This document shows positions 1-64,000 of a stretch of DNA of 64,000 bases, one piece after another. Each line of letters opens with the position of its first letter. Positions within the stretch are counted from its first letter, which is position 1. Origin of the DNA: a virus; the IMG/VR virus record IMGVR_UViG_2084038018_000001, positions 1 to 64,000 of that record; one strand, 5' to 3'. The position numbers were made by a program, and so were the translations under genes. The notes beneath the pieces were generated by a model. It was not told where the DNA came from and made no database searches. It saw nothing but the letters and a program-made list of their open reading frames with translations.

Positions 1-441
1 GTTCTCCCTGCTGAAGCCGCAGATAAGACTGGCGTTTGGGCATCCTCAAACGAAGCAGTCGCTACGGTTGATCAGACGGGTAAAGTGACCGGTGTATCTG
101 CGGGTAACGCGAACATCACCTTCACGACCACTGACGGTGGGAAAGTCGGTACGACTGCGGCGGTTATCGCAGTGGCCGTTATCGTTCCGACCTCCGTTTC
201 AGTAACCCCGGCGTCTCCGACCACGACTGTTGGCGGAACCGTTAAGCTGAGTGCTTCAATCACTCCGGCAAACTCTACTGACAAGACCGGCGTGTGGGCT
301 TCCGCCACCCCTGCAGTAGCGACTGTCGCTCAAGACGGTACCGTAACTGGCGTATCCGAGGGTACTTCCGTGATCTCCTTCACTACCAACTCTGGTGCGA
401 AGTCGGCAAACCGCACTGTGACCGTCGGTCCAGCTGCTTAA
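1..441 (+). CDS. Ig-like (Big_2-type) domain protein, C-terminal fragment; 5' end outside window
   Basis: Frame 1 is open from base 1 (VLPAEAADKTGVWASSNEAVATVDQTGKVTGVSAGNANITFTT...). Two tandem copies of the DKTGVWAS..AVATV..G.VTGVS.G..I.FTT pattern typical of bacterial Ig-like group 2 domains. The stop is followed by a terminator. Confidence 0.7.
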   Translation, partial: VLPAEAADKTGVWASSNEAVATVDQTGKVTGVSAGNANITFTTTDGGKVGTTAAVIAVAVIVPTSVSVTPASPTTTVGGTVKLSASITPANSTDKTGVWASATPAVATVAQDGTVTGVSEGTSVISFTTNSGAKSANRTVTVGPAA

Positions 442-444
442 TAG

Positions 445-469
445 AAGGCCCTTCGGGGCCTTTTCTTTT
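445..469 (+). terminator. rho-independent terminator
   Basis: GGCCC-TTCG-GGGCC hairpin (447-460) followed by TTTTCTTTT, directly after the stop codon. Confidence 0.7.
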
Positions 470-475
470 AAACTA
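468..475 (+). promoter_or_regulatory. candidate rightward promoter box TTAAACTA
   Basis: One of five TTAAA[AC]TA / CTAAAATA boxes lying 19-31 nt upstream of start codons of rightward units (468, 1701, 21583, 29131, 58898). Confidence 0.3.
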
Positions 476-501
476 ACCTCAGGACAACTCGCGAGGTTAC
501 T

Positions 502-1662
502 ATGTCTCAACTCATCCAACTAGTTTTCAACGAACCCGTTCCCGTGGGCGACGAAGTGTATCCGGAAGGACACCGCATGCTCATCCCGGCAGAACAGGTC
601 TTCGGTTCCCATGCTCGCAGACAGTTAGCCCCGTTTGATCTCTTCGACACCGGCCTTGAGCTGGTCCGTGATCTTGACGACGGCTTCTACCGCTTAGCAT
701 ACAACATCGAGATTACGATCGGTGCACGCACTCTTCGTCAATCCGATCTGTTCTACTATGAGCTACCGACAGCACTCGCTTTCGGCTGGCTGACGGCGAT
801 CGTCAATCAGAACGGTTCCTTCACGCTGCGTCAGTCGGATATCTCCGTTCTGGCCGCCGGCACCACGGTTAACCCTGGGGCTGAGAATACCGTTAACCTG
901 ACGTTCTTCTATCAGGGTAACAAGGTGGCCGTAACCGGTCCTGCTCTGACGCCAAGTGAGAACGGTACGTTCGATCTGAAGGTGACGGCACCGGTTCGCC
1001 CAGGCTCCTGGCAGTATGACGTTCGCTTCAACTACGAGGGAATCGACTACGACTACCCTCTGAGTCTGAGTGTGCTGCAGCCAGGATTAGTGATCACTAA
1101 CGTGACGCCCTCCATGAAGGCGGGTGAGCTCGGTCTACTCCAGTTCTCCGTCGAACGCGATACCCTGGACCGCCCGAATGTGGCTCTGATCTCAGCGGCG
1201 ATCGATGGCGGTACCCCGGGTGAACTTCACCCTCTGCACGACAACGTGTACGGGCTCGAAGTGACACCGAAGGACGTCGTCTTCACAATGAACGTTCGCC
1301 TCGTCCTGAGCATCGACGGCTGGCTTGTTCCTTGGAACACCTACGTCTTGGTCACCCAGAAGGATGCATCCTCAGAGATCGTGTCCGGCGACGTGCTGAC
1401 GTTTAACCTGACCCAGGTCGTGAAGATCCGTGTGATCTCTGAAGGTAAGCCGGTCAAGACTCTGACGACCAAATCCCTGGTCCTGTCCGGATCGCCGTCC
1501 TATCACACCTACGCGAAGTCTCTCGTGAAGGTAGAGGATGGCCTTTACCAGTTCTCCATCTACACGAACAACATTGCCGGTACCATGTATGCCGATATCG
1601 TTGTGACAATCGATGGAGTAGATCTCGCCTTACCACGCTTCCCGATCACAGTTCGAGCGTAA
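502..1662 (+). CDS. virion fibre/decoration-like protein, short paralogue of the giant protein
   Basis: 386 aa with GAGG 5 nt upstream. The N-terminus aligns by eye with the next gene (IPAEQVFGSHARR vs IPIDQVFGTHRAR). Contains about 4 copies of the same G-x-[YF] module signature (DDGFYRLAY, ENGTFDLKV, HDNVYGLEV, EDGLYQFSI). Confidence 0.55.
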   Translation: MSQLIQLVFNEPVPVGDEVYPEGHRMLIPAEQVFGSHARRQLAPFDLFDTGLELVRDLDDGFYRLAYNIEITIGARTLRQSDLFYYELPTALAFGWLTAIVNQNGSFTLRQSDISVLAAGTTVNPGAENTVNLTFFYQGNKVAVTGPALTPSENGTFDLKVTAPVRPGSWQYDVRFNYEGIDYDYPLSLSVLQPGLVITNVTPSMKAGELGLLQFSVERDTLDRPNVALISAAIDGGTPGELHPLHDNVYGLEVTPKDVVFTMNVRLVLSIDGWLVPWNTYVLVTQKDASSEIVSGDVLTFNLTQVVKIRVISEGKPVKTLTTKSLVLSGSPSYHTYAKSLVKVEDGLYQFSIYTNNIAGTMYADIVVTIDGVDLALPRFPITVRA

Positions 1663-1700
1663 ACTTAACAGTTCCCCTCTGGACGCCAGCGGGGATTCTG

Positions 1701-1708
1701 TTAAACTA
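1701..1708 (+). promoter_or_regulatory. candidate rightward promoter box TTAAACTA
   Basis: Identical octamer to 468-475, 30 nt upstream of the ATG at 1739. Confidence 0.3.
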
Positions 1709-1738
1709 TCAGAGAACTTTTCAACCCGAGGTCAATCC

Positions 1739-4700
1739 ATGCAGATTACTAAATTAAGCTTTTTGAGTACACAAGCCGTCGGGGATAACGTTTTCGCCAT
1801 CGAGGAATTCCTCGATATTCCAATCGACCAGGTCTTCGGTACGCACCGTGCCCGTGAGAAAGCCCTCTTCAACTTCATCGACTCCGATGCCGTGGAGAAA
1901 GTCTCACGCGATACCTGGAAAATCGTCAAAGACATCACACTGGATGCCGCTAACGTAAAAATGCGTCAGGGCGACTTCTTCCGTGTACGTCTGGACGAGG
2001 AAGGCGATGACTCCCCTATCCACTTCGGGCTTGATGCAACGGGCGTATTCGTACTGTCCCGAGCAGTCTTTGCCTCTCTGCAAACCTACCGTGTTCTTGA
2101 ACCAGGTGTTCAGGAAAGCGTCCGCATGCAGTTCACTTTTGGTGGCCAGCCTGTCATCGACGCTAAGCTGACGTCGAAGTTCTCCTCTATGTCACTGGTT
2201 CCGGTAGATGCTACCGCGGGTATCTATGAGCTCAAGGTCTTCACGGCCATGGCCCCAAGCGATGACATCATCAGCATCGAAGTGACAGGTACTTCACTGG
2301 GCAATAACGTCTATGAAGCACCGGTACGTTTAACCGTGCGTGAGCCCGTTCTGACAATCGTTCCGATCGATGTACAGATGGCCCAGAAGCAGACCAAAGG
2401 CGTGACCTGGCAGCTGCTGATGGAAGGCGTTCCGGCTCCGGCAGCCATTCCCGTTCAGGCACAACCTGACGAATTAATTCGTAAAGTCCTGTCGTTCACC
2501 CTACTCGACGCCACTCAGGCGATCTACGAGATGCGTGCGACTGCAGGCGATACCCCAGGCACATCTCCAGTCGTTAGCACCTATGATTTCGGCCGCGGAT
2601 ACATCGCTACGAAAGAAGTAGACGTGAACATCGAGGTTGCCCCGGCGGTATTTATCACTCAGGATACGCAAATCCTGGAAGCCAACCAGACTCAGCTGAT
2701 CCGCTTCTACGCGAAGTGGGTAGACGGCAACCTGCCAGTCACAAACGCTCAGTTCTCAACGACTGACATCCGTGGCCCAGGCATTGAGAGTGTTGAGCCT
2801 ACGCTGATTGCCCTTGATCCGGCAGCCGGCCTGTACGCTTATCGCGTGACGACCAACCATAAGGGTGGCCCGGTCTCCGTGCGTACCAACATCACCTCTA
2901 ACGGTATCCCTTACCCAGTCTTCTTCGATCTGACCTCGAAGTCGACTCCGGTGACAGCTATTGCCCTGAATACTCTGCCTGCGGCGGCGACCGAATGGCT
3001 CACCTTCCGCGTTCAGCAGGAGCGTTTAGGCGGTCTGACCCCTCTGGTAGGCGTAGTCGCTAAGCAATTCACCGTAACTGGTGTACCGGTCGTTGGCGTT
3101 CAGGGTGCAGTGGAAGCTGTTGGCCAGGGCGTTTATCGTCTGAAAGTCGTCACGAATGATCGTGGTGGCCAGGTTAATGTATCTGCCGTTCTGACGGTCG
3201 ATGATGAAGATCACGCAGTGTCCTTCACTACGACTGCTGCCGCTCTGTCTCAGGCAATGGTGGTTTCTACCGGTCCAGCACTGACGGGTGAACAGACTCA
3301 AGCCGTGCCTGTCGAAGTTCGCTTCGAGGGTCAGCTATATGATCTGGGCACACCGAGCGTGATCGTAACGGGTAACTCACTGATCTCCTATGGCGCCCTG
3401 CGTCGTACCGGTGTCGGTAAGTATGAAATCCAGAGCGTGAACGTGAACGGCAAAGGCGGGATCCTGAGCATCTCTGTCACCGGTAAGGTTCAAGGCTTCA
3501 ACCAGACTCTCGGTACGACCGTAGCGGTCAACCCAGTCTCGGCTGTCGTTGCGTCTAACATCACGCACTACCGTCCGACGACTCAAGGTCCACTGAAGTT
3601 CACCGCCCTGCGTGATGGCGTAGCGCTGGCCCTGACGTTCTCTAAGGCAACCTTGACAGGTGCCGTGACAGACTTCGACGGTACCATTGAGACGATCAAT
3701 GCGAACACCGGGGAGTATCAGGTCAAGAACGCAGTCGCTTCTGCTCCGAGCGTCCAGTCTCCGATCGGTATCTCCGCTCCGTACAAGCTGAAAGGCTATT
3801 CGTACACGCTCGTGTTCAACTCGTACACCGAAGCGATGCCGACGCTGACCGTTGACACCCAAGACGTGATCCCAGCGGGTGACGTGAAGACCGATTACCG
3901 CCTGTACTTCGCAGTCGACGGCGTGATCGCTAACCTGCAGGACAGCAATGTCTCAGGAAGCGGCACATCCTTCGTGTCTATGGATTCCCCTAAGCTGATG
4001 CAGATCAGTGATGGCATCTGGGCCGTTCAAGGTCTTCTGCCGGGTCCTGACCGTGGGCAAATCGTCATCTCCGGTACTGTGCTGATTGATGGGATTACCT
4101 ATCACATCAACGTTCCGATCCGCACCAAGGACACCAAACCTGATATCGACAACCCGGATATCCCGCCTGGAACCGATCCAAGTGAGATCCCAGGGTCTGG
4201 CGACGACGGCGAACCAGGTCCGAACGACGATCTGCCATACCTTGGTCCGATCGAAGGTCTGGAGCCTGAGCTGTATCAGACGGTGTACTTCAAGCTTGCG
4301 AAGAAGGGCAACCCAATTGGCGACGCGACGCTGGCTAACGGTATCGTAACCGGCCGGGCGATCGAATCGTACGACGGTTTTGCTCTGCATGACGCGGCGA
4401 CCGGCACCTATCGCTTCAACGTGATGACCAATGGTCTCGGCGGTTACGTCGAAATCAACGTGGATATCACCATCGACGGTGACGTTTACCCGACAACCTA
4501 CCGTTCATTCGCTAAGAAGGCGAAGGCGTGGGCTGTAGTGTCAAGCTCATCTCTGGCTTCTGCGACTTCCGGCCAGGAAATCCTGTTCTCCATCACTAAC
4601 GACGGCAAGACCATCGGTTCTCCGTACCTGCGTGCTCTGGATGTGACAGGCTCTGTGGTCCGTGCTGCTTCGAAGAACCTGGAAGGCCTCGGCAACTCTC

Positions 4701-7700
4701 CGTACTACACGTACCGTACCGGCGGAATCCGTATCGGTTCTCCAGCAGGCGACGTGAAGCTGTCGATTCAGGGCTCCACCAACAACATCAACTGGCATGA
4801 CATGGAGAAGATCTGGGCGCTCCCAGAAGCCTCTAAGCCGATTGTGACCGTTGGGCCGATGATCCCAGCTGTAGCGACTTCTACTCTGACCTTCCGTATT
4901 CAGCGTAATAGCCTGCCGCTGTTCGCTCCAACCTTCGCTAACCTGTCTGTTTCAGGCGAACCGGTTGACGTAGCGACTCTGGACTGGGTGAAGCTGAACG
5001 CCAATGGCACCTACGGGACGACGGTGAAGACCAACGATAAGGGCGGCGACATCAATGTGTCCTTCGACGTGATCGATGATGGCGTGACCTACCACTACGA
5101 CCTGATTGCTCAGGCGGATATCGTTCGTCCATGGACTGCCGTACTGAAAACGACGTCACTCAAGCCTGAGATTGCAACCAACATCGACTTCCAGTCTATG
5201 TACGGTGGCGCTCCGGTCGCGATGACCAATCCGAAGGTGACTGTAGTCGGTGACTGCCTGGTTTCTCCAACGGCTGAAATCACTCCGATCTACCAAGACG
5301 GTGTGAACCAGATCTACCGCGTGCCGAATGTCCTCGTGAACAACGATGGTGGCCCGATCACGCTGGAAATCTCCGGTACCGTGTACGACCAGCAGGTCTC
5401 TACCGTGCTGCAAATGACCGTGACGCCACTTCCGGACATGCAAATCGTTGGTGTAACCACTGAACTGCCGTTCCGTCAGACCTCTGACTGGACCTTCAAG
5501 GTTAACCGCGGTGAGGATAACCCATCCGTCTTCGCATCCAATGCTGTGAGCAATCTCTCAGTGACCGGTGCAGCGGTAGCGGGCTACACTCCGACGGTCG
5601 TGCCGGTAAGCAACGGCGTGTACAAGGTTTCCGTACAGACTAACTCTCTGGGTGGCACCGTGAGCATGGCCTTCGACGTGACTATCGCCGGACAGACTCA
5701 TCACCTGACTCTGGACGTGGCCGCAGCTGTAGAACCACCAGTAACGGCTCGCAGCATCAACACGCTGGAAACGAACGCCGTCGCAACCAACCTGGACTTC
5801 CAGCTGATGCGTGGTACCGTACCGTGTGCTGATTCCTTCCTCGTGAAGAGCGTGTCGATCACCGGTCGTTCAGTGACGTCTTACCCACAGAGCGTGATCA
5901 ACGTTGACGTAGCGAACGGTAAGTACCGCATGCAGGTTAACACCTCAGCGTACTCTGACGTGGCTCACGTGACGATTAACGCGACCGTACGCGGGGAAGA
6001 TACCGTACTGACCTTCGACGTGCAGATCGCCCAGGGCGTGCTGCCAACGGTCTCTATGGCGTCCGATTCCTTCATCTACAACCTGATGTCTTCAGGCGTC
6101 CTGGCATTCAAACAGGGTGAGACTGCGATCACCGGTGTGACCGTGACGGCAGTGGAAGGCCCTCTGGATCAGTGGACGGTTTCTGGCACGACGCTGAACG
6201 GTATTCCGACGCAGAAAGGCCAGTCAACGCTGAACATCACGTTCTCGTGGAAGGGTGCGTCTTACACCGGTTCCGTTGACATCATGCCTGCGAACTCCAT
6301 CTTCGTGACCCCGATTGGCGATCCGAAGCTGAAGGCTTACGTGGCAAACAAAGTGAACTTCCCTCTCGTTCAGGAAAACGGTTCTGCCTACCCGGGCACG
6401 ACGACGTTCTCCGTAGCGACCGGCCCATTCACGGCGACCACGCTGACTCAGGAAGCAGACGGTACCTACTCGATGAACCTGACGTACGCAGGCGAGTTAC
6501 TGCCTACGAACATCATCGTTACGGCGACGAACGGCTCTGAAATCACGAAGCACATCATTGCCTACTCGGTATGGTTCAACCTGGAAGCCCGCTTCACTGG
6601 AACGGCTCTGCTGGACTCTACTCAGGTGAGCAACCAAGTGCAGTTCGACGTGTGGGAAATCAACCAGAACAACGTGAAGTCTGTGTACTCCGGTGTGCAG
6701 CTGAACTCTCTGGACGTGAATGCTCCGAACGAAGACGACCTCATCGGGTTCTCAACCTTCTCGATCATGTCGGCTACGCAGTACCGTGGGACATTCCTGG
6801 TTTCAACCCAGCCGGTCGACCTGTCGGACATGACCTTCCAGTTCTTCTGGACGTCTCCGCTCCGTACTTACACCATCAAGGGTAAATTCCGCGTTCAGAA
6901 GCCTATCGTGGCGACCTGGATTCCGAAGGACCTCGAAGGTGGACGTCAGGATACCGTGCAGTTCTACCTGAAGTCTGGTTCTATGCCGATTACTGATGCC
7001 GTGGATGCGACGTCTACTGTGACAAACGCGACCATCAAGAAGGCACCGTATGTTGTTGACTCAGCAACCGGTCTGTACGCAATCGACGTTCAACCGTCAG
7101 GTAACGCAACCACGATGACCGTGACGCTGAAGGTTAAGCAGGCGATCAACAACCTGACGAGCACACTGACGGCGAAGAGCCTGCCAGTAACGCCAGGTGC
7201 GTACGCTGCTGTGCCGACGCTGACGCTGAAACGTCAGATCGAGTCTCAGAACCTGGACATGCAGTTCACTCAGGGTGGAATCCCTCTGTCTGGCGTAACG
7301 GTTAACTCCGTGACCTTCGACGGTGCGATCCAGTCTATGGGTGCCGTGACCGTAGTATCATCAACGACTTACCGCTGGCCGACCGTCGTTTCTCTGGATG
7401 GTGCGACACCACACATCATCTTCAACATCACCGTAGGTGGTGTCGGTATGGTGCTGGAAGTGGATTACCCGATTGCCGATCCTGTGAAACCAGATCTGGT
7501 ATTCAGCGGTACGCCGACGTTTACTCGTGGACGCGTCACTACACCTCTGTTCAAACTGCGTCTGGGTTCTACTGTATACTCCGTGACGAGTGCTGCGAAC
7601 ACCCCTTACAACTTCAGTGGGTTCAAAATTACTGATGGTGCAGATAACTTCACGGCTAATGGTCTCGTCTCTGAGACAGACGGCGGTGGTCGTATCACCG

Positions 7701-10700
7701 GTTGGCTGAAGATGAACTTCTTCTCGCTGAAAGCCGGTACCCAAATCCTGAAACTTGATGTGTCGATGAACGGCGTGATTTACCACACCGAAACGACTAT
7801 CGACGTGGTGGATGGTGCGATCGTCGAGTGGATCGGTACCTATGATCTTCGTGCGAAGGCAGAGACGACGATGAACTTCCGTATCTCACCTCCGGCAGGT
7901 GTGACTCTGGATCCGACCGTAGTTCCAACGTGGACGACTCAACCTTATCCGATCACTCAGGCAACTGTAGCGAACGGTGACGGTACGTACACCATGAAGG
8001 TCAAGCCGACTGCTGAAAGTATCGGGGGAAATGGGGTGGGGACCATCGTGTCCGGCGGCGTGACCTATAACTTCGGGTCTCCTCCTCTGCAAGTACTGTG
8101 GAACCTGGCCTTCGGAGTTAACAACACGGCAGTCTTCCCGGTGGAAGTGGCGAGTGCGACGATCTACTCCTACAACCAGCGTGCAGTCGATGCTCTGGAT
8201 GGATCTGCTCTGACTTGGCGTCTGGACGGTTACGGTGGCAACATCAGTAATATCCGTGCGACCGCAGATGTGGATGTGATCAACGGTACCCCAGGGTCTG
8301 TCGTGAACAACACCTACAGCACACGCTTTAACGTGCCGACCAAGAAAGTCGACTTCGCGAACATCCTGTTCACCTTCGACGTGACGTCCGTGACGACTGG
8401 GTATGTTTATAAAGATCTGACAGTTAAGGCTATCGCCTTTGATACTGTGATCTGGACATACATCCCACCGACAGACGGCTACCTGTCTGGCCAGAAGTAC
8501 GACATTCAGTTCAAACTGACCTACCAGACCTCTGGTAAACCGGTGACGAACGCCGTCTACAAACAGGCTCACGGTGCAGTCGGGTGTACGACAGATGCAG
8601 TCTTCAAGGTTATCGACGCTGCGAACGGCATCTATGCCGTACCGACGACGATCGCCCAAGGCGGTACAACGTTCTCCGTTACTCCACGTGCAGGTTTCGT
8701 GGTAGATGCGGCTCAGAACTTACTGTCATACACTACCTTGGCTGGTGCTCAGCAGACTATGTCCGCGTCTTCTGCTCTGACATCGATTCTACCTATTCTG
8801 TCTGCATACGCAAGCGGCACGGTAACAACGCTTCGTCCTCAGTACCTCGGCTTCAAGTCATCCCCACAGGCTGGACTGAGCGGTCAGACAGTAACGAACA
8901 TGACGACGACGAGCTATGCTCCTGCTCAGACTCTGAATGGAACTGAACTTGATCCTAACCTGTGGTTCGTAGCGGTGAACGCGGGGGCTAACCCAACAGC
9001 TCCTCAAGACGGTTGGACGGTGACCTATCCGATGACGCCTAACATTACCTTCAGCAAAGACGGTGTGGATTCAGTCTTCCAGTTGAATGCGACTGTTTTC
9101 AGCAACGTCGTGCCGGTTACTGCGATGACGGAAATCACTACTCTGGGTGGTGAAGTCCATCTGACCGTACAGGCTGGCGTGACCTCAAGCTTCACGGCTA
9201 TGGGCTCTATGCCTTGTGATGGTTGGACGCTCTATGGTATCGACGGTGAGGTAATCAATGGACTCGGCGGTGCGGTTTCAACGTACGCGACTGACACTAA
9301 GGTTCACCTGAACCTGCCAGAGCTGCCTGCAATCCGTCACGGTGTTCTGGTTGTCCGTACGATGAACTCGACGAACAACTTCAAGATTCACGTGGGTGCG
9401 ACGGACGTTAACGTCGTCAAACTGAACAAGGCCCCAATCTCAAGCGGAGGAGTAATGACAATCGGTGCCGCAACAACGGTTACCTTCTCACTGACCCCAC
9501 CGGACGGTGTGACCTACTCGAACCCAACGGTGACAGTGGAGAATAACCCATGGACGACGTCAGGTACGCTGGTTGATAATGGCGACGGTACTTACAGCAT
9601 CACGATCACTCCTGATGTTGAGACTGGTGGTCGTATCATCAAGCTGAAAGTCGTGAACGCTGGCCAGACTTACTACCACGGCGTGAAGACCGTTGCGAAG
9701 GACTCTGTTCCTTACGGCGTTGGAATTGCTAGCGTGGCAGGTGAAACACTTGGTAACTTGAACGGACCCGTCCTTTACATCACGAAGAATGGCGTAGAGC
9801 AGATGTGGAACCTGTCAGGTAACGAAGCGACACTGCCTCATTCTTCTGTCCAGCTGTCTACGACGGCGACCGGAGTAACGATCAACCCGACTCAGTACCA
9901 GAACAATACGCTGTTGCAGCGTCTTGGTATTTTCGCTACGTCCTCGGCACCGGCAGGTTCTGCGGACTATGCGGATATCAAAACTGAGTTCGATGTCATC
10001 TCTCCGGTGACAGGCCTGACGTCTCATCTGTCGTACATCCAGGGTGTGGCGAAAGCCTACAGCATCACGTGGGATACGACGGTCATTCCGGTTTGGGGCG
10101 TTGAGACTGTCATTCCGTTCACCATGAAGTATACGAGCAGCTCTGGCCCTGTGACTAACCTGGGACTGGTGTCTGCGAGCATTACTTCTGGTACGGCGAC
10201 GGTTAAGCAGGAACTGGTAACTATCGATGCGGCAACCGGTAAGTACGGCGTGAAGGTAACGACAGGCTCTACTGCGAACTGTACTCTGTCTATCACCGTC
10301 CGTGTAGGAAACCGTGTGAACACCGATACTTATTCCCGCCTGTTTGCCTCTACGGCAGGTGCAACGGTAACGATGGCGGCGATGGCAGGAGCGACACGTA
10401 CAATCGGGATCAAGCTTGCAGGTGCGACAGCAGGTGACGTGATCACGGCAACGGGTGAAGGTGCGATCATGGACGCTACTAGCGGTTCATGGACGCCGAC
10501 GGCGAGCGGAGTGATCTTCGTGCCTCTCCCAGCGTCTAACCGTACTCGTCCGACGAACACGAACACTACGCCGAGCACGGTCGATACGTTCACCATCACG
10601 TATACTCGTGGTGGACAGACCTATACCGTACCATGTTCGATTACCGTGTTCTGGCTGAACGCGAAGGTTACCGGCTTCACCATCACGAGCGACCTGCTGC

Positions 10701-11335
10701 AGTTCAGCGGTAACGTGGCAGGAGCGGCGTCGACTTGGACCTTCAACCAGTGTACGTTCCTCAACGAAACTGGCACGAGCATCGGCACGAACGGTACGTC
10801 ACCGACGAACAACATCGCGACCGACGGTAAGGTGTATTGGAACCTGAACGCACGTCTGGCGGCTCAGCCGAACGTGAGCTTCACCGGTAGTGGTTCGTTC
10901 TCCGGTTCGACCTTCTACTACTGGTCAGATCCGTTCACCATCGCTCGGGTTCCTTACCCAGTGATGACGCCGGCTGCGTGGAACTTCACGATGGCTCAGG
11001 CTGATGCTGGTAAGGTTATCGACCTGGCTGACATGGCACTGACCTTCACGGATGACCTCGGAGCACCGCTGACTGGCGTGTCCTTCAACACCGTTCCAGG
11101 CGTTGATAACACCTCTGGCTTCCGCGGTATCTTCCAGCCTCGTCTGGCAGACGGAACCGACTGGTCTAAGGCCTTAGTGCCGCTGACCGATGGTTCTGAC
11201 GGCAAGTATGTCCTGAAGCTGAGCTCTACCGGTAAAGGCTTCTCGAACTACTGGGTGAACGTCTTCAGCTCAACCTTCGTGTTCAACACGTCGATCGGGT
11301 TGCAAACGATGACCATCTCTGCGAGAATCAACTAA
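1739..11335 (+). CDS. giant (3198 aa) repetitive beta-sandwich/Ig-like module protein; probable virion surface fibre or adhesin
   Basis: Single uninterrupted 9597-nt ORF. At least 18 copies by eye of a roughly 100-aa module with signature [AG]-x-G-x-Y-x(3-5)-V-x-TN-x(2,3)-GG-x-[VI] (for example AAGLYAYRVTTNHKGGPVSV, GQGVYRLKVVTNDRGGQVNV, ATGTYRFNVMTNGLGGYVEI, ANGTYGTTVKTNDKGGDINV, SNGVYKVSVQTNSLGGTVSM). One Pro/Asp-rich linker (DIDNPDIPPGTDPSEIPGSGDDGEPGPNDD). Sits in the virion-gene block and is followed by a terminator. Confidence 0.6.
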   Translation: MQITKLSFLSTQAVGDNVFAIEEFLDIPIDQVFGTHRAREKALFNFIDSDAVEKVSRDTWKIVKDITLDAANVKMRQGDFFRVRLDEEGDDSPIHFGLDATGVFVLSRAVFASLQTYRVLEPGVQESVRMQFTFGGQPVIDAKLTSKFSSMSLVPVDATAGIYELKVFTAMAPSDDIISIEVTGTSLGNNVYEAPVRLTVREPVLTIVPIDVQMAQKQTKGVTWQLLMEGVPAPAAIPVQAQPDELIRKVLSFTLLDATQAIYEMRATAGDTPGTSPVVSTYDFGRGYIATKEVDVNIEVAPAVFITQDTQILEANQTQLIRFYAKWVDGNLPVTNAQFSTTDIRGPGIESVEPTLIALDPAAGLYAYRVTTNHKGGPVSVRTNITSNGIPYPVFFDLTSKSTPVTAIALNTLPAAATEWLTFRVQQERLGGLTPLVGVVAKQFTVTGVPVVGVQGAVEAVGQGVYRLKVVTNDRGGQVNVSAVLTVDDEDHAVSFTTTAAALSQAMVVSTGPALTGEQTQAVPVEVRFEGQLYDLGTPSVIVTGNSLISYGALRRTGVGKYEIQSVNVNGKGGILSISVTGKVQGFNQTLGTTVAVNPVSAVVASNITHYRPTTQGPLKFTALRDGVALALTFSKATLTGAVTDFDGTIETINANTGEYQVKNAVASAPSVQSPIGISAPYKLKGYSYTLVFNSYTEAMPTLTVDTQDVIPAGDVKTDYRLYFAVDGVIANLQDSNVSGSGTSFVSMDSPKLMQISDGIWAVQGLLPGPDRGQIVISGTVLIDGITYHINVPIRTKDTKPDIDNPDIPPGTDPSEIPGSGDDGEPGPNDDLPYLGPIEGLEPELYQTVYFKLAKKGNPIGDATLANGIVTGRAIESYDGFALHDAATGTYRFNVMTNGLGGYVEINVDITIDGDVYPTTYRSFAKKAKAWAVVSSSSLASATSGQEILFSITNDGKTIGSPYLRALDVTGSVVRAASKNLEGLGNSPYYTYRTGGIRIGSPAGDVKLSIQGSTNNINWHDMEKIWALPEASKPIVTVGPMIPAVATSTLTFRIQRNSLPLFAPTFANLSVSGEPVDVATLDWVKLNANGTYGTTVKTNDKGGDINVSFDVIDDGVTYHYDLIAQADIVRPWTAVLKTTSLKPEIATNIDFQSMYGGAPVAMTNPKVTVVGDCLVSPTAEITPIYQDGVNQIYRVPNVLVNNDGGPITLEISGTVYDQQVSTVLQMTVTPLPDMQIVGVTTELPFRQTSDWTFKVNRGEDNPSVFASNAVSNLSVTGAAVAGYTPTVVPVSNGVYKVSVQTNSLGGTVSMAFDVTIAGQTHHLTLDVAAAVEPPVTARSINTLETNAVATNLDFQLMRGTVPCADSFLVKSVSITGRSVTSYPQSVINVDVANGKYRMQVNTSAYSDVAHVTINATVRGEDTVLTFDVQIAQGVLPTVSMASDSFIYNLMSSGVLAFKQGETAITGVTVTAVEGPLDQWTVSGTTLNGIPTQKGQSTLNITFSWKGASYTGSVDIMPANSIFVTPIGDPKLKAYVANKVNFPLVQENGSAYPGTTTFSVATGPFTATTLTQEADGTYSMNLTYAGELLPTNIIVTATNGSEITKHIIAYSVWFNLEARFTGTALLDSTQVSNQVQFDVWEINQNNVKSVYSGVQLNSLDVNAPNEDDLIGFSTFSIMSATQYRGTFLVSTQPVDLSDMTFQFFWTSPLRTYTIKGKFRVQKPIVATWIPKDLEGGRQDTVQFYLKSGSMPITDAVDATSTVTNATIKKAPYVVDSATGLYAIDVQPSGNATTMTVTLKVKQAINNLTSTLTAKSLPVTPGAYAAVPTLTLKRQIESQNLDMQFTQGGIPLSGVTVNSVTFDGAIQSMGAVTVVSSTTYRWPTVVSLDGATPHIIFNITVGGVGMVLEVDYPIADPVKPDLVFSGTPTFTRGRVTTPLFKLRLGSTVYSVTSAANTPYNFSGFKITDGADNFTANGLVSETDGGGRITGWLKMNFFSLKAGTQILKLDVSMNGVIYHTETTIDVVDGAIVEWIGTYDLRAKAETTMNFRISPPAGVTLDPTVVPTWTTQPYPITQATVANGDGTYTMKVKPTAESIGGNGVGTIVSGGVTYNFGSPPLQVLWNLAFGVNNTAVFPVEVASATIYSYNQRAVDALDGSALTWRLDGYGGNISNIRATADVDVINGTPGSVVNNTYSTRFNVPTKKVDFANILFTFDVTSVTTGYVYKDLTVKAIAFDTVIWTYIPPTDGYLSGQKYDIQFKLTYQTSGKPVTNAVYKQAHGAVGCTTDAVFKVIDAANGIYAVPTTIAQGGTTFSVTPRAGFVVDAAQNLLSYTTLAGAQQTMSASSALTSILPILSAYASGTVTTLRPQYLGFKSSPQAGLSGQTVTNMTTTSYAPAQTLNGTELDPNLWFVAVNAGANPTAPQDGWTVTYPMTPNITFSKDGVDSVFQLNATVFSNVVPVTAMTEITTLGGEVHLTVQAGVTSSFTAMGSMPCDGWTLYGIDGEVINGLGGAVSTYATDTKVHLNLPELPAIRHGVLVVRTMNSTNNFKIHVGATDVNVVKLNKAPISSGGVMTIGAATTVTFSLTPPDGVTYSNPTVTVENNPWTTSGTLVDNGDGTYSITITPDVETGGRIIKLKVVNAGQTYYHGVKTVAKDSVPYGVGIASVAGETLGNLNGPVLYITKNGVEQMWNLSGNEATLPHSSVQLSTTATGVTINPTQYQNNTLLQRLGIFATSSAPAGSADYADIKTEFDVISPVTGLTSHLSYIQGVAKAYSITWDTTVIPVWGVETVIPFTMKYTSSSGPVTNLGLVSASITSGTATVKQELVTIDAATGKYGVKVTTGSTANCTLSITVRVGNRVNTDTYSRLFASTAGATVTMAAMAGATRTIGIKLAGATAGDVITATGEGAIMDATSGSWTPTASGVIFVPLPASNRTRPTNTNTTPSTVDTFTITYTRGGQTYTVPCSITVFWLNAKVTGFTITSDLLQFSGNVAGAASTWTFNQCTFLNETGTSIGTNGTSPTNNIATDGKVYWNLNARLAAQPNVSFTGSGSFSGSTFYYWSDPFTIARVPYPVMTPAAWNFTMAQADAGKVIDLADMALTFTDDLGAPLTGVSFNTVPGVDNTSGFRGIFQPRLADGTDWSKALVPLTDGSDGKYVLKLSSTGKGFSNYWVNVFSSTFVFNTSIGLQTMTISARIN

Positions 11336-11341
11336 AATTCT

Positions 11342-11363
11342 AAGGCCCTACGGGGCCTTTTTT
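11342..11363 (+). terminator. rho-independent terminator
   Basis: GGCCC-TACG-GGGCC hairpin followed by TTTTTT. Confidence 0.7.
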
Positions 11364-11376
11364 AATGGAGCTGCCT

Positions 11377-11691
11377 ATGAATCCCCTAGTTAAGAAGATC
11401 GGTGAGATCCCGATCAAAGTCGTTAACACTGTCGCCGGCGGCAATGCAATCGATGCAATGAAGCTACACCACAATCCGCTACTTAACCGAGCTCTCGGGA
11501 AGATTTCTCCTGACAGTAAAATCATGAAACGGATGGTGGAAAGATACGGCACACCTGCACAACGTCATGCCTTCGCGAAGGAACGCGTAAAGACACACAT
11601 GGCTCGCGCTGCGACCATTACCGGAGGCAGTGCCCTCCTGCTTCGTGAGCGTAGAAAACAACGACAAGGACCTTACTATGCTACTTACTAA
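11377..11691 (+). CDS. hypothetical protein (104 aa)
   Basis: ATG 11377 preferred over 11365 because GGAG lies 6 nt upstream. Same TTTTTTAATGGAG-N6/7-ATG layout as at 17393. Confidence 0.6.
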   Translation: MNPLVKKIGEIPIKVVNTVAGGNAIDAMKLHHNPLLNRALGKISPDSKIMKRMVERYGTPAQRHAFAKERVKTHMARAATITGGSALLLRERRKQRQGPYYATY

Positions 11692-12334
11692 GATCCAAGC
11701 GATCTTCCGGTCGATCATCGCAATGACCGATTCCTGGAAGCGATTCTTTATGAGTATCACACTCCTGCTACTGATCTCTGGGGGCGCCATCGTGTATCAA
11801 GCGACGAGCCTCTACCTGACCGGTAACTCCGAGTACTACTCATCCCTGGCTAAACGCCTGCAGGCGGACGACAAGATCACTCCGGTGATGGATGCGTTCC
11901 GTGATAAAATCGGATCAGACCGACTGCTCGTGGCAGAGTTGCATGACGGTAAGAAAAACACTACCGGCGTACGCTTTGCTTACATGTCAGGGACCTATGA
12001 GTCCGATGACCGCGGGTTAACCCGTGTGCTACTCGAGTTCCAGAATATCCCGACGTCAATCTTCGCCGGACTCTGGGGCCCGTTACTGGATGGTAAATGC
12101 GTCATGATCGACGATCAGAGTCCTCATGAAGTGGCTCGTGCACAGTTCCATGAGTACGGGGCTAACCGTACGATGATGTGTCCGATTCAGTCACCGGGTG
12201 ATTCCTCTATGATCGGCATCCTGTTCGCTACCTGGCGTGTTGACCCGACGGATTTCAATCTGGACAAGGTCAACGACGAAATGGAGAAAGCCTCCTACAT
12301 CATCTCTGGCCTGATCTACGAAGCGAAGGAGTAA
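11678..12334 (+). CDS. hypothetical membrane-anchored protein (218 aa)
   Basis: Start moved to ATG 11678 (AAGGA 7 nt upstream). N-terminal hydrophobic helix FFMSITLLLLISGGAIVY. Confidence 0.6.
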   Translation: MLLTKIQAIFRSIIAMTDSWKRFFMSITLLLLISGGAIVYQATSLYLTGNSEYYSSLAKRLQADDKITPVMDAFRDKIGSDRLLVAELHDGKKNTTGVRFAYMSGTYESDDRGLTRVLLEFQNIPTSIFAGLWGPLLDGKCVMIDDQSPHEVARAQFHEYGANRTMMCPIQSPGDSSMIGILFATWRVDPTDFNLDKVNDEMEKASYIISGLIYEAKE

Positions 12335-12336
12335 TA

Positions 12337-12771
12337 ATGGCAGATTTAACGACTCAAGACGTCCGCGATTTCCTGCGTGACAGCAAAGACAACAACCACC
12401 TGCTTGATGACATCGAGAACCCGGATTCGATCATCCGTCTGTCGATGGACCTGGCAATCAGTGACTTCAACGCTATTCCTCCGAAGACAACCTTCAACCT
12501 CACCGGCTTCGAGTACAAGGCCGTTCTGCTCTATGGAACGTGCTGGCAGCTCTTCCTCGGTTTGATGGCACTGGCGGCTCGTAACACGATGTCGTATAGT
12601 GATGGTGGACTGGACATTCCGATCGAAGAACGCTTCCCGTACTACGCTCAGATGGCCCAGATTTATCAGCAGATGTACCAGTCAGCAGCGAAACCCGTCA
12701 AGATTCAGCTCAACATGGAATCTGGTTGGGAAGACGTTCGTTCTGACTACGCAACTTTCCCAGCGTGGTGA
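12337..12771 (+). CDS. hypothetical virion-module protein (144 aa)
   Basis: Tightly packed ORF 2 nt after the previous stop. Function assigned by position only (between the fibre genes and the tail sheath). Confidence 0.6.
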   Translation: MADLTTQDVRDFLRDSKDNNHLLDDIENPDSIIRLSMDLAISDFNAIPPKTTFNLTGFEYKAVLLYGTCWQLFLGLMALAARNTMSYSDGGLDIPIEERFPYYAQMAQIYQQMYQSAAKPVKIQLNMESGWEDVRSDYATFPAW

Positions 12772-12774
12772 TTT

Positions 12775-13665
12775 ATGTTTCCGATGGAAGTATCATGGCT
12801 TAACTTTACCGGATTCGTCGAGATCGATACGATCGTCGGTGACGAACTGGGATACTTCGACGTCCGGATCAATTTCTTCCCCAACTGGTTTGACTCCATC
12901 CGAATGGACTGGGAAGTTCCGGGCGAGATGCTCGCTCTGAACCCCAAGTTCCGTGTTGCCGTCTCGGAGAATGAGGAAGGACCGTTCCGTGAGATTTCCG
13001 CTCAGTGGTTCACGGAACCCTTCCTCACCGTCACCAACACGTTCGATTCCTCAAAGTTCGGGCGAGAGTTTTACGTCCTTCAGGTGATGCTCAGCGATGG
13101 GCGAATCCTGAAGTCGGCGCCGCAGGTGATCGGTAACCGTCTTCCGAAGTGGCAGTTCCTCCGCTGGAAAGAGATCACTCGTCGTGAGTGGATCATGCTC
13201 GACAAGTTCTACGGAGTGGACTGCGTCGTGTTCCGTCGTAAGGAGTACGGTACTCGCTGCTCCTACTGCTGGGATGCGAAGAACGAGAAGACGACCCGTG
13301 ATCACTGTGAGCACTGCTTCGGAACTTCCTATGAAGGCGGTTTCTATAAGGGTATCTCCACCCTGATGCAGTTCAACCAGTGGGCCGGTACGAAGAGCAA
13401 TACCTACTTCGGTAAGTATGAGCCAAACCAGGTGATGGCCTGGACGATGAACTACCCAACGATCAAGCCGCATGATATCATCATCCGGTTAACTGATTTC
13501 ACGGTGTTCCGTGTCGAGATGACACAAAATACGACGATCATGACTGTACCGCAGCGTCAAATCTTCAAGTTGACCCAGCTGTCCAAGACATCGATCGAGA
13601 ACCGCCTGCTCCAACGTGGCGGATGGTCTGAATTGCGTGAAAGACCAAAGCATATCCACAAGTGA
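12775..13665 (+). CDS. hypothetical virion-module protein with a four-Cys metal-binding motif
   Basis: 296 aa with a C-x2-C-x12-C-x2-C motif (CSYCWDAKNEKTTRDHCEHC). Confidence 0.6.
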   Translation: MFPMEVSWLNFTGFVEIDTIVGDELGYFDVRINFFPNWFDSIRMDWEVPGEMLALNPKFRVAVSENEEGPFREISAQWFTEPFLTVTNTFDSSKFGREFYVLQVMLSDGRILKSAPQVIGNRLPKWQFLRWKEITRREWIMLDKFYGVDCVVFRRKEYGTRCSYCWDAKNEKTTRDHCEHCFGTSYEGGFYKGISTLMQFNQWAGTKSNTYFGKYEPNQVMAWTMNYPTIKPHDIIIRLTDFTVFRVEMTQNTTIMTVPQRQIFKLTQLSKTSIENRLLQRGGWSELRERPKHIHK

Positions 13666-13673
13666 GGTGTAAA

Positions 13674-13763
13674 ATGGATTCAGGATGTAACGAGATTGGC
13701 TACGGCGAAGGTATCTGGCAGCAAGAAGATGTTGATTACTTCACTGGTTTCGGAGAAGGCTAA
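13674..13763 (+). CDS. micro-ORF 1 (29 aa, acidic/aromatic)
   Basis: MDSGCNEIGYGEGIWQQEDVDYFTGFGEG. GAGGTG lies 5 nt upstream. The stop overlaps the next ATG (TAATG). Confidence 0.45.
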   Translation: MDSGCNEIGYGEGIWQQEDVDYFTGFGEG

Positions 13764-13837
13764 TGCATGAAGAAGACTGGGGTCTGGACGACGAACGTCC
13801 TGACTTAATCACTAACGAGGAGAATTGGGATGTTTGA
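13763..13837 (+). CDS. micro-ORF 2 (24 aa, acidic/aromatic)
   Basis: MHEEDWGLDDERPDLITNEENWDV. GGAGAAGG upstream. Overlaps micro-ORF 3 by 8 nt. An alternative frame from ATG 13767 gives a 13-aa peptide. Confidence 0.35.
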   Translation: MHEEDWGLDDERPDLITNEENWDV

Positions 13838-13895
13838 CGAATTCGACGGGTTTGATGAGCACCCGGACTTCATCAGGATCGTGGAGATCATCTAA
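13830..13895 (+). CDS. micro-ORF 3 (21 aa, acidic/aromatic)
   Basis: MFDEFDGFDEHPDFIRIVEII. GAGGAG lies 7 nt upstream. The stop TAA abuts the ATG of the next gene. Confidence 0.4.
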   Translation: MFDEFDGFDEHPDFIRIVEII

Positions 13896-14486
13896 ATGGC
13901 AATTAACTTCACGCCGCTCACTACGGTGAGTATGTTCCGTGATTGCCTTCGAGTCTGGTTCGCCCAGAATGGCGGGCCAGATTTAACGTGGGACGAAGAC
14001 CCGAAGCAGAGTAAAATCTGGATCGGTACCGTCAACGACCCTTACTCCAATGAACCGAACCAGAAGATGCCGCGTATTCTCATGAAACGTGGTGCCGTGC
14101 AGCAGACCGTTCAGTTCATTAACAACAGTGGAGAGTTGGTCAGTGGCACCCCGCAGCAACCCACCAAGCATTCCCGTATGGACCTTAATGGCTCCGTCGG
14201 TGTGATCATCGAGTGTGATCAAGAGGGAACTTGTGAAATGCTGGGCGAAGCGATTCGCCGTTTCGTCACCCGAAACCGTCCCATGTTCGAAGAGCAGTTC
14301 GGCTTTCAACGTTTCGGTCACACAATTATGATTTCTGAGTGTGATCAGAGTGATGAAGACAAAGAGAAATTTAAAATACAGGTACAGATACCGTACATCG
14401 TTGAGGATCGCTGGAACTATACACCAGATTCCATCCTCCTTAAGAAGATCGTCGGTGATGTACGTGTAAATATGAACCCTAAATGA
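13896..14486 (+). CDS. hypothetical protein; possible tail-completion role by position only
   Basis: 196-aa ORF immediately upstream of the sheath-like gene. Confidence 0.5.
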   Translation: MAINFTPLTTVSMFRDCLRVWFAQNGGPDLTWDEDPKQSKIWIGTVNDPYSNEPNQKMPRILMKRGAVQQTVQFINNSGELVSGTPQQPTKHSRMDLNGSVGVIIECDQEGTCEMLGEAIRRFVTRNRPMFEEQFGFQRFGHTIMISECDQSDEDKEKFKIQVQIPYIVEDRWNYTPDSILLKKIVGDVRVNMNPK

Positions 14487-14499
14487 AGAGGAAAGCATA

Positions 14500-16620
14500 A
14501 TGGCTTACAGAAAACCTAGTGTCGCGGTCTACCAAGAGCTTGAAAACTCTGGTGGTGCAGCGAGCGTCACTCCGGATCTTCAGACGGTAATCATCGGGCC
14601 TCTCTACAATGAGGTCAAGATCGATCCGACTGACGAAACGTCGCTGGCGAACGCTAAAGGGACCGACGTTGATCACTGGCTTGAGTCCGGTGAAGCTCGT
14701 AAGATGCTGGAAATTGCCATCAACGGCAACTCCACGTATCCGGGCCAGAAAGTGGTCGACGATGAAAGCATTCGTCTGTACCTGATGAACGTGCAGGTTA
14801 AGACCTACGCTTTCACCAAACCGTCGCTGAGCTTTGCTGAGCCGACTACTGCTTCTCAGTTCGACGCTGACGTGTCTGCTGTACAGTTCGGTTTCGCAGA
14901 CGCTAACCCGCTGGCTCCGCTGGCGATCGGCGATAAAGGTCCGCACGTTCGCTCCGGCGACTTGCTGATCGCGACCGACGGCACCATCACTGTTGAGACA
15001 ACTATCTCTTCAGTCAAGCTGGTTGGCACCACGATGACCCTGAGCGTCACCGACTCTCTGGAAGTCCTGGGCGGCTCTAAGCCGATCACCTTCTCCGTGT
15101 TCCGTCTGTTCACCGGCCTGGAGCTGAACATCTTCCGTGTTAACGCGGCAGACGTTGACGTTTCACAGATCCTGCTGGGTCAAGAGGTCCTGAAGATCTC
15201 CAACCAGTACCAGATCCTGAACACCCCGGTAGCGGGCGACGGTTCGTACACCCTGCGTGCACCGAGCCAGTCAGCGAACGGCAAGCCAGTCCAGACTTAC
15301 ATCGGTTACCGTGCACTGCGTACCGATAAGTCCCGTGAGATCATGACGATCGAACAGACTGCAGGTGACCTGGTGTCTAAGCTGGGTGAAGCAACCAGCA
15401 CTAACCCGCTGGCTCTGGGCGTTAGCCTGGCCCTGAAGAACACCACGACGAGCATCCGTGCTGTATCGATCGAAGAAGACTCCGTTGATGCGTATCAGAC
15501 TGCCCTGCAGCTGATCCAGAACGAACGTCTGTACTCAATCGTTCCGCTGACCTCGAAGATGGAAGTGCTGACCATGGTTAAGGCACACGTTGATCTGATG
15601 TCCGATCCGGAAACCGCTATGTGGCGTATCGGTATCGTGTCTTCTGATCCTTCAGACGTGCTGACCCTGGGTACCTTTGACGGGCAGTTCCCGATCAAGA
15701 AGAGCTCCATCGGTGACTCCGCTGGTCGTCACAACATGATCCTGAAAGTAGATGACGCAACGTTCCTGAACGACGGCATCCAACCAGGTGACATGATTTC
15801 GATCATCACTGCGGACGACGCGGCGATTCAGGGTACCTTCAAGCTGGATACCATTTACAGCAACACGACTGTAGGTGTGAAGGCTGGCCTGAGCGGCGAA
15901 ACTGGGTACATCCCAGAGATCGAAACCAACGTAACGAAGTTTGAGATCCTGCGTAACCTGGACAACGCGTCTAAGGCGAAGAACATCGCAGCAATCTCTT
16001 CGACGTTCAACGACAAGCGTATCATTCACGTGATGCCTTGCCTGGTTGGTATCACTGAGAACTCTGTGATCAAGTACCTGCCGTCGTACTACCTGGCCGC
16101 TGCGGTTGCCGGTTGCGTAGCTGGTTTCCCAGTTCAACAGGGTCTGACCAACCTGACGATGGCAGGCATTGACTCTCTGCAGGGAAGTAACTTCTACTTC
16201 TCCAAAGACGATCTGAACACCATGGCTGCGGCCGGTACGATGATCTTCGTGCAGGATACTCAGTCTGCAGCGCCGTACTGCCGTCACGAACTGACCACGG
16301 ATATGTCAGTGCTCGAATACCGCGAGCTGCTGAAAGTGAAGAACTGGGACTACCTGTCTTACTTCTATCACGATATCCTGACTCCGTTCATCGGTCAGTG
16401 GAACATCGTGGACGACACCCTGCGTGTTATCCGTCAGACTGTGATCTCCGCATCTGAGAACCTGAAGACTCAGAAGCTGCCTCGTATCGGTGCACCGCTG
16501 GTGTCCTACGAGATCGCTACCCTGGCTCAGGACACGACGATGAAGGATAAGATCCAGCTGAAAATGAACATCGCGATCGTTGATCCGAACAACTACACCG
16601 ACGTTCACCTGGTGATCTAA
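14500..16620 (+). CDS. tail sheath protein (putative)
   Basis: 706 aa, directly upstream of a tube-like gene. GAGGAAAG SD and a terminator after the stop. The N-terminus PSVAVYQE...TVIIGP loosely resembles the sheath N-terminal region. The call rests on size, order and weak motif. Confidence 0.6.
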   Translation: MAYRKPSVAVYQELENSGGAASVTPDLQTVIIGPLYNEVKIDPTDETSLANAKGTDVDHWLESGEARKMLEIAINGNSTYPGQKVVDDESIRLYLMNVQVKTYAFTKPSLSFAEPTTASQFDADVSAVQFGFADANPLAPLAIGDKGPHVRSGDLLIATDGTITVETTISSVKLVGTTMTLSVTDSLEVLGGSKPITFSVFRLFTGLELNIFRVNAADVDVSQILLGQEVLKISNQYQILNTPVAGDGSYTLRAPSQSANGKPVQTYIGYRALRTDKSREIMTIEQTAGDLVSKLGEATSTNPLALGVSLALKNTTTSIRAVSIEEDSVDAYQTALQLIQNERLYSIVPLTSKMEVLTMVKAHVDLMSDPETAMWRIGIVSSDPSDVLTLGTFDGQFPIKKSSIGDSAGRHNMILKVDDATFLNDGIQPGDMISIITADDAAIQGTFKLDTIYSNTTVGVKAGLSGETGYIPEIETNVTKFEILRNLDNASKAKNIAAISSTFNDKRIIHVMPCLVGITENSVIKYLPSYYLAAAVAGCVAGFPVQQGLTNLTMAGIDSLQGSNFYFSKDDLNTMAAAGTMIFVQDTQSAAPYCRHELTTDMSVLEYRELLKVKNWDYLSYFYHDILTPFIGQWNIVDDTLRVIRQTVISASENLKTQKLPRIGAPLVSYEIATLAQDTTMKDKIQLKMNIAIVDPNNYTDVHLVI

Positions 16621-16623
16621 TCG

Positions 16624-16643
16624 AAGGGGCTTCGGCCCCTTTT
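16624..16643 (+). terminator. rho-independent terminator/attenuator
   Basis: GGGGC-TTCG-GCCCC hairpin followed by TTTT. Confidence 0.65.
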
Positions 16644-16660
16644 AACAAGAGGAATAAGTA

Positions 16661-17353
16661 ATGGCTACTCCAAATGACGCATTAGGCGTCGCTACCGACA
16701 ACGAAGGTCTATCGGCCGCGTGGGACTGGAAAGGTGAGTACGTCGATGGTCTCGCATCAGGTGACGGTCTCGAACGTTTCTCCCAGGGTTCTGCTACCCC
16801 AGATACGACTATCCTGTTCGCAGGCCCGGCTCGTTTCACCGGTATCGGCTCCGACACTAAGAAGCTGCACCCAATCGGTCTGATCGATGGGTTCTCCTTC
16901 TCAGCATCTGCACAGCTGCAGCGTATGTTCGAAATCGGTTCTAACCGTTCGTTCTTCACCCGTGGTAAGACGATCAGTCAGCTCCAGATCTCTTCTATGC
17001 TGGCAGACCAACAGAACATGCTGAAGGCACTGACTCAGGAAGCGTACAACGCCTCTTCTCTGGAAGCTGGTAAGTACACCCTGGACGCCCGTGGTACCAA
17101 ATCCGCTGGTGTGTCCAACCTGTTCCTGAACATGGACTCTGAACAACTGGCCGTACCATTCGGTATGCTGATGCTGTTCAAAACCAAGGGTTCTGAAGGG
17201 GCTTCTGGCCTCCGCGGTAAAATCCTGGGTGCGGCATACCTTGAGTACTGCATGCTGGACGGTTGGCAGTTCAACGTCCAGTCTTCAGCTCCGGTCATCG
17301 CCGAGAACGTCTCGATTCAGTTCGACCGAGCGGTCCCAGTCGACCTGCAGTAA
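16661..17353 (+). CDS. tail tube protein (putative)
   Basis: 230 aa between the sheath-like and spike-like genes, flanked by terminators (a highly expressed unit). AGAGGA SD. Confidence 0.55.
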   Translation: MATPNDALGVATDNEGLSAAWDWKGEYVDGLASGDGLERFSQGSATPDTTILFAGPARFTGIGSDTKKLHPIGLIDGFSFSASAQLQRMFEIGSNRSFFTRGKTISQLQISSMLADQQNMLKALTQEAYNASSLEAGKYTLDARGTKSAGVSNLFLNMDSEQLAVPFGMLMLFKTKGSEGASGLRGKILGAAYLEYCMLDGWQFNVQSSAPVIAENVSIQFDRAVPVDLQ

Positions 17354-17356
17354 GAA

Positions 17357-17378
17357 AAGGGCCTCCGGGCCCTTTTTT
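17357..17378 (+). terminator. rho-independent terminator
   Basis: GGGCC-TCCG-GGCCC hairpin followed by TTTTTT. Confidence 0.7.
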
Positions 17379-17392
17379 AATGGAGAAAATTC

Positions 17393-18565
17393 ATGTTTAA
17401 CGTTGCAAGACAACCTGGTGGTGTCCAGGCACTCTTCTTCACCGGATATGTTGCTGGTGTCGATCTTAAGCGTTCAGCCTGTAAGATCCGTACGGACTCA
17501 GGCCAGACGATCAACGGCGTTCGCTGGCTAAAAAATGCCGGTGGGGCCAACTCCTACGGTGACAACGCCGGTCCATCCGAGCAGGATCGCGTCATGGTCA
17601 TGAAGCTTCCGGGCAATGAGCACTGGATCTTCGGCTACGTCCCGGTGACCACGAACGATAACGATAAGGCCGTCGGCCCCGCTCTCGGTCAGCAAGGCGT
17701 CTCCCCCGAAGAGCTCGCTAACTTCTCGACCGCACAGTCAGACTCCGTTTCCGGAGACCAATCGATGCCTGCCGATCAGCGTGTCGGTGACCGTTCCTGG
17801 ACATCCCACGGTGGCGGAATGATTGCCCTGATGCGTGCCGGTACGGTTCTCGCTAAGGCTTCCCCGACGGCCCTCTTCATGCTCTCACCGTTCGATGACG
17901 TCGGTCGTCTCGTGACACGTAACTGGGAGCACTATACGGATGTCGACTCCGTTCAGAAGATCTCTGCCGGTGGTGCTGTATCCTCGGTCCATGAGTATTA
18001 CCCGACGTCCGCCCGGGCCCGTAATGGACAACCTTCGATGCGTGAGACCCGCGGTAATGCCGGAGCAGTAGGGGATGCTGGCGGTATTGCCCGTCGTGTG
18101 ACCTTCAATGACGGTGGAACGATGACGTCTCAGCAGACGGAATACGCTGACGGCCGTAAGCATGAGCTCGTGACGACCGGTGGTTCAACGGTGGAGAGCG
18201 ACACGACGATCACTGGGAAGTTCACGAAGGTTCATGGAGGAGACACGACGTACTTCAACATGAATGAGTCAACCATCCACTTCGACGTAGCGAATGACAT
18301 CAAGGTCGATGCCGATAAGAACGGAATCATCATCGATGCATCGGGGCAGGCGAAGATCACTATTCCGAAGTCCGGGAAGATCGTAGTGGAATGCTCCGCA
18401 GACATGCTCATGAAGGCCGGCGGACAGATGGACTTCCAGTCTGGCGGATCGATGAACTTCGGTGCCGGCGGTGGGCTGAACTTCACGTCTGCATCCGGTG
18501 GCGGTACAGCGAACATGACTGTCGGTACGCTGAACATCAATGCGAACGAGGTGAACATTGACTGA
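17393..18565 (+). CDS. baseplate central spike (gpV/gp5/VgrG-like)
   Basis: N-terminal OB-fold-like pattern (DRVMVMKLPGNEHWIFGYVP) and C-terminal Gly-rich beta-helix-like repeats (GGQMDFQSGGSMNFGAGGGLNFTSASGGG). Followed by a PAAR-like gene. Confidence 0.6.
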   Translation: MFNVARQPGGVQALFFTGYVAGVDLKRSACKIRTDSGQTINGVRWLKNAGGANSYGDNAGPSEQDRVMVMKLPGNEHWIFGYVPVTTNDNDKAVGPALGQQGVSPEELANFSTAQSDSVSGDQSMPADQRVGDRSWTSHGGGMIALMRAGTVLAKASPTALFMLSPFDDVGRLVTRNWEHYTDVDSVQKISAGGAVSSVHEYYPTSARARNGQPSMRETRGNAGAVGDAGGIARRVTFNDGGTMTSQQTEYADGRKHELVTTGGSTVESDTTITGKFTKVHGGDTTYFNMNESTIHFDVANDIKVDADKNGIIIDASGQAKITIPKSGKIVVECSADMLMKAGGQMDFQSGGSMNFGAGGGLNFTSASGGGTANMTVGTLNINANEVNID

Positions 18566-18854
18566 GTTAGTGGCAGTTGAAGGTACCATGACGGCCGGCC
18601 AGGGAGGCTGGTCTCGTGTGGCGCTGGCCCGTAATCCGAGCCCTAAGGTCCGAATCTCCGGGAAGCAAGTCCTCGTTGTCGGCTCCGGTGGTGAAACTCA
18701 CCGTAAGGGAGACACGAGTCGTCCGTGCTTCGTCCTCTCGGGATCTTCCAAGGTGAAGATCGGTGGGATTCCAGTCGCTCGAGTCACCGACTCAGTCTCT
18801 GACGGCGACGTCCTCTCGGCAGACGGTGCATCCACTTTCGTACGCTTCGCCTGA
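18558..18854 (+). CDS. PAAR-like spike tip protein
   Basis: SGSSKVKIGGIPVARVTDSVSDGD resembles the PAAR motif region. Overlaps the spike gene by 8 nt. The ORF opens with TTG at 18558 and the first ATG is at 18588. Confidence 0.5.
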   Translation: MTELVAVEGTMTAGQGGWSRVALARNPSPKVRISGKQVLVVGSGGETHRKGDTSRPCFVLSGSSKVKIGGIPVARVTDSVSDGDVLSADGASTFVRFA

Positions 18855-18874
18855 GGCTCTCTCAGGCGTTTTCT
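18849..18874 (+). terminator. rho-independent terminator ending the rightward virion block
   Basis: GCCTGAG-GCTCT-CTCAGGC hairpin (contains the stop codon) followed by GTTTTCT. Confidence 0.7.
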
Positions 18875-18885
18875 GGCTAAAAGTG

Positions 18886-18906
18886 GGCTGACCTACGTCC
18901 TACCCC
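18886..18906. repeat. 21-nt exact sequence GGCTGACCTACGTCCTACCCC; inverted partner at 56318-56338
   Basis: The reverse complement of 56318-56338 is identical. Weaker similarity continues for about 20 nt further. Confidence 0.8.
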
Positions 18907-18935
18907 TAGCGACGCTCACAGAGCGTTCTAGAGGC

Positions 18936-18961
18936 CTTAAAACAGGGGGCAGCGAGCCCCC
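18936..18961 (-). terminator. rho-independent terminator for leftward transcripts
   Basis: On the minus strand, GGGGGC-TCGCT-GCCCCC followed by TGTTTTAAGG. Confidence 0.6.
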
Positions 18962-19033
18962 AGTGAAGTGTGGTAGTTTTACTCGGTACGGCAATTTGGT
19001 CCTGCATTAGAGTTGTTCATGGTTACTTCCTTT

Positions 19034-19147
19034 TCAAATTAACTTGAGGCGAATCCCGATGCGGACCACGTGAGACGCGATTAATCGTATTATGATGAGG
19101 TATCGCGGTAAGGTCATCACGTTCATTCTTGGGACTAACGCAAACAT
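19034..19147 (-). CDS. small hydrophobic/basic ORF (37 aa)
   Basis: MFALVPRMNVMTLPRYLIIIRLIASHVVRIGIRLKLI. AGGAG lies 7 nt upstream and a TGGTATAAG box 27 nt upstream, the same spacing as at two other leftward genes. Confidence 0.35.
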   Translation of the reverse strand: MFALVPRMNVMTLPRYLIIIRLIASHVVRIGIRLKLI

Positions 19148-19174
19148 AATCATTCTCCTGTTCTATGTACTTTA

Positions 19175-19183
19175 CTTATACCA
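19175..19183 (-). promoter_or_regulatory. extended -10-like box TGGTATAAG (minus strand)
   Basis: Overlaps the stop codon of the 143-aa gene. Member of the leftward box family (19175, 29115, 49810, 61218, 63267). Confidence 0.4.
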
Positions 19184-19607
19184 GTGAAGCGAGAGGATAT
19201 AGGACGACAGGATTCGACTCAGAGTCGTGCAGTGTAGCCAGGACCGCCAGCAACTGAATGTAGTTCTCATTGTCCAAACCTACCTCCTCCCCTCCATTCC
19301 CCCGGCGTTCCAGTAGGGTTAATACACCACCGAAGAACCAATAAGTACCGGTACAGAAATGCTTGAAGACCTGCTCCATCAGGCGGAACGCGAAGTCCTG
19401 TGAAGGCCTCCGGAGGACCTGCGGACAGTCAATAGTCAGTCGACGATTCTCATCGAAGACGATCGTGCAGGTCGCAAAGCACTCGAGATCATCCTGCTGT
19501 TGAAGCCGATTGAGCATCTCTTCACGCGTCAGTGAGCAGAGCATAGGCTCGATCAACCCGAACTCTGGAAGGGTAATGCGGTGCAGGCATAAGTTTTTCG
19601 GAATCAT
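19176..19607 (-). CDS. hypothetical protein (143 aa)
   Basis: ORF with AGAGAG/TAACT leader, downstream of an attenuator hairpin. Confidence 0.6.
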   Translation of the reverse strand: MIPKNLCLHRITLPEFGLIEPMLCSLTREEMLNRLQQQDDLECFATCTIVFDENRRLTIDCPQVLRRPSQDFAFRLMEQVFKHFCTGTYWFFGGVLTLLERRGNGGEEVGLDNENYIQLLAVLATLHDSESNPVVLYPLASLV

Positions 19608-19618
19608 AGTTACTCTCT

Positions 19619-19637
19619 AAAAAGGGGCCGAAGCCCC
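19619..19637 (-). terminator. intra-operon hairpin terminator/attenuator
   Basis: On the minus strand, GGGGC-TTCG-GCCCC followed by TTTTT. Confidence 0.55.
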
Positions 19638-19643
19638 TAGTCA

Positions 19644-20606
19644 TTACGCTACCAGATCACCTAAGAGATCGAAAGCAGCTTTATCGTATGGATTACTGTT
19701 GAAGTGATCCACGACACGTTTGATCATCGGGGACCATTCGATGCACGGAGCAATCTGTGGGTGAAGGACGGCCAGAGCGTGAGCACTCACGAAGATCGCA
19801 CCTCCACGTACTCCCAGGTCATGAGAGCCGATGGATGCACCGTTCTGACGGATCAGTTGCTGGCCGTAGTCCGGGTTTGTCTGCAGGCCATAGATGCTAT
19901 GGTACAGATCATAGAGGTTGAACAGCACACCGTTAGAACCGATGGCTACTAACGTACGGATTGGGTAGCCGTTAAAGGTCAGGTCACCCAGAATGGTGCT
20001 GGTATTCAGTACAGCCACTTCGGAGCGAAGTACTTCTTCTTCCGCCGGATTCCCCTGAAAGGGTTCAACCGGACGGACCGTCACGGTATCGTTCTGAATC
20101 GCTGTGATCACGTGACCTTCTGGAACCGGGTCAGCGATGCTCTGCTGGGTACCGGAACCCAGGCGAACGTCCTGTGCAACCGCTGTCGCCAAAGTCGGAG
20201 CGAAGGCATCCAGCTGAGCACCCGGGACCGCTTCAACGATCGGGTCAACTGCCGGCACGCCATTATGATCCACACGCAGGGTCGGACCGTTCGCGTTCTG
20301 GATGGAAACCACCAGAGCGGAGATCACACCGGTGTGGTCGCCAGGGAATAGATTCTCGAAGAGATCGACGAGAGTCTGACCTTCGACGTACAGCGTGCCA
20401 TCGAGAATAGCGACGTCTTCAACGTCATCCTGTTGGATGTCATCTTCCAGGATATCGGAAGAGGAGTAGTCCAGAACTTCACGCAGTGCTTCAAGCACTT
20501 CGCCGTGAACGATCTCGTCGTCTTCAGCGATCTGACGGATCAGTTGGATAACGTTAGGTTTGGTGCCAACGGTATCGATGAAATTGTCGTTGATAAACAG
20601 GTTCAT
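19644..20606 (-). CDS. hypothetical protein (320 aa)
   Basis: Long ORF with an acidic N-terminal half. No motif recognised. Confidence 0.65.
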   Translation of the reverse strand: MNLFINDNFIDTVGTKPNVIQLIRQIAEDDEIVHGEVLEALREVLDYSSSDILEDDIQQDDVEDVAILDGTLYVEGQTLVDLFENLFPGDHTGVISALVVSIQNANGPTLRVDHNGVPAVDPIVEAVPGAQLDAFAPTLATAVAQDVRLGSGTQQSIADPVPEGHVITAIQNDTVTVRPVEPFQGNPAEEEVLRSEVAVLNTSTILGDLTFNGYPIRTLVAIGSNGVLFNLYDLYHSIYGLQTNPDYGQQLIRQNGASIGSHDLGVRGGAIFVSAHALAVLHPQIAPCIEWSPMIKRVVDHFNSNPYDKAAFDLLGDLVA

Positions 20607-20614
20607 AAGGTTCC

Positions 20615-21082
20615 TTATTGCCAGTAGGCCATTGGGTTAACTGAGTATTCGAACAGTGTGACTTCGGACAGACGATCCTCGGTCACGAGTGTTGGAGCTT
20701 CTGCAACGATCGATGCATAACGCTCTTCCAGCTCGGAGAATTCTATCACACGATTCGCTAAAAGGACACGTCCACGGGTCACTTCATCGATGCTCACCTC
20801 CACTGCCTTCTTGCGGGCGAGCATGAGGATACCATCGGCGAGCAGGCCGGGGAACTTACGAAGGAACAGGCGGTTGCCGATCACATCGAATTTCACAGGG
20901 TAGTAGCAGAACTTCGGTACCGGAGCCGAGCCCGGGACGCCTTGCTCGTAGTCGAGGACAACAAAGTAGTTCACCTTGTTCTCCAGCGTACCGCTTACAA
21001 AGCTAGGCTTCTCGCCGGCGGGGTTGATCTGCAAATTCCCCATGAGTAGGTAGTTAAAGACGCTGGTTACTTTTTCCATCAC
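20615..21082 (-). CDS. hypothetical protein (155 aa)
   Basis: First gene downstream of repeat copy 1, preceded by a leader of about 170 nt. Confidence 0.65.
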   Translation of the reverse strand: MMEKVTSVFNYLLMGNLQINPAGEKPSFVSGTLENKVNYFVVLDYEQGVPGSAPVPKFCYYPVKFDVIGNRLFLRKFPGLLADGILMLARKKAVEVSIDEVTRGRVLLANRVIEFSELEERYASIVAEAPTLVTEDRLSEVTLFEYSVNPMAYWQ

Positions 21083-21263
21083 ACCCTCTACAGATAGCCG
21101 CGTTTTATCCCTTCGCGGACAATGAGTCCCGCGATTGTCTTAATGAAGGCCAAAAATTGAACCAGAGATATCGAACACAGCATTTTGCCTCCAACGGGTT
21201 AGGTCCCGCAACCTGGACACGAAAAGAATAGTACTCACCGTGAGTACTCCTGGGTCCATGTTA

Positions 21264-21272
21264 GTTATACCT
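21264..21272 (-). promoter_or_regulatory. -10-like box AGGTATAAC (minus strand)
   Basis: Lies within the 18-nt block CATGTTAGTTATACCTGC, which is shared with 54943-54960. Confidence 0.35.
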
Positions 21273-21338
21273 GCCGTACGCCTTTTATTGAATGACGTTT
21301 GCGTGATATGCTTAGAGCGGTAAGCGATCCGGGCCTGC

Positions 21339-21535
21339 CAAACGTTGTAACCGTACAAACCCACCTCAACACAGCCCTATAGCTCCTTAGGGTCTATATA
21401 TTATTTATTTTTTAAAAAAAGACATTCGTAATATATATAGTAGGTCTACCCTTATAGATGTCTTAGGGTGACGTTTGAAAGGTTACAACGTTTGAATCGT
21501 CTGAAACCCGCGTCATTACTGGGTTTTCTTGTAAC
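21339..21535 (+). repeat. 197-bp intergenic element, copy 1 (copy 2 at 55045-55241)
   Basis: 3 mismatches between copies by eye. 14-bp perfect terminal inverted repeat, CAAACGTTGTAACC (21339-21352) and GGTTACAACGTTTG (21481-21494), around an AT-rich core TATATATTATTTATTTTTTAAAAAAAGACATTCGTAATATATATAG. Further GTAACC/AACGTTTG half-sites at 21531-21570. Confidence 0.9.
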
Positions 21536-21582
21536 CTTGACGTACGAATGAACGTTTGAGTGGTTACAAATGGGCGTTCTAG

Positions 21583-21590
21583 CTAAAATA
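21583..21590 (+). promoter_or_regulatory. candidate rightward promoter box CTAAAATA
   Basis: 31 nt upstream of the ATG at 21622. Confidence 0.25.
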
Positions 21591-21621
21591 TCAATAGTAA
21601 TTCAACACGAGGAACCTCTCA

Positions 21622-22551
21622 ATGTCATTGACAACTGAAGAAATTATCGGGGGAATGTACCGAGCTCACCAAGCAGGGCAGCCATTCGCTGCTCTGGTGG
21701 CCAATCCCCACTTCGCGAACCTGTCACTGGAAGATAAGAAGCAAGTCCTGGCAGGATTTCGTAAGCGTATGGGCGGTGAGTCATCCTCAGCCGTCAATGC
21801 GATCGCTAATGTAGTGAAGGGTACCGCAGGCGGTGCCGCAGCAGGTATTCCTCTGGGTATGGCCGTGCCGCTGGCCCTGGAGATGTCTGAGACCGGTGCG
21901 ACTCGTCGTAGCGTCCTCGATGCTCTGAAGACTGCCGCTTCCAACAAGAATGTCAAACTGCTCGTCGGTACCGGGATGGCCGTAGGTGCAGTCGGTGGGC
22001 TGATCAACTCGGCTATGCAGCTGTATCAGGCTAAAAAGGACCGCAGCCAGATGCGTCAGGATCTCGAAGAAGCCTCTCAGGGCGGTGAAGCTCTCGCAGC
22101 GGCATCCTTCGGTGCTATCGGCGGTCATGGAGTGGCTCGTCAGGTTAACGTCGACCCGGTCGTTAAGACCTTTCGTGATATTGCCACCCCTTACGCAGTG
22201 ACATCTGCACGTTACGGACACTATGCATCCCTCGTCGATGCGAAGAGCCCGGACCACTACGCCGAGGTCATTACCCGTGCCCATGAGAAGGCCCTTCAAG
22301 GCCAGCCTCAGAGCCCGCAGGGATTGGCGAACATCGCTAAGGAATTGGCTAAAACCCGCGGCCACTACGATTCTCTGAAGGGAATTGTCGTAAACTCACC
22401 TCGAGAGCTGAACATCGACCCAGCAACCATCGGTGCTACCGTGGAAGAGATCGATCGCTTAGGCTCAACGAACGAAACGAACATTCAGAACCTGAATACA
22501 CTTGAACAATTTGCCCGTCAAGTGCGAGACATGAAAAGAGGAGTTCAATAA
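21622..22551 (+). CDS. hypothetical protein with Gly/Ala-rich hydrophobic segments (309 aa)
   Basis: GAGGAA SD. Segments GTAGGAAAGIPLGMAVPLAL and LLVGTGMAVGAVGGLI look membrane-active. Confidence 0.65.
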   Translation: MSLTTEEIIGGMYRAHQAGQPFAALVANPHFANLSLEDKKQVLAGFRKRMGGESSSAVNAIANVVKGTAGGAAAGIPLGMAVPLALEMSETGATRRSVLDALKTAASNKNVKLLVGTGMAVGAVGGLINSAMQLYQAKKDRSQMRQDLEEASQGGEALAAASFGAIGGHGVARQVNVDPVVKTFRDIATPYAVTSARYGHYASLVDAKSPDHYAEVITRAHEKALQGQPQSPQGLANIAKELAKTRGHYDSLKGIVVNSPRELNIDPATIGATVEEIDRLGSTNETNIQNLNTLEQFARQVRDMKRGVQ

Positions 22552-23420
22552 TGTCACTTCATGCTATCAAAAACGTACTGGAGCTAGTGCCGGAGGCATC
22601 TGGCTTCATTAAGCGGGCGTATGTGGAAGAAGACTTTCCTACCAAAGATAAGGACAGTACTGTCGCATCCGCTCTGGAAATTGCATTCCTGACTAAGGTC
22701 GCAGGACAGACTGTCGACTACGACGACATCGCTCGTGTCACCAAGGCCGTCCGTCTCTACGGAGTTGCCGAAGACGTTGCCCGTCTGACTGGCACGATGG
22801 AGAAGGCCGCTGCGATGCGTGCTGAAGAAGCTCGTGGTACCGAGTATGAACTCCGTACCGCTGAAGCGATTATCGAATCTAAGTGTTCCGGCCTAATGGA
22901 CATCGAGAAGGTTGCGAGCCAGTCGGCAGCCCTGTATGATAACTATGCCGATGACATCCAATCCGACATCGTCCGTCTGTACGCCGGGGCTGGGAAACTG
23001 AACAAAGAAGCTGCCGTGATGGCAGTCGAGCACCGTGCTAAGGTCACTGGTAGCCAGGAATTCGTTAAGTTAGCGGAAGTCTTCCGTGGGACGAACCCTG
23101 ATACTCTGACCGTCGAAGAGAACCGTGCCCTAGCGGGTGCCGTGATTCACTTTGAGAAGAAAGCAGGCTACCTCGGTGACTTCTACCGTGACGCCTTCTG
23201 GTTCACGAAGGAAGCGATCGATCGCTCAATCACCGTGAATCTTGGCTCGAAGTCTGTCCCAGCGACTAAGCTGCAGGCTCTTCCGAAGGCTCAAGTACAG
23301 CAGATGGTCGGAGATGACATCGCGGAACTGTTAGCCGGTGACCTGATGAACCTGAAACACGGTGTCGAAGCGTTGCCAATTGCTGAGAAACAACTACTCG
23401 CGAGAATCTGCCGATGCTAA
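22551..23420 (+). CDS. hypothetical helical protein (289 aa)
   Basis: Start overlaps the previous stop (TAATG). Ala/Glu/Lys-rich. Confidence 0.65.
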   Translation: MSLHAIKNVLELVPEASGFIKRAYVEEDFPTKDKDSTVASALEIAFLTKVAGQTVDYDDIARVTKAVRLYGVAEDVARLTGTMEKAAAMRAEEARGTEYELRTAEAIIESKCSGLMDIEKVASQSAALYDNYADDIQSDIVRLYAGAGKLNKEAAVMAVEHRAKVTGSQEFVKLAEVFRGTNPDTLTVEENRALAGAVIHFEKKAGYLGDFYRDAFWFTKEAIDRSITVNLGSKSVPATKLQALPKAQVQQMVGDDIAELLAGDLMNLKHGVEALPIAEKQLLARICRC

Positions 23421-23893
23421 GCAAACTGAAAGCTACCCTGGACAAACGCTACGGGCCTGACTGGCCTGAACTGGACGTTGAGACGATCTCTCTGGACCTG
23501 GGCCACGCCCTGACGCCGGTGATGGTCTCTCAGCTGATGGTTCTGCGTACCCTGGGTAAGCACCCTGAGAAGTTCCTGAACGACGCCTCGTACTTCCTAC
23601 GGTTCGTCGAAGCAGCGAACGCTCACCCCGTAGACCCGTCGGTCGTCTACATGCCGAACGTACTGGAACTCGCCTGGGGCTTAATCGAGCTGCACCGCAT
23701 CCTCCCGGGTGCCGAGCTGTCGAACGCCATCCAGACTGTCTGCTCCTACATCCTGAAGGATGAGGGCTTCGGCTCAGCACCAGAACCCTTCACCTTCGTG
23801 ACCGGTCTGGACAACCCGGATGAATCCCCTGAGCAGAAAGAAGCTCGGGCGAAAGCCATCCGCCTCTACGCCCTGGCGATGGAGGAACTGTGA
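23414..23893 (+). CDS. hypothetical protein (159 aa)
   Basis: Overlaps the upstream gene by 7 nt. Confidence 0.6.
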   Translation: MLSKLKATLDKRYGPDWPELDVETISLDLGHALTPVMVSQLMVLRTLGKHPEKFLNDASYFLRFVEAANAHPVDPSVVYMPNVLELAWGLIELHRILPGAELSNAIQTVCSYILKDEGFGSAPEPFTFVTGLDNPDESPEQKEARAKAIRLYALAMEEL

Positions 23894-24147
23894 AACTGAG
23901 TCGGATTCGTGCAGAACGCGACAGGATGGAAAGGCTAGAGCGTAAGCACATTGCTCGAATCAACCAGGCGAACGGCCACGAAGCCAACGAGTATCACGAC
24001 CGTAAATACCATGAGTCCCAAGCGAAAGCCTACACCAAAGGCGATCCTAAGGGCCTCATGGCCTATGTGGGAAAAGCCCATGCTAAAAAATTGGCTGAGT
24101 ACCACCTACGCCTGGCGAAAGCCTTTGAGAAGGAGGAGTCACGATGA
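23890..24147 (+). CDS. His-rich small protein, paralogue A (85 aa)
   Basis: Aligns by eye with the next gene (IRAERDR.. / IREERKR.., ..YHESQA / YHKSLA, AEYHLRLAKAFEKEE / QAHHERLMQALEE). 4-nt overlaps at both ends. Confidence 0.6.
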   Translation: MKLSRIRAERDRMERLERKHIARINQANGHEANEYHDRKYHESQAKAYTKGDPKGLMAYVGKAHAKKLAEYHLRLAKAFEKEESR

Positions 24148-24422
24148 CCCTTACTGAAATCCGTGAAGAACGTAAACGCACACGCCTTAAGACGCCACGC
24201 TGGCATGAGCTGAACAAGATGGAAGGCGATCGCATCGCTGAGATCAATGTGAAGCACGGCGGGGAGAGCAATCCGCACCACGGTAAGCTCTACCACAAGT
24301 CTTTAGCCGAAGGTCACCGCATCAAGTCAGAGGGCAAGACCTTGACGGCGTACCTTAAGCGTGGGCACCACCGTAAGATGCAGGCGCATCATGAGCGTCT
24401 CATGCAAGCCTTGGAGGAATAA
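24144..24422 (+). CDS. His-rich small protein, paralogue B (92 aa)
   Basis: See paralogue A. Confidence 0.6.
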   Translation: MTLTEIREERKRTRLKTPRWHELNKMEGDRIAEINVKHGGESNPHHGKLYHKSLAEGHRIKSEGKTLTAYLKRGHHRKMQAHHERLMQALEE

Positions 24423-24655
24423 TGGCAACTATCGATGACGTAATGGCGAAGCTCGAGCTGATCCATGACGATGTAAAAAAAGGCCTAGTACTACAGGCCG
24501 AACTCCAAGCAGCCGCGACAGGCTCTTGGCAATGGGATAAGAAGTCCGGCATCCTCAAGATGTACAATGCCGAGGGAACCGAAATCGCCGTATTCAGCGT
24601 TTCCGATTCTCCCGACAAAGCTACTCGAGAACGCCGGGTAGACTTAGAGTCCTAA
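24422..24655 (+). CDS. hypothetical protein (77 aa)
   Basis: TAATG coupling with the upstream gene. The 3' end overlaps the convergent E1-like gene by 12 nt. Confidence 0.55.
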   Translation: MATIDDVMAKLELIHDDVKKGLVLQAELQAAATGSWQWDKKSGILKMYNAEGTEIAVFSVSDSPDKATRERRVDLES

Positions 24656-25684
24656 GATCTCTGCCATCTCAGGGGAGACTCGTTCGAGTTTCCCTTCTTT
24701 TAGCATCGCCTTAATCGATCTCTGAATCTCTGGCCAGAACGGATTAGAGGTGCAGGACTGGATCGTACGGAGTTCACGAATAGACACCGGATAGGCATCA
24801 GTCTTCTCATCCGCCGGCACCCGGTACTGCTTACCGTTCATCACTTCACGTACCCAGTCTGGGTTCAGACGCGTCTGGTCATTACCGTTATGGATATCGT
24901 AGAACCACGTCTCTACCTTCAGCGGCAGGCCCATGTAGATGTTCTGCATGATGGAGAACATAGACATCGCCATGATCGCGTTCACCGCAGCCGTCTGCTC
25001 GAGGTCCGCACAGGATGCATCCGGGTTACCTTGGTAGCCGGAAGCACGCAGATACTGACCAATCGGGCATGGCAGGAACGGTACCGGAATACCATCGGAA
25101 CCTTTCGGCACCAAACGGTCCAGATCCGACAGGTTCAGGTTCTCGAACTCTTTCTCGAGGATGATACGAGAGGAGAAGATACGAGCCTGACCGAAGGTGT
25201 TTTCGTTACCGGCATCCACGATGAAGTGCTCAACGCCAGACTGAATCGTTGAGTACAGGATCGACTGGATGATGTTGAAACGGGCCTTCATGTTATCCAC
25301 GCACAGGAAGAAGACCGCAGGACGGTCCGCCACCAGGCGCTTCATCGCATCCGGCACGTTAGACGTGAGCCAGCGAGTCATGGACTGAGAGTTGTTCGGA
25401 TAGAACTGGTTGATACTCACGGTAGGAATCTCGAAGGCGCCACCATAGCGCTCTGCGAGACACTCCGCTTTGTTACGACCCACGTCATCCGCAATGAAGT
25501 TCTGGCGGGCCAGGTTCTTCACTTCAACTTCGTCGCCATCGATAAGGGTGATCGTCGGGACCATATCGTTCCACTTACCACGGGACATTAACTGCGAGAG
25601 CATAGGAAGAAGGCGGGAACCAGTCCCGCCACAACCTACAATCACCGCGTTAGTAATCATCTGGCGATTGGTGTAGGTAAACAT
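24644..25684 (-). CDS. ThiF/MoeB/E1-like adenylyltransferase
   Basis: Rossmann motif VIVGCGGTGSRL, then DGDEVEVKNLARQNF (the D-x-D-x-V-x-x-x-N-L-x-RQ motif of E1/ThiF enzymes), CVDNMKAR and SCADLEQTAAVNAIMA. The start overlaps the JAB stop (TAATG). Confidence 0.85.
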   Translation of the reverse strand: MFTYTNRQMITNAVIVGCGGTGSRLLPMLSQLMSRGKWNDMVPTITLIDGDEVEVKNLARQNFIADDVGRNKAECLAERYGGAFEIPTVSINQFYPNNSQSMTRWLTSNVPDAMKRLVADRPAVFFLCVDNMKARFNIIQSILYSTIQSGVEHFIVDAGNENTFGQARIFSSRIILEKEFENLNLSDLDRLVPKGSDGIPVPFLPCPIGQYLRASGYQGNPDASCADLEQTAAVNAIMAMSMFSIMQNIYMGLPLKVETWFYDIHNGNDQTRLNPDWVREVMNGKQYRVPADEKTDAYPVSIRELRTIQSCTSNPFWPEIQRSIKAMLKEGKLERVSPEMAEILGL

Positions 25685-26913
25685 TAAATACCTCTGTCGA
25701 GATCAAAATCTTGGGACATACGGGCAATCGCCTTGCGAGCTTCCATAGCGGAACTCACCAGGAAAATACCCTCCTGGAAGAGGACTTCTGGGTCGGCGAC
25801 ATATTCGCTGAGACGCTTAGCAACTGCCGCGTTCAACTCATCGTCGTTTTCGCTGTAGACGGTAGCAACCAGCTCATCTGCCGTCTCATCCCAGCTCATC
25901 GGAGGTTCATCCTCCAGCTCGTGCATAATGCCGATACCGAAGGTACCTTCATCGACACCCAAGATGTCTACTGACGCTTGAGATCTCTGGGTCCGAGCGC
26001 TCGCCGTGAGGCCTTCCGAGTCCTCTCCGCGAAATCGGGCATCCCATGAGTCCTCGCGAGGGTTACGCTCGAGAGACTTGTCTGAGCCACCGGCGAAGCG
26101 TGACCCACCACCATACACTTTGCTGCCGCCAAGGGCGGGGCTGTAGCCCGGATAGGACGGTCGCTGATAAGTCAGAACCTCGACGTTCTCCATCCACGCC
26201 TTCACTACCGGGCTGTCCTCCTTTACCGGCGGTGCCTCGAAGATCTCTTCCAGTTTCATGGAGACTTTCGATTTGTAAGCATTGAAGCGCCAGATCAGCT
26301 TGTGATCCGGCAGGTTCAGCTTACCGGCAACGCCCGAGATGCCAACATAGGTCGCGTCATCACGTTCGTCGGTACCGGAGAAGAACGCGTCCATGGAGTT
26401 GTGGGAGTGGATGTCGAGAACAACCTCTTCGTCCTGAGCCACGTGATCCCAGTTATAGGTAACGGATGCTTTCGCTACTTTCTGCTTAGGAATCGCTACA
26501 CGGTACTCTTCCTTCGTCTTGTTCCAGACGATGTGAGCCATCGCTTCATAGTCGCCGTGGCCGAAGCCGGAGGACGTAGTCATTTTCATGACCTGGCGGA
26601 AGAACTCGACGATGTCGTTCAGCATTTCGATCGGGATCTTCTTATCGTTCACCAGCGGCTTCAGATAAGGTTTCAGCAGGGACTTGCCACCGTTGGTACG
26701 GATAGGCGTGTCGGAGATCTTCGTCATCGCCGAGCGGCCCAGGGAGAACTGATGGAACTGATACAGGACACCGTCATTACCCAGCACGTACACTTCCGGG
26801 TTATGCAGAACGTCGCCGCCGGCGAAGAATGCATCTTCAGTGACCAGAGCGCTCATGAAAGGGACCAGGTCCAGGACGCCATTATTCTTCTTCGTCATCT
26901 TCATCTTCCTCAT
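25684..26913 (-). CDS. JAB/MPN (JAMM) metallopeptidase-domain protein with long N- and C-terminal extensions
   Basis: Exact JAMM motif H-x-H-x7-S-x2-D (DIHSHNSMDAFFSGTDERDD) with an upstream Glu (GDYEAMAHIVW). 409 aa from the first ATG; alternative ATGs at 26904 and 26898. Overlaps the E2-like gene's 3' end. Confidence 0.85.
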   Translation of the reverse strand: MRKMKMTKKNNGVLDLVPFMSALVTEDAFFAGGDVLHNPEVYVLGNDGVLYQFHQFSLGRSAMTKISDTPIRTNGGKSLLKPYLKPLVNDKKIPIEMLNDIVEFFRQVMKMTTSSGFGHGDYEAMAHIVWNKTKEEYRVAIPKQKVAKASVTYNWDHVAQDEEVVLDIHSHNSMDAFFSGTDERDDATYVGISGVAGKLNLPDHKLIWRFNAYKSKVSMKLEEIFEAPPVKEDSPVVKAWMENVEVLTYQRPSYPGYSPALGGSKVYGGGSRFAGGSDKSLERNPREDSWDARFRGEDSEGLTASARTQRSQASVDILGVDEGTFGIGIMHELEDEPPMSWDETADELVATVYSENDDELNAAVAKRLSEYVADPEVLFQEGIFLVSSAMEARKAIARMSQDFDLDRGI

Positions 26914-27637
26914 CTGCCGCAGCAGCGTTTACAGTGGTAGGTTGTGGATATCCGCTCATCAGATGCCACGGGAATTTATCTAAGCGGGAGAGCTGGCGGA
27001 ACCAGTCACCTGCTCCATTGCCTTCCATACGCACGCCGCGGGCACCATTACCCCAGAGGTCGTTGTTGAACGGAGAGGCCACGAGGATCGTGTGGAACAG
27101 TTCGTTCAGACCGCGGAGATCATAGTTGTACAGCGAGCGATAGGAGTTTGCACCGGTACACATGCCGCCGTCGCCATACTGGTTCGGGAACGGGAGTGTC
27201 CAGAGGTGGTTGTTGAAGTTACGTGGGGTGAAATCCCAGTTCGCGATGTTCGGGACTTCATCGACCTTATAGTCGGTGCACAGCCACTTCACACGCTCAA
27301 CGGTCCAGCCGCCCTTACCGTTCGTTTTCAGCTGAACGTAGATCACGGTCGCCGGGAACGGGATAGTATAGCGGCCGTTGCCATAACGCACTTCACGCTT
27401 AGCTTCCTCGAAGTACATCAGGAGCTCGAGCTCGTGCTGGTTATAGCGAACGCTCAAGGCTTCATTCGGCAGGCGGAATGCCAGCTTCGGAGCCGTTTGC
27501 TGTTCCTGACCGGCGGCCACACGGGAGATCTCATTGAAGAAATCCTGCAGTGCCACGTTCTTAAAGGCACCCAGACCGTTAGGCACGCGGGCATGCGTAG
27601 GGAAGATAGTAACCTGCAGCCCTTGGTTGTTACTCAT
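26882..27637 (-). CDS. E2/UBC-like protein (putative) with an acidic tail
   Basis: LPFPNQYGDGGMCTG resembles the UBC HPN-x(n)-G-x-[IVM]-C active-site flap. ASPFNNDLW lies downstream. C-terminal AAAADEEDEDDEEE. ATGA overlap with the upstream gene. Sits between the Ubl and the JAB/E1 genes. Confidence 0.6.
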   Translation of the reverse strand: MSNNQGLQVTIFPTHARVPNGLGAFKNVALQDFFNEISRVAAGQEQQTAPKLAFRLPNEALSVRYNQHELELLMYFEEAKREVRYGNGRYTIPFPATVIYVQLKTNGKGGWTVERVKWLCTDYKVDEVPNIANWDFTPRNFNNHLWTLPFPNQYGDGGMCTGANSYRSLYNYDLRGLNELFHTILVASPFNNDLWGNGARGVRMEGNGAGDWFRQLSRLDKFPWHLMSGYPQPTTVNAAAADEEDEDDEEE

Positions 27638-27876
27638 ACGAAGGTTCTCCCAGTATTAACAGAGCGAATACTGCTGAAGTCGAAGATCATCTGGCGTCCG
27701 CCGTGGTTAGAACGCGGAGCCTGACGGGTGACGGTGAAGTTGAGGTTCTGAAGGATCATCATGGCCTCCGCTGGCGTCCCCGCCGCCTTCAACTTCTCAT
27801 CGAGGGCTCTTAGGACGACGGGGCCGCTTGCGATGATCTCGTTGAGGTCCGATAGTCTTTGTAGTAAATCTTGCAT
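27634..27876 (-). CDS. hypothetical small protein of the Ubl operon (80 aa)
   Basis: The stop overlaps the E2-like start (ATGA). Protein-like helical N-terminus MQDLLQRLSDLNEIIASGPVVLRALDEKLKAAG. The start lies 67 nt inside the upstream ORF. Confidence 0.5.
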   Translation of the reverse strand: MQDLLQRLSDLNEIIASGPVVLRALDEKLKAAGTPAEAMMILQNLNFTVTRQAPRSNHGGRQMIFDFSSIRSVNTGRTFV

Positions 27877-28787
27877 GTCGGGAAGGCTCCCATGGTGTTA
27901 ATGACTTTAGTGATCCCCGGGAGGTTATCCACGAAGATCGGGCCGTAGTCCATCTGCGATGCTTGACGCGGACGTTGGCCTGGCTGAGAGGTTGACTCCA
28001 CGACAGTCAGGTCACGGAACATGCCGTAGTCGAACGCCAGGGACACGAGCAGGACGGTGTAGCGACCGGTTTGTACTCGACGGACGACGGAACGACCTTG
28101 CTGCTGCCACTCCGGACGGGCCGGTGACGCGAGCTCATCCATATGGTTGAACTGCTTCGGACAGTAGACCAGACGCATACCATAACGCTGAGCCAGGAAG
28201 TCGACATAACGGATATAGCGACGGAGGCTAGGAGTATCCTCGAGGTATGTACTCCATGCCGCCCACGCCTGGTTCTCACCGAGCGTTTGGAGCGTATGGT
28301 ACGTTCCCGTCTGCTCTTCCGTATAGATCAAATCCGGGTCACGACCGTGATCGACGGTATTGCTGCCGAGAGGTAGAAACCGAATGGGACTTTTGATATC
28401 CTTGCCCACGAACGACTTCATGAACTGCAGCATGTGAACTACGCCGAGGTTCAAGTTACGCAGGCCAGACTCAACGGAACGGTTACCGGATTGAACGAAC
28501 GGTGCGATCCCAGCCGCGAACTGAGCACGTACCGTGTAGGTCATCAGGTTACGCATGTTGCCGAGATACTGCTGAAGCGTACGCAGGTTACCTTCCGTCT
28601 CGGCACCGCCAAGGATGTCGACCACGGAGGCGAGGTCCTGAGTGACGCTGACGCTGCCATCCGAGTCAACGCGGGTCTTGAGACCTTCTGTGTGGATGAA
28701 GCCTTTGAGAGCTACCGCATCGGTTAATCGCTGAGGGCTAAGCTCGTGGTAGACAGATGAGTTGATCTGCCAAAGGGGATAAGACAT
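27810..28787 (-). CDS. hypothetical protein of the Ubl operon (325 aa)
   Basis: Strong SD (AAGGGAGG 5 nt upstream). First gene after the Ubl terminator. No motif recognised. Confidence 0.7.
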   Translation of the reverse strand: MSYPLWQINSSVYHELSPQRLTDAVALKGFIHTEGLKTRVDSDGSVSVTQDLASVVDILGGAETEGNLRTLQQYLGNMRNLMTYTVRAQFAAGIAPFVQSGNRSVESGLRNLNLGVVHMLQFMKSFVGKDIKSPIRFLPLGSNTVDHGRDPDLIYTEEQTGTYHTLQTLGENQAWAAWSTYLEDTPSLRRYIRYVDFLAQRYGMRLVYCPKQFNHMDELASPARPEWQQQGRSVVRRVQTGRYTVLLVSLAFDYGMFRDLTVVESTSQPGQRPRQASQMDYGPIFVDNLPGITKVINTMGAFPTCKIYYKDYRTSTRSSQAAPSS

Positions 28788-28803
28788 GACGCCTCCCTTA
28801 ACT

Positions 28804-28832
28804 AAAAAAAGAAAAGGCTCCCATTGGGAGCC
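28804..28832 (-). terminator. rho-independent terminator/attenuator after the Ubl gene
   Basis: On the minus strand, GGCTCCC-AAT-GGGAGCC followed by TTTTCTTTTTTT. Confidence 0.75.
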
Positions 28833-28853
28833 TCCTTCCGACTAAGCTAAAGC

Positions 28854-29054
28854 TTAGCCTTTAGTACCGGTACGACGTTCGAAGTAGATGTGACGTACGC
28901 CGTCAATCACTTCTTCGCGGGAATTCATGGATGCAGTCTGGAAAGCAGAGTCGAACTGACGTGCTGCTTCTTCTTTGGTCATGATGATACCGTCCAGAGT
29001 ACGTGCGTCGCGACCAGGAATGTGAACAACGGTAGAACGAATAGAAGTTGACAT
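28854..29054 (-). CDS. ubiquitin-like small protein with C-terminal glycine (PRTRC protein C-like, putative)
   Basis: 66 aa: MSTSIRSTVVHIPGRDARTLDGIIMTKEEAARQFDSAFQTASMNSREEVIDGVRHIYFERRTGTKG. Ends in Gly immediately before the stop. First gene of an operon that also encodes E2-like, JAB and E1-like proteins. Confidence 0.6.
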   Translation of the reverse strand: MSTSIRSTVVHIPGRDARTLDGIIMTKEEAARQFDSAFQTASMNSREEVIDGVRHIYFERRTGTKG

Positions 29055-29100
29055 GTGTCTTTCCTTTTAAAAAGTAAGTTAGTTTGTGTGGCATAGCGTC

Positions 29101-29123
29101 TCTATACCAGGGTTATTATACCA
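29101..29123 (-). promoter_or_regulatory. tandem extended -10 boxes (CCCTGGTATAAT, CCCTGGTATAGA) for the Ubl operon
   Basis: The minus strand reads CCCTGGTATAATAACCCTGGTATAGAGAC. TGGTATAAT matches the extended -10 consensus TGnTATAAT. Confidence 0.5.
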
Positions 29124-29130
29124 GGGTATT

Positions 29131-29138
29131 TTAAAATA
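29131..29138 (+). promoter_or_regulatory. candidate rightward promoter box TTAAAATA
   Basis: 24 nt upstream of the terminase ATG. Embedded in the inverted repeat GGTATT-N11-AATACC. Confidence 0.3.
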
Positions 29139-29162
29139 TTGAATACCTAACAGGAGAAATTC

Positions 29163-30761
29163 ATGAAAAAAGCTACTTCGAGTCAATTGGCGGCGGCTCT
29201 CCTGGAGTTGAAGGGTAAACCGATCAACTTCACGGACTATAAGCCCTTTACCGCCATCTATGACGTCGACCCGGACCTGATGGTCTTCAAAGCCGGTCGT
29301 CAGATCGGGAAGTCGGTATCTCTCGGCGGACGCTTAGTGTCTAAGTCGATCGGCCGTCCGTACTTCAACTCCCTGTACATCGCACCTTTCCAGATCCAGG
29401 CGAAGCGTTTCTCGAACGCCTACCTCGATGCCTTCCTGGAGAGCCCGCTCGTGAAGAAATACTTCCGTCGTTCAAACGACCCGAGCAACGTCTTCGAGAA
29501 GACGCTGGCGAACAAATCTAAGATCTATCTGTCGTATGCCCAGACGGAGGCTGACGCCGACCGTATCCGTGGTCTGATGGCCGATCTGTTAACCGTAGAC
29601 GAAGTCCAGGACGTCTCCTATGACGCACTGCCGCCGATCTTCGAAATCCTGAACGCCTCCGAGTATGCTCTGAAGGTCCTGGCTGGTACGTCCAAGTCCA
29701 CGGCGAATACCCTCGAGCAACTCTGGCTGCGTACCAACCGTCTGGAGTGGATCAACAAGTGCCCGCACTGTGGCCACTGGGTCATTCCAGATACCTACGA
29801 GAAGTGTGTCCGTATCTGCCAGCCTCATGGCCCGTCCTGCGATAAGTGCTTGAAGCCAATCGATCCAGGTAAAGGCCAGTGGGTGGCGACGAACCCTCAC
29901 ATCCGTGACAAGGTCGGCTTCCACCTCCCGCAGATCATCATTGGGGATAACTGTAAGCCTAAGAAATGGGCTCGTCTCATCGATAAGGTGAAGCAGGCTC
30001 AAGAAGGCGGCCTCTACACCCCAGCAACGCTCGCAAACGAAGTCTTCGGGCTTGCAACAGACCTCTCCGGTCGTTCACTCTCTATGGCGGAAGCCATGAA
30101 GTGCTGTAACGAACAGTGGAAAGGCTGGGCATCCCCGACTGATTTCTCGAACCCGGTCTGGGCGGCGATCTCTAAGACGATCGTCCGTACGGTTCTCGGC
30201 GTCGACTGGTCTGTAACCGGTGGCGTGAAGTCCTATACCGTGGCGACCGTCCTCGGGTACGACGGCTACGGCCGCTGCTACATGCTCGAATCGAAGAAGA
30301 TGCAAGGGATTCACATCCTGGACCAGGTGAAGGACGTCTGCCTCATGGCCCGCAAGTGGAGCTGTGCCGTCGTCGGCTCTGACCGCGGCGTCGGGGTTCT
30401 GCAGGGCCAGTTGATGCAACAAGAGCTGGGACATGATAAAGTGATCATGGTAAACTACGTGGCAGCTAAACAACGTTTACGCTGGGACCAGCAGGGCCAG
30501 TTCCTGGCAGCTGACCGCTCTCAGGCGATCGATAACGTGATGATGAAGTGGCGTATCGGTCCGGATCGCTTCATGTGCCCATCATGGGGTACGACGGAAG
30601 GCTTCTGGACGGATGCCCTAAACGTCTTCGAAGAAGAGACCGGCGTAGGCCGTCGTGTATACCGTCACCACCCGGATGAGCCGGATGATTGGATGCACTC
30701 AGTCGTCTTCGGACACGTGGCATACCAGTACCTTGAAGGCGACTTCAAGTATACCGAATAA
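29163..30761 (+). CDS. terL: terminase large subunit (GpA-like)
   Basis: Walker A-like FKAGRQIGKS, Walker B LLTVDEVQD, and a zinc-finger-like CPHCGHW...CDKCLKPI as in lambda GpA-type terminases. 532 aa. Confidence 0.85.
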   Translation: MKKATSSQLAAALLELKGKPINFTDYKPFTAIYDVDPDLMVFKAGRQIGKSVSLGGRLVSKSIGRPYFNSLYIAPFQIQAKRFSNAYLDAFLESPLVKKYFRRSNDPSNVFEKTLANKSKIYLSYAQTEADADRIRGLMADLLTVDEVQDVSYDALPPIFEILNASEYALKVLAGTSKSTANTLEQLWLRTNRLEWINKCPHCGHWVIPDTYEKCVRICQPHGPSCDKCLKPIDPGKGQWVATNPHIRDKVGFHLPQIIIGDNCKPKKWARLIDKVKQAQEGGLYTPATLANEVFGLATDLSGRSLSMAEAMKCCNEQWKGWASPTDFSNPVWAAISKTIVRTVLGVDWSVTGGVKSYTVATVLGYDGYGRCYMLESKKMQGIHILDQVKDVCLMARKWSCAVVGSDRGVGVLQGQLMQQELGHDKVIMVNYVAAKQRLRWDQQGQFLAADRSQAIDNVMMKWRIGPDRFMCPSWGTTEGFWTDALNVFEEETGVGRRVYRHHPDEPDDWMHSVVFGHVAYQYLEGDFKYTE

Positions 30762-30783
30762 CCTAAAATCAAGAGGATTCAAC

Positions 30784-31329
30784 ATGCGTAAGAAGCAAGA
30801 AGTGATTGACGTAGAAGCAAACCCACTGTTCGGCGAAGACACGGATTTCGTAGCAGCACCTGTAGCAGAGATGTTCGAAGAGCCGGTAGCTGAGGCACCT
30901 GTGGAGGCCCCACCTAAGGCTGAAGAGCCGAAGGAAAAGGAATACACTCAGGAGCAGAAGGATGAGATGTTGGCGATCGTCGATGCGGTAATGTTCGAGG
31001 GGGAATACTCCGAGACCTTCCCCGTCGGTAAACGCTACAAAGTGACCTTCAAGTCACGTAGTGCAGGCGAAGACAACGAGATTTCACAGAAGCTCGATGG
31101 CCGCGTCTTCAACACCATCCTCTCCTACCAGAACCAGAGCGCTCTGCTGACCATGGCGTACTCTCTGATGGACCTGAACGGCACGGATTACCGTGAGCTG
31201 TCAGTCCAGGAGCGTTACAAAGTGGTCTCAGCGCTGCCATCCCCGCTGATGATCGTCCTGTCTGAACTGATGGGTAAATTCGATCAGAAAGTCCTGGAAG
31301 CCATGGAATACGGGAAGTCAAATTTCTAA
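30784..31329 (+). CDS. tail assembly chaperone (G-like, 181 aa)
   Basis: ATG 30784 with AGAGGA SD (the track start at 30655 lies inside terL). Acidic N-terminus. Directly upstream of the tape measure and ends in a slippery heptamer. Confidence 0.6.
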   Translation: MRKKQEVIDVEANPLFGEDTDFVAAPVAEMFEEPVAEAPVEAPPKAEEPKEKEYTQEQKDEMLAIVDAVMFEGEYSETFPVGKRYKVTFKSRSAGEDNEISQKLDGRVFNTILSYQNQSALLTMAYSLMDLNGTDYRELSVQERYKVVSALPSPLMIVLSELMGKFDQKVLEAMEYGKSNF

Positions 31330-31685
31330 ATCAGCCATGGGCTAAGATCCGGATGAGCCTCTTCACGAGAGGGGTTCAGCCGGACGTTCTGGGCTCGCCG
31401 AGGGATGTCATCATGCGACAGTACGCCATGAGCGAGATCGTTCAAGAGTCCAGAAAGCTTATGGCTGGGATCGCAGGCTCCCTCGGCAACGGTAAGGCAG
31501 CCAAAGAGATTCTCCAGGACTTTGCAGACGGTGTGTTGAAATCACCACAAACGAAGCAGACCCGTATGACGGAAATGCTTAAAGAATACAGCCAGTATCG
31601 CAACAAGACCCTTGAGGCTCGCGTTGTCCGTAATGGCCAGGATTCTAGTCTCATAGTTACAGGTCTGGAGGAATTGTATGGCTGA
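30784..31685 (+). CDS. tail assembly chaperone -1 frameshift fusion (GT-like, about 300 aa)
   Basis: A_AAT_TTC at 31320-31326 is a canonical X_XXY_YYZ site one codon before the stop. The -1 frame is open from 31278 through 31685. The 31353 ATG has no SD. Confidence 0.55.
31320..31326 (+). promoter_or_regulatory. -1 programmed ribosomal frameshift slippery heptamer A_AAU_UUC
   Basis: Zero-frame codons are UCA AAU UUC UAA. After a -1 slip the frame reads ...NF|LNQPWAKIRMSLFTRG... Confidence 0.55.
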
Positions 31686-34600
31686 TAACATGTTTTCACA
31701 ATCGCCGATGTCGTCGTACTACGGCTTCGGTATCAACCCGGCGTATACCACGCCGGCTTACATGTCCAACTTCCGTCCGGCGTACGCGTCGGATACGGAT
31801 CCCTTCAACCCCTACTCTCAGAACCGCAGCTACATGGAAGCCCTGCGGAACCAGTACATGTTCAACCCGATCGGGACCTACGCGTCCGATCCGGCGGAAG
31901 ACGAACGTGCTAACAACTGGTCTCTGAACACGATGCACTCGGACGCTTTCGTTAACGGCGTCACGAAGGTCGGTATCCCGCTGGCAGCCTGGTACGGAGC
32001 GAACAAGTTCTTCGGAATGAAGGTCGCCTCTCGTTCACCGACGTCCGGTCTCTGGGATCGTTCAGCAGCATACGCTGGAGCGATTTACCGTGGTCAGGGG
32101 ATGAAAGCGGCTGCGGCGGCATGGGGTGCAACGGCTGCTCAACAGTCTCTCGGTGCAGCGGCAGGTTCTGTCCTGGGTCGTGGCGCTGGGCAGATTGCCG
32201 GTGGGTTCATCGGCGGTGCAGGGCGCTTAATGGGGCTTGGAGGAGCGCTGGGGGGAGCGGAGGCGATTCTCGGTGGTGCCGGTGCAGTAGCAGGTGGCCT
32301 GATCGGTTCGATCGCAGCGCCTCTCGCCGTCGGTGCTGGCGTAGCGAAGGCCGCTAACTACTACCTTGCGGAGCCGTACATCGGTCTGCGTCGTGGTGAA
32401 GACGCGATGCTCGCCAACACGGCTAACCAGTTCGTTGGTGGCTCGGCAGGTCCTAATATGGGATCTTTCGGTATCTCAGCACGTCACGCTAACCGTCTGT
32501 CTCAAGCCTTCATGCAGGATAACATCCGTGACATGGGCTTCCAGCCAGGTGACTACGCGGCAATGGCCGACTACGGCATGCAGGCGGGGATCTTCAATGA
32601 TATCGGCAACTTAAACGTCGATGACATGAAGAAACGCGTCTCTGGCATGGCGGATTCCGTGAAGATGATCATGGCGGTGGCGAACACCACGTCCGTGAAG
32701 GAAGCGATCCAGTACATGTCCCGCTTGAAAGCCGCGGGCGTCTCTAACCCTGGTGCCGTGACCCGTGTCATGAGCGAAATGGGGATGGCTGCAGGGATTT
32801 CCGGATCCTCTGCCGAGCAGATCATGAACACCGTGGGTAACCAGGGCCAGATGATCGCTCAACGTCTTGGCATGCTGCCTGTCATGGGTCAACGTCAAGC
32901 AGCGAATATCTATGCAGGATTCGCTAACGCGTATAAAGCCGGTACGCTGAACCAAGCGGACGCAGCGGCTCTCGGTGGCGTAGAGGGTGCCACTCAGTAC
33001 GCGATGGAAGGTGCGGGACGTATCTTCTCGATGCCGTACTTCAAGGCCGCGATTAACTCCGGTGCTGAGCTCGGCTCTGGGAACATGCTGAACGTCGCAG
33101 CGGCCTATGGTACACGTCGTGCCGGTAACCCACTGCAGTCCTTCGGTGACGACATCATCAACTCCGGTGTCCGTACGACTGAGTACCTGAACAAGCACTC
33201 GTCGATGGAAACGGTGATGAACTTCCTGTACGACCAGACGGCGAACATCCCGTCAGCTCGTGGGAAGGACGGTAAGGTCGATATCCGTGCAGCACTCGGT
33301 TGGGCAGTGACGAACGGCTACCTCTCTGAGGAAGAAGCCCGTACCTATGCCCTGCAGTTCAAGGCCGGTAAGGATCCCGAGTCTCAGCGTCGTCTGGAAG
33401 CGGCATCCCGCGGTACTGCTGACAAGCAGATGAACCAATGGATGAGCCAGCAGGGCTACGATACGCTCTCAGGCGTACCAATTCTGGGCAACACGATTCA
33501 GAAGTTCCGTCAGCTCAACCGTGACGTCCTGGAGGAGTCTTCCGGTGTTTCCGGAGCATTCACCCGTATGCGTGCCGGCATGTCTGACTCCTGGGATTCC
33601 TTCCAGGCCTCGGTCATGGGGCGTAAGAACCCGAACCAGCAAGCCGCAGCGACCTGGTCGATGGAGAACGGGCAGCAGGTCCGTACGGAACTCGACATCG
33701 GGTCCTACATGTCGTACATGGGCAACGAAACCCGTATGACGGGGAACGACGGCATCCTGAAGTCGCTCGCGAACGACGTCCTGAACGCCGATCCTGAGTC
33801 TGAACTCGGTAAGATGGCCAAGAAGCTGTATGCCGGCATCGGTAAGAATCAGGATAACCGTGCAGATCTTGACGCCTACTACCGCCTGAAGAAGGGTGAC
33901 GTTGGTGCTGCTCAGGGGATGACGCGTTCCCAGTACATGGACCAAGGTAACCGTGCCCTGCAGACGGCCCGTGTGAAGGAAACCAAGGTTACGGCGATGG
34001 ATCTGAACCCGAAAGTCTCTGACGACTTCGTCAAGTCCTTCGGCAGCACCTCTGAGGAATCGTGGTGGAGTCAGTTCGACCTCTTCGGCCTGGGCCCAAC
34101 GAGCATGGGTCGTGACGTCAGTGCCTTCAAGGACGGTGACGGTGCCCGTGTCTTCAACGCAGCGATCGGCTCTATGTCCCGTACCGGTAAAGCGGACCTC
34201 AGAGACCTCTATGAAGCCGGTGGCGGTGAGAATTCCTACTTCTCAGGCGATTTCGGTAAACTGCTCGCGAAATACAAGCAGGATCCGAGCTCACTGACCG
34301 CTGAAGAACGCTCCCGTGTGGAAGAGTTCATGGCGATGCAGAAGATGTCAGGCATGGACAAGTCCACTACCGACAAGATCGAGCAGGGAATCTTAGCGCT
34401 CGGCCGCGGGGATAACCAGAATGCCGGCATCCTCTTCGGTGAAGAAGGCGATAAGTACCGTGAGAACATCGCGAAGAACGTCGGGAAGACGATCGAAGGG
34501 ATGGACGTATCGACGATCCGTAAGGGTATGAAGTTCGGGATGCAGAAGAACGGACGTACCGGTAACGACATCGATGCGATCGACTCACTGTCCGATACCT

Positions 34601-34947
34601 CACTGATGAACGGTGGCGTTCGAGCCCTGGCTGAGAAGATCCAGAAGGGTGCAGAGATCTCCACGGCAGCGAACCAGTCAGCTTCACAGAACCGTGATGA
34701 GATGGGCCGCCTGTCAGAGAAATTTGGTGGGGAAGAGTTCGTTAAATCCTTCGGTGACGTAGCGGATAACATCGGGAAGGCGACGGATGGTCTGTCCGGT
34801 TCAGCTGATGCACTGACGAAAGCGGCAGCAGAGCTTTCTAAGGCAGCAAAAGCCGGCGGAAATGATCCGAAACTGACTCAGGCGATCGAAAATCTGAATA
34901 GAATCCTCACGAAGCCCGGTCTAGGTAACGTGAAGCCTAACTTTTGA
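31678..34947 (+). CDS. tape measure protein (putative)
   Basis: 1089 aa downstream of the chaperone pair and upstream of the baseplate genes. Gly/Ala-rich hydrophobic stretch GAAAGSVLGRGAGQIAGGFIGGAGRLMGLGGALGG, typical of tape measures. Confidence 0.6.
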   Translation: MADNMFSQSPMSSYYGFGINPAYTTPAYMSNFRPAYASDTDPFNPYSQNRSYMEALRNQYMFNPIGTYASDPAEDERANNWSLNTMHSDAFVNGVTKVGIPLAAWYGANKFFGMKVASRSPTSGLWDRSAAYAGAIYRGQGMKAAAAAWGATAAQQSLGAAAGSVLGRGAGQIAGGFIGGAGRLMGLGGALGGAEAILGGAGAVAGGLIGSIAAPLAVGAGVAKAANYYLAEPYIGLRRGEDAMLANTANQFVGGSAGPNMGSFGISARHANRLSQAFMQDNIRDMGFQPGDYAAMADYGMQAGIFNDIGNLNVDDMKKRVSGMADSVKMIMAVANTTSVKEAIQYMSRLKAAGVSNPGAVTRVMSEMGMAAGISGSSAEQIMNTVGNQGQMIAQRLGMLPVMGQRQAANIYAGFANAYKAGTLNQADAAALGGVEGATQYAMEGAGRIFSMPYFKAAINSGAELGSGNMLNVAAAYGTRRAGNPLQSFGDDIINSGVRTTEYLNKHSSMETVMNFLYDQTANIPSARGKDGKVDIRAALGWAVTNGYLSEEEARTYALQFKAGKDPESQRRLEAASRGTADKQMNQWMSQQGYDTLSGVPILGNTIQKFRQLNRDVLEESSGVSGAFTRMRAGMSDSWDSFQASVMGRKNPNQQAAATWSMENGQQVRTELDIGSYMSYMGNETRMTGNDGILKSLANDVLNADPESELGKMAKKLYAGIGKNQDNRADLDAYYRLKKGDVGAAQGMTRSQYMDQGNRALQTARVKETKVTAMDLNPKVSDDFVKSFGSTSEESWWSQFDLFGLGPTSMGRDVSAFKDGDGARVFNAAIGSMSRTGKADLRDLYEAGGGENSYFSGDFGKLLAKYKQDPSSLTAEERSRVEEFMAMQKMSGMDKSTTDKIEQGILALGRGDNQNAGILFGEEGDKYRENIAKNVGKTIEGMDVSTIRKGMKFGMQKNGRTGNDIDAIDSLSDTSLMNGGVRALAEKIQKGAEISTAANQSASQNRDEMGRLSEKFGGEEFVKSFGDVADNIGKATDGLSGSADALTKAAAELSKAAKAGGNDPKLTQAIENLNRILTKPGLGNVKPNF

Positions 34948-34955
34948 GGTAATTT

Positions 34956-35165
34956 ATGAATAATATTCTGATCGTCAACATGAACGCTACGGAAATCTTC
35001 CGTCAGCAAGTTGCGAGTGCCATGGAAGGCATTCGTTACCAGAACTCTGGTGGCACTAAGACGTACATCCCGCTCCAGATGGGCGGGGTTTTCATGCAAC
35101 GTGAGATGCTGGAAGCGGGCAACGTTGTCCGTATCACGAGAATCGTAGAGGACACTAATGGCTAA
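34956..35165 (+). CDS. hypothetical protein (69 aa)
   Basis: GAGGT SD. Overlaps the next gene by 8 nt. Confidence 0.55.
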   Translation: MNNILIVNMNATEIFRQQVASAMEGIRYQNSGGTKTYIPLQMGGVFMQREMLEAGNVVRITRIVEDTNG

Positions 35166-36570
35166 TTACGCTAACAAGTACGGGGTAGCCCGTATCAACC
35201 AGGAAGGCGAACGTCTGTTCACCGTCCGTCCTCGTTATAACGCGACCAGTGAGGATAACCCGACGCGTGGTGAAGCGGCAACGCTTCGTCTCGTCATGAG
35301 TGAAGATCCGACGGCGGATACCGTCAACGCCCTGACTGCCGGCATGCCTTACTTCGAGGCTGTCGCGTTCAAGCGTATGATGAACCAGGATGAGTCTAAC
35401 GGTGGCTACAAAGACTTCATCATGACGGACCTTGCCTACGATATCCAGGAAAAGTACCAGGTGTTCCACACCTTCGGTGGGCACGAGTGCGTCTATTTCT
35501 ATGGCCAGGCGCCGCTAGCGATCCGCATCTCAGGTTTACTGACCGATGACCTGGATAACGACCAATTCGCCCGCTTCGCTCAGCTCTATACGAAGCACCT
35601 GCGTGGAACCAAGGCGGCCCAGAACTACTCGCTCGTCGAGTTAGCCCTGCCGAACGCCACGTTCTTCGGGTCGATCACGTCGTTCTCCGTGCAGCAGAAC
35701 GCCAACCGTGATACCGACGTCGGCTTCTCGATGGGATTCCTCGTTAAGGAAACAATCTTCCGTTCAACGGATGCGTACTTCGAGAACGATTCAGGCGAAG
35801 TGACGGACTATCAGGATGAGAACTTCCTGGGAACCCGTCCGACGGCGACCATTACGGCTTCGGATATCTACACGAAGTACAACGACATGATGGCCGAGAT
35901 TGCTGCTAATGGATCTTCGACGAACGCGAACGAGATGCTCGGGCAGTACAACCCGAACGCGAACTTCAACATCTTCGGCGTGTATACGCAAGCGATCAAC
36001 TCGATTCCGACGATGAAAGACCTGCTCGGTATCGGACCAGAGGACATCGCTGCGATCCTGACGGAATGGAACAACGTCCTGAACGACTTCCTGTCCATCC
36101 CGAATGCGATCGTCAACAAGGTGAACTCGTATGTCGATGAAGCCACGTCGTACCTGACGGTCGTCGAACGCGGTCTGGACCAGATGATGGACTCCGTGAC
36201 CGGTACCGTTGGCGCTATCCAGGCGATTCCCGGGAAGATCGAGAACGCCGTGGGTCAATTCGTGAACTTCCCACAGACGATCGCCTCTCGTGTCGGTCGC
36301 TTCCTGGATAACGGGTTCATGACACCGGACGGTGCCGACGGTTCAGTCCTCAAGGGCTCGCATGGCGGTACCGGGGATTCAGACTCGAACGCGTTAGTCG
36401 GGGGCTCCCGTATGGGTTCCGCCGCTGCCGCCGCACTGCTACAAGCCGGATCGCGTGCCGATACAGGACCAGACCGTGGAGCCACGATCAAACCGATTCC
36501 GATCAACGTCGGCATCGTGAAGAACCCAGATGAAACGGCAGTACTGCCGCAAGGAGCAACAGATGAGTAA
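35158..36570 (+). CDS. hypothetical tail/baseplate-module protein (470 aa)
   Basis: Position between the tape measure and hub only. No motif recognised. Confidence 0.6.
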   Translation: MANYANKYGVARINQEGERLFTVRPRYNATSEDNPTRGEAATLRLVMSEDPTADTVNALTAGMPYFEAVAFKRMMNQDESNGGYKDFIMTDLAYDIQEKYQVFHTFGGHECVYFYGQAPLAIRISGLLTDDLDNDQFARFAQLYTKHLRGTKAAQNYSLVELALPNATFFGSITSFSVQQNANRDTDVGFSMGFLVKETIFRSTDAYFENDSGEVTDYQDENFLGTRPTATITASDIYTKYNDMMAEIAANGSSTNANEMLGQYNPNANFNIFGVYTQAINSIPTMKDLLGIGPEDIAAILTEWNNVLNDFLSIPNAIVNKVNSYVDEATSYLTVVERGLDQMMDSVTGTVGAIQAIPGKIENAVGQFVNFPQTIASRVGRFLDNGFMTPDGADGSVLKGSHGGTGDSDSNALVGGSRMGSAAAAALLQAGSRADTGPDRGATIKPIPINVGIVKNPDETAVLPQGATDE

Positions 36571-37243
36571 TTTAGGGGTACGTTCCTATGCCCAATCGAT
36601 GACCCTTGAGAACTTCTTCAAGCAGAAGGCGATGCCTGACCTTCTGCCATCCGTGAAGGCCTTCACAACGAAGGTCCTTCAGCCAACGGTGAAGGTTGTC
36701 GAAGACGATTGCCACACGATGCTCGGACGAAATGTGTCAGCAGACGACTACTCGATGGTCGGCCTGCTGGCCCTCGATACTGACGAGATCATCGATGAGG
36801 CCTACGTGATTGATAAATACGAGCACAACATCTTTACGATCCGTGTTCGGGACACCTGTGCATGCACCTCCAAGGGCGGTGTGTGCCGTAAATGCCTGCA
36901 CGGTACGTATATCCGTCTGGGCATCACTGAGCCGCTTCCCGAGGTCGGTGCCGTGGTGAAGATGCCGGTTGAGTCATCAGCCTACCTGAACCACCTCGCC
37001 GGGACGTACTCAGGTGCTATCATGGGTGCTCTGCCACTGCCGTCACCGCCGCTGCCACTGCGTCCAGGTCTCTTCGAAGAGCTCGTCTCTCACGAGGAAA
37101 TGGACATGATGATCCGCCAGATGGGTTCTTTAAAGATTCCACCGGATGAGGTAGACTATCTGAATAACATCAAGAGCCGCTTCGAGCGTGCTCTCATGAT
37201 TCTGGCCTACTACGGAGCGTACGGTAATGCGTTTAGAAAATAA
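36563..37243 (+). CDS. hypothetical baseplate-module protein with a Cys cluster (226 aa)
   Basis: Start moved to ATG 36563 (AAGGAG 6 nt upstream). CACTSKGGVCRKCLHG motif. Confidence 0.6.
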   Translation: MSNLGVRSYAQSMTLENFFKQKAMPDLLPSVKAFTTKVLQPTVKVVEDDCHTMLGRNVSADDYSMVGLLALDTDEIIDEAYVIDKYEHNIFTIRVRDTCACTSKGGVCRKCLHGTYIRLGITEPLPEVGAVVKMPVESSAYLNHLAGTYSGAIMGALPLPSPPLPLRPGLFEELVSHEEMDMMIRQMGSLKIPPDEVDYLNNIKSRFERALMILAYYGAYGNAFRK

Positions 37244-40200
37244 TCTCGGCGGGGACAACCTTTACGGTAACTTCCGGCTGTACATCGAGGGGATCGAGGT
37301 CCCCTTCTCAGCTGCGAGCGTGACGAACACCTATCGTGGATTACCTACGGCCCAGATCACTCTGGCGCCGTGGCGTGGTTTCTCGGAAATCACCAAGGGA
37401 TACTTCCCGAAGGTTCACCTCTTCTATCGTGACTTCAACCAAGGCCTGGCACCGTACGACATCAAGCGAATGGCAGCAGGTATCGCGTCAACGAACGTGA
37501 CCACGGCGGCCGCGGCGATGGGGGAATCTGCAGAAACCTACAACAAACTCGAGCGTCATGCCTACAAGCTGATCTTCGGAGGCGTTATCACGTCGGTCAC
37601 GGACTCCAAGTCACTGGCCGGCGACGGCGGTTCTGCATCGATCTCCCTGAACTGTGTGCACCCGTACTATATCCTGAATGAAATCCTGTTCAAGTACATC
37701 GGGACGAACCCGCAGGAGACGAACGCCCGAGATTCTGCCTTCGGTATCATGGTGGACGGCGGCAACGTCGGCTCTATGTACACGATCGAGCAGGCTCTCG
37801 CAGGCGTACGAGCTCCAGGCGCTGGCCAAAAGACCTTAGAAGACGGCGGCGGCGACACGTCTGTCCTTTCTGATACGATGTCGGATAACTACTGGCGTCT
37901 TCAGGGTATCCCGGGCGTGATCGTGGCGCTATGGAACTCCTTCAAGCGTTCAGCGTACTCCACGGGGAACCAGAAGGACAAATCCATCATGACGAAGATG
38001 TACATTCCTCTGATGGAAAGCGGCCTGAAGTATTTCACCAAGATGACGGGGCATCCGGTCATCGAAGGGTCTATCCAACGTGACTCGAAGACGGCACCGA
38101 CCCAGGCGCCAACGACGACGCAGACTGCCGCTAAAGGATCTCCGGAAGCCGTTCTCGGCCTGTCTACGATGTCAGATCGCGGTAAGAAAGAGCTCATCGA
38201 GTTCGCGGAAGGCCGTCACTACAAGCTGTACGATGACGCCACGGGCAAGACGATCGCCCACGCAGTCGATGCCGTCGGTACACCGTCCATCGGTGTTGGC
38301 CATGCGGTGGCGAAGACGGATACCCAGTTCGATGGCAAGACGCTCTCTGACGCTCAGGTGAACAACCTGTTGTCCGATGACGTGTCGAATGCAGAGCGTG
38401 CAGTCTCTCGCCTCGGACTTAAGCTGTCACAGGGACAGTTCGATGCTCTCGTCGACCTCACCTTCAACGTCGGGCCCGGCGGTCCGGGTAAAGACGGTGC
38501 CCTGCAGCAATCCAACGGCCAGCCATCGACGCTCGTCCGCTTGATCACCGAGGGGAATACTCAGGGTGCAGCGAACGAGTTCATGTCATGGGTGTATGCC
38601 GGCGGCCAGGTCTCTCAAGGTCTGGTGACACGTCGTAAACGTGATCAGGCGTTCTTCCTGGATTCCCCACTGCCGTCAGCCCAGAGCTTAGCAGCGAACG
38701 CCTATTCCTCACGAGGTTCTAACGAGGAAATGGCATCGAACAACGGGAAGCTCATCCCGGGGAACATGAACGGTCTGCTTCCGGCGGCCATGGCGACTCA
38801 GCTCCTGAGCATCCTCTCGAACTCCATGACGTCGGGCGGTACCGGAGAGGTCATGTCATACGGACAGCTGATCGATGCCTTCCTGGAAGTCGTTGAGTAT
38901 GACCACGTTATTCTGAACTCTCCGGCGAAGATCGGTATCGCTGGCATCCCGGAGATCGTCGATCACGTCTATAAGCCACGGATGTTTGCGTACTACTCAC
39001 CGATCTGTAACGTGCTGCTCCCGAACATGTACGAAGCCTATTCGGTGAACATCGGGACTGATCAGGTGCCGTCCCGTGTGATCTACAACGGGATGCAGTT
39101 CACGGCGGACTCTCAGGCGAACTACGGGACGTCGGTGAACCTGCACAACTACGTCTCCCCGCACTCCGTTCGTAAGGCTCTCGCCGACGGCGGCAACCTG
39201 AAGGGTACCCTCGCATCCCTCGTAGCGACGCCAGGCAAATATGAGTGGGGCTCAGGTGTGCGTACAGCGGACGGTACTCTGCCTTACTGGTATGCCGTGC
39301 TGTCAAACCAGACGCCATCGGCTAACGTCGGTGACCTCGCGTCCGGAACGACGCTGGACAACCTGAAGGCGGCCTGGAACAAGCTGTATCCGGAAGACCC
39401 AACGCTGAACCCGTGGGATACCGATTTGTCCGGCATCGAGGCCTACCAGCGTCTGTTCTTCACCGGTGTCGATGTAGAGTTCTCGAACATCTACTCACAG
39501 GCCCGCCAGGGAAGCGTAGAAGGCGTTTTCAACCCGTTTATCGTCCCAGGCTACCCAATGGACATCATCGACCCAAGTCCTCTCAGAGAGTCATACCATG
39601 GCTTCTGTACGTCGGTCACGCACTCGTTTGATGCCGCGGGATACTCAGCGACGTCGATTGGCATGTCTTCGGCCTACACCTTCTCGGAGATCGCAACGTG
39701 CTATATCCCGGGAACCTACCCATGGCTCTTGGCCCAGCTGAAGATGGATGAGAACCTGTCGATGTATGGTAATACGCCGGCCTTCCAGCGTGCCTGCCAG
39801 TACTATAACGACGTGCTCGGCGTCGGTGCCGCTGACCCAACGATCCTAGAAGCGTACTCTACCGGGAAACCTTTCCCGCTGAAACGTAACATGGGCGTTT
39901 GGGAAATCGGTGAGTCAGCAACGCTTCAGGGCTCTGACCACCCGACACTCTACACGACGACGCTCGGTAACCTGAACCTCGTGGCCCGTAACATCGCGTC
40001 GCTTCTGGACATCGAGAAGGAACACGCCATGGTGGCAGAGACCTTCGTCGATATCGACATGTGGAACCAGGGTTCTCCGACCGTTGAAGAAGTCCGTAAG
40101 GGACCGTGGGTGAATGACCAATCCGGAACGCAGGATTCGTCTACACTTCGCGGCCGTGACATGGAGGCCTCAGCCTTCCTGGATTATGATTCAGAAGCCG

Positions 40201-40721
40201 AGACGCCAGATCCAGTGATCGTTGCCGGTGATCGTCCGACGAATGTGCCACCGACTGTGGGTCAATCCGGTCTACCGCTTCAGCAAGCGACGGTTCAGGG
40301 TCAACTTCCGGATGTTCTGCCTAAACTCGGTAAGCGTTGTTCAGTAGGCGCCCTGGATGCAGAATCTCAGGCGAAATTGGCTGAGTGTCACCCAGATCTG
40401 GTGAAAGTCGTGATGAAAGTCATCGAGACCCGTCCTGTCGTCATCACCTCCGGTTACCGTACCTCTGCTAAACAGGCGGCTCTGGAGAACGGTGGTGGTC
40501 AGTATGCTCAGGGTGCGGGCAAAGGCTCTCGTCACCTCAAGTATCCGTCATGGGCAATCGACATGGTGCCGTGTAACAACCTGAACGCATCATCGCGTGC
40601 GGTCATGGAGAACTTCGCTACGTACGTTCTGCAGTGTGCTAACTCGATGGGCGTGACGCTTCGTTGGGGCGGTAACTTCTCAACGTATGACCCGGTGCAT
40701 TTCGACTTAGGTCTCGGTTAA
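37227..40721 (+). CDS. baseplate hub/tail-associated lysin with a GH24 lysozyme domain and a C-terminal M15 (VanY/hedgehog-type) peptidase domain
   Basis: 1164 aa. Lysozyme region around 38160-38665 (EFAEGRHYKLYDD...TPSIGVGHAV...FDALVDLTFNVGPGG). M15 region around 40339-40718 (SGYRTSAKQ...GSRHLKYPSWAIDMVP...DPVHFDL). Confidence 0.7.
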   Translation: MRLENNLGGDNLYGNFRLYIEGIEVPFSAASVTNTYRGLPTAQITLAPWRGFSEITKGYFPKVHLFYRDFNQGLAPYDIKRMAAGIASTNVTTAAAAMGESAETYNKLERHAYKLIFGGVITSVTDSKSLAGDGGSASISLNCVHPYYILNEILFKYIGTNPQETNARDSAFGIMVDGGNVGSMYTIEQALAGVRAPGAGQKTLEDGGGDTSVLSDTMSDNYWRLQGIPGVIVALWNSFKRSAYSTGNQKDKSIMTKMYIPLMESGLKYFTKMTGHPVIEGSIQRDSKTAPTQAPTTTQTAAKGSPEAVLGLSTMSDRGKKELIEFAEGRHYKLYDDATGKTIAHAVDAVGTPSIGVGHAVAKTDTQFDGKTLSDAQVNNLLSDDVSNAERAVSRLGLKLSQGQFDALVDLTFNVGPGGPGKDGALQQSNGQPSTLVRLITEGNTQGAANEFMSWVYAGGQVSQGLVTRRKRDQAFFLDSPLPSAQSLAANAYSSRGSNEEMASNNGKLIPGNMNGLLPAAMATQLLSILSNSMTSGGTGEVMSYGQLIDAFLEVVEYDHVILNSPAKIGIAGIPEIVDHVYKPRMFAYYSPICNVLLPNMYEAYSVNIGTDQVPSRVIYNGMQFTADSQANYGTSVNLHNYVSPHSVRKALADGGNLKGTLASLVATPGKYEWGSGVRTADGTLPYWYAVLSNQTPSANVGDLASGTTLDNLKAAWNKLYPEDPTLNPWDTDLSGIEAYQRLFFTGVDVEFSNIYSQARQGSVEGVFNPFIVPGYPMDIIDPSPLRESYHGFCTSVTHSFDAAGYSATSIGMSSAYTFSEIATCYIPGTYPWLLAQLKMDENLSMYGNTPAFQRACQYYNDVLGVGAADPTILEAYSTGKPFPLKRNMGVWEIGESATLQGSDHPTLYTTTLGNLNLVARNIASLLDIEKEHAMVAETFVDIDMWNQGSPTVEEVRKGPWVNDQSGTQDSSTLRGRDMEASAFLDYDSEAETPDPVIVAGDRPTNVPPTVGQSGLPLQQATVQGQLPDVLPKLGKRCSVGALDAESQAKLAECHPDLVKVVMKVIETRPVVITSGYRTSAKQAALENGGGQYAQGAGKGSRHLKYPSWAIDMVPCNNLNASSRAVMENFATYVLQCANSMGVTLRWGGNFSTYDPVHFDLGLG

Positions 40722-40734
40722 GGGTATAAGAAAT

Positions 40735-41034
40735 ATGAGCGATTACAATGCAGTATTAACCTATCCTGAGGGACTTCCGGCATCACTGCCGGAGTCTCAG
40801 GTCGTTCAACCAGATGAGAATCTGATGTCGAGCGAAAAGATGAACATCGTACGACGTTTCCACAACATGATTCCGACGATCCTGATCTCTGACGGTCGTC
40901 TGTCAACGACATCCAACCCGAAGGATTGTTTCGTTTATCGTCGAAACTCCCGACAGTTGCAGGAATTGATGGTAGACTTCTCGTACAACGTAGTGAGAGC
41001 ATTCAACTTAACACAAGAGGTATCCCATGAATGA
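40735..41034 (+). CDS. hypothetical protein (99 aa)
   Basis: Translationally coupled to the sigma factor gene (ATGAATGA overlap). Confidence 0.55.
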   Translation: MSDYNAVLTYPEGLPASLPESQVVQPDENLMSSEKMNIVRRFHNMIPTILISDGRLSTTSNPKDCFVYRRNSRQLQELMVDFSYNVVRAFNLTQEVSHE

Positions 41035-41731
41035 GGAATTAGGTGATAAGGACCTAGAGTTGTATCATCGCTGGAAAAGCAGTGGCGACAAGACTGCTCT
41101 GAAGAACCTGGTGAACAACTTACGTCCGATCATCCAGTCTGAGACGAACAAGCTGTCCGGTTCGCTCCCGCAGTCTGCCCTGAAGGGTGAAGTCGTGTCC
41201 TGGGCACTGCGTGCTATCAAGGAGTTCGACCCAACGAAGGGCACGAAGCTTTCGACCCACGTCTATAACTGGACGCGTAAAGCTAAGCGCCTGAACTATA
41301 CGTACCAGAACATCGCGAACATGGGTGAAGACAAGCAGCTGCAGTACGGTAAGTATAACCACGCTGTCACCACCCTCGAGGATGAACTCGGCCGTGATCC
41401 GACGAACAAGGAAATCGGTAAACGTATGGGATGGTCGGAGAAGGAAGTCGATAAGTATAAGGCCCTGATCTTCCAGGACCACTACGAATCCGGCAACCTC
41501 TACTCTCCGGAACACTCTCGGTTCAACGAGGACCCGCTGAAACTAAACTACATTAAGAGTCAGCTGACCCCGGACGAACTGAAAATCCTTGATGGACGAG
41601 CATCGAAGATGCCTGCGAGCGAGATCGCTCAGTCACTTGGAATGAACCTCAATCAGTACAACTATGCGTCCGGTAACCTGACTAAGAAAGTTAAGTCGCT
41701 ACAGGAGAAATACGGGACATGGGGCAACTAA
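41027..41731 (+). CDS. sigma-70 family (group 3/4-like) sigma factor
   Basis: Region 2-like LRAIKEFDPTKGTKLSTHVYNWTRKA. Region 3-like LEDELGRDPTNKEIGKRMGWSEKEV. Region 4-like LTPDELKILDGRASKMPASEIAQSLGMNLNQ. Confidence 0.75.
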   Translation: MNEELGDKDLELYHRWKSSGDKTALKNLVNNLRPIIQSETNKLSGSLPQSALKGEVVSWALRAIKEFDPTKGTKLSTHVYNWTRKAKRLNYTYQNIANMGEDKQLQYGKYNHAVTTLEDELGRDPTNKEIGKRMGWSEKEVDKYKALIFQDHYESGNLYSPEHSRFNEDPLKLNYIKSQLTPDELKILDGRASKMPASEIAQSLGMNLNQYNYASGNLTKKVKSLQEKYGTWGN

Positions 41732-42111
41732 ATGACATTCCATCGATCGTCCGTGAGCACTTTGACAAGGTAGGCAGCTACTTTAAGGGAATGGCCGGGT
41801 TCTTCGGGGACCCGGAAACTCCCGGCAAAGATGCGAATGAAGCGATCACCGGCGTTGACCTCTCGGGTCTTCGTCGGGCGATTCAGAGCCGCGTTAAGGG
41901 CTCTGCATCCACCACTAACGCCGCCCTTTTAGCTTCCTTTCGTGATCTCGACTCTATGCAGGCAGAACTCGCTCTCCGGAATATGTCCCGTGCGGACTAT
42001 TACCGAGAGGCTGCCTCTGAAGCCGGGATCCGACAGGCTAACTGGACGAACAACATGAACAACAATCTGTTTAACCTAACGGGAGCACGACAGGCTCCGG
42101 GGAGTGAATAA
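41719..42111 (+). CDS. hypothetical protein (130 aa)
   Basis: Overlaps the sigma gene by 13 nt. Confidence 0.55.
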   Translation: MGQLNDIPSIVREHFDKVGSYFKGMAGFFGDPETPGKDANEAITGVDLSGLRRAIQSRVKGSASTTNAALLASFRDLDSMQAELALRNMSRADYYREAASEAGIRQANWTNNMNNNLFNLTGARQAPGSE

Positions 42112-42617
42112 TGGCCCGCGTTGGCAATACGCAAAACCTTAAGAACCAGGACCGTTACGATCTCCTTCTTTTAGGATTCCCCGACGGTTTCCCTAACTCA
42201 CAGCTGCAGTTCACGGTGGGTGAGAACCCGCGGAAGATCTCCGGGCTGCAGAAGGTGGTTCAGGTCTTAGTCAAGTGCCTGATGACCGGCCAGGGCTCGG
42301 ACCCGATCTATCCGAAGCAGGGGACGAAGTTCACCGAGTACGTATGGTATTCGAACATCACGCAGGACTCTGTGGCTGCCCGTGCAGCGATCACTGCAGC
42401 GATCAAGCAAGCCGGTGACCAAGCGAAGGCGATCCTGAACTCCTATCTGTACTCCGCTGAGTCTCAGCTCGACTCGGTCGAAGTTATTGATGCCGTGCAG
42501 GGTAGCGAATCGACGATCGTGAAGATTCGTGTCCTGACGAAAGCGGGCGTAAGCGCTCCGATTGCACTGCCGTTTAACAGCAACGGTTTAGTCCTTAACG
42601 AGGTAACAAATGGCTGA
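42111..42617 (+). CDS. baseplate wedge protein, gp25/GpW-like
   Basis: VVQVLVKCLMTGQGSDPIYPKQGTKFTEYVW resembles the gp25/W core motif. Immediately precedes a J-like gene. Confidence 0.6.
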   Translation: MARVGNTQNLKNQDRYDLLLLGFPDGFPNSQLQFTVGENPRKISGLQKVVQVLVKCLMTGQGSDPIYPKQGTKFTEYVWYSNITQDSVAARAAITAAIKQAGDQAKAILNSYLYSAESQLDSVEVIDAVQGSESTIVKIRVLTKAGVSAPIALPFNSNGLVLNEVTNG

Positions 42618-44196
42618 TATCTTTTCCGTAATGAGCGAGCTGGAGTTATCCTCTGATGACATCCAGCAAGCCGAAACCTTCGCCCAGCAGTATCTCGAGG
42701 CGAAGTTCCCGACGGTCGACTTCCGTCAGGGTACCGGTGTGCGTGACCTCGTGATCCGCCCGAATGCCGTGATGTTTGCACTCGTGAAGAAGTACATCGA
42801 GATCTACTTCGAGAGCGGTACGCTTGCGTCCGTCACCAATGATACGCCTCAGGAAGTCGTTGACGGTATCCTATCGAACTTCTTCGTGACCCGTAACACC
42901 GGTTCCTTCGCGACCGTGCGTGCACGTCTGTACTTCCTGTTCCAGAACGGGACACCGAGCAACGTCTCTCTGCCGACGTCGGCGTTCTTCTCGACGGACA
43001 ACACCCGTCTGTTCTACCCGTCGTCCCCGATCTTCGCCCAGCCGCTGAAGGACGGCGATACGCCGATCTCCGGGAACGTGTACCTCGCGTACGATTCCTC
43101 TGAGGAACTCTGGTACTTCGACACCGATCTGTCATCCTCTTCTGCTGACGAAGAGTATAACGATCTGACAGAGGGCGATCTGCTGTACTTCACGCTCTTC
43201 AACCCGTACTTCGTGAAGGGGAAAATCCTCTACATGTCGGAGCCGGCGGTGCGTCAAGAGACCAACGTTGAGATGGTTGACCGTTCGTACAACTCAATCT
43301 CCACCCGTAACCTGATCAACGACCCGTCGATCACGTCCCGTATCACCGACGTGTTCAACTACGTGAAGTATCAGAAGGTGGTGGGCATGGGCGATCCGGA
43401 CATGTGGCGTGACTACGTGCAGGTTGAAGGTATCTTCGACGATCCGGCGACTGAGATGGCTCTGAAGTACCGTATCCACCTGGGCGGTTCCGTTGACATC
43501 TATGCCGATACGCCGTTCCGTACGACCATCGTGCAGCTGACGACTGACAGCCAGGGCGTGGTGGAGCTGACTGGGCCGATCTTCGACATCTACCGTTCAG
43601 AGATCTCCGGTGGCGTGAAGGATGATGATATTCCTCTGGATAAGGAAGCGGCGATCTCCTATCCGAACACGACCGTGTACACGAACCACGTGCCACTCGT
43701 GCCTCAGAAGGACTTCGGGCTGTCGGCTAAGCAGATTCTGCGTATCGACTTTGGCCTGCTGTACCCGAACCAGACGGCATCCTTCGTGGTCCGTAAGTTC
43801 ACCGGTCTGGAGGACATTCAGTCGTTCCTGGAAGATCAGCAGAACCGTGTTGTCTGTGCGGACCAGCTGTGCCGTGCATTCGAACCGATCCTGGTCAACG
43901 TCGAAGCAACCGGCTATGAACAAGCGTACACGGCAGATGAAATCTCCGCGGCACGCAAGTCGATTGACGACTACTTTAACCAGACGCCGGTTAATGGTAC
44001 GATCTACGTATCAGAACTTCACCGTTTGATCAGCGAAGCGGGTCTGCAGAACGTCAAGGCACCGATGAAGGTGACTGCCGTGGCTGTCGCTAAGGACCTC
44101 GTAATGGATACGCAGATCGTGACCGATAAGTACACGGCGGCTTCGACCCAGCGTTTCTACCTGGACAAACTAACCATTACACCGGAGCCTAAATGA
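42610..44196 (+). CDS. baseplate J-like protein (putative)
   Basis: 528 aa in the canonical position after the gp25-like gene. Overlaps both neighbours. Confidence 0.5.
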   Translation: MADIFSVMSELELSSDDIQQAETFAQQYLEAKFPTVDFRQGTGVRDLVIRPNAVMFALVKKYIEIYFESGTLASVTNDTPQEVVDGILSNFFVTRNTGSFATVRARLYFLFQNGTPSNVSLPTSAFFSTDNTRLFYPSSPIFAQPLKDGDTPISGNVYLAYDSSEELWYFDTDLSSSSADEEYNDLTEGDLLYFTLFNPYFVKGKILYMSEPAVRQETNVEMVDRSYNSISTRNLINDPSITSRITDVFNYVKYQKVVGMGDPDMWRDYVQVEGIFDDPATEMALKYRIHLGGSVDIYADTPFRTTIVQLTTDSQGVVELTGPIFDIYRSEISGGVKDDDIPLDKEAAISYPNTTVYTNHVPLVPQKDFGLSAKQILRIDFGLLYPNQTASFVVRKFTGLEDIQSFLEDQQNRVVCADQLCRAFEPILVNVEATGYEQAYTADEISAARKSIDDYFNQTPVNGTIYVSELHRLISEAGLQNVKAPMKVTAVAVAKDLVMDTQIVTDKYTAASTQRFYLDKLTITPEPK

Positions 44197-46070
44197 GTAA
44201 TTTCATCTCGGCAGCAGGATTAAAGGGCCTTGGCGAGCGAGCCGAGGTCACCGGACAGATGTCGTATTACTACGGCCTGTCCGATTTCTGGCTGCAGATC
44301 TTCGCTGACAAAGACCTCGTGGATTCGCTCCTCGAGGTTTCCACGCAGACGCTCGGGGACGCCTACGGGCAGTTCCTGCAGCGTGCGGGGAACATCTCCC
44401 TGGACACGATCCAGGAGTCGTATAACTCCCAGCTGAAGCTATACCTGTTCTCGCCTGCGGACGCCCTCGATGGCCTGACCGGGACGATCTACTCCCTTCC
44501 GGAGAAGACGACTCGCATGGACTTCATGATGAACCGTCCGATGCTTCCTTCGATCTCTCTGTCGCACGGTGTGCACTTCGAGATCAACGAAGAGGGTACC
44601 GAGATCTCCTTCTATAAGCCGCTCGCGGAGCTCGGCTTCCCACAGCGTGTGACATCGGATGGCAAGACCCAGTATGCGATCTGGGGTGCGAACGTGTGCG
44701 TGGACGAGAACATCATCTACTCCCAGTTCGGCCGTGCCGTAGGCATGTCTCCGGATCGTACGATTGGGAACTACAAGGACTTCATCCAAGGCCTGTACTT
44801 CCTGTACTCTCACGGTCCCGTGATCAACTACCTCCAGGCGGGCGTGAACCTCGCCATCGGGGTACCGACCGTGCGTGCGAACGAGAAGGTCATGAGCGTC
44901 CTGCAGAACCCGATCAACGGGCACTGGGAGATCTTGACGGCGACGAACTTCTACGACATCCCCTATGGCTTCCAGCCGGATATCGCCGAGGGTGATGAGC
45001 TAACGGAAGGGATGCAGCTCGTCAACTGGATTGACGTGCGGGACTATCAGAAGAACGGTGAGTGGTGGTACAATACCTTCATCCCTGGGGAATTAACCGG
45101 GGGTGTACAGTACCCGCCTGTCAAAGAGAACACTGACATGGCGTACATCATGCGTAACTACCTGAAGTACAACACGTTCATGGTCCTGTTCCAGCAGTCT
45201 GGAATCGATCTGAAGGGATATTACGCGGTATCCGACGTCATCTGGCGTGCCCGCCCGTCTCACACCTTCCCAGTGTTCGTGTGGAAAGGGGCTTTGGGTG
45301 ACGAAATCATTAACATCACCGATGATGACCTGGAGATGGGTCAGTTGGTGCAGGTTGAGGATCACATCTATGACACTCGCATCATCGATTTCACCCGAGA
45401 CGATCGTAACACCTACTTCTCCCGTGGAACCAACTACTACAACCGCTTCCAGATCCCCGTATACCACCAGGGGATGGTCGGAGATGCTCCGAAGCTTGGA
45501 GAGTTCCGAGGTACGAACGCTGATGGCCGTGCACTCTCCGGCATCGGAGGTTGGGTGCAGGAGGCTGGCGAAACCGTTGAGCAAGATGTCTATCGTGTCG
45601 ACCCCGTCTTTAAATCGAGAGGAGCAATGGCTGTACCTCGTGGACGCTCTACAGGTATTAGGTCTTACCGCGGGTCCGAAGTCTTCACGACCGAGACCTT
45701 GGTCCGAACTTACGCAAACCCAGCGGGAGATACATTCGACGCCGACACCCGTGATATTACCCCTCTCTACCTGATCTATGCGGATGATCTGAAGGCGAAA
45801 CTGGCTAAAATCAATCAGCAAGCAGCGGCAGACATGGTGGTCTATCAGGCCCATCCGTTCTACATCGACGTAGCGGATTTGGCGGCAGCGTATGATGACA
45901 TCATCGTGCGTACCCCGGGGACGACGGCGGATAACTACGACCCGGCACTCGAGAAGGTCTTCACCTTCAAGTATACCGACGAGTACACGCCACCGATCCT
46001 GTCGAAGCACGCTGCTCAGATGTATGTACCTAAAAAGAGGACCTGCCGGTTAGCGGTAAGCTTCTTTTAG
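44193..46070 (+). CDS. baseplate/tail-fibre module protein, zero-frame product (625 aa)
   Basis: Follows the J-like gene with an ATGA overlap. The zero frame ends 11 codons after an AAA_AAG site. Confidence 0.6.
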   Translation: MSNFISAAGLKGLGERAEVTGQMSYYYGLSDFWLQIFADKDLVDSLLEVSTQTLGDAYGQFLQRAGNISLDTIQESYNSQLKLYLFSPADALDGLTGTIYSLPEKTTRMDFMMNRPMLPSISLSHGVHFEINEEGTEISFYKPLAELGFPQRVTSDGKTQYAIWGANVCVDENIIYSQFGRAVGMSPDRTIGNYKDFIQGLYFLYSHGPVINYLQAGVNLAIGVPTVRANEKVMSVLQNPINGHWEILTATNFYDIPYGFQPDIAEGDELTEGMQLVNWIDVRDYQKNGEWWYNTFIPGELTGGVQYPPVKENTDMAYIMRNYLKYNTFMVLFQQSGIDLKGYYAVSDVIWRARPSHTFPVFVWKGALGDEIINITDDDLEMGQLVQVEDHIYDTRIIDFTRDDRNTYFSRGTNYYNRFQIPVYHQGMVGDAPKLGEFRGTNADGRALSGIGGWVQEAGETVEQDVYRVDPVFKSRGAMAVPRGRSTGIRSYRGSEVFTTETLVRTYANPAGDTFDADTRDITPLYLIYADDLKAKLAKINQQAAADMVVYQAHPFYIDVADLAAAYDDIIVRTPGTTADNYDPALEKVFTFKYTDEYTPPILSKHAAQMYVPKKRTCRLAVSFF

Positions 46071-46363
46071 CCGAAATTTATCAGGATAACTGGTCTGTCT
46101 CCCTGATCAATGAAGCCGCGACCATCGCACCGACGTACTTCCCGGTAAACGACGGGGATCCAATCGAGATGACCATGGTCTTCGAAGAGCGTCCAGGCTC
46201 CTCACCGATCACTCGCTCGACCTACCTCGCGAACCCAGCGATCGTAGATGCTCGTAGCGTACAGGACGGTCATTACAACGATGGTCGCGGCGGGGCCAAC
46301 CTTAACTTCAACCGTGGTGGTAACTTCGGTGGCGAAGTCAGAGCAATCATCCGGAGGGATTAA
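44193..46363 (+). CDS. same gene, -1 shifted long form (about 723 aa), or an uncorrected indel
   Basis: After CCU_AAA_AAG (46029-46037) the -1 frame stays open to 46363 with protein-like sequence (..KK|EDLPVSGKLLLAEIYQDNWSVSLINEAATIAPTYFPVNDGDPIEMTMVFEE..). It has no ATG/GTG/TTG before 46169 and ends in a TAATG junction with the next gene. Confidence 0.45.
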
Positions 46364-46857
46364 TGAAACTGAGTGACAAGAAAGACGTACTGGACGGGTT
46401 CCTGATCGTCGACCGAGTGTGGAATGACGGGCGCCGCGAGCGCCTCGTCGAGGAGAAGAACCTCATCGTCCGTGCGGCGAAGCGTGAGCACCTGAGTTTC
46501 CTCTATGATGCGAACGCTCGTCCTAACCTGATCGACTCCTTCAAGATCGGGAACGGTGGAACGTACGATACGCTGGGCCGTAAGCCGAAGCGTCCAGATC
46601 CGACAATGAACGATCTGTACTCTCCGATCACCACGTATAACCGTAACCTGAGCATCATTCCGTCGGCCATCACCGACCCTCAGGACTACATCACGGTCGA
46701 CTTCGTGCTCGGTCCCGATGAGGCGAACGGTGAGAACATCTCCGAAGTGGGGCTGTTCAAGCAGTCAGGCGACATGTTCAACATCAAGACGTTCCGCTCA
46801 GTGCCGAAGGTAGACTCCTTCTCACTGCAGTTCTGGTGGAGAATTCTGTATGCCTAA
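46363..46857 (+). CDS. hypothetical tail-module protein (164 aa)
   Basis: Coupled ORF. No motif recognised. Confidence 0.6.
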   Translation: MKLSDKKDVLDGFLIVDRVWNDGRRERLVEEKNLIVRAAKREHLSFLYDANARPNLIDSFKIGNGGTYDTLGRKPKRPDPTMNDLYSPITTYNRNLSIIPSAITDPQDYITVDFVLGPDEANGENISEVGLFKQSGDMFNIKTFRSVPKVDSFSLQFWWRILYA

Positions 46858-47212
46858 TACGCTCGTCATCTCGACACGCTTTCGTGCAGGGAAGTACGAG
46901 GTGCTAGGAACGGTCAAGGAGGGGAGTGATCTCCCCGCCGAGATCTTCATTTATGAAAAGGACGACAAGGGAGGCCTGGCAGACTACGTCGGGATCGCTC
47001 TTCCTAAGGATATGGCCAAGCTGAAGGTCTATAACCCGGACAAGAAGACTAACTTCGGGTCCCGTTACTGCCTGTATCACGAGGGTCTGGCGAAGGTGAA
47101 CTCACCGAACGATCAGATCAACGCGGCCAATCACATGAAAGAAACGTTCAAGATGCTGGTCGATCAGTTCTCTGCGGATTCTGCAGACGAGGTCGAGGAA
47201 TATGAACTTTGA
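46850..47212 (+). CDS. hypothetical protein (120 aa)
   Basis: Overlaps both neighbours. Confidence 0.6.
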   Translation: MPNTLVISTRFRAGKYEVLGTVKEGSDLPAEIFIYEKDDKGGLADYVGIALPKDMAKLKVYNPDKKTNFGSRYCLYHEGLAKVNSPNDQINAANHMKETFKMLVDQFSADSADEVEEYEL

Positions 47213-47705
47213 TTGGAAGACGTTCGTAATCCGCATCGCTCCGACGCTGGGCTCTGTACTGCAGGGCCCGCTCTCGGGGGTCGCGGTAGCGTTCTTAGCC
47301 GGTAAGCTACTCGAAGGACCGGTGGATGACACCGATGCTGCACTGAATGAGGTCCTGGGCGCTCAGACGCCCGAGATTCTCGCTAAGGTGATTGCACTGG
47401 ATGGAGAGTTCAAGGCATCTCTCGGCGCCCTGAACATCGATGAGTCTATCCTGCGTGACGTGGCGAACGCCCGTGAACGTGAGATGACACTGAGAGACCA
47501 TACTCCTGCAGTCCTCGCGGCGGCGGTGACGATCGGTCTCTTCAGCATCATCTACCTGTTGATCTTCGTGGCCATCCCGGCAGACAGCATCAACATCGTC
47601 AACATCATGCTCGGATCCCTGAGCACGGCTTGGATGACGGTCATCGGCTACTACTTCGGTTCAGTCAAGACACCGACGGTAGTGCCGGCTAAAGTTAAGA
47701 AGTAA
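47202..47705 (+). CDS. membrane protein, possible holin (3-TM GTA-holin-like)
   Basis: Last gene of the rightward block. DVANAREREMTLRDHTP followed by hydrophobic helices AVLAAAVTIGLFSIIYLLIFVAI and IMLGSLSTAWMTVIGYYFG. Confidence 0.4.
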   Translation: MNFDWKTFVIRIAPTLGSVLQGPLSGVAVAFLAGKLLEGPVDDTDAALNEVLGAQTPEILAKVIALDGEFKASLGALNIDESILRDVANAREREMTLRDHTPAVLAAAVTIGLFSIIYLLIFVAIPADSINIVNIMLGSLSTAWMTVIGYYFGSVKTPTVVPAKVKK

Positions 47706-48219
47706 TCCATGGAAGCCGTCTGATGGCGGCTGTCCAGATCTCATCCTCATAGAACCCCAGGTTATTTCCCCAGAATCCCAGAAGCCATGCTAAGTCCACC
47801 GGTGAGAAAGTCGTGGCGAGCAGTGCCTCTTCGACGTTCATCGCGAACACTTCGACGTGAAGCTTGCTGAGCTCTTCAGGTTTTTCTTCATATTCTTCAG
47901 GGAGAATCGGTTTGGTGCGGTGGAGGGTGACGACATCGTAGTCTACGGTAGCCCAGAAGTGGGTCTTAAAGTGTAGGAACTCGGCGGTAATGATGGAGTG
48001 GTCTTGATGTTCGAAGTACTGGACGTTCAGGGGTTGGATACAGGATTGAATTCTGGCTAAAAAATTCTGATACATCTGGCCGCGATCCGGATTATCCGAA
48101 ATCTCGAACATGATGGGTGCGTCATCACGCCAATACAGGTCGATGGAATCGGCAGGATACGTAGAGCTTTCGAACAATTTGACGCCCGCGAGGGGCGTCC
48201 GGTTAGTGATATTAAGCAT
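47695..48219 (-). CDS. hypothetical protein (174 aa)
   Basis: Start moved to ATG 48219, overlapping the kinase stop by 8 nt. The longer track ORF would lie inside the kinase gene. Confidence 0.6.
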   Translation of the reverse strand: MLNITNRTPLAGVKLFESSTYPADSIDLYWRDDAPIMFEISDNPDRGQMYQNFLARIQSCIQPLNVQYFEHQDHSIITAEFLHFKTHFWATVDYDVVTLHRTKPILPEEYEEKPEELSKLHVEVFAMNVEEALLATTFSPVDLAWLLGFWGNNLGFYEDEIWTAAIRRLPWITS

Positions 48220-48805
48220 AGAGCCTCGGGAGGATTTTGTCATCCGCCCATTTCTCGACTGCACATTGAAGGTCTCCCAGTGTCCCGTTGTTAAGGATGA
48301 TCGCATCGAACTTGTCATCGGGTTGGGGTTTTTCGGAAATGTGGGCCGGCGCCTGAGCGGATACATTAGGGTTAAAGACCTTAACTGTCGCATGCGACCA
48401 GCCGTGGGTTGTCGGCAGGAGCTTCACGAAGTCGATCTCATTGTCGAAACGCATGTCCGGGATCGCGATGACGTCAGCCTCGGATTTCGCTGCACTTCGG
48501 GCGAAAAAGTCGGTCCAGATTCTCTGACTAAAAACGTCACGGAAGGCTTCCGTACCCATTTTCTGTTGAACCTGGCGAGAAGTCAGGCCGTAGGCGTGTT
48601 CCATGACGCGTTTCTTACCGGCAGACGTGTTCACGTCCTCTTCGGTCATGTCAAAGACATACTTACAGAGTTCCTTGATCGGCTTGGCGAAGGCGATGAT
48701 GTCGCACGAGTACCCGCAGATCTTCAGGTAGTTCTGTAAGAAGGCAGCGCTGGTATCCTTGCCATGCTGGGCAAGGCCGTTAATTCCTACGATTAGTTTG
48801 GTCAT
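48212..48805 (-). CDS. deoxynucleoside monophosphate kinase (phage dNMP kinase family)
   Basis: P-loop GINGLAQHGKDT. Also QQKMGTEAFRD and IPDMRFDNE, as in T5-type dNMP kinases. Confidence 0.7.
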   Translation of the reverse strand: MTKLIVGINGLAQHGKDTSAAFLQNYLKICGYSCDIIAFAKPIKELCKYVFDMTEEDVNTSAGKKRVMEHAYGLTSRQVQQKMGTEAFRDVFSQRIWTDFFARSAAKSEADVIAIPDMRFDNEIDFVKLLPTTHGWSHATVKVFNPNVSAQAPAHISEKPQPDDKFDAIILNNGTLGDLQCAVEKWADDKILPRLYA

Positions 48806-48832
48806 ATGAGACTCCTCTTAAGGGCATTTTAG

Positions 48833-48863
48833 GGGTAAAAAGCAGGAGAGTCAATCTCCCGCT
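48833..48863 (-). terminator. rho-independent terminator
   Basis: On the minus strand, AGCGGGAGA-TTGAC-TCTCCTGCT followed by TTTTACCCC. Confidence 0.55.
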
Positions 48864-48876
48864 TTTCGCTTACCGA

Positions 48877-49233
48877 TCAACCGATCTTGATCCGGAAGCC
48901 TGTATTTTGTTGATTCTTCACTGGTTTGTCCTGCGAGAGCATCCCAGTTAATTCTTTCTGCTCGCGATCACTGAGCGGCATACCTGTCGATGAGCGGGAT
49001 AATTCATCCCCGACGTCAGCCATAGAGACTGTCGACACGTCATCAAACTTGTCGAGGTTGGCACCCATGTCTTTCAGGATGTCCTCGAGATCCTTACGTT
49101 TACAGCGGAACTTCAGTTCGTTGGTCAGTTTATCATGGCGAAGATTATATTCATAGATTGCGTCTTCACCCCAACCTTTGATTCGGGTCCCCTCGACTAC
49201 CCGGAGTTCGAGGGTTACAGTTGATTTACTCAT
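48877..49233 (-). CDS. hypothetical protein (118 aa)
   Basis: Overlaps the upstream gene by 8 nt. Confidence 0.6.
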   Translation of the reverse strand: MSKSTVTLELRVVEGTRIKGWGEDAIYEYNLRHDKLTNELKFRCKRKDLEDILKDMGANLDKFDDVSTVSMADVGDELSRSSTGMPLSDREQKELTGMLSQDKPVKNQQNTGFRIKIG

Positions 49234-49783
49234 CGTTTTCGTCCGCTAAGAGCACTGAGGAAATGTTTACCCGGGAGGTATCGTCATTCAGGATAGAGGA
49301 ACGGTAAGTACCGCTTAATCCACCCGTCCGTAGGGGATTGCGATATTCAACCGTCGGTTCTTTATCAAGCGGGTCATCTTTACGATAGCCCGGGAACGAA
49401 CTCTCACGACGCGACTCAAGGTATGCCACGCCACCGGATTTCTTTTCGGCTTCTTTACGGTCTTTCTTCAGGTTAACGATGTAAGCATCTTCCGCATCTT
49501 TGATGTGTTCGCTGATCGTGATGAGCATCTTGGGAGAGAATGCTTCACGAACCGCTTCTTCATCAGTATCGGAAGGTTTACGACGGGACGCCGGGAAGAT
49601 TGACCAAACTAAGCCAGAAACGAGAGACACAAGAAGAGTGAACTTGATGATTTTTCCAAGATCACGATCGAGTTTTAGATCCTCGAGAACTTTATATGAT
49701 GCTAAACCAACTATCGGTGCAGTCCCGACAGCTGCAAGACAACCGTTCTGGAACCGGTTGTTCAAGACTTCTTTGTTAAACAT
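49226..49783 (-). CDS. hypothetical membrane protein (185 aa)
   Basis: AAGGAG SD. TM-like segments CLAAVGTAPIVGLASY and FTLLVSLVSGLVWSIF. Confidence 0.6.
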   Translation of the reverse strand: MFNKEVLNNRFQNGCLAAVGTAPIVGLASYKVLEDLKLDRDLGKIIKFTLLVSLVSGLVWSIFPASRRKPSDTDEEAVREAFSPKMLITISEHIKDAEDAYIVNLKKDRKEAEKKSGGVAYLESRRESSFPGYRKDDPLDKEPTVEYRNPLRTGGLSGTYRSSILNDDTSRVNISSVLLADENDE

Positions 49784-49809
49784 AACATCTCCTTTATCTC
49801 TACACTGTT

Positions 49810-49818
49810 CTTATACCG
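49810..49818 (-). promoter_or_regulatory. -10-like box CGGTATAAG (minus strand)
   Basis: 26 nt upstream of the ATG at 49783. Confidence 0.4.
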
Positions 49819-49847
49819 GAAAACGGTCCTTCCCTGGACCGAAGCGG

Positions 49848-51044
49848 TTACAGGGAAAGATCGGAGAGTGCGTCCATACCGCCGACGTCGAGGCCAGCAG
49901 TAATGTAGGAAGACACTTCGACTTCCTGTGGCGCTACCTGGACGTTATCCGTATTGGTGTACGTATTCATCCAAGGCATTGGGTTCTTCTTGATGCCATA
50001 AACTGGCGGAAGATCTAGCAGGCCGAGGTTCAGGTCAACGATGTACTGAATGTACCGTGTGATCACTTCGACGTTAATGCCCGGCATCGCACCGTCTTTG
50101 AAGAGGTACTTCGCCCACTCGATTTCCTGCTGAGCGGCCGTGATGAAGAGCTCCGGAATACGCTTCTTCTGTTCACGAGCGATCTTCGCCCATTCCTGAC
50201 CTTCGGCACCGGACGCTAAGGTATTCAGCATCCAGGTCGTCGAGGTCTTGTGCAGGGATTCATCACGCAGGATGAACTGAATCACCTTCGCGTTACCCTC
50301 CATCAGGCGACGTTCTTTGAACGCGAACGAGCAGGCGAACGACACGTAGAAGCGGATCGCTTCCAGCACGTTGATGTCGGCCAGCAGGTAGTACGCATCG
50401 GCCATCATCTGAGGCATAGACACGTTGATATTGCCTACCGGGCGGATTTCAGTAGCACCTTCAGGAAGGTTCGCGAGGATCTGCTCTACCTTCGTCGCCG
50501 GACGATGGACGGTGAAATCGCCCTCGCCGAACAGTGACCACATGTCGACCGTACGGATGAAGCGATCGTAGTTACCGGTCAGGTCCAGAGTACGGGCAGA
50601 GATGTTATCGTTGAACACGATGTCATCGAAGATCTCGCCCGGGTGAGCGTACAGGTTACGGATGATGTGGGTGTAAGAGCGAGAGTGGATACCCTCGAAG
50701 AATTCCCACGCCTTGAACCACGACTCCATTTCCGGAAGGGTGATGATCTTGCCGTATGCCTGAGACAGGCCACGGCCCTGGATAGAATCCAGCAACGTCT
50801 GATACTTCAGGTTAGACGTGAAGATGTGCTTCTCATGAAGCGGCATACCTTGGAAGTCGATACGGTCCTTAGACAGGTCGACCTCTTCAGGACGCCAGAA
50901 GAAGCCCAGCTCTTTCTGCGTGAAGTGCTCATCCACGTGCGGGTACTTCATGATGTCGTAGCGAGCGACGTTCAGACCATGCCCGAAGAACATCGGCTCG
51001 GTCAGGTGGTTAACGTCCTTCTGGACGAAGGTGGAGTAACTCAC
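49848..51044 (-). CDS. nrdB: ribonucleotide reductase class Ia beta subunit
   Basis: Di-iron ligand motifs FEGIHSRSYTHI and RDESLHKT. GTG start with GAAGGAGG SD. 398 aa. Confidence 0.9.
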   Translation of the reverse strand: MSYSTFVQKDVNHLTEPMFFGHGLNVARYDIMKYPHVDEHFTQKELGFFWRPEEVDLSKDRIDFQGMPLHEKHIFTSNLKYQTLLDSIQGRGLSQAYGKIITLPEMESWFKAWEFFEGIHSRSYTHIIRNLYAHPGEIFDDIVFNDNISARTLDLTGNYDRFIRTVDMWSLFGEGDFTVHRPATKVEQILANLPEGATEIRPVGNINVSMPQMMADAYYLLADINVLEAIRFYVSFACSFAFKERRLMEGNAKVIQFILRDESLHKTSTTWMLNTLASGAEGQEWAKIAREQKKRIPELFITAAQQEIEWAKYLFKDGAMPGINVEVITRYIQYIVDLNLGLLDLPPVYGIKKNPMPWMNTYTNTDNVQVAPQEVEVSSYITAGLDVGGMDALSDLSL

Positions 51045-51105
51045 AGGTCTGCCTCCTTCACGAACACACCGTCAACCATGCGGCCTTTGCGATCTTTGTT
51101 CAGGT

Positions 51106-51732
51106 TCATTTCCACTCCGGGAGATAGTCAGGTTTGATGAGGTTTTTCTTCGCGTCTTTACGCTTCTTGTTCAGCTTGGTGTAATCCTTCGACTCTTCGG
51201 TCAGAGTCAGGGAACCTTGCTGAAGCGCCACGAGAAACTTGAGGACGATTGCTGACAGTGCTGCCATGTGGGTTTTACCCAACTCATCCAGCTCAGCTTC
51301 AGAGGCCAGAGGGTGAGTATTGCGGGCCTGTACTTTCATTTCAGTGAGATCGCCCAGGTTGGAGATCATGAAGTGTTTGTCGTACGGCCACATCTTGTGG
51401 ACTTCGTTGTTGTTGGAATACGGATAGCAATGGATCTGATCCACTTCCTGCATCGGGACCACGAGAATACCGATGATGAAACGGCCTTCGTCGTCACGCT
51501 TACCGTCGAACTGCAGGAACGTAGGTCCGAGTTCACGGGCATCTTTGATCGACAGGGTATTGCCTTCGGCCGGCAGGGCCCGCAGGCGGGCGATATCGTC
51601 CTGGTCCAGAGGTACGGCCTTACACTTATCCAGCGTGTTCAACATCAGACCGGCACGGGTCAGATGGACTTTATCCATGTACGGATAGGAGGCGGCGTCG
51701 TCCTGGACTTCATGGACTTTGTTAAATGGCAT
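51106..51732 (-). CDS. hypothetical protein (208 aa) between nrdA and nrdB
   Basis: ORF overlapping the upstream gene by 11 nt. No motif recognised. Confidence 0.6.
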   Translation of the reverse strand: MPFNKVHEVQDDAASYPYMDKVHLTRAGLMLNTLDKCKAVPLDQDDIARLRALPAEGNTLSIKDARELGPTFLQFDGKRDDEGRFIIGILVVPMQEVDQIHCYPYSNNNEVHKMWPYDKHFMISNLGDLTEMKVQARNTHPLASEAELDELGKTHMAALSAIVLKFLVALQQGSLTLTEESKDYTKLNKKRKDAKKNLIKPDYLPEWK

Positions 51733-52009
51733 ATGAGATTCCTCGTTTATAGCTCACCACGGCGAGAGCCGGGTTGTTGAAATTGACGCTACATTTTCCA
51801 GTCTGTGCGTTGCGGAAGTGGCAGTATACATCATCTCCCGCTGCCGAGACTACCAGAATTGTCTCTGGGTCGACGATCACTTCAATCTTCTCGTCAGAGA
51901 CAGATTTGTAGCGAGGCTCTTTCGTCGTGTTCTTGATGCGGAAGTAAATTCTTGCCGCATGCCTAATATGGATCAGGTCTTCTTGTTCACTAAATTCAAA
52001 CTTACGCAC
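51722..52009 (-). CDS. hypothetical protein (95 aa) between nrdA and nrdB
   Basis: ORF downstream of a GGGGCC-TTCG-GGCCCC hairpin (52016-52031). Confidence 0.55.
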   Translation of the reverse strand: MRKFEFSEQEDLIHIRHAARIYFRIKNTTKEPRYKSVSDEKIEVIVDPETILVVSAAGDDVYCHFRNAQTGKCSVNFNNPALAVVSYKRGISYAI

Positions 52010-52042
52010 AGATGCTCCAAGGGGCCCGAAGGCCCCGAGTTG

Positions 52043-54340
52043 TTAGATCTTGCAAGCGCCAGACTCGCAACCATCGTCCTCGACCGGTGGGAGATACGCC
52101 GGTGCACCTGACTCAGGCGTACCCTCAGCGGTAGAGCCGTCATCGGAGCCATCACGGGTATTGTGATAGTACCAAGTCTTCACGCCCATCTTGTAACCGT
52201 GGATCAAGTCCTTAAGGACCGTCGCCGCCGGCACTTTACCGTTCGGGAACTTAGACGGGTCGTAGTTGGTGTTCGCAGAGATCGTCTGGTCGATGAACTT
52301 CTGCATGATGCCCACGAGGTTGATATAGCCAGTGTTGCTTGGCATATCCCACAGCAGCTCATACTGATCACGCAGACGCTCGAGCTCCGGAACGGCTTGC
52401 TTCAATACACCGTCCTTCGACGTCTTCACAGAGACCAGGCCACGTGGCGGTTCGATACCGTTAGTCGCATTGGAGATCTGAGAGGAAGTCTCGGAAGGCA
52501 TCAGAGCAGAGACGGTGGAGTTACGCACGCCGTATTTCAGGATACGAGCACGCAGCGCTTCCCAGTCACAGTACAGACGGTTGTCGACGACGGTGTCGAT
52601 GTCACGTTTGTAGGTGTCGATCGGGAGAATCCCTTTCGCCATCTTCGTTTCGTGGAAGCCTGGGCAGGCACCTTTCTCCTGAGCCAAGCGGTTGGAGGCA
52701 TCCATCAGGGAGTACTGGATACGTTCGAACAGCTTATGCGTCGCGTTGTTCGCGGAACCGTCGGAGTACTTCATGCCGTTCTTCGCCAGCCAGTACGCGT
52801 AGTTCACGACACCGACACCCAGAGGACGACGATACATCGTGGACTTCTCAGCTGCCGGAACCGGATAGTCCTGGTAGTCGAGGAGTTCATCCAGTGCACG
52901 CACCATCAGGTCCGCCATCTCTGGGATGTCGTCCAGGGTCAGGGCACCGAGGTTGAATGCTGCCAGCGTACACAGAGCGATCTCACCTTCCGGATCGGCG
53001 ATGTTGGTCAATGGTGCTGCCGGGAGAGCGATCTCCGCACACAGGTTGGACTGACGAACAGGCGCTACCTTCGGATCGAACGGGCCATGGGTGTTGCAGT
53101 GATCCACGTTCTGAATGTAGATACGACCGGTACCGGAACGTTCAGAGACCAGCGTCAGGAAGAGCTCCTGAGCGGAATACGTGTTACGTCGGATCGTCTC
53201 GTCAGCTTCATAGATCTCATACAGACGGGCGAACTCTTTCTGGTCAGCATAGAACGCATCCAGGAGGCCCGGGACGTCATGCGGAGAGAAGCAAGAGATC
53301 TTGCCATGCGTCAGCAGACGGGAATACAGGAAGCCGTTGATCTGCACGCCGTAGTCCAGATGACGCTCACGGTTCTGTTCAGTCCCGCGGTTGTTCTTCA
53401 GGACGATGAGGTCCGCGACTTCATAGTGCCAGAACGGATAGTACAGGGTCGCTGCACCACCTCGGACGCCACCCTGAGAACAGGACTTCACGGCAGCCTT
53501 GAAGAGCTTGATGAACGGGATCACACCGGTGTGGTTCGCTTCACCGCCACGGATAGGGGAACCGATCGCACGGATACGGGAGATATCCAGACCGATACCT
53601 GCACGCTGGGAGACGTACTCAACGATTGCAGAGGATGCGGCGTTGATTGACTTCAGGGAGTCCCCGGCGGCGATCAGCACACAGGAAGAGAACTGACGAG
53701 TCGGCGTACGCATACCGGCCATGATCGGCGTCGGCAGGGAGATCTTGAAGGTCGACAGGGCGTCGTAGAACGCTAAAACGTAGCCCATGCGAATATCGTG
53801 ATCGTAGCGAGAGAACAGGCATGCAGCGATCATCATGTTCGCCATCTGCGGAGTCTCGTAGAGCTCGTGAGTCACACGGTTCTGCACGAGGTACTTGCCC
53901 TGCAGCTGCTGGACGCCGGCGTAGGCGTACGTCATGTCCAGGCCGTGGTTGATCACTTTACCCATGACCGCCAGGTCGGCATCGGAGTAGTCCTTCAGGA
54001 TCGCTGCGTCGTACAGGCCCTTAGAGACCATCGACTTAACGAACAGAGAGAAGTCCATCGGTTCGAAATCACCGTACACTTCTTTACGGATACCGAACAT
54101 CGCCGCACGTGCGGCCATGATCGCGTAGTCTGGCTCCTCGGCGGAGATCAGATCTGCGATGCTCTTCACAACTGCCGCATGCAGGTCGGATGTGAGAACG
54201 CCATCAGTGACGTGCAGCTTCAGTGCCAGCTCAACCTGAGAGGTTGAAACGTCCAGGCCTTCACCGGCCCAGGAGATAACTTTCTCGATCTTTTCCCACT
54301 GGAAGGGTTCACGACGGCCGTCACGTTTAGTTACTTGCAT
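52043..54340 (-). CDS. nrdA: ribonucleotide reductase class Ia alpha subunit
   Basis: ATP-cone start MQVTKRDGRREPF (ATG 54340 with GGAG 7 nt upstream), active-site QSNLCAEIALP, and C-terminal CESGACKI. Contiguous, with no intein or intron gap. Confidence 0.9.
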   Translation of the reverse strand: MQVTKRDGRREPFQWEKIEKVISWAGEGLDVSTSQVELALKLHVTDGVLTSDLHAAVVKSIADLISAEEPDYAIMAARAAMFGIRKEVYGDFEPMDFSLFVKSMVSKGLYDAAILKDYSDADLAVMGKVINHGLDMTYAYAGVQQLQGKYLVQNRVTHELYETPQMANMMIAACLFSRYDHDIRMGYVLAFYDALSTFKISLPTPIMAGMRTPTRQFSSCVLIAAGDSLKSINAASSAIVEYVSQRAGIGLDISRIRAIGSPIRGGEANHTGVIPFIKLFKAAVKSCSQGGVRGGAATLYYPFWHYEVADLIVLKNNRGTEQNRERHLDYGVQINGFLYSRLLTHGKISCFSPHDVPGLLDAFYADQKEFARLYEIYEADETIRRNTYSAQELFLTLVSERSGTGRIYIQNVDHCNTHGPFDPKVAPVRQSNLCAEIALPAAPLTNIADPEGEIALCTLAAFNLGALTLDDIPEMADLMVRALDELLDYQDYPVPAAEKSTMYRRPLGVGVVNYAYWLAKNGMKYSDGSANNATHKLFERIQYSLMDASNRLAQEKGACPGFHETKMAKGILPIDTYKRDIDTVVDNRLYCDWEALRARILKYGVRNSTVSALMPSETSSQISNATNGIEPPRGLVSVKTSKDGVLKQAVPELERLRDQYELLWDMPSNTGYINLVGIMQKFIDQTISANTNYDPSKFPNGKVPAATVLKDLIHGYKMGVKTWYYHNTRDGSDDGSTAEGTPESGAPAYLPPVEDDGCESGACKI

Positions 54341-54920
54341 TGATTTCTCCAAAGATTGTCTTGATATATTCTGGACTCAGCGGCCCAGTAAAGTACTGCT
54401 TTCTGGTAATACGAACGTATGCCCACATGAAGAGGGCTTCGGTTTGTTCAGGGGTCAAGCACGAGATGCCCGGGTGACCGTGGTCATCCGCCCAGCCGGC
54501 ACCCTTAGAGTGCAGCAGGTGGGTGGCCTCGATCTGGCACATCATGCTATCGATACGCTTCACTGCAGGGTACACGCCCTTCACCCACTCCGGATCGAGT
54601 TTGAACGCACGGTACACCTTATTCTGGATCAGCTCTTCCATCGCAGCATAGTCAGGCAGGAACTGCTTAAACGGCGATGGGATATCCTGGATGAACGCCT
54701 CTGAACCATCATGGAGCAGACCAATCAACTGCAGCTCCGGCGGAAGCATTGATGCCACGTGCACGGAGTGTTCACCGACCGAGTACATCCGGTTCGTATG
54801 GGAGTTGAAACGGTTTACCCCGGACAGAGCGTGTGCCAGGTTATGAATGTTGACCCCGCTGAAATCGTTGGGATCTAAAGTAAAGTGCTCACCATTAAAG
54901 GTTTCAATTGATGCGGACAT
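54327..54920 (-). CDS. HD-domain phosphohydrolase (YfbR/5'-nucleotidase-like)
   Basis: IHNLAHALSGVNRF, SVGEHSVHVA and GLLHDGSEAF motifs. Confidence 0.65.
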   Translation of the reverse strand: MSASIETFNGEHFTLDPNDFSGVNIHNLAHALSGVNRFNSHTNRMYSVGEHSVHVASMLPPELQLIGLLHDGSEAFIQDIPSPFKQFLPDYAAMEELIQNKVYRAFKLDPEWVKGVYPAVKRIDSMMCQIEATHLLHSKGAGWADDHGHPGISCLTPEQTEALFMWAYVRITRKQYFTGPLSPEYIKTIFGEINASN

Positions 54921-54949
54921 GGAGGTTCTCCGTTAGGGGTTACATGTTA

Positions 54950-54958
54950 GTTATACCT
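54950..54958 (-). promoter_or_regulatory. -10-like box AGGTATAAC (minus strand)
   Basis: 29 nt upstream of the ATG at 54920. A second box, TGGTATACT, lies at 54977-54985. Confidence 0.4.
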
Positions 54959-55044
54959 GCAGATCAGGCATTATTGAGTATACCATAGATTCTCGAGGAC
55001 AGGTTACGGAGATTTTGCTGAGAGCTAAGCGGATCGTGCGGTCT

Positions 55045-55241
55045 CAAACGTTGTAACCGTACAAACCCACCTCAACACAGCCCTATAGCTCCTTAGGGTC
55101 TATATATTATTTATTTTTTTAAAAAAGACATTCGTAATATATATAGTAGGTCTACCCTTATAGATGTCTTAGGGTGACGTTTGAAAGGTTACAACGTTTG
55201 GATCCTCTGAAACCCGCGTCATTACTGGGTTTTCTTGTAAC
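55045..55241 (+). repeat. 197-bp intergenic element, copy 2
   Basis: Same orientation as copy 1. TIR halves at 55045-55058 and 55187-55200. The differences are T7A6 vs T6A7 in the core plus two substitutions just right of the TIR. Confidence 0.9.
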
Positions 55242-55261
55242 TTTTCATGTAACGGAGAGGC

Positions 55262-55283
55262 TAAAAGAGGGTTTCCCCTCTTT
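55262..55283 (-). terminator. hairpin terminator (usable in both directions)
   Basis: AAGAGGG-TTTC-CCCTCTT with A/T runs on both sides, 3 nt after the stop of the 153-aa gene. Confidence 0.6.
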
Positions 55284-55285
55284 AG

Positions 55286-55747
55286 TTATGCGGCACACTT
55301 CACCAGGTAAGCGGCGAAAGAGTTGCCCATGTGACGTAGCCACATCAGTGTATCGACAGGGAATTCCTCCCCGGCGACGATCGCCTGAGTATCCGGCTTG
55401 ACGGAGATCAGCTCTTGGAAACGCTCGAGGGAGTACTCCTCGGCACCGGAGACGGCGAGGACGGAGATCTCGAACAGACGAGGGTTGATCCCGAAGAACA
55501 TCAGGGAGTGGAAGCCCAGGCCGTCACAGACTTCACTCGGAACGTTCTCCTCGGTGAAGGCTTTGCAGAGCTCCGCGAGGAACATGTGCTGCACCTTCAT
55601 CGTTGACATCGCGAGCTCGACCGACGGCGGATCTTCACGGAGTGCCGCGAGGAGATGACGCTGACGGATGAGGCCTGCCTGACGGATCGCAGAGGTCATC
55701 GTCTCATTAGTGAAGACGGGCTTCAGGATCTTGTAGATGTCATTCAT
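55286..55747 (-). CDS. hypothetical protein (153 aa)
   Basis: ATGA-type overlap with the upstream gene. Confidence 0.6.
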   Translation of the reverse strand: MNDIYKILKPVFTNETMTSAIRQAGLIRQRHLLAALREDPPSVELAMSTMKVQHMFLAELCKAFTEENVPSEVCDGLGFHSLMFFGINPRLFEISVLAVSGAEEYSLERFQELISVKPDTQAIVAGEEFPVDTLMWLRHMGNSFAAYLVKCAA

Positions 55748-56247
55748 GCTTTGAATTCTCCGTTAGTAGACTCCAGGCCCTGTTGGATGTTGACCGCGGC
55801 GGCCACCATCAAGTGGGTACCCGCCATCTGGATGATGAGGTCACCCACGAGATCCAGGACGAGCAGTCCGTGCAGATAGTTCGCCTCACCGGCTTCACCC
55901 TTCTCACGAGCTTCGAGGCCCGCTTCTTCGAAGAAGACTTCAGGCGTACCGTTCATCTTCAGGTATTCGTCACCCCAGTGGGAGGTGAAACCGTCATGGA
56001 ACCCTGGCATCGCCATGGTCACCATCGGGACGAGCTTCGCGATACCGACGGCTCCCGGCGGTACGTTAGTCGTCGTCAGGCCGAGCTCATTGACCTTATC
56101 AGCGAGTGCCGCACTCACACGGAAGTACGACGGGAAGACGTCACTGACATCCGCACCCTTCGGGTACAGAGCAGACATCTTCAGGACGGCAGCAGAAATA
56201 GCTTCATCTTCGATGATTTTTCGAAAGATTTCTTCACGAGACAGCAT
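55744..56247 (-). CDS. hypothetical protein (167 aa)
   Basis: AAGGAAAC SD. Confidence 0.6.
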   Translation of the reverse strand: MLSREEIFRKIIEDEAISAAVLKMSALYPKGADVSDVFPSYFRVSAALADKVNELGLTTTNVPPGAVGIAKLVPMVTMAMPGFHDGFTSHWGDEYLKMNGTPEVFFEEAGLEAREKGEAGEANYLHGLLVLDLVGDLIIQMAGTHLMVAAAVNIQQGLESTNGEFKA

Positions 56248-56277
56248 AGTGTTTCCTTATCAACGTTTTCTTGGATA

Positions 56278-56310
56278 CGCTCTGAGAGCTCCTGTAAGCC
56301 TCTCAGAGCG
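56278..56310. other. 11-bp perfect-stem hairpin CGCTCTGAGAG-N11-CTCTCAGAGCG
   Basis: Read directly. There is no T-run on the transcribed (minus) strand, so it is not a classical terminator there. Confidence 0.7.
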
Positions 56311-56317
56311 GTTTTAA

Positions 56318-56338
56318 GGGGTAGGACGTAGGTCAGCC
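56318..56338. repeat. inverted copy of the 21-nt sequence at 18886-18906
   Basis: GGGGTAGGACGTAGGTCAGCC is the reverse complement of GGCTGACCTACGTCCTACCCC. It abuts the stop of the RuvC-like gene. Confidence 0.8.
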
Positions 56339-56856
56339 TACTTACGGGGTTTAGAACGCGCCCAGGAGGCGTTGGCGAGCCATGCGAGGCAGGATGCGTC
56401 TGCTTCATGGTCGACCTTGAACTTCTTCCCGGTCAGAGCCTCACCGGCGAACATCGAGAAGACCTTGTCGAGGCGATCCGACGGGTTTTCCTGTCCAGTA
56501 GTGAGGTAGATGTGCTTAGCGATAGGGGTCTTCCAGTCGATCGCCTTGTACATCGCAAGCGGACACTCGAGGTCCGACTTGATCATGTACTGCAGAGATC
56601 CGGTCACGAGCAGGATGTGCTCAGAGTCCGGGTTATGCTTGCCTTGGTAGGTGACGTAACGTTCCATGCATGCACCCTTGATGTAGTTCTGATACTCCTC
56701 GATCTCCTCAAGGAGGTGGATCGGGGTTTCCCCTACAGGGTACAGACTTGGGTTCATCGTCCCGGAGGCCACGGATTTACCGTTGACATCGACAATACCC
56801 CACCCGAGGTTTTTCCAACCTGGATCAATCCCGAGAAAGAGATAGTCCTGCTCCAT
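56338..56856 (-). CDS. RuvC-like Holliday junction resolvase
   Basis: YLFLGIDPGWKNLGWGIVDVNGK N-terminal catalytic-Asp motif. Start moved to ATG 56856 (GGAGGA 5 nt upstream). Confidence 0.65.
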   Translation of the reverse strand: MEQDYLFLGIDPGWKNLGWGIVDVNGKSVASGTMNPSLYPVGETPIHLLEEIEEYQNYIKGACMERYVTYQGKHNPDSEHILLVTGSLQYMIKSDLECPLAMYKAIDWKTPIAKHIYLTTGQENPSDRLDKVFSMFAGEALTGKKFKVDHEADASCLAWLANASWARSKPRK

Positions 56857-57061
56857 TCGTTCCTCCGTTTCGTAAAGTGTTGAACCCGTACGCACCTAGT
56901 AAGGTGGAGTTCGCCGTCGTCGCTAAGAACAGGACGAGTGCCACGGCTACGACTATGCCGTTGAACCCGGTGTACTTGCGACGATAAACCAGATACAGCA
57001 GAATACCGAACGATGTCAGCATTATGCCGAGACTCATCAGGGATAACATGATAGCTGACAT
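56825..57061 (-). CDS. small membrane protein (78 aa, 2 TM)
   Basis: MSAIMLSLMSLGIMLTSFGILLYLVY...IVVAVALVLFLATT. TAATG junction with the upstream micro-gene. Confidence 0.45.
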   Translation of the reverse strand: MSAIMLSLMSLGIMLTSFGILLYLVYRRKYTGFNGIVVAVALVLFLATTANSTLLGAYGFNTLRNGGTNGAGLSLSRD

Positions 57062-57210
57062 TATTGCACCAATATAAATGTAGCACAACCGCCGAGAGTC
57101 ACCATAGCGATTGTGAACCAGAGGGTCGAATCGTACCCTCTAAGGATCTTCCAAAGACTGCATACGCCGGTCACTAGACCTAAGATCACGGCGATTAGAA
57201 CACCAACCAT
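57061..57210 (-). CDS. small membrane protein (49 aa, 2 TM), absent from the ORF track
   Basis: MVGVLIAVILGLVTGVCSLWKILRGYDSTLWFTIAMVTLGGCATFILVQ. Overlaps both neighbours. Confidence 0.45.
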   Translation of the reverse strand: MVGVLIAVILGLVTGVCSLWKILRGYDSTLWFTIAMVTLGGCATFILVQ

Positions 57211-57371
57211 CGTAAGACAACCTCAACATACAGAACGATGATACTGATACCGATCAGGAGGTACAGACCGAGTGCCTTTAATAGGAACACGAACCGTGAC
57301 TTCCATGTATCCTCAGGCTCTACATTGCGAAGGACGAACCAGACACCGCACACTGCGAGCATGGCGAACAT
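57195..57371 (-). CDS. small membrane protein (58 aa, 2 TM)
   Basis: MFAMLAVCGVWFVLRNVEPEDTWKSRFVFLLKALGLYLLIGISIIVLYVEVVLRWLVF. Start moved to the internal ATG 57371, downstream of the previous stop. Confidence 0.45.
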   Translation of the reverse strand: MFAMLAVCGVWFVLRNVEPEDTWKSRFVFLLKALGLYLLIGISIIVLYVEVVLRWLVF

Positions 57372-57379
57372 CGGACCAT

Positions 57380-57652
57380 TCACGAGCAGAAACCCTGTTC
57401 GAAGGCCTTCGAGAACTCCTCCGAGCGACTCACTACCTCGAGGTAATGCAGATCGCCCATCGTATGCTCCCGTTCCCACGTCGGGTTCCAGAGACACTCA
57501 TTCACCGGACGACCCTTACGCATGAACTTCACGCAGAGGATCGCGGGGTGGATAGGGTTACCTGTCTGGAAGGAGACGTTCACCAAGTAGGTACCTGGTT
57601 TCCAACCGCCTTCCGGCTTCCCGATCGTTCTTACTTCAGGTGGCATTCTCAT
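57380..57652 (-). CDS. hypothetical protein (90 aa), paralogue of the C-terminal half of the next gene
   Basis: RTIGKPEGGWKPGTYLV...DLHYLEVVSRSEEF versus RTIGEPEGGWVGGTYLV...DLHYLEIVSRNDAL. Confidence 0.6.
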   Translation of the reverse strand: MRMPPEVRTIGKPEGGWKPGTYLVNVSFQTGNPIHPAILCVKFMRKGRPVNECLWNPTWEREHTMGDLHYLEVVSRSEEFSKAFEQGFCS

Positions 57653-58173
57653 AGGAACTCCGACAGTGCGTCATTACGGGAAACAATCTCGAGGTAATGC
57701 AGATCCTTGAGCCTGAAGTTACGTTCCAGGTGCGGAACCCATACGTTACCGGAGCTCGGACCTTCCTGGAGATCTGCGTAAGGTGCGTGGAGGATCGCAT
57801 TATGGATATCCTCCGATTTCTTCAACGCGATACGCACTAAGTATGTCCCGCCGACCCAGCCACCTTCAGGTTCACCGATCGTTCTCTCACGAGGTGGTCT
57901 ATGAAGTTTACCCATCTTTTTATACCCTTGTGAATCACTTCCACGGTCGCCCCAGGTAGGGCAGAATTCGAGCATAAACGCATGGTGCTCACGTTTATGC
58001 ATCCACGTCGTCAACTCTCCACAACACTGGCACTCATACTGGACTTTCCCACCGCACTGCGTAAACATCGGCCGGTAGAAATGTCCGTAAAGATTGCAGT
58101 ACAGACGGGACCATGCGTGCTGCACGACCCTAGCTGCTTTCCAGCGGAGAATACGCCTATCGTCGCCGATCAT
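57649..58173 (-). CDS. hypothetical protein with an N-terminal Cys-rich (zinc-ribbon-like) region plus the shared domain
   Basis: 174 aa. The N-terminal half contains six Cys (YCNLYGH...FTQCGGKVQYECQCCGELTTW...EFC). Confidence 0.6.
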   Translation of the reverse strand: MIGDDRRILRWKAARVVQHAWSRLYCNLYGHFYRPMFTQCGGKVQYECQCCGELTTWMHKREHHAFMLEFCPTWGDRGSDSQGYKKMGKLHRPPRERTIGEPEGGWVGGTYLVRIALKKSEDIHNAILHAPYADLQEGPSSGNVWVPHLERNFRLKDLHYLEIVSRNDALSEFL

Positions 58174-58574
58174 ATCACCATCACCACTTTAATGATGACA
58201 TCCGTAACGAAGAAGGCTTGGGCACAGCAGATAGCTAACATGCAGATAGCGAGGAAGAATGCCCCATCATCCACAGGCCCGGAGGTGTCTTTGCACCACT
58301 CTGCAGTGAACATCAGCCAGCAGAATAACCCGACGAAGATAATGAAGATGATAACGAAGGTCCATTTTGTCAGGATATCGGGGAGATGCGGGAAGTCGAT
58401 ATACGTCCCACTACCTACATCGACGATGACCTTCACAATGCCGAGGGCGATGAAAAAGCTTGGCAGCAAGGCGATCGCGTAGCTCTTAACCGGCTCCCAC
58501 CCGAAGGTACGCATGCGGTGGTAGTACGGCCACGAGAAGAAGCCAATCAGGGATAACAGCAGTAGATACTTCAT
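58170..58574 (-). CDS. polytopic membrane protein (134 aa)
   Basis: About four hydrophobic helices (for example LLLLSLIGFFSWPYY, FVIIFIIFVGLFCWLMF, FFLAICMLAICCAQAFF). Confidence 0.6.
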   Translation of the reverse strand: MKYLLLLSLIGFFSWPYYHRMRTFGWEPVKSYAIALLPSFFIALGIVKVIVDVGSGTYIDFPHLPDILTKWTFVIIFIIFVGLFCWLMFTAEWCKDTSGPVDDGAFFLAICMLAICCAQAFFVTDVIIKVVMVI

Positions 58575-58888
58575 ACCATCTCCAGGTAGATCGGTGAGTT
58601 AGTGCGGATTGGACGTTCAGGGCGTGGGTGAATACGTTTGACGTGCAGACGATAGGTCGTCCACGGGAAGTCGCCACCGGTATTCTCGATGATACCCTGA
58701 TTGAGCATCGACCCGAGACGCTTGGCAACCTGCATGTTCTCACCGATCTCGAAGCATGAGAACCGCTGTCTCTTCCTCTGGAGTAAGTTCTTGTAAATCC
58801 ACGCCCGCTGCTCCTTCCACTTCAGGCGCTTAGGCATGGCGTCGAGCTCTGTATTGAAGTCCGACCAGGATGTTACAATGCAGTTCAT
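58571..58888 (-). CDS. hypothetical protein (105 aa)
   Basis: First gene of this leftward unit, divergent from the endolysin gene. Confidence 0.55.
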   Translation of the reverse strand: MNCIVTSWSDFNTELDAMPKRLKWKEQRAWIYKNLLQRKRQRFSCFEIGENMQVAKRLGSMLNQGIIENTGGDFPWTTYRLHVKRIHPRPERPIRTNSPIYLEMV

Positions 58889-58897
58889 GTTGGTTCC

Positions 58898-58905
58898 TTA
58901 AAATA
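58898..58905 (+). promoter_or_regulatory. candidate rightward promoter box TTAAAATA
   Basis: 19 nt upstream of the endolysin ATG. Confidence 0.3.
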
Positions 58906-58924
58906 ACGATTGGAGGTACTAACT

Positions 58925-59437
58925 ATGTTCAAACTCAGTGCGGCCGGTAAGGCCGAAATGGAACAATTCGAAGGCCGTCGTAACAAGCTCTACGATGACG
59001 CTAATCCGAATAAACCGCTAGCTCGTGCAGCGGATGCTAAGGGCTTTCCGACCATCGGCGTAGGTCACCTGGTGAAGAAAGGTGATACGTCCTATGACGG
59101 GAAAACCCTCAGTGATGCGGAGATCGACGCACTCTTCGCCGCCGACGTGAAGTGGGCCGAGGACATCATCAATGGTTTAGGTTTACCGCTTAAGCAAAAT
59201 GAATTTGATGCACTCGTATCCTTTGTGTACAATGTAGGTCCAGGCAAACAAGGAGTTAAAGATGGACTTATTACTTTACGCAATGGCAATCCTTCTTCTG
59301 TTCTGCGAAATATGCGGGCGGGTAACATTCGAGCAGCTGGTGACAGCCTGCTCTCCTGGACCCGCTCCGCTGGGAAGGAACTACCCGGTTTGGTTAAGAG
59401 ACGTCAAGCCGAACGGGCATTACTTCTTGGCGCTTAA
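58925..59437 (+). CDS. endolysin, GH24 T4-type lysozyme
   Basis: EQFEGRRNKLYDD...FPTIGVGH...FDALVSFVYNVGPG. ATG 58925 with GGAGG 9 nt upstream. Similar to the lysozyme domain of the hub protein. Confidence 0.85.
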   Translation: MFKLSAAGKAEMEQFEGRRNKLYDDANPNKPLARAADAKGFPTIGVGHLVKKGDTSYDGKTLSDAEIDALFAADVKWAEDIINGLGLPLKQNEFDALVSFVYNVGPGKQGVKDGLITLRNGNPSSVLRNMRAGNIRAAGDSLLSWTRSAGKELPGLVKRRQAERALLLGA

Positions 59438-60259
59438 GGCGTAAGACAGTTGAAGTCCGAGCCCGATAGTAGTCTTAAGGGATTCCTGCACAATCGTAGG
59501 GATCCCTTCTAAGAACTTCCCATCCTCAGCAGTAATCAAATCGAGCTTCTCTTTGTACCATACGGTACCGAACCCCGGATCGACCATCGCTAAGTCCTGT
59601 GCATTGTGCTGGATATCGAAGCACTTCAGCAGCCGGACACGCCAATCGGCATTGATCAGTTTGACACGCGTCGCCGCTTCACGCTCACGGCGGTTACCTA
59701 CCGTTTCGTGCGTCATGCCTTCGACGAGGGCGGAAACATCCTCACCGAACTCACGGGTCAGCGTGACATCTGTCACCCCTTGATCTTCCTTACAATCGTG
59801 CAGCAGTGCCGCACACACGAGGTTAACCTGACGGATCGTGATCACCTGGTCCATAGACGGATTGTGCAGGGTCACGAAGTCAGAGACTGAACGAGCGACC
59901 GGAACGAGGTGACCCTCGAAGTAGTCGATCCCGCTTCCCTTACGTACCTGCCCGGTGTGAGCTTCTTTCGCGAAGTCCCACGCACGCTGCAGCTTTTTGT
60001 GCATACCGGCAATGCCGAATGCCTCTTCAGTTTCAACACGTTTGTTCATAGTCGTTACCCCTAACTGGTCATACAGTTTTTGGCAGTAACTACGAACACC
60101 AGCTTCATAAGAAGGAGTACCATAGTATTGTGCCTCGATTTGGTCGATTAGACTGACGGCGACGTCGATATCTAACTTGAAGACCTTATCGAGCAGGTTC
60201 TCACGAGCGTATACTTGCCCCGCAGTAAATTCCGAGAGGTTTTGTGCTTCTGTGCTCAT
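59420..60259 (-). CDS. HD-domain (p)ppGpp pyrophosphohydrolase-like protein (SpoT/RelA hydrolase or MESH1-type)
   Basis: AKEAHTGQVRKGSGIDYFEGHLVPVA, AALLHDCKEDQGVT and FGEDVSALVEGMT match the RelA/SpoT hydrolase-domain motifs. No synthetase domain. Confidence 0.7.
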   Translation of the reverse strand: MSTEAQNLSEFTAGQVYARENLLDKVFKLDIDVAVSLIDQIEAQYYGTPSYEAGVRSYCQKLYDQLGVTTMNKRVETEEAFGIAGMHKKLQRAWDFAKEAHTGQVRKGSGIDYFEGHLVPVARSVSDFVTLHNPSMDQVITIRQVNLVCAALLHDCKEDQGVTDVTLTREFGEDVSALVEGMTHETVGNRREREAATRVKLINADWRVRLLKCFDIQHNAQDLAMVDPGFGTVWYKEKLDLITAEDGKFLEGIPTIVQESLKTTIGLGLQLSYALSAKK

Positions 60260-60426
60260 GGTTTGCTCCGACGTTCTTCGTTGAGTTGCTGTTGTTGTGG
60301 AGTCACAAAGTCTTCCTTGCAGCTCTCACAGTAGGAGAAGGTATGCTCAAACATACGGTCACCAACTTTGTACTTCTCGGTCTTTTCCATCACTGCCGAC
60401 CGGTTGCAGAAGACGCATTGAGTCAT
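60256..60426 (-). CDS. zinc-ribbon small protein (56 aa), absent from the ORF track
   Basis: MTQCVFCNRSAVMEKTEKYKVGDRMFEHTFSYCESCKEDFVTPQQQQLNEERRSKP, with C-x2-C...C-x2-C. AAGGTGAG SD. ATGA overlap with the hydrolase gene. Confidence 0.55.
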   Translation of the reverse strand: MTQCVFCNRSAVMEKTEKYKVGDRMFEHTFSYCESCKEDFVTPQQQQLNEERRSKP

Positions 60427-60483
60427 GGGTCTCACCTTAAAGCTAAGTTACGAATAGGACGCCCCGCCGAAGCGGGGTTTCCG

Positions 60484-60903
60484 TTAATCCCCGTAGACAG
60501 TCCGCACGATGGTTCTCGCACGGGACATGTCCACAGCACCCCCGAAGGAGTTCAGGTGTTTCAGGATCTGGCGTGGCTCCCGGAGACCGGAGGCCTTGAT
60601 ACGGTCACGCATCTCTGCGTCGCTCATCACTTCATCCACGTGGAAATCACTGAGGATGTCGATCACGAGTTCGGCAGTAGGGTCATCCGGCTTCATCTGC
60701 AGGGTGATGCCTGCGTGACGCAGGTGACGCTTGAGGATGTCATTCGCCTCTCCGTCATGAAGAACAGGATCCCTCGATTCGGTCAGCTTACGACGCGCTA
60801 AGTCACGCATCTCTCCTTCCACGATGGCGAGGATCTTTGCGTGCTGCGTGTGCCCGTGCTCGCGGGCGAACTGAAGAGCTTTAGCTATCTTGTTCTGGAT
60901 CAT
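60484..60903 (-). CDS. hypothetical protein, weakly GatB/YqeY-like (139 aa)
   Basis: Start taken at the internal ATG 60903. The C-terminus ILKHLNSFGGAVDMSRARTIV is reminiscent of YqeY. Weak call. Confidence 0.3.
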   Translation of the reverse strand: MIQNKIAKALQFAREHGHTQHAKILAIVEGEMRDLARRKLTESRDPVLHDGEANDILKRHLRHAGITLQMKPDDPTAELVIDILSDFHVDEVMSDAEMRDRIKASGLREPRQILKHLNSFGGAVDMSRARTIVRTVYGD

Positions 60904-61189
60904 GATTATCTTCCGGAGTTGGAGTGACATCCTTCAATACTATAGGACGACGGTTAGCAGTGGCACCGGCATAGAACGCACGGCACACCATGATGACCAG
61001 CAGAATGGTACCGATACGACGATTCGTAAGGATACCCTTGGCACCGTTCGCTACGAGCGAGATACCACAGACTGCCAGGAGGAGCAGACACAGAGAGACG
61101 TTATCGGAAACGAAGGTACGTAAGGCTACGCCGAAGTCGAAGTCCGCGAGGTCTTCTTGAAACTTGGCATGAGGATCTTGGTTAAGCAT
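60881..61189 (-). CDS. membrane protein (102 aa)
   Basis: AAGGAG SD. Helices VSLCLLLLAVCGISLVA and IGTILLVIMVCRAFYAG. Confidence 0.6.
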   Translation of the reverse strand: MLNQDPHAKFQEDLADFDFGVALRTFVSDNVSLCLLLLAVCGISLVANGAKGILTNRRIGTILLVIMVCRAFYAGATANRRPIVLKDVTPTPEDNHDPEQDS

Positions 61190-61217
61190 TGAATTCTCCT
61201 TGGTTGTTTACAGTATT

Positions 61218-61226
61218 CTTATACCA
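61218..61226 (-). promoter_or_regulatory. extended -10-like box TGGTATAAG (minus strand)
   Basis: 28 nt upstream of the ATG at 61189. Confidence 0.45.
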
Positions 61227-61250
61227 CGGAGCGGTAGGTTTTGAGGAAGA

Positions 61251-61499
61251 TCAGCGGCCGTAAATCATCTTAGATTCAACGATCGGTGTCTTGTAGATGG
61301 TTTCCAGCGTGTGGAGAATTCCCGGGAGGAAGAGCTCATGTACCTGCATGAGGCATTCGCTCTCAGGTTCGCCCGGTTCGCCGAGCCAGAGCTCGATGAT
61401 CCCCGTCGTCGTACGACGCCCGCGGACACCCTGTGAACGCTTAGGGTTCTCCGGCCAGGTCAGCGCCTTCTGCAGACGCGGAGTGTGTGCTTTCTTCAT
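61251..61499 (-). CDS. hypothetical protein (82 aa)
   Basis: ATGA overlap with the upstream gene. Confidence 0.55.
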   Translation of the reverse strand: MKKAHTPRLQKALTWPENPKRSQGVRGRRTTTGIIELWLGEPGEPESECLMQVHELFLPGILHTLETIYKTPIVESKMIYGR

Positions 61500-61702
61500 G
61501 CTTTAGCCTTAGGGAAGTTAGGATCGATTTCACGCAGACGGTCTTTGAGCTTCAGGATACGGGCTTTATCCCGTTCGAAGCGACCACCGGTGACCTGATT
61601 GAGGAGATCATTGCCGCATTGCCAGAAGGAGTAGTCTTCATGGAAGCGACGGTAGAGACGACGGAGGCGGCGTTTGAGCCACCAAATACGGAGTTTGTTC
61701 AT
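61496..61702 (-). CDS. hypothetical basic protein (68 aa)
   Basis: Start moved to ATG 61702 (AAGGAAA SD). The longer track ORF would run through the tRNA-like element. Confidence 0.55.
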   Translation of the reverse strand: MNKLRIWWLKRRLRRLYRRFHEDYSFWQCGNDLLNQVTGGRFERDKARILKLKDRLREIDPNFPKAKA

Positions 61703-61713
61703 AGGGGTTTCCT

Positions 61714-61800
61714 TGGCAGACGGTGGAGGAATCGAACCTCTCAGCTCCTTCCCACTTTTATATGCTAACGGCTTAGAAGACCGTTGTGGGTACACCGCCC
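61714..61800 (-). tRNA. tRNA-like element with encoded CCA; possibly a non-canonical or degenerate tRNA-Arg(UCU)
   Basis: The minus strand reads GGGCGGTGTACCCACAACGGTCTTCTAAGCCGTTAGCATATAAAAGTGGGAAGGAGCTGAGAGGTTCGATTCCTCCACCGTCTGCCA. It has a 7-bp acceptor pairing (two G-U), a T-arm with GGTTCGATTCC, and a hairpin AACGGT/GCCGTT with a 7-nt loop CTTCTAA (UCU). It has no recognisable D-arm; instead CCCAC pairs with GTGGG. Confidence 0.4.
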
Positions 61801-62235
61801 TTAGTCGGACCACGCTTCAGATAGTGTAAGGTCTTTGGTGAAGTTAATCAAGCCTGGGAGATCGTAGACCGTCTTGTGGTCAAGAACGTGAGTCTCGTTA
61901 TTTAAGAAAACGCACGTGAGTTCAATGCATTCGTCCTCGGTCTGCCAGATGATCCCACGAGTATTCGCATCCCCGATGGTCATGCAGAAATCGCTCATGA
62001 GACGATCGAACATCTCCGGACCGACGCCGGAACCCTTGAGACGAATGGAATCGAGAAGTTTGGCCATAGGCAGCTGCATGCCGCAGCAGTCACAGGACTC
62101 TCGAAGTTCCTGAACCGTCTCCGGCATCTGGATCATCAGATAGATGAGGTGTTGACCGTACTCCTCTCCATGCGACTTCCAGAGCGGAGAAAAGAATTGA
62201 CCCTTACGGGTAGACATTGTGACTAAAAGTTCCAT
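61801..62235 (-). CDS. hypothetical protein (144 aa)
   Basis: GGAG SD. The stop abuts the tRNA-like element. Confidence 0.6.
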   Translation of the reverse strand: MELLVTMSTRKGQFFSPLWKSHGEEYGQHLIYLMIQMPETVQELRESCDCCGMQLPMAKLLDSIRLKGSGVGPEMFDRLMSDFCMTIGDANTRGIIWQTEDECIELTCVFLNNETHVLDHKTVYDLPGLINFTKDLTLSEAWSD

Positions 62236-62273
62236 TGTTTCTCCGGTAGGCCCTCCGAAGAGGGCCGATAGAA

Positions 62274-63215
62274 TTACTGAACGAACAGACCTTTACCGCG
62301 GTTATAGGTCGAACGCATGGTCAGAACCTGGTTACCGACGTTGTTGAGATAGTCATCGAAGTACTCCGGCAGAGCTTCGATGATCACCGCATAGTTCTCA
62401 CCGTCGCCGAGTTCTTTACGACGGAACAGACCGATCAAGTCGCAGACGCAGTTCTCGAGGATCGAGATGTGCATCGCTTCCATACCGGTGATTTCACGCA
62501 GGCCGGTCTCACCCATCTTACGGATCAGACCTTTATCGAAGTCCAGCTCCTGGGCGTTCATGCACGCCATGATGGAGTCACGAACTTCAGTTTCCAGCTT
62601 CACGGCGAATTCCTTGAACTCGTTCTCGAAGGCTTCACCGCGATGACCTTTAGCTTCTACGACAGAAGCAACCAGGCTGTTGAAACGGTTGTTGTAACGT
62701 TTACGGGAAGTCTGCAGAATGTCGTAAGTTTTCTGAGAGTCGAGTTCGGAAGGGTTTGCACGGAAGTTCATAGCAGCACCATGGATCCAGTAGTCATGTA
62801 ACGCCATAGCACACTCATCCTGATAACGGATAAGCTTGGCACGTTTGCTTTCACGGACGATCTCACCGCTCGCCAACTTGGTGTCGATCATGTCGTCCGG
62901 GCTGATTTTGTTGCGGTTAACACTGAACAGGAAAGCGTTGACGGAAGTCAGAGGGATGATGGTAGAGACGAGAGTACGACCATCTGTCGACTCAGCTTTC
63001 GCCTCGAAGCAACCATAGCGGTTGTCTTCATCATCTTTCAGCTTAGCCAACTGGCTTGGCCAGTCGAGACCTAATTGTTCTACCAGACGACGAGCCACGA
63101 CGCCCAGTACCGGCTCGATACGAAGACCGTCCTTCGTCTCGATTTCAACTTCGGTTTCGATCACTGCGATTGGCTCACCGAAGAAATTGATGAGTGCCGG
63201 TTTGAAAGTTGACAT
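62274..63215 (-). CDS. antirepressor-like protein with a P22_AR N-terminal-type domain (313 aa)
   Basis: LVEQLGLDWPSQLAKLKDD...IIPLTSVNAFLFSVNRNKI resembles the P22 Ant N-terminal domain. AAGGAG SD. Confidence 0.55.
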   Translation of the reverse strand: MSTFKPALINFFGEPIAVIETEVEIETKDGLRIEPVLGVVARRLVEQLGLDWPSQLAKLKDDEDNRYGCFEAKAESTDGRTLVSTIIPLTSVNAFLFSVNRNKISPDDMIDTKLASGEIVRESKRAKLIRYQDECAMALHDYWIHGAAMNFRANPSELDSQKTYDILQTSRKRYNNRFNSLVASVVEAKGHRGEAFENEFKEFAVKLETEVRDSIMACMNAQELDFDKGLIRKMGETGLREITGMEAMHISILENCVCDLIGLFRRKELGDGENYAVIIEALPEYFDDYLNNVGNQVLTMRSTYNRGKGLFVQ

Positions 63216-63266
63216 TGTTTACTCCTTGGGTTAATAGGTGCGATACAGACCTTTGTCTATACTCTT

Positions 63267-63275
63267 CTTATACCA
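63267..63275 (-). promoter_or_regulatory. extended -10-like box TGGTATAAG (minus strand)
   Basis: Upstream of the 313-aa gene. A 16-bp palindrome lies about 25 nt further upstream. Confidence 0.45.
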
Positions 63276-63299
63276 AATATGGTTGAGATGTGGAGGATA

Positions 63300-63315
63300 G
63301 TTGGGATATCCCAAC
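63300..63315. promoter_or_regulatory. perfect 16-bp palindrome GTTGGGATATCCCAAC (operator-like)
   Basis: Read directly. Flanked by ATGGTTG / CAACCAT, which extends the symmetry. Confidence 0.5.
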
Positions 63316-63401
63316 CATGCTATAGTGTGAACTTCTTGATTTATAAGGGGAATTCAGTTGTATTGATGACAGTACAACTGAAACCCTTTACAATCAATTA
63401 C

Positions 63402-63752
63402 TTATGCCAAATGCCGTAGGGCTTCTTCTGCCAGATTCTTACCACGAAGATTGTCTCGTACCCTCAGCACCATCTTAGCTACGTCCGGCGGGCAACGATT
63501 AATCCCGATATCATCAAGAAGATTTTGAACGTGCTCCGAACGGATAGCGACTGACATTGCAGTCTTACCATCATCCGTAGGAAATCGCTCTTCGAACACG
63601 TTGTAGCGCTCTAGTGGATCAGCCTTAGCTTTTTGGTACTGACCGGCCCACTCTAATCCAAGCGCACGGACAATATCTCTGAGTTTGAATACAACGGTGC
63701 CATCAGCATACTGCTCAAACTCGACGAGGTCACCGAAGATATTCGTTCTCAC
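63402..63752 (-). CDS. small P22_AR N-terminal-type domain protein (116 aa), paralogue of the 313-aa protein's N-terminus
   Basis: IVRALGLEWAGQYQKAKADPLERYNVFEERFPTDDGKTAMSVAI aligns with LVEQLGLDWPSQLAKLKDDEDNRYGCFEAKAESTDGRTLVSTII. Confidence 0.55.
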   Translation of the reverse strand: MRTNIFGDLVEFEQYADGTVVFKLRDIVRALGLEWAGQYQKAKADPLERYNVFEERFPTDDGKTAMSVAIRSEHVQNLLDDIGINRCPPDVAKMVLRVRDNLRGKNLAEEALRHLA

Positions 63753-64000
63753 AGATACACCGCCTGATTTGGCTGGAGGTATTCCATGTTGATCGCCAGT
63801 GTGGCGAGCGGATCCGTCCCAGCTTCCATTGCACGCTTAATGTCGTTGAGCGTCTGCAACATAATGGTAGGCGTCTCACCGACCATCAAGTTAGCGTTCG
63901 CCGTAGCGAGGCCGAGTGCATGCTCTTCGAGGCGGCGGGCTGCCGGTCCTTCGACATGTTCCAGCAAGTCACCGGTGCTCTTATCGATACGGATATCACG
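63749..64000 (-). CDS. hypothetical protein, 3' part; 5' end outside window
   Basis: The minus-strand frame is open to base 64000 (RDIRIDKSTGDLLEHVEGPAARR...). The track 'M' at 63967 is a TTG codon. Confidence 0.5.
   Translation of the reverse strand, partial: RDIRIDKSTGDLLEHVEGPAARRLEEHALGLATANANLMVGETPTIMLQTLNDIKRAMEAGTDPLATLAINMEYLQPNQAVYL

Follow-up and report, generated by a model that had tools for sequence, protein, structure and literature searches.

Here, we describe a cassette of six leftward genes in the window, the 64,000-nucleotide stretch of viral DNA that was analysed, and propose that it probably encodes a functional cascade for the conjugation and deconjugation of a ubiquitin-like protein (Ubl). 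This is a reading of the biochemistry, not of its purpose. As to purpose, we lean tentatively towards action on host proteins while infection establishes, in takeover or counter-defence; the main alternative is that the phage modifies virion or assembly proteins of its own. Like systems have so far been studied only as bacterial anti-phage defence; here, the cassette is a hallmark of a phage lineage. An earlier, sequence-only reading of this DNA knew of no characterised phage-borne cascade of such completeness, and literature searches likewise found no such paper on lytic phages. The six genes (24644–29054, minus strand, from the ORF listing of the window) and the features around them are:

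24644–25684, minus strand: E1-like protein, 346 aa, with GCGGTG, DGDEVEVKNLARQ and DNMKAR (ORF and motifs)
25684–26913, minus strand: JAB protein, 409 aa, with HSHNSMDAFFSGTD, that is, H-x-H-x7-S-x2-D (ORF and motif)
26882–27637, minus strand: E2-like protein, 251 aa, containing LPFPNQYGDGGMCTG (ORF and motif)
27634–27876, minus strand: 80-aa protein (ORF)
27810–28787, minus strand: 325-aa protein (ORF)
28802..28857, minus strand: two-hairpin region 3′ of the Ubl gene (sequence)
28812–28836, minus strand: G+C-rich terminator-like hairpin of 11 pairs, 6 of them G-C, then a T-run, CTTTTTTT (sequence)
28842–28857, minus strand: small hairpin across the Ubl stop codon, CTAAGC-TTTA-GCTTAG (sequence)
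28854–29054, minus strand: Ubl, 66 aa, with C-terminus ...RRTGTKG followed by the stop codon (ORF)
29115..29143, minus strand: promoter-like element 5′ of the Ubl gene, TTCAAT, 17 nt, TATAAT, with TG upstream
29163–30761, plus strand: large terminase gene (TerL), divergent from the cassette and 108 nt off

All six ORFs were recovered; their strand (minus), lengths and motifs agree with the sequence-only reading. The overlaps it described among the five genes that follow the hairpins measure 67 nt (325-aa and 80-aa genes), 4 nt (80-aa and E2-like genes, ATGA), 32 nt (E2-like and JAB genes) and 1 nt (JAB and E1-like genes, TAATG). The terminase gene is indeed the neighbour, and its product is 96% identical to TerL of Salmonella phage Arash, of which the window is a relative. 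That the phage looks lytic and the region virion-related is context, not function. Arash, four IMG/VR contigs and several further metagenome contigs share the six genes in the same order, a recurrence far beyond chance. The cassette is kept across a lineage of ~170–190 kb phages, comprising Arash, Vibrio phages D69, D148 and D181 and many metagenome contigs, and all four GenBank phages with >50% TerL identity have it. In several lineage members the cassette and the large terminase gene stand head-to-head. The two are divergent in L002–L005 and adjacent or close together in the distant contigs L021 and L020; other genes separate the cassette from the terminase region in D69 and L026.

The order Ubl-F-(small)-E2-JAB-E1, held in every sampled phage context, equals the C-F-B-A-ThiF order of PRTRC operons (class 6d of Iyer, Burroughs and Aravind). 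The cassette proteins nonetheless score below the curated PRTRC cut-offs, and no PRTRC ParB, E or F protein is detectable for the cassette. The profile searches suggested earlier were thus borne out in part: ThiF and Prok-JAB exceed their Pfam cut-offs, but PRTRC cut-offs are missed and the E2-like protein and Ubl are not matched directly. Relatives of the cassette occur in plasmids, ICEs and temperate phages. The plasmid PRTRC loci have ParB-like, methylase, SNF2-helicase, exonuclease and DUF932 genes as neighbours; such genes usually mark regions of establishment and anti-defence, which speaks for a host-directed purpose. We propose that the cassette is a distant, phage-specific variant of the class 6d/PRTRC operon type. 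A 2026 paper describes the function of PRTRC as unstudied, with essentially no record of the cassette in phages.

The JAB protein carries the exact JAMM motif claimed for it and matches Pfam Prok-JAB at 2.8e-7 (30.9 bits, cut-off 25); its best NCBIfam match is PRTRC_A (68.1 bits, below the cut-off of 101.8). It consists of an N-terminal domain, a JAMM core (E123, H169-S-H171, S179, D182) and a C-terminal extension of ~190 aa common only to the large-phage versions, and its catalytic residues are kept in an alignment with phage and plasmid versions. The JAB gene of L020 is interrupted exactly within the HxH motif by a group I intron that carries a homing endonuclease; the usual sites of such introns are conserved and functionally important. 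The ThiF/MoeB/E1 assignment of the E1-like protein also holds, with nucleotide-binding motifs present and Pfam ThiF matched at 2.6e-14 (53.4 bits, cut-off 28.1); the best NCBIfam match is PRTRC_ThiF (62.2 bits, below the cut-off of 144.75). Residues G17, G19, G22, D51, N57, Q61, K72 and R79 are conserved from the phages to plasmid PRTRC ThiF, as are D130, R135, D157, N160, Q166, S224 and C225. The adenylation motifs are intact, and S224-C225 is invariant. The protein also matches ThiF, MoeB and MccB; it has no rhodanese domain by Pfam and NCBIfam, and its PADLOC matches, to models of known defence systems, are confined to the Rossmann part.

For the 251-aa protein, the proposed E2 identity is supported through transitive links. 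The protein in the window has no direct match to Prok-E2_D or PRTRC_B in Pfam and NCBIfam, and its AF2 model (pLDDT 83) has no significant UBC match in Foldseek; however, its family profile, from an exhaustive profile search, covers 320 cluster representatives, and 95 of the 118 sampled match Pfam Prok-E2_D. An iterated jackhmmer search reaches annotated PRTRC_B proteins (1e-12 to 1e-21), and an hhalign comparison with PRTRC_B (2.6e-4) brings the Cys into register. The active-site signature F-P-N152-x7-C160 aligns onto the HPN..C of eukaryotic UBC proteins, and the N152–C160 spacing is the UBC spacing of eight residues. P95, N152, C160, G162 and N191 are invariant in the family alignment, and the C-terminal tail is acidic.

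The 66-aa protein had been taken for a beta-grasp Ubl. In favour are the beta-beta-alpha-beta-beta topology of its AF2 model (pLDDT 84), a link to PRTRC_C and poly-Ubl relatives; Foldseek, on the other hand, gives no significant match to ubiquitin or ThiS, the best matches (E = 0.07–0.6) being protein L, protein G B1 domains, the ELMO Ras-binding domain and SUMO. The PRTRC_C link is also transitive: profile searches give the window Ubl no direct match to that model, and the connection from its family runs via the repeats of Bacillus phage WH1. The alignment with PRTRC_C is colinear with F58, G63, K65 and G66 invariant, and the G-x-K-G tail is unchanged from these phages through plasmid PRTRC_C. 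Among 24 cluster representatives, R60, R61, T62, G63, K65 and G66 are invariant and T64 is kept in at least 90%. The sequence-only reading put PRTRC_C at about 66–70 aa with a G-x-K-G-like tail; four annotated PRTRC_C proteins are 72–77 aa long and carry ...AAGAKG ahead of a final 2–8 residues.

Since ...RRTGTKG abuts the stop codon, C-terminal processing of this Ubl is not needed. In relatives, the Ubl genes are head-to-tail di-, tri- and penta-repeats with G-T-K-G closing each repeat, and resemble polyubiquitin genes. There are two copies in L005, two plus a one-residue Cys cap in L021, three each in D69 and L026, and five plus a tail in gp211 of WH1; in L020, the Ubl has a C-terminal extension of 134 aa. 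The poly-Ubl and extended forms require a cut exactly after KG, a job for the adjacent JAB. The poly-Ubl genes provide strong, independent support for the Ubl assignment.

The 325-aa protein has no match in Pfam, NCBIfam, PHROGs or PADLOC, and its 29 relatives are all close. It sits where class 6d operons have their 'rapidly diverging' protein, PRTRC protein F; profile comparison gives no link between these two proteins. Its connection to the proteins at the equivalent position in D69 and L021 is weak and limited to a C-terminal motif (hhalign 0.005 and 0.009). The 80-aa protein has full-length orthologues in Arash and L002–L005, and in L020, L021, L025, L026 and L028 a gene of 85–122 aa precedes E2 and overlaps the end of the gene before it. 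No homologues of either protein are detectable outside the lineage, so an E3-like role for them is a guess.

The promoter-like element has an extended -10, TGGTATAAT (29115–29123), with a second, weaker CCCTGGTATAGA copy directly downstream. Its TGNTATAAT occurs once in the window, and TTCAAY...TTGGTATAAT is kept at the same position in L002–L005 and the distant L021; we infer that the element is a promoter. The hairpin and T-run reported earlier were located between the Ubl and 325-aa genes. A hairpin with T-run stands at this site, with stems that differ with compensation, in Arash, L021 and D69, and also follows the Ubl gene in L026 and L028. In L005, a compensating stem is visible, and the aligned stretch stops ahead of any T-run. 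We read the two hairpins as a putative partial terminator or attenuator. In the mechanism that we propose, the conserved sigma-70-type extended -10 promoter would drive the operon, and partial termination after the first gene would put Ubl levels far above those of the other five proteins, enzymes and partners alike, which would be translated from coupled, overlapping genes. The E1-like enzyme would use ATP to adenylate Gly66 of the Ubl and then transfer it onto Cys225. From there, the Ubl would move on to the E2-like protein, at Cys160, where Asn152 would take the role of the UBC HPN Asn, before being attached to target lysines. As a specificity (E3-like) module, the best candidate is the 325-aa protein, which probably acts with the 80-aa protein. 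The JAMM peptidase, cutting after ...G-T-K-G, would free the Ubl from the poly-Ubl or fusion precursors of relatives and also strip it off conjugates.

Between the window and Arash, identity is 82% for the Ubl and 90–96% for the flanking genes, versus ~64% for E2 and JAB and 57% for the 325-aa protein, the fastest-evolving member of the cassette. Such a difference is expected if a specificity module follows a changing partner, which favours action on host proteins, although rapid divergence could mean weak constraint instead of conflict. With the same biochemistry, the Ubl may be attached to, or chaperone, virion or assembly proteins of the phage itself, which we regard as the less probable purpose. 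The cassette is placed between particle proteins detected by mass spectrometry and TerL, and TerL proximity recurs in L002–L005, L021 and L020. This adjacency may be mere inheritance, because the TerL proteins of the contigs are homologous, and in D69 and L026 other genes intervene. Particle preparations of Arash contain cassette proteins by mass spectrometry, which are therefore expressed (PMC10585845; the gene numbering of that proteome may be offset relative to GenBank). However, many non-structural enzymes are in the preparation, and the 'structural proteome' of 116 proteins includes ribonucleotide reductase, so virion incorporation is not thereby established (PMC10585845). The penta-Ubl of WH1 is annotated 'virion structural protein', on a basis that is untraceable. 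Phage lambda, with its Ubl-like tail assembly protein I and JAB-containing protein K, offers a precedent in morphogenesis (PMC1779556). Yet the sigma-70-like promoter is unique rather than common to structural genes in the window, and nearby structural genes are conserved whereas the putative specificity protein evolves fast.

Action on host proteins must also be weighed against phage-carried defence or exclusion, in which the Ubl, as in Bil, would be put on proteins of co-infecting phages or mobile elements. We consider this improbable. The sole characterised prokaryotic E1/E2/Ubl/DUB systems are anti-phage immunity: Bil, type II CBASS and probably Bub (PMC11601596; PMC10557695). The carriage of relatives by plasmids, ICEs and temperate phages and the fast-evolving putative specificity protein also speak for exclusion. 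But the cassette is fixed, syntenic and lineage-wide in large phages, not a variable island gene set; Arash has no recognised lysogeny genes (PMC10585845); and known-defence models reach no further than the E1 Rossmann part. Very unlikely, in our judgement, is a sulfur-carrier or small-molecule pathway, with a ThiS/MoaD-like thiocarboxylate or MccB-like peptide modification serving a cofactor, tRNA or DNA. It would fit the ThiF, MoeB and MccB matches and the invariant E1 Cys, which is like that of MoeB and ThiF, and large phages often carry out nucleic acid modification. Nevertheless, the cassette has no rhodanese domain, ThiG/ThiH/MoaE-type partner or sulfurtransferase, it always includes an E2-like protein bearing the UBC Asn-x7-Cys signature, and JAB together with polyubiquitin-like genes suits conjugation and recycling better.

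Six leftward genes of the window form a compact cassette, in which the sequence-only reading had recognised a ubiquitin-like protein (Ubl), an E2-like protein, a JAB peptidase, an E1-like enzyme and two further partners. Our reading of the open reading frames on the minus strand bears this out, with lengths, motifs and overlaps all as claimed. The genes are as follows.

28854-29054, minus strand: Ubl, 66 aa, C-terminus ...RRTGTKG-stop
27810-28787, minus strand: 325-aa protein, no assigned family
27634-27876, minus strand: 80-aa protein, no assigned family
26882-27637, minus strand: E2-like protein, 251 aa, contains LPFPNQYGDGGMCTG
25684-26913, minus strand: JAB protein, 409 aa, H-S-H-x7-S-x2-D
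24644-25684, minus strand: E1-like protein, 346 aa, GCGGTG, DGDEVEVKNLARQ and DNMKAR

From the 325-aa/80-aa junction to the JAB/E1 junction, successive genes overlap by 67, 4, 32 and 1 nt. The large terminase gene (TerL) lies on the opposite strand and starts 108 nt from the Ubl gene. A named relative is Salmonella phage Arash (OQ632216), a 180.8-kb myovirus on S. Typhimurium, whose TerL protein is 96% identical and whose cassette region shows 76% DNA identity across 60% of its length. In the Arash record the cassette is found at the right end, as gp246c-gp251c, and its products are labelled 'hypothetical' or 'structural protein'. Mass spectrometry of Arash particle preparations detected 116 proteins, ribonucleotide reductases among them (PMC10585845). 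For this reason, we take the 'structural' labels to indicate expression and reject them as evidence of virion incorporation; their numbering also appears to be shifted. The annotation of gp251c is in the wrong frame and gives an unrelated 72-aa product (10220-10438 of the Arash locus, L001; about 180500-180718 of OQ632216). The true Arash Ubl gene spans 10233-10433 of this locus on the minus strand and encodes 66 aa ending in ...SRRTGTKG-stop, so a search of the deposited proteome would miss it.

The E2-like gene is present in all four GenBank phages with a TerL more than 50% identical, and the six-gene order is the same in every sampled context of distant E2-like representatives (26-33% identity). 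In the metagenome contig L021, the cassette is head-to-head with a homologous TerL gene (7e-254). In L020, a 92-kb metagenomic phage contig, the homologous TerL gene (1e-161) is divergent and about 1.6 kb off, with a homing-endonuclease gene between, and in Vibrio phage D69 and the contig L026 other genes separate cassette and TerL. Searches for related loci with single cassette proteins returned close relatives only.

The assignments of the E1-like and JAB proteins are borne out, as both score above Pfam cut-offs. The E1-like protein matches ThiF (PF00899) at 53.4 bits (cut-off 28.1), and the top of its 14 NCBIfam matches is PRTRC_ThiF (TIGR03736; 62.2 bits, E = 4.3e-17, cut-off 144.75). Aligned with its relatives from phages and plasmids, the protein retains the glycines that bind nucleotide together with D51, N57, Q61, K72, R79, D130, R135, D157 and N160, and S224-C225 is invariant; Pfam and NCBIfam scans find no rhodanese domain. 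With the ThiF cut-off passed and both the GxGxxG motif and the Arg/Lys/Asp adenylation residues kept, the protein belongs among the E1-like adenylases. The JAB protein matches Prok-JAB (PF14464) at 30.9 bits (cut-off 25) and, as its sole NCBIfam match, PRTRC_A (TIGR03735; 68.1 bits, E = 7.2e-19, cut-off 101.8). Its JAMM residues E123, H169, H171, S179 and D182 are kept (E...HxH-x7-S-xx-D intact). A C-terminal extension of about 190 aa is common to the large-phage versions, including gp215 of Bacillus phage WH1, and is missing from plasmid PRTRC_A. A group I intron (Rfam RF00028, 11252-11504; 55.6 bits against a gathering score of 50), harbouring a LAGLIDADG homing endonuclease gene, splits the JAB gene of L020 (9710-12339) within D-I-H|S-H-N, inside the JAMM H-x-H; the JAB gene of the distant contig L025 is also interrupted, by two opposite-strand genes, one with an HTH_7 domain. 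As a separate observation, the D69 E1 (VPHD69_0301, L015 3529-4500) is annotated from an internal Met and hence lacks the Rossmann motif. Its N-terminal part, …LVGCGGTGSRV…DGDEVEFKNLSRQ…, lies in frame upstream, where no ATG, GTG or TTG start is found; an unusual start codon or coupling to the JAB gene may account for this.

The E2-like protein is reached by a longer route. Direct scans of Pfam, NCBIfam, PHROGs and PADLOC returned nothing for it, and there was no match to Pfam Prok-E2_D (PF14460; gathering score 25 bits) at E <= 0.1. A word-indexed search gave close relatives in 26 clusters only, and an exhaustive profile search gave a family of 320 cluster representatives (E <= 1e-3). Prok-E2_D is matched by 95 of 118 sampled family members (E <= 0.01; best 1.8e-10; some above 25 bits). 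Comparison with four annotated PRTRC_B proteins by hhalign aligned the Cys, at E = 2.6e-4 over 172 columns, and jackhmmer started from the window protein arrived at PRTRC_B (1e-12 to 1e-21) and at a protein of C. difficile that bears the annotation 'prokaryotic E2 D'. Only P95, N152, C160, G162 and N191 are invariant across the family alignment. N152 and C160 are eight residues apart, the same spacing as in the H-P-N...C of UBC proteins, and hhalign laid FPN..C on HPN..C of three eukaryotic UBC sequences (E = 0.0045), which we treat as a lead only. The AlphaFold2 model (pLDDT 83) has the order helix, beta-meander, long Cys loop and three helices, which, together with the placement of FPN..C, would agree with a UBC-like fold. 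Among the Foldseek hits of this model in the PDB there was no E2 (best E 0.33), and its matches in BFVD were uncharacterised phage proteins only; sequence profiles of the E2 and Ubl families, run against the PDB, did not retrieve any relatives either. Thus, of the UBC identity claimed for the 251-aa protein, the profile and iterated links and the FPN/Cys signature stand, whereas a UBC structure match was not obtained by Foldseek; the assignment draws on the active-site signature and profile evidence rather than structural similarity. At about 136.6 kb in Acinetobacter phage vB_AbaM_ME3 (KU935715, a 235-kb jumbo phage), there is a ThiF-like gene (tblastn 1e-8), and the predicted structure of a 294-aa ME3 protein (BFVD A0A172Q0C7) matches the window E2-like model (E = 1.2e-3). 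ME3 may carry a further, more distant cassette.

The same direct scans (Pfam, NCBIfam, PHROGs, PADLOC) were also negative for the Ubl. Its C-terminus, RRTG(T)KG, is present in 24/24 cluster representatives, and G66 is invariant. The AlphaFold2 model (pLDDT 84) is beta-beta-alpha-beta-beta, and its top Foldseek matches in the PDB are protein L/protein G B1, the ELMO Ras-binding domain, SUMO and Raf-RBD, all non-significant (E 0.07-0.6). We take these to be folds of the beta-grasp class as defined in SCOP. Against PRTRC_C, hhalign gave E = 0.015, with an alignment that ends exactly on KG. Searches with jackhmmer led from the Ubl to the repeats of WH1 gp211 (3.8e-7), which in turn match the PRTRC_C profile at 5.5e-19. 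A joint alignment of the Ubl with PRTRC_C is colinear, with F58, G63, K65 and G66 invariant. The beta-grasp fold proposed for the 66-aa protein is therefore backed by the model topology and the PRTRC_C link, but not by a significant Foldseek match.

In several relatives, the Ubl is encoded as a longer product, as listed here.

L005 (IMG/VR contig of 172 kb), 4386-4775: two head-to-tail copies, ...RRTGTKG|AEISSTVV...RRTGTKG-stop
L021, 2897-3283: two copies plus a single terminal Cys
Vibrio phage D69, VPHD69_0307, L015 7295-8086: three copies, each ending TGTKG
L026, 7223-8008: three copies, each ending TGTKG
Bacillus phage WH1, gp211, L016 1772-2671: five copies head to tail, QAGTKG at the end of each, then a short tail
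L020: one copy plus a 134-aa extension
Burkholderia phage BgVeeders33: PRTRC_C-like Ubl plus a 60-aa extension

The two copies in L005 are identical at 158/180 positions of DNA. Such poly-Ubl and extended Ubl genes require cutting just after KG, which is the expected task of the neighbouring JAMM peptidase. A literature search found no paper giving the basis of the 'virion structural protein' label of WH1 gp211.

The 325-aa and 80-aa proteins have no match in Pfam, NCBIfam, PHROGs or PADLOC, and only close relatives were found. The former occupies the position of PRTRC_F, is of similar size and contains many invariant charged residues; hhalign, HMMs and jackhmmer gave no link to PRTRC_F. Only a motif at its C-terminus connects it, weakly, with the proteins that hold its position in D69 and L021. 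Between the window and Arash, it is the fastest-diverging member of the cassette: identity is 57% for the 325-aa protein, about 64% for E2 and JAB, 80% for E1, 82% for the Ubl and 90-96% for the flanks. In every phage context sampled, the E2 gene is preceded by a small gene that overlaps the end of its own predecessor. The 325-aa protein, together with the 80-aa one, is our best candidate for a target-selection module, being an obligatory partner at all loci and evolving faster than any other member.

A G+C-rich hairpin followed by a T-run (28836..28812, minus strand) separates the Ubl and 325-aa genes. Arash, L021 and D69 likewise have a hairpin and T-run 3' of their Ubl genes; the stems differ and the pairing is kept. 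Such an element can also be read in L026 and in a further distant contig, L028. In L005, a compensating stem is seen at this place, and the aligned stretch stops before any T-run. Upstream of the Ubl gene is TTCAAY-N17-TATAAT with a TG extension, conserved even in L021, and TGGTATAAT is the sole extended -10 consensus in the 64-kb window. A reading of the repeated CCCTGGTATA as a promoter motif of general use in the phage was discarded, since the window shows no enrichment of it; of the promoter readings, only the extended -10 stands. Rfam finds no RNA family in the window cassette region. From this arrangement of sequence signals, we infer that Ubl output would be high and that of the five partners lower and translationally coupled.

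Among known systems, the cassette most resembles the PRTRC operons of plasmids and integrative elements, for which our comparison set comprised NCBIfam/TIGRFAMs models TIGR03734-03742 and four annotated plasmid loci. This operon type is class 6d of an earlier computational survey by Iyer, Burroughs and Aravind (2006), where JAB, E1 and E2-like components accompany a Ubl with a C-terminal Gly and a fast-diverging helical protein that is possibly an enzyme (PMC1779556). The four plasmid loci have the order ParB-E-C-F-B-A-ThiF, and the window has C-F-(80 aa)-B-A-ThiF; the two thus share the succession of Ubl (C), a large fast-evolving protein (F position), E2-like protein (B), JAB (A) and ThiF. 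They also share a Ubl ending in G-x-K-G, Asn-x7-Cys in the E2-like protein, an invariant S-C in E1, and PRTRC models as the top NCBIfam matches of JAB and E1. As in class 6d, a standalone JAB lies beside a standalone E1 with no rhodanese domain, and the Ubl is a small protein with a conserved C-terminal Gly (G66) and a beta-beta-alpha-beta-beta model. The fast-diverging protein of class 6d is described as largely alpha-helical with conserved charged residues, and its E2-like protein as having a conserved Cys, no classical His and, downstream of the Cys, a His that is absolutely conserved (PMC1779556). In the window family, this downstream His is replaced by the invariant Asn191 (SPFN), and FPN stands instead of HPN. 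There are other differences. Every window score falls under the curated PRTRC cut-offs, and neither the PRTRC_B and PRTRC_C models (E <= 0.1) nor HMMs built from these proteins of the four annotated loci match the window directly; homology was reached through hhalign (B 2.6e-4, C 0.015) and iterated or transitive searches. HMMs of ParB, E and F from the four loci find nothing among the ORFs of the 64-kb window (best E = 0.16-0.97). The window Ubl stops exactly at Gly and has poly-Ubl relatives, whereas the PRTRC Ubl carries a tail of 2-8 aa; the window JAB has about 190 more residues at its C-terminus, E1 is about 90 aa longer, and the 80-aa protein is extra. Finally, the carrier is a phage of roughly 180 kb rather than a plasmid or ICE. 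We conclude that the cassette is a variant of class 6d. Cassettes of 6d-like type with no PRTRC annotation are also seen on the C. difficile plasmid pHSJD-312 (L010) and the Gloeocapsa plasmid pGLO7428.02 (L009), in the order small protein, protein of about 260-270 aa, E2-like protein, JAB or unknown, and ThiF. In a small-database search, the Gloeocapsa ThiF (2e-17) and JAB (4e-11) were closer to the phage proteins than the canonical PRTRC proteins were.

Other systems are less similar. Bil (BilABCD) likewise has its Ubl, E1, E2 and JAB-family peptidase all as separate proteins. [quoted passage not shown] Unlike Bil, the cassette of the window is carried by a phage and includes two additional partners, and PADLOC Bil models match none of its proteins. 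The first ~100 residues of E1 (the Rossmann region) do match PADLOC E1-E2 (Cap2) models at 1e-7 to 1e-8, and the other five proteins match no PADLOC model. A Cap2-like E1 Rossmann region and a JAB partner are shared with type II CBASS Cap2/Cap3. In Cap2, E1 and E2 are fused, and the target of conjugation is the cGAS-like enzyme itself. Type II CBASS has no free Ubl, whereas the window has a free Ubl and no nucleotidyltransferase. Bub (class 6e) is a bacterial E1/E2/Ubl system with multi-beta-grasp Ubls and peptidase processing; its E1 and E2 are without catalytic Cys and form oxyesters, its peptidase is fused to E1 and it has an extra serine protease (PMC11601596). In the window, the E1 and E2 Cys are both invariant, which rules out Bub identity; JAB is also separate, and no cassette protein has a Pfam match to DUF6527 (the Bub protease). 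The poly-Ubl relatives bring to mind eukaryotic polyubiquitin, as they are Gly-ending head-to-tail repeats, one with a lone extra C-terminal Cys. A one-residue cap is typical of polyubiquitin genes. Unlike polyubiquitin, they have no sequence similarity to ubiquitin and end in G-T-K-G rather than R-G-G, and the window gene is single-copy.

What might the cassette do? The conserved Cys residues lead us to expect thioester chemistry, and family knowledge together with the conserved residues suggests the following chain. E1 would adenylate Gly66 of the Ubl, which would move to a thioester on C225 of E1, be transferred to C160 of E2 and be joined to target lysines by an isopeptide bond; JAB would process Ubl precursors and reverse conjugation. 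Sulfur transfer of the MoeB/ThiF type is unlikely, given that sulfur-pathway partners are absent and that an E2-like protein, JAB and poly-Ubl genes are present; on this point the preference of the sequence-only reading for conjugation holds. As to purpose, we favor action on host proteins while infection is being established. The putative sigma-70-type promoter and a fast-evolving specificity candidate beside a conserved Ubl point this way, as does the location of plasmid PRTRC among establishment-type genes. The main alternative is that the Ubl system serves virion assembly, in line with the adjacency of TerL and the detection of products in Arash particle preparations. A precedent exists in tail assembly of lambda and T1, where I is a beta-grasp protein with a C-terminal Gly and K combines JAB with NlpC/P60 (PMC1779556). 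In both cases a phage-encoded beta-grasp protein ending in Gly is found beside a JAB peptidase; the lambda system is without E1 and E2, and the window is without NlpC/P60. It is also possible that the system excludes competing phages. Altogether, we see roughly even chances that large, apparently virulent phages run their own Ubl tagging during infection, the tagged proteins being those of the host, a rival or the virion itself. The lineage meant comprises Arash-like Salmonella phages, Vibrio phages D69, D148 and D181 and numerous relatives that are uncultured; some Bacillus jumbo phages, apart from this lineage, are also meant. Within that same evenly balanced reading, the set would include genes for precursors of polyubiquitin style, E1 and E2, a peptidase resembling deubiquitinases and a specificity module that evolves fast.

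Prokaryotic Ubl conjugation has, to our knowledge, so far been shown only for host immunity, in CBASS, Bil and Bub. A complete cascade as a core feature of lytic phages would reverse this picture, making the virus the tagger, and would be the first bacteriophage-encoded ubiquitination-like pathway. The sequence-only reading knew of no characterised phage cascade, and our literature search (PRTRC, phage Ubl/E1/E2/JAB, jumbo-phage Ubl, Prok-E2) agrees, returning neither a functional study nor any account of such a system in lytic phages; the Arash paper makes no mention of ubiquitin or ThiF (PMC10585845). This kind of operon has already been predicted computationally; what is new is its biological setting, along with the poly-Ubl genes and the regulatory features observed here. 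If the reading is correct, it would also provide a function for the 6d/PRTRC cassette, unexplained for about twenty years and widespread on plasmids, ICEs and temperate phages. Since Arash grows on S. Typhimurium ATCC 14028, the phage system would offer a tractable experimental entry to this class. The G-T-K-G tail predicts a proteomic signature, namely a single Gly on modified Lys after trypsin. Moreover, the poly-Ubl genes show that polyubiquitin gene architecture exists outside eukaryotes too.

Several other features of the window were noted. Two adjacent small paralogues at 23890-24147 and 24144-24422 encode Lys/His-rich, probably helical proteins of 85 and 92 aa. They have one common match in Arash (89% and 34% identity), L002 (an IMG/VR contig) has a single copy, and L005 has no match at the threshold used; judged from these comparisons, the pair seems to stem from a tandem duplication that arose locally in the window's phage. 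The genes at 19644-20606 (minus strand) and 21622-22551 (plus strand) are 45% and 67% identical to their Arash counterparts and 30% and 48% to those of L005, with flanks about 90% identical, and thus diverge far faster than their neighbours. Neither has a match in PHROG, and they may encode host-range or surface proteins. A single ORF of 3198 aa (1739-11335, plus strand) is very large for a phage of such size. The 1164-aa product of 37227-40721 (plus strand) contains two endolysin-type domains, PHROG 7 (residues 302-497) and PHROG 465 (1043-1161), and probably corresponds to the virion-associated cell wall hydrolase of Arash.
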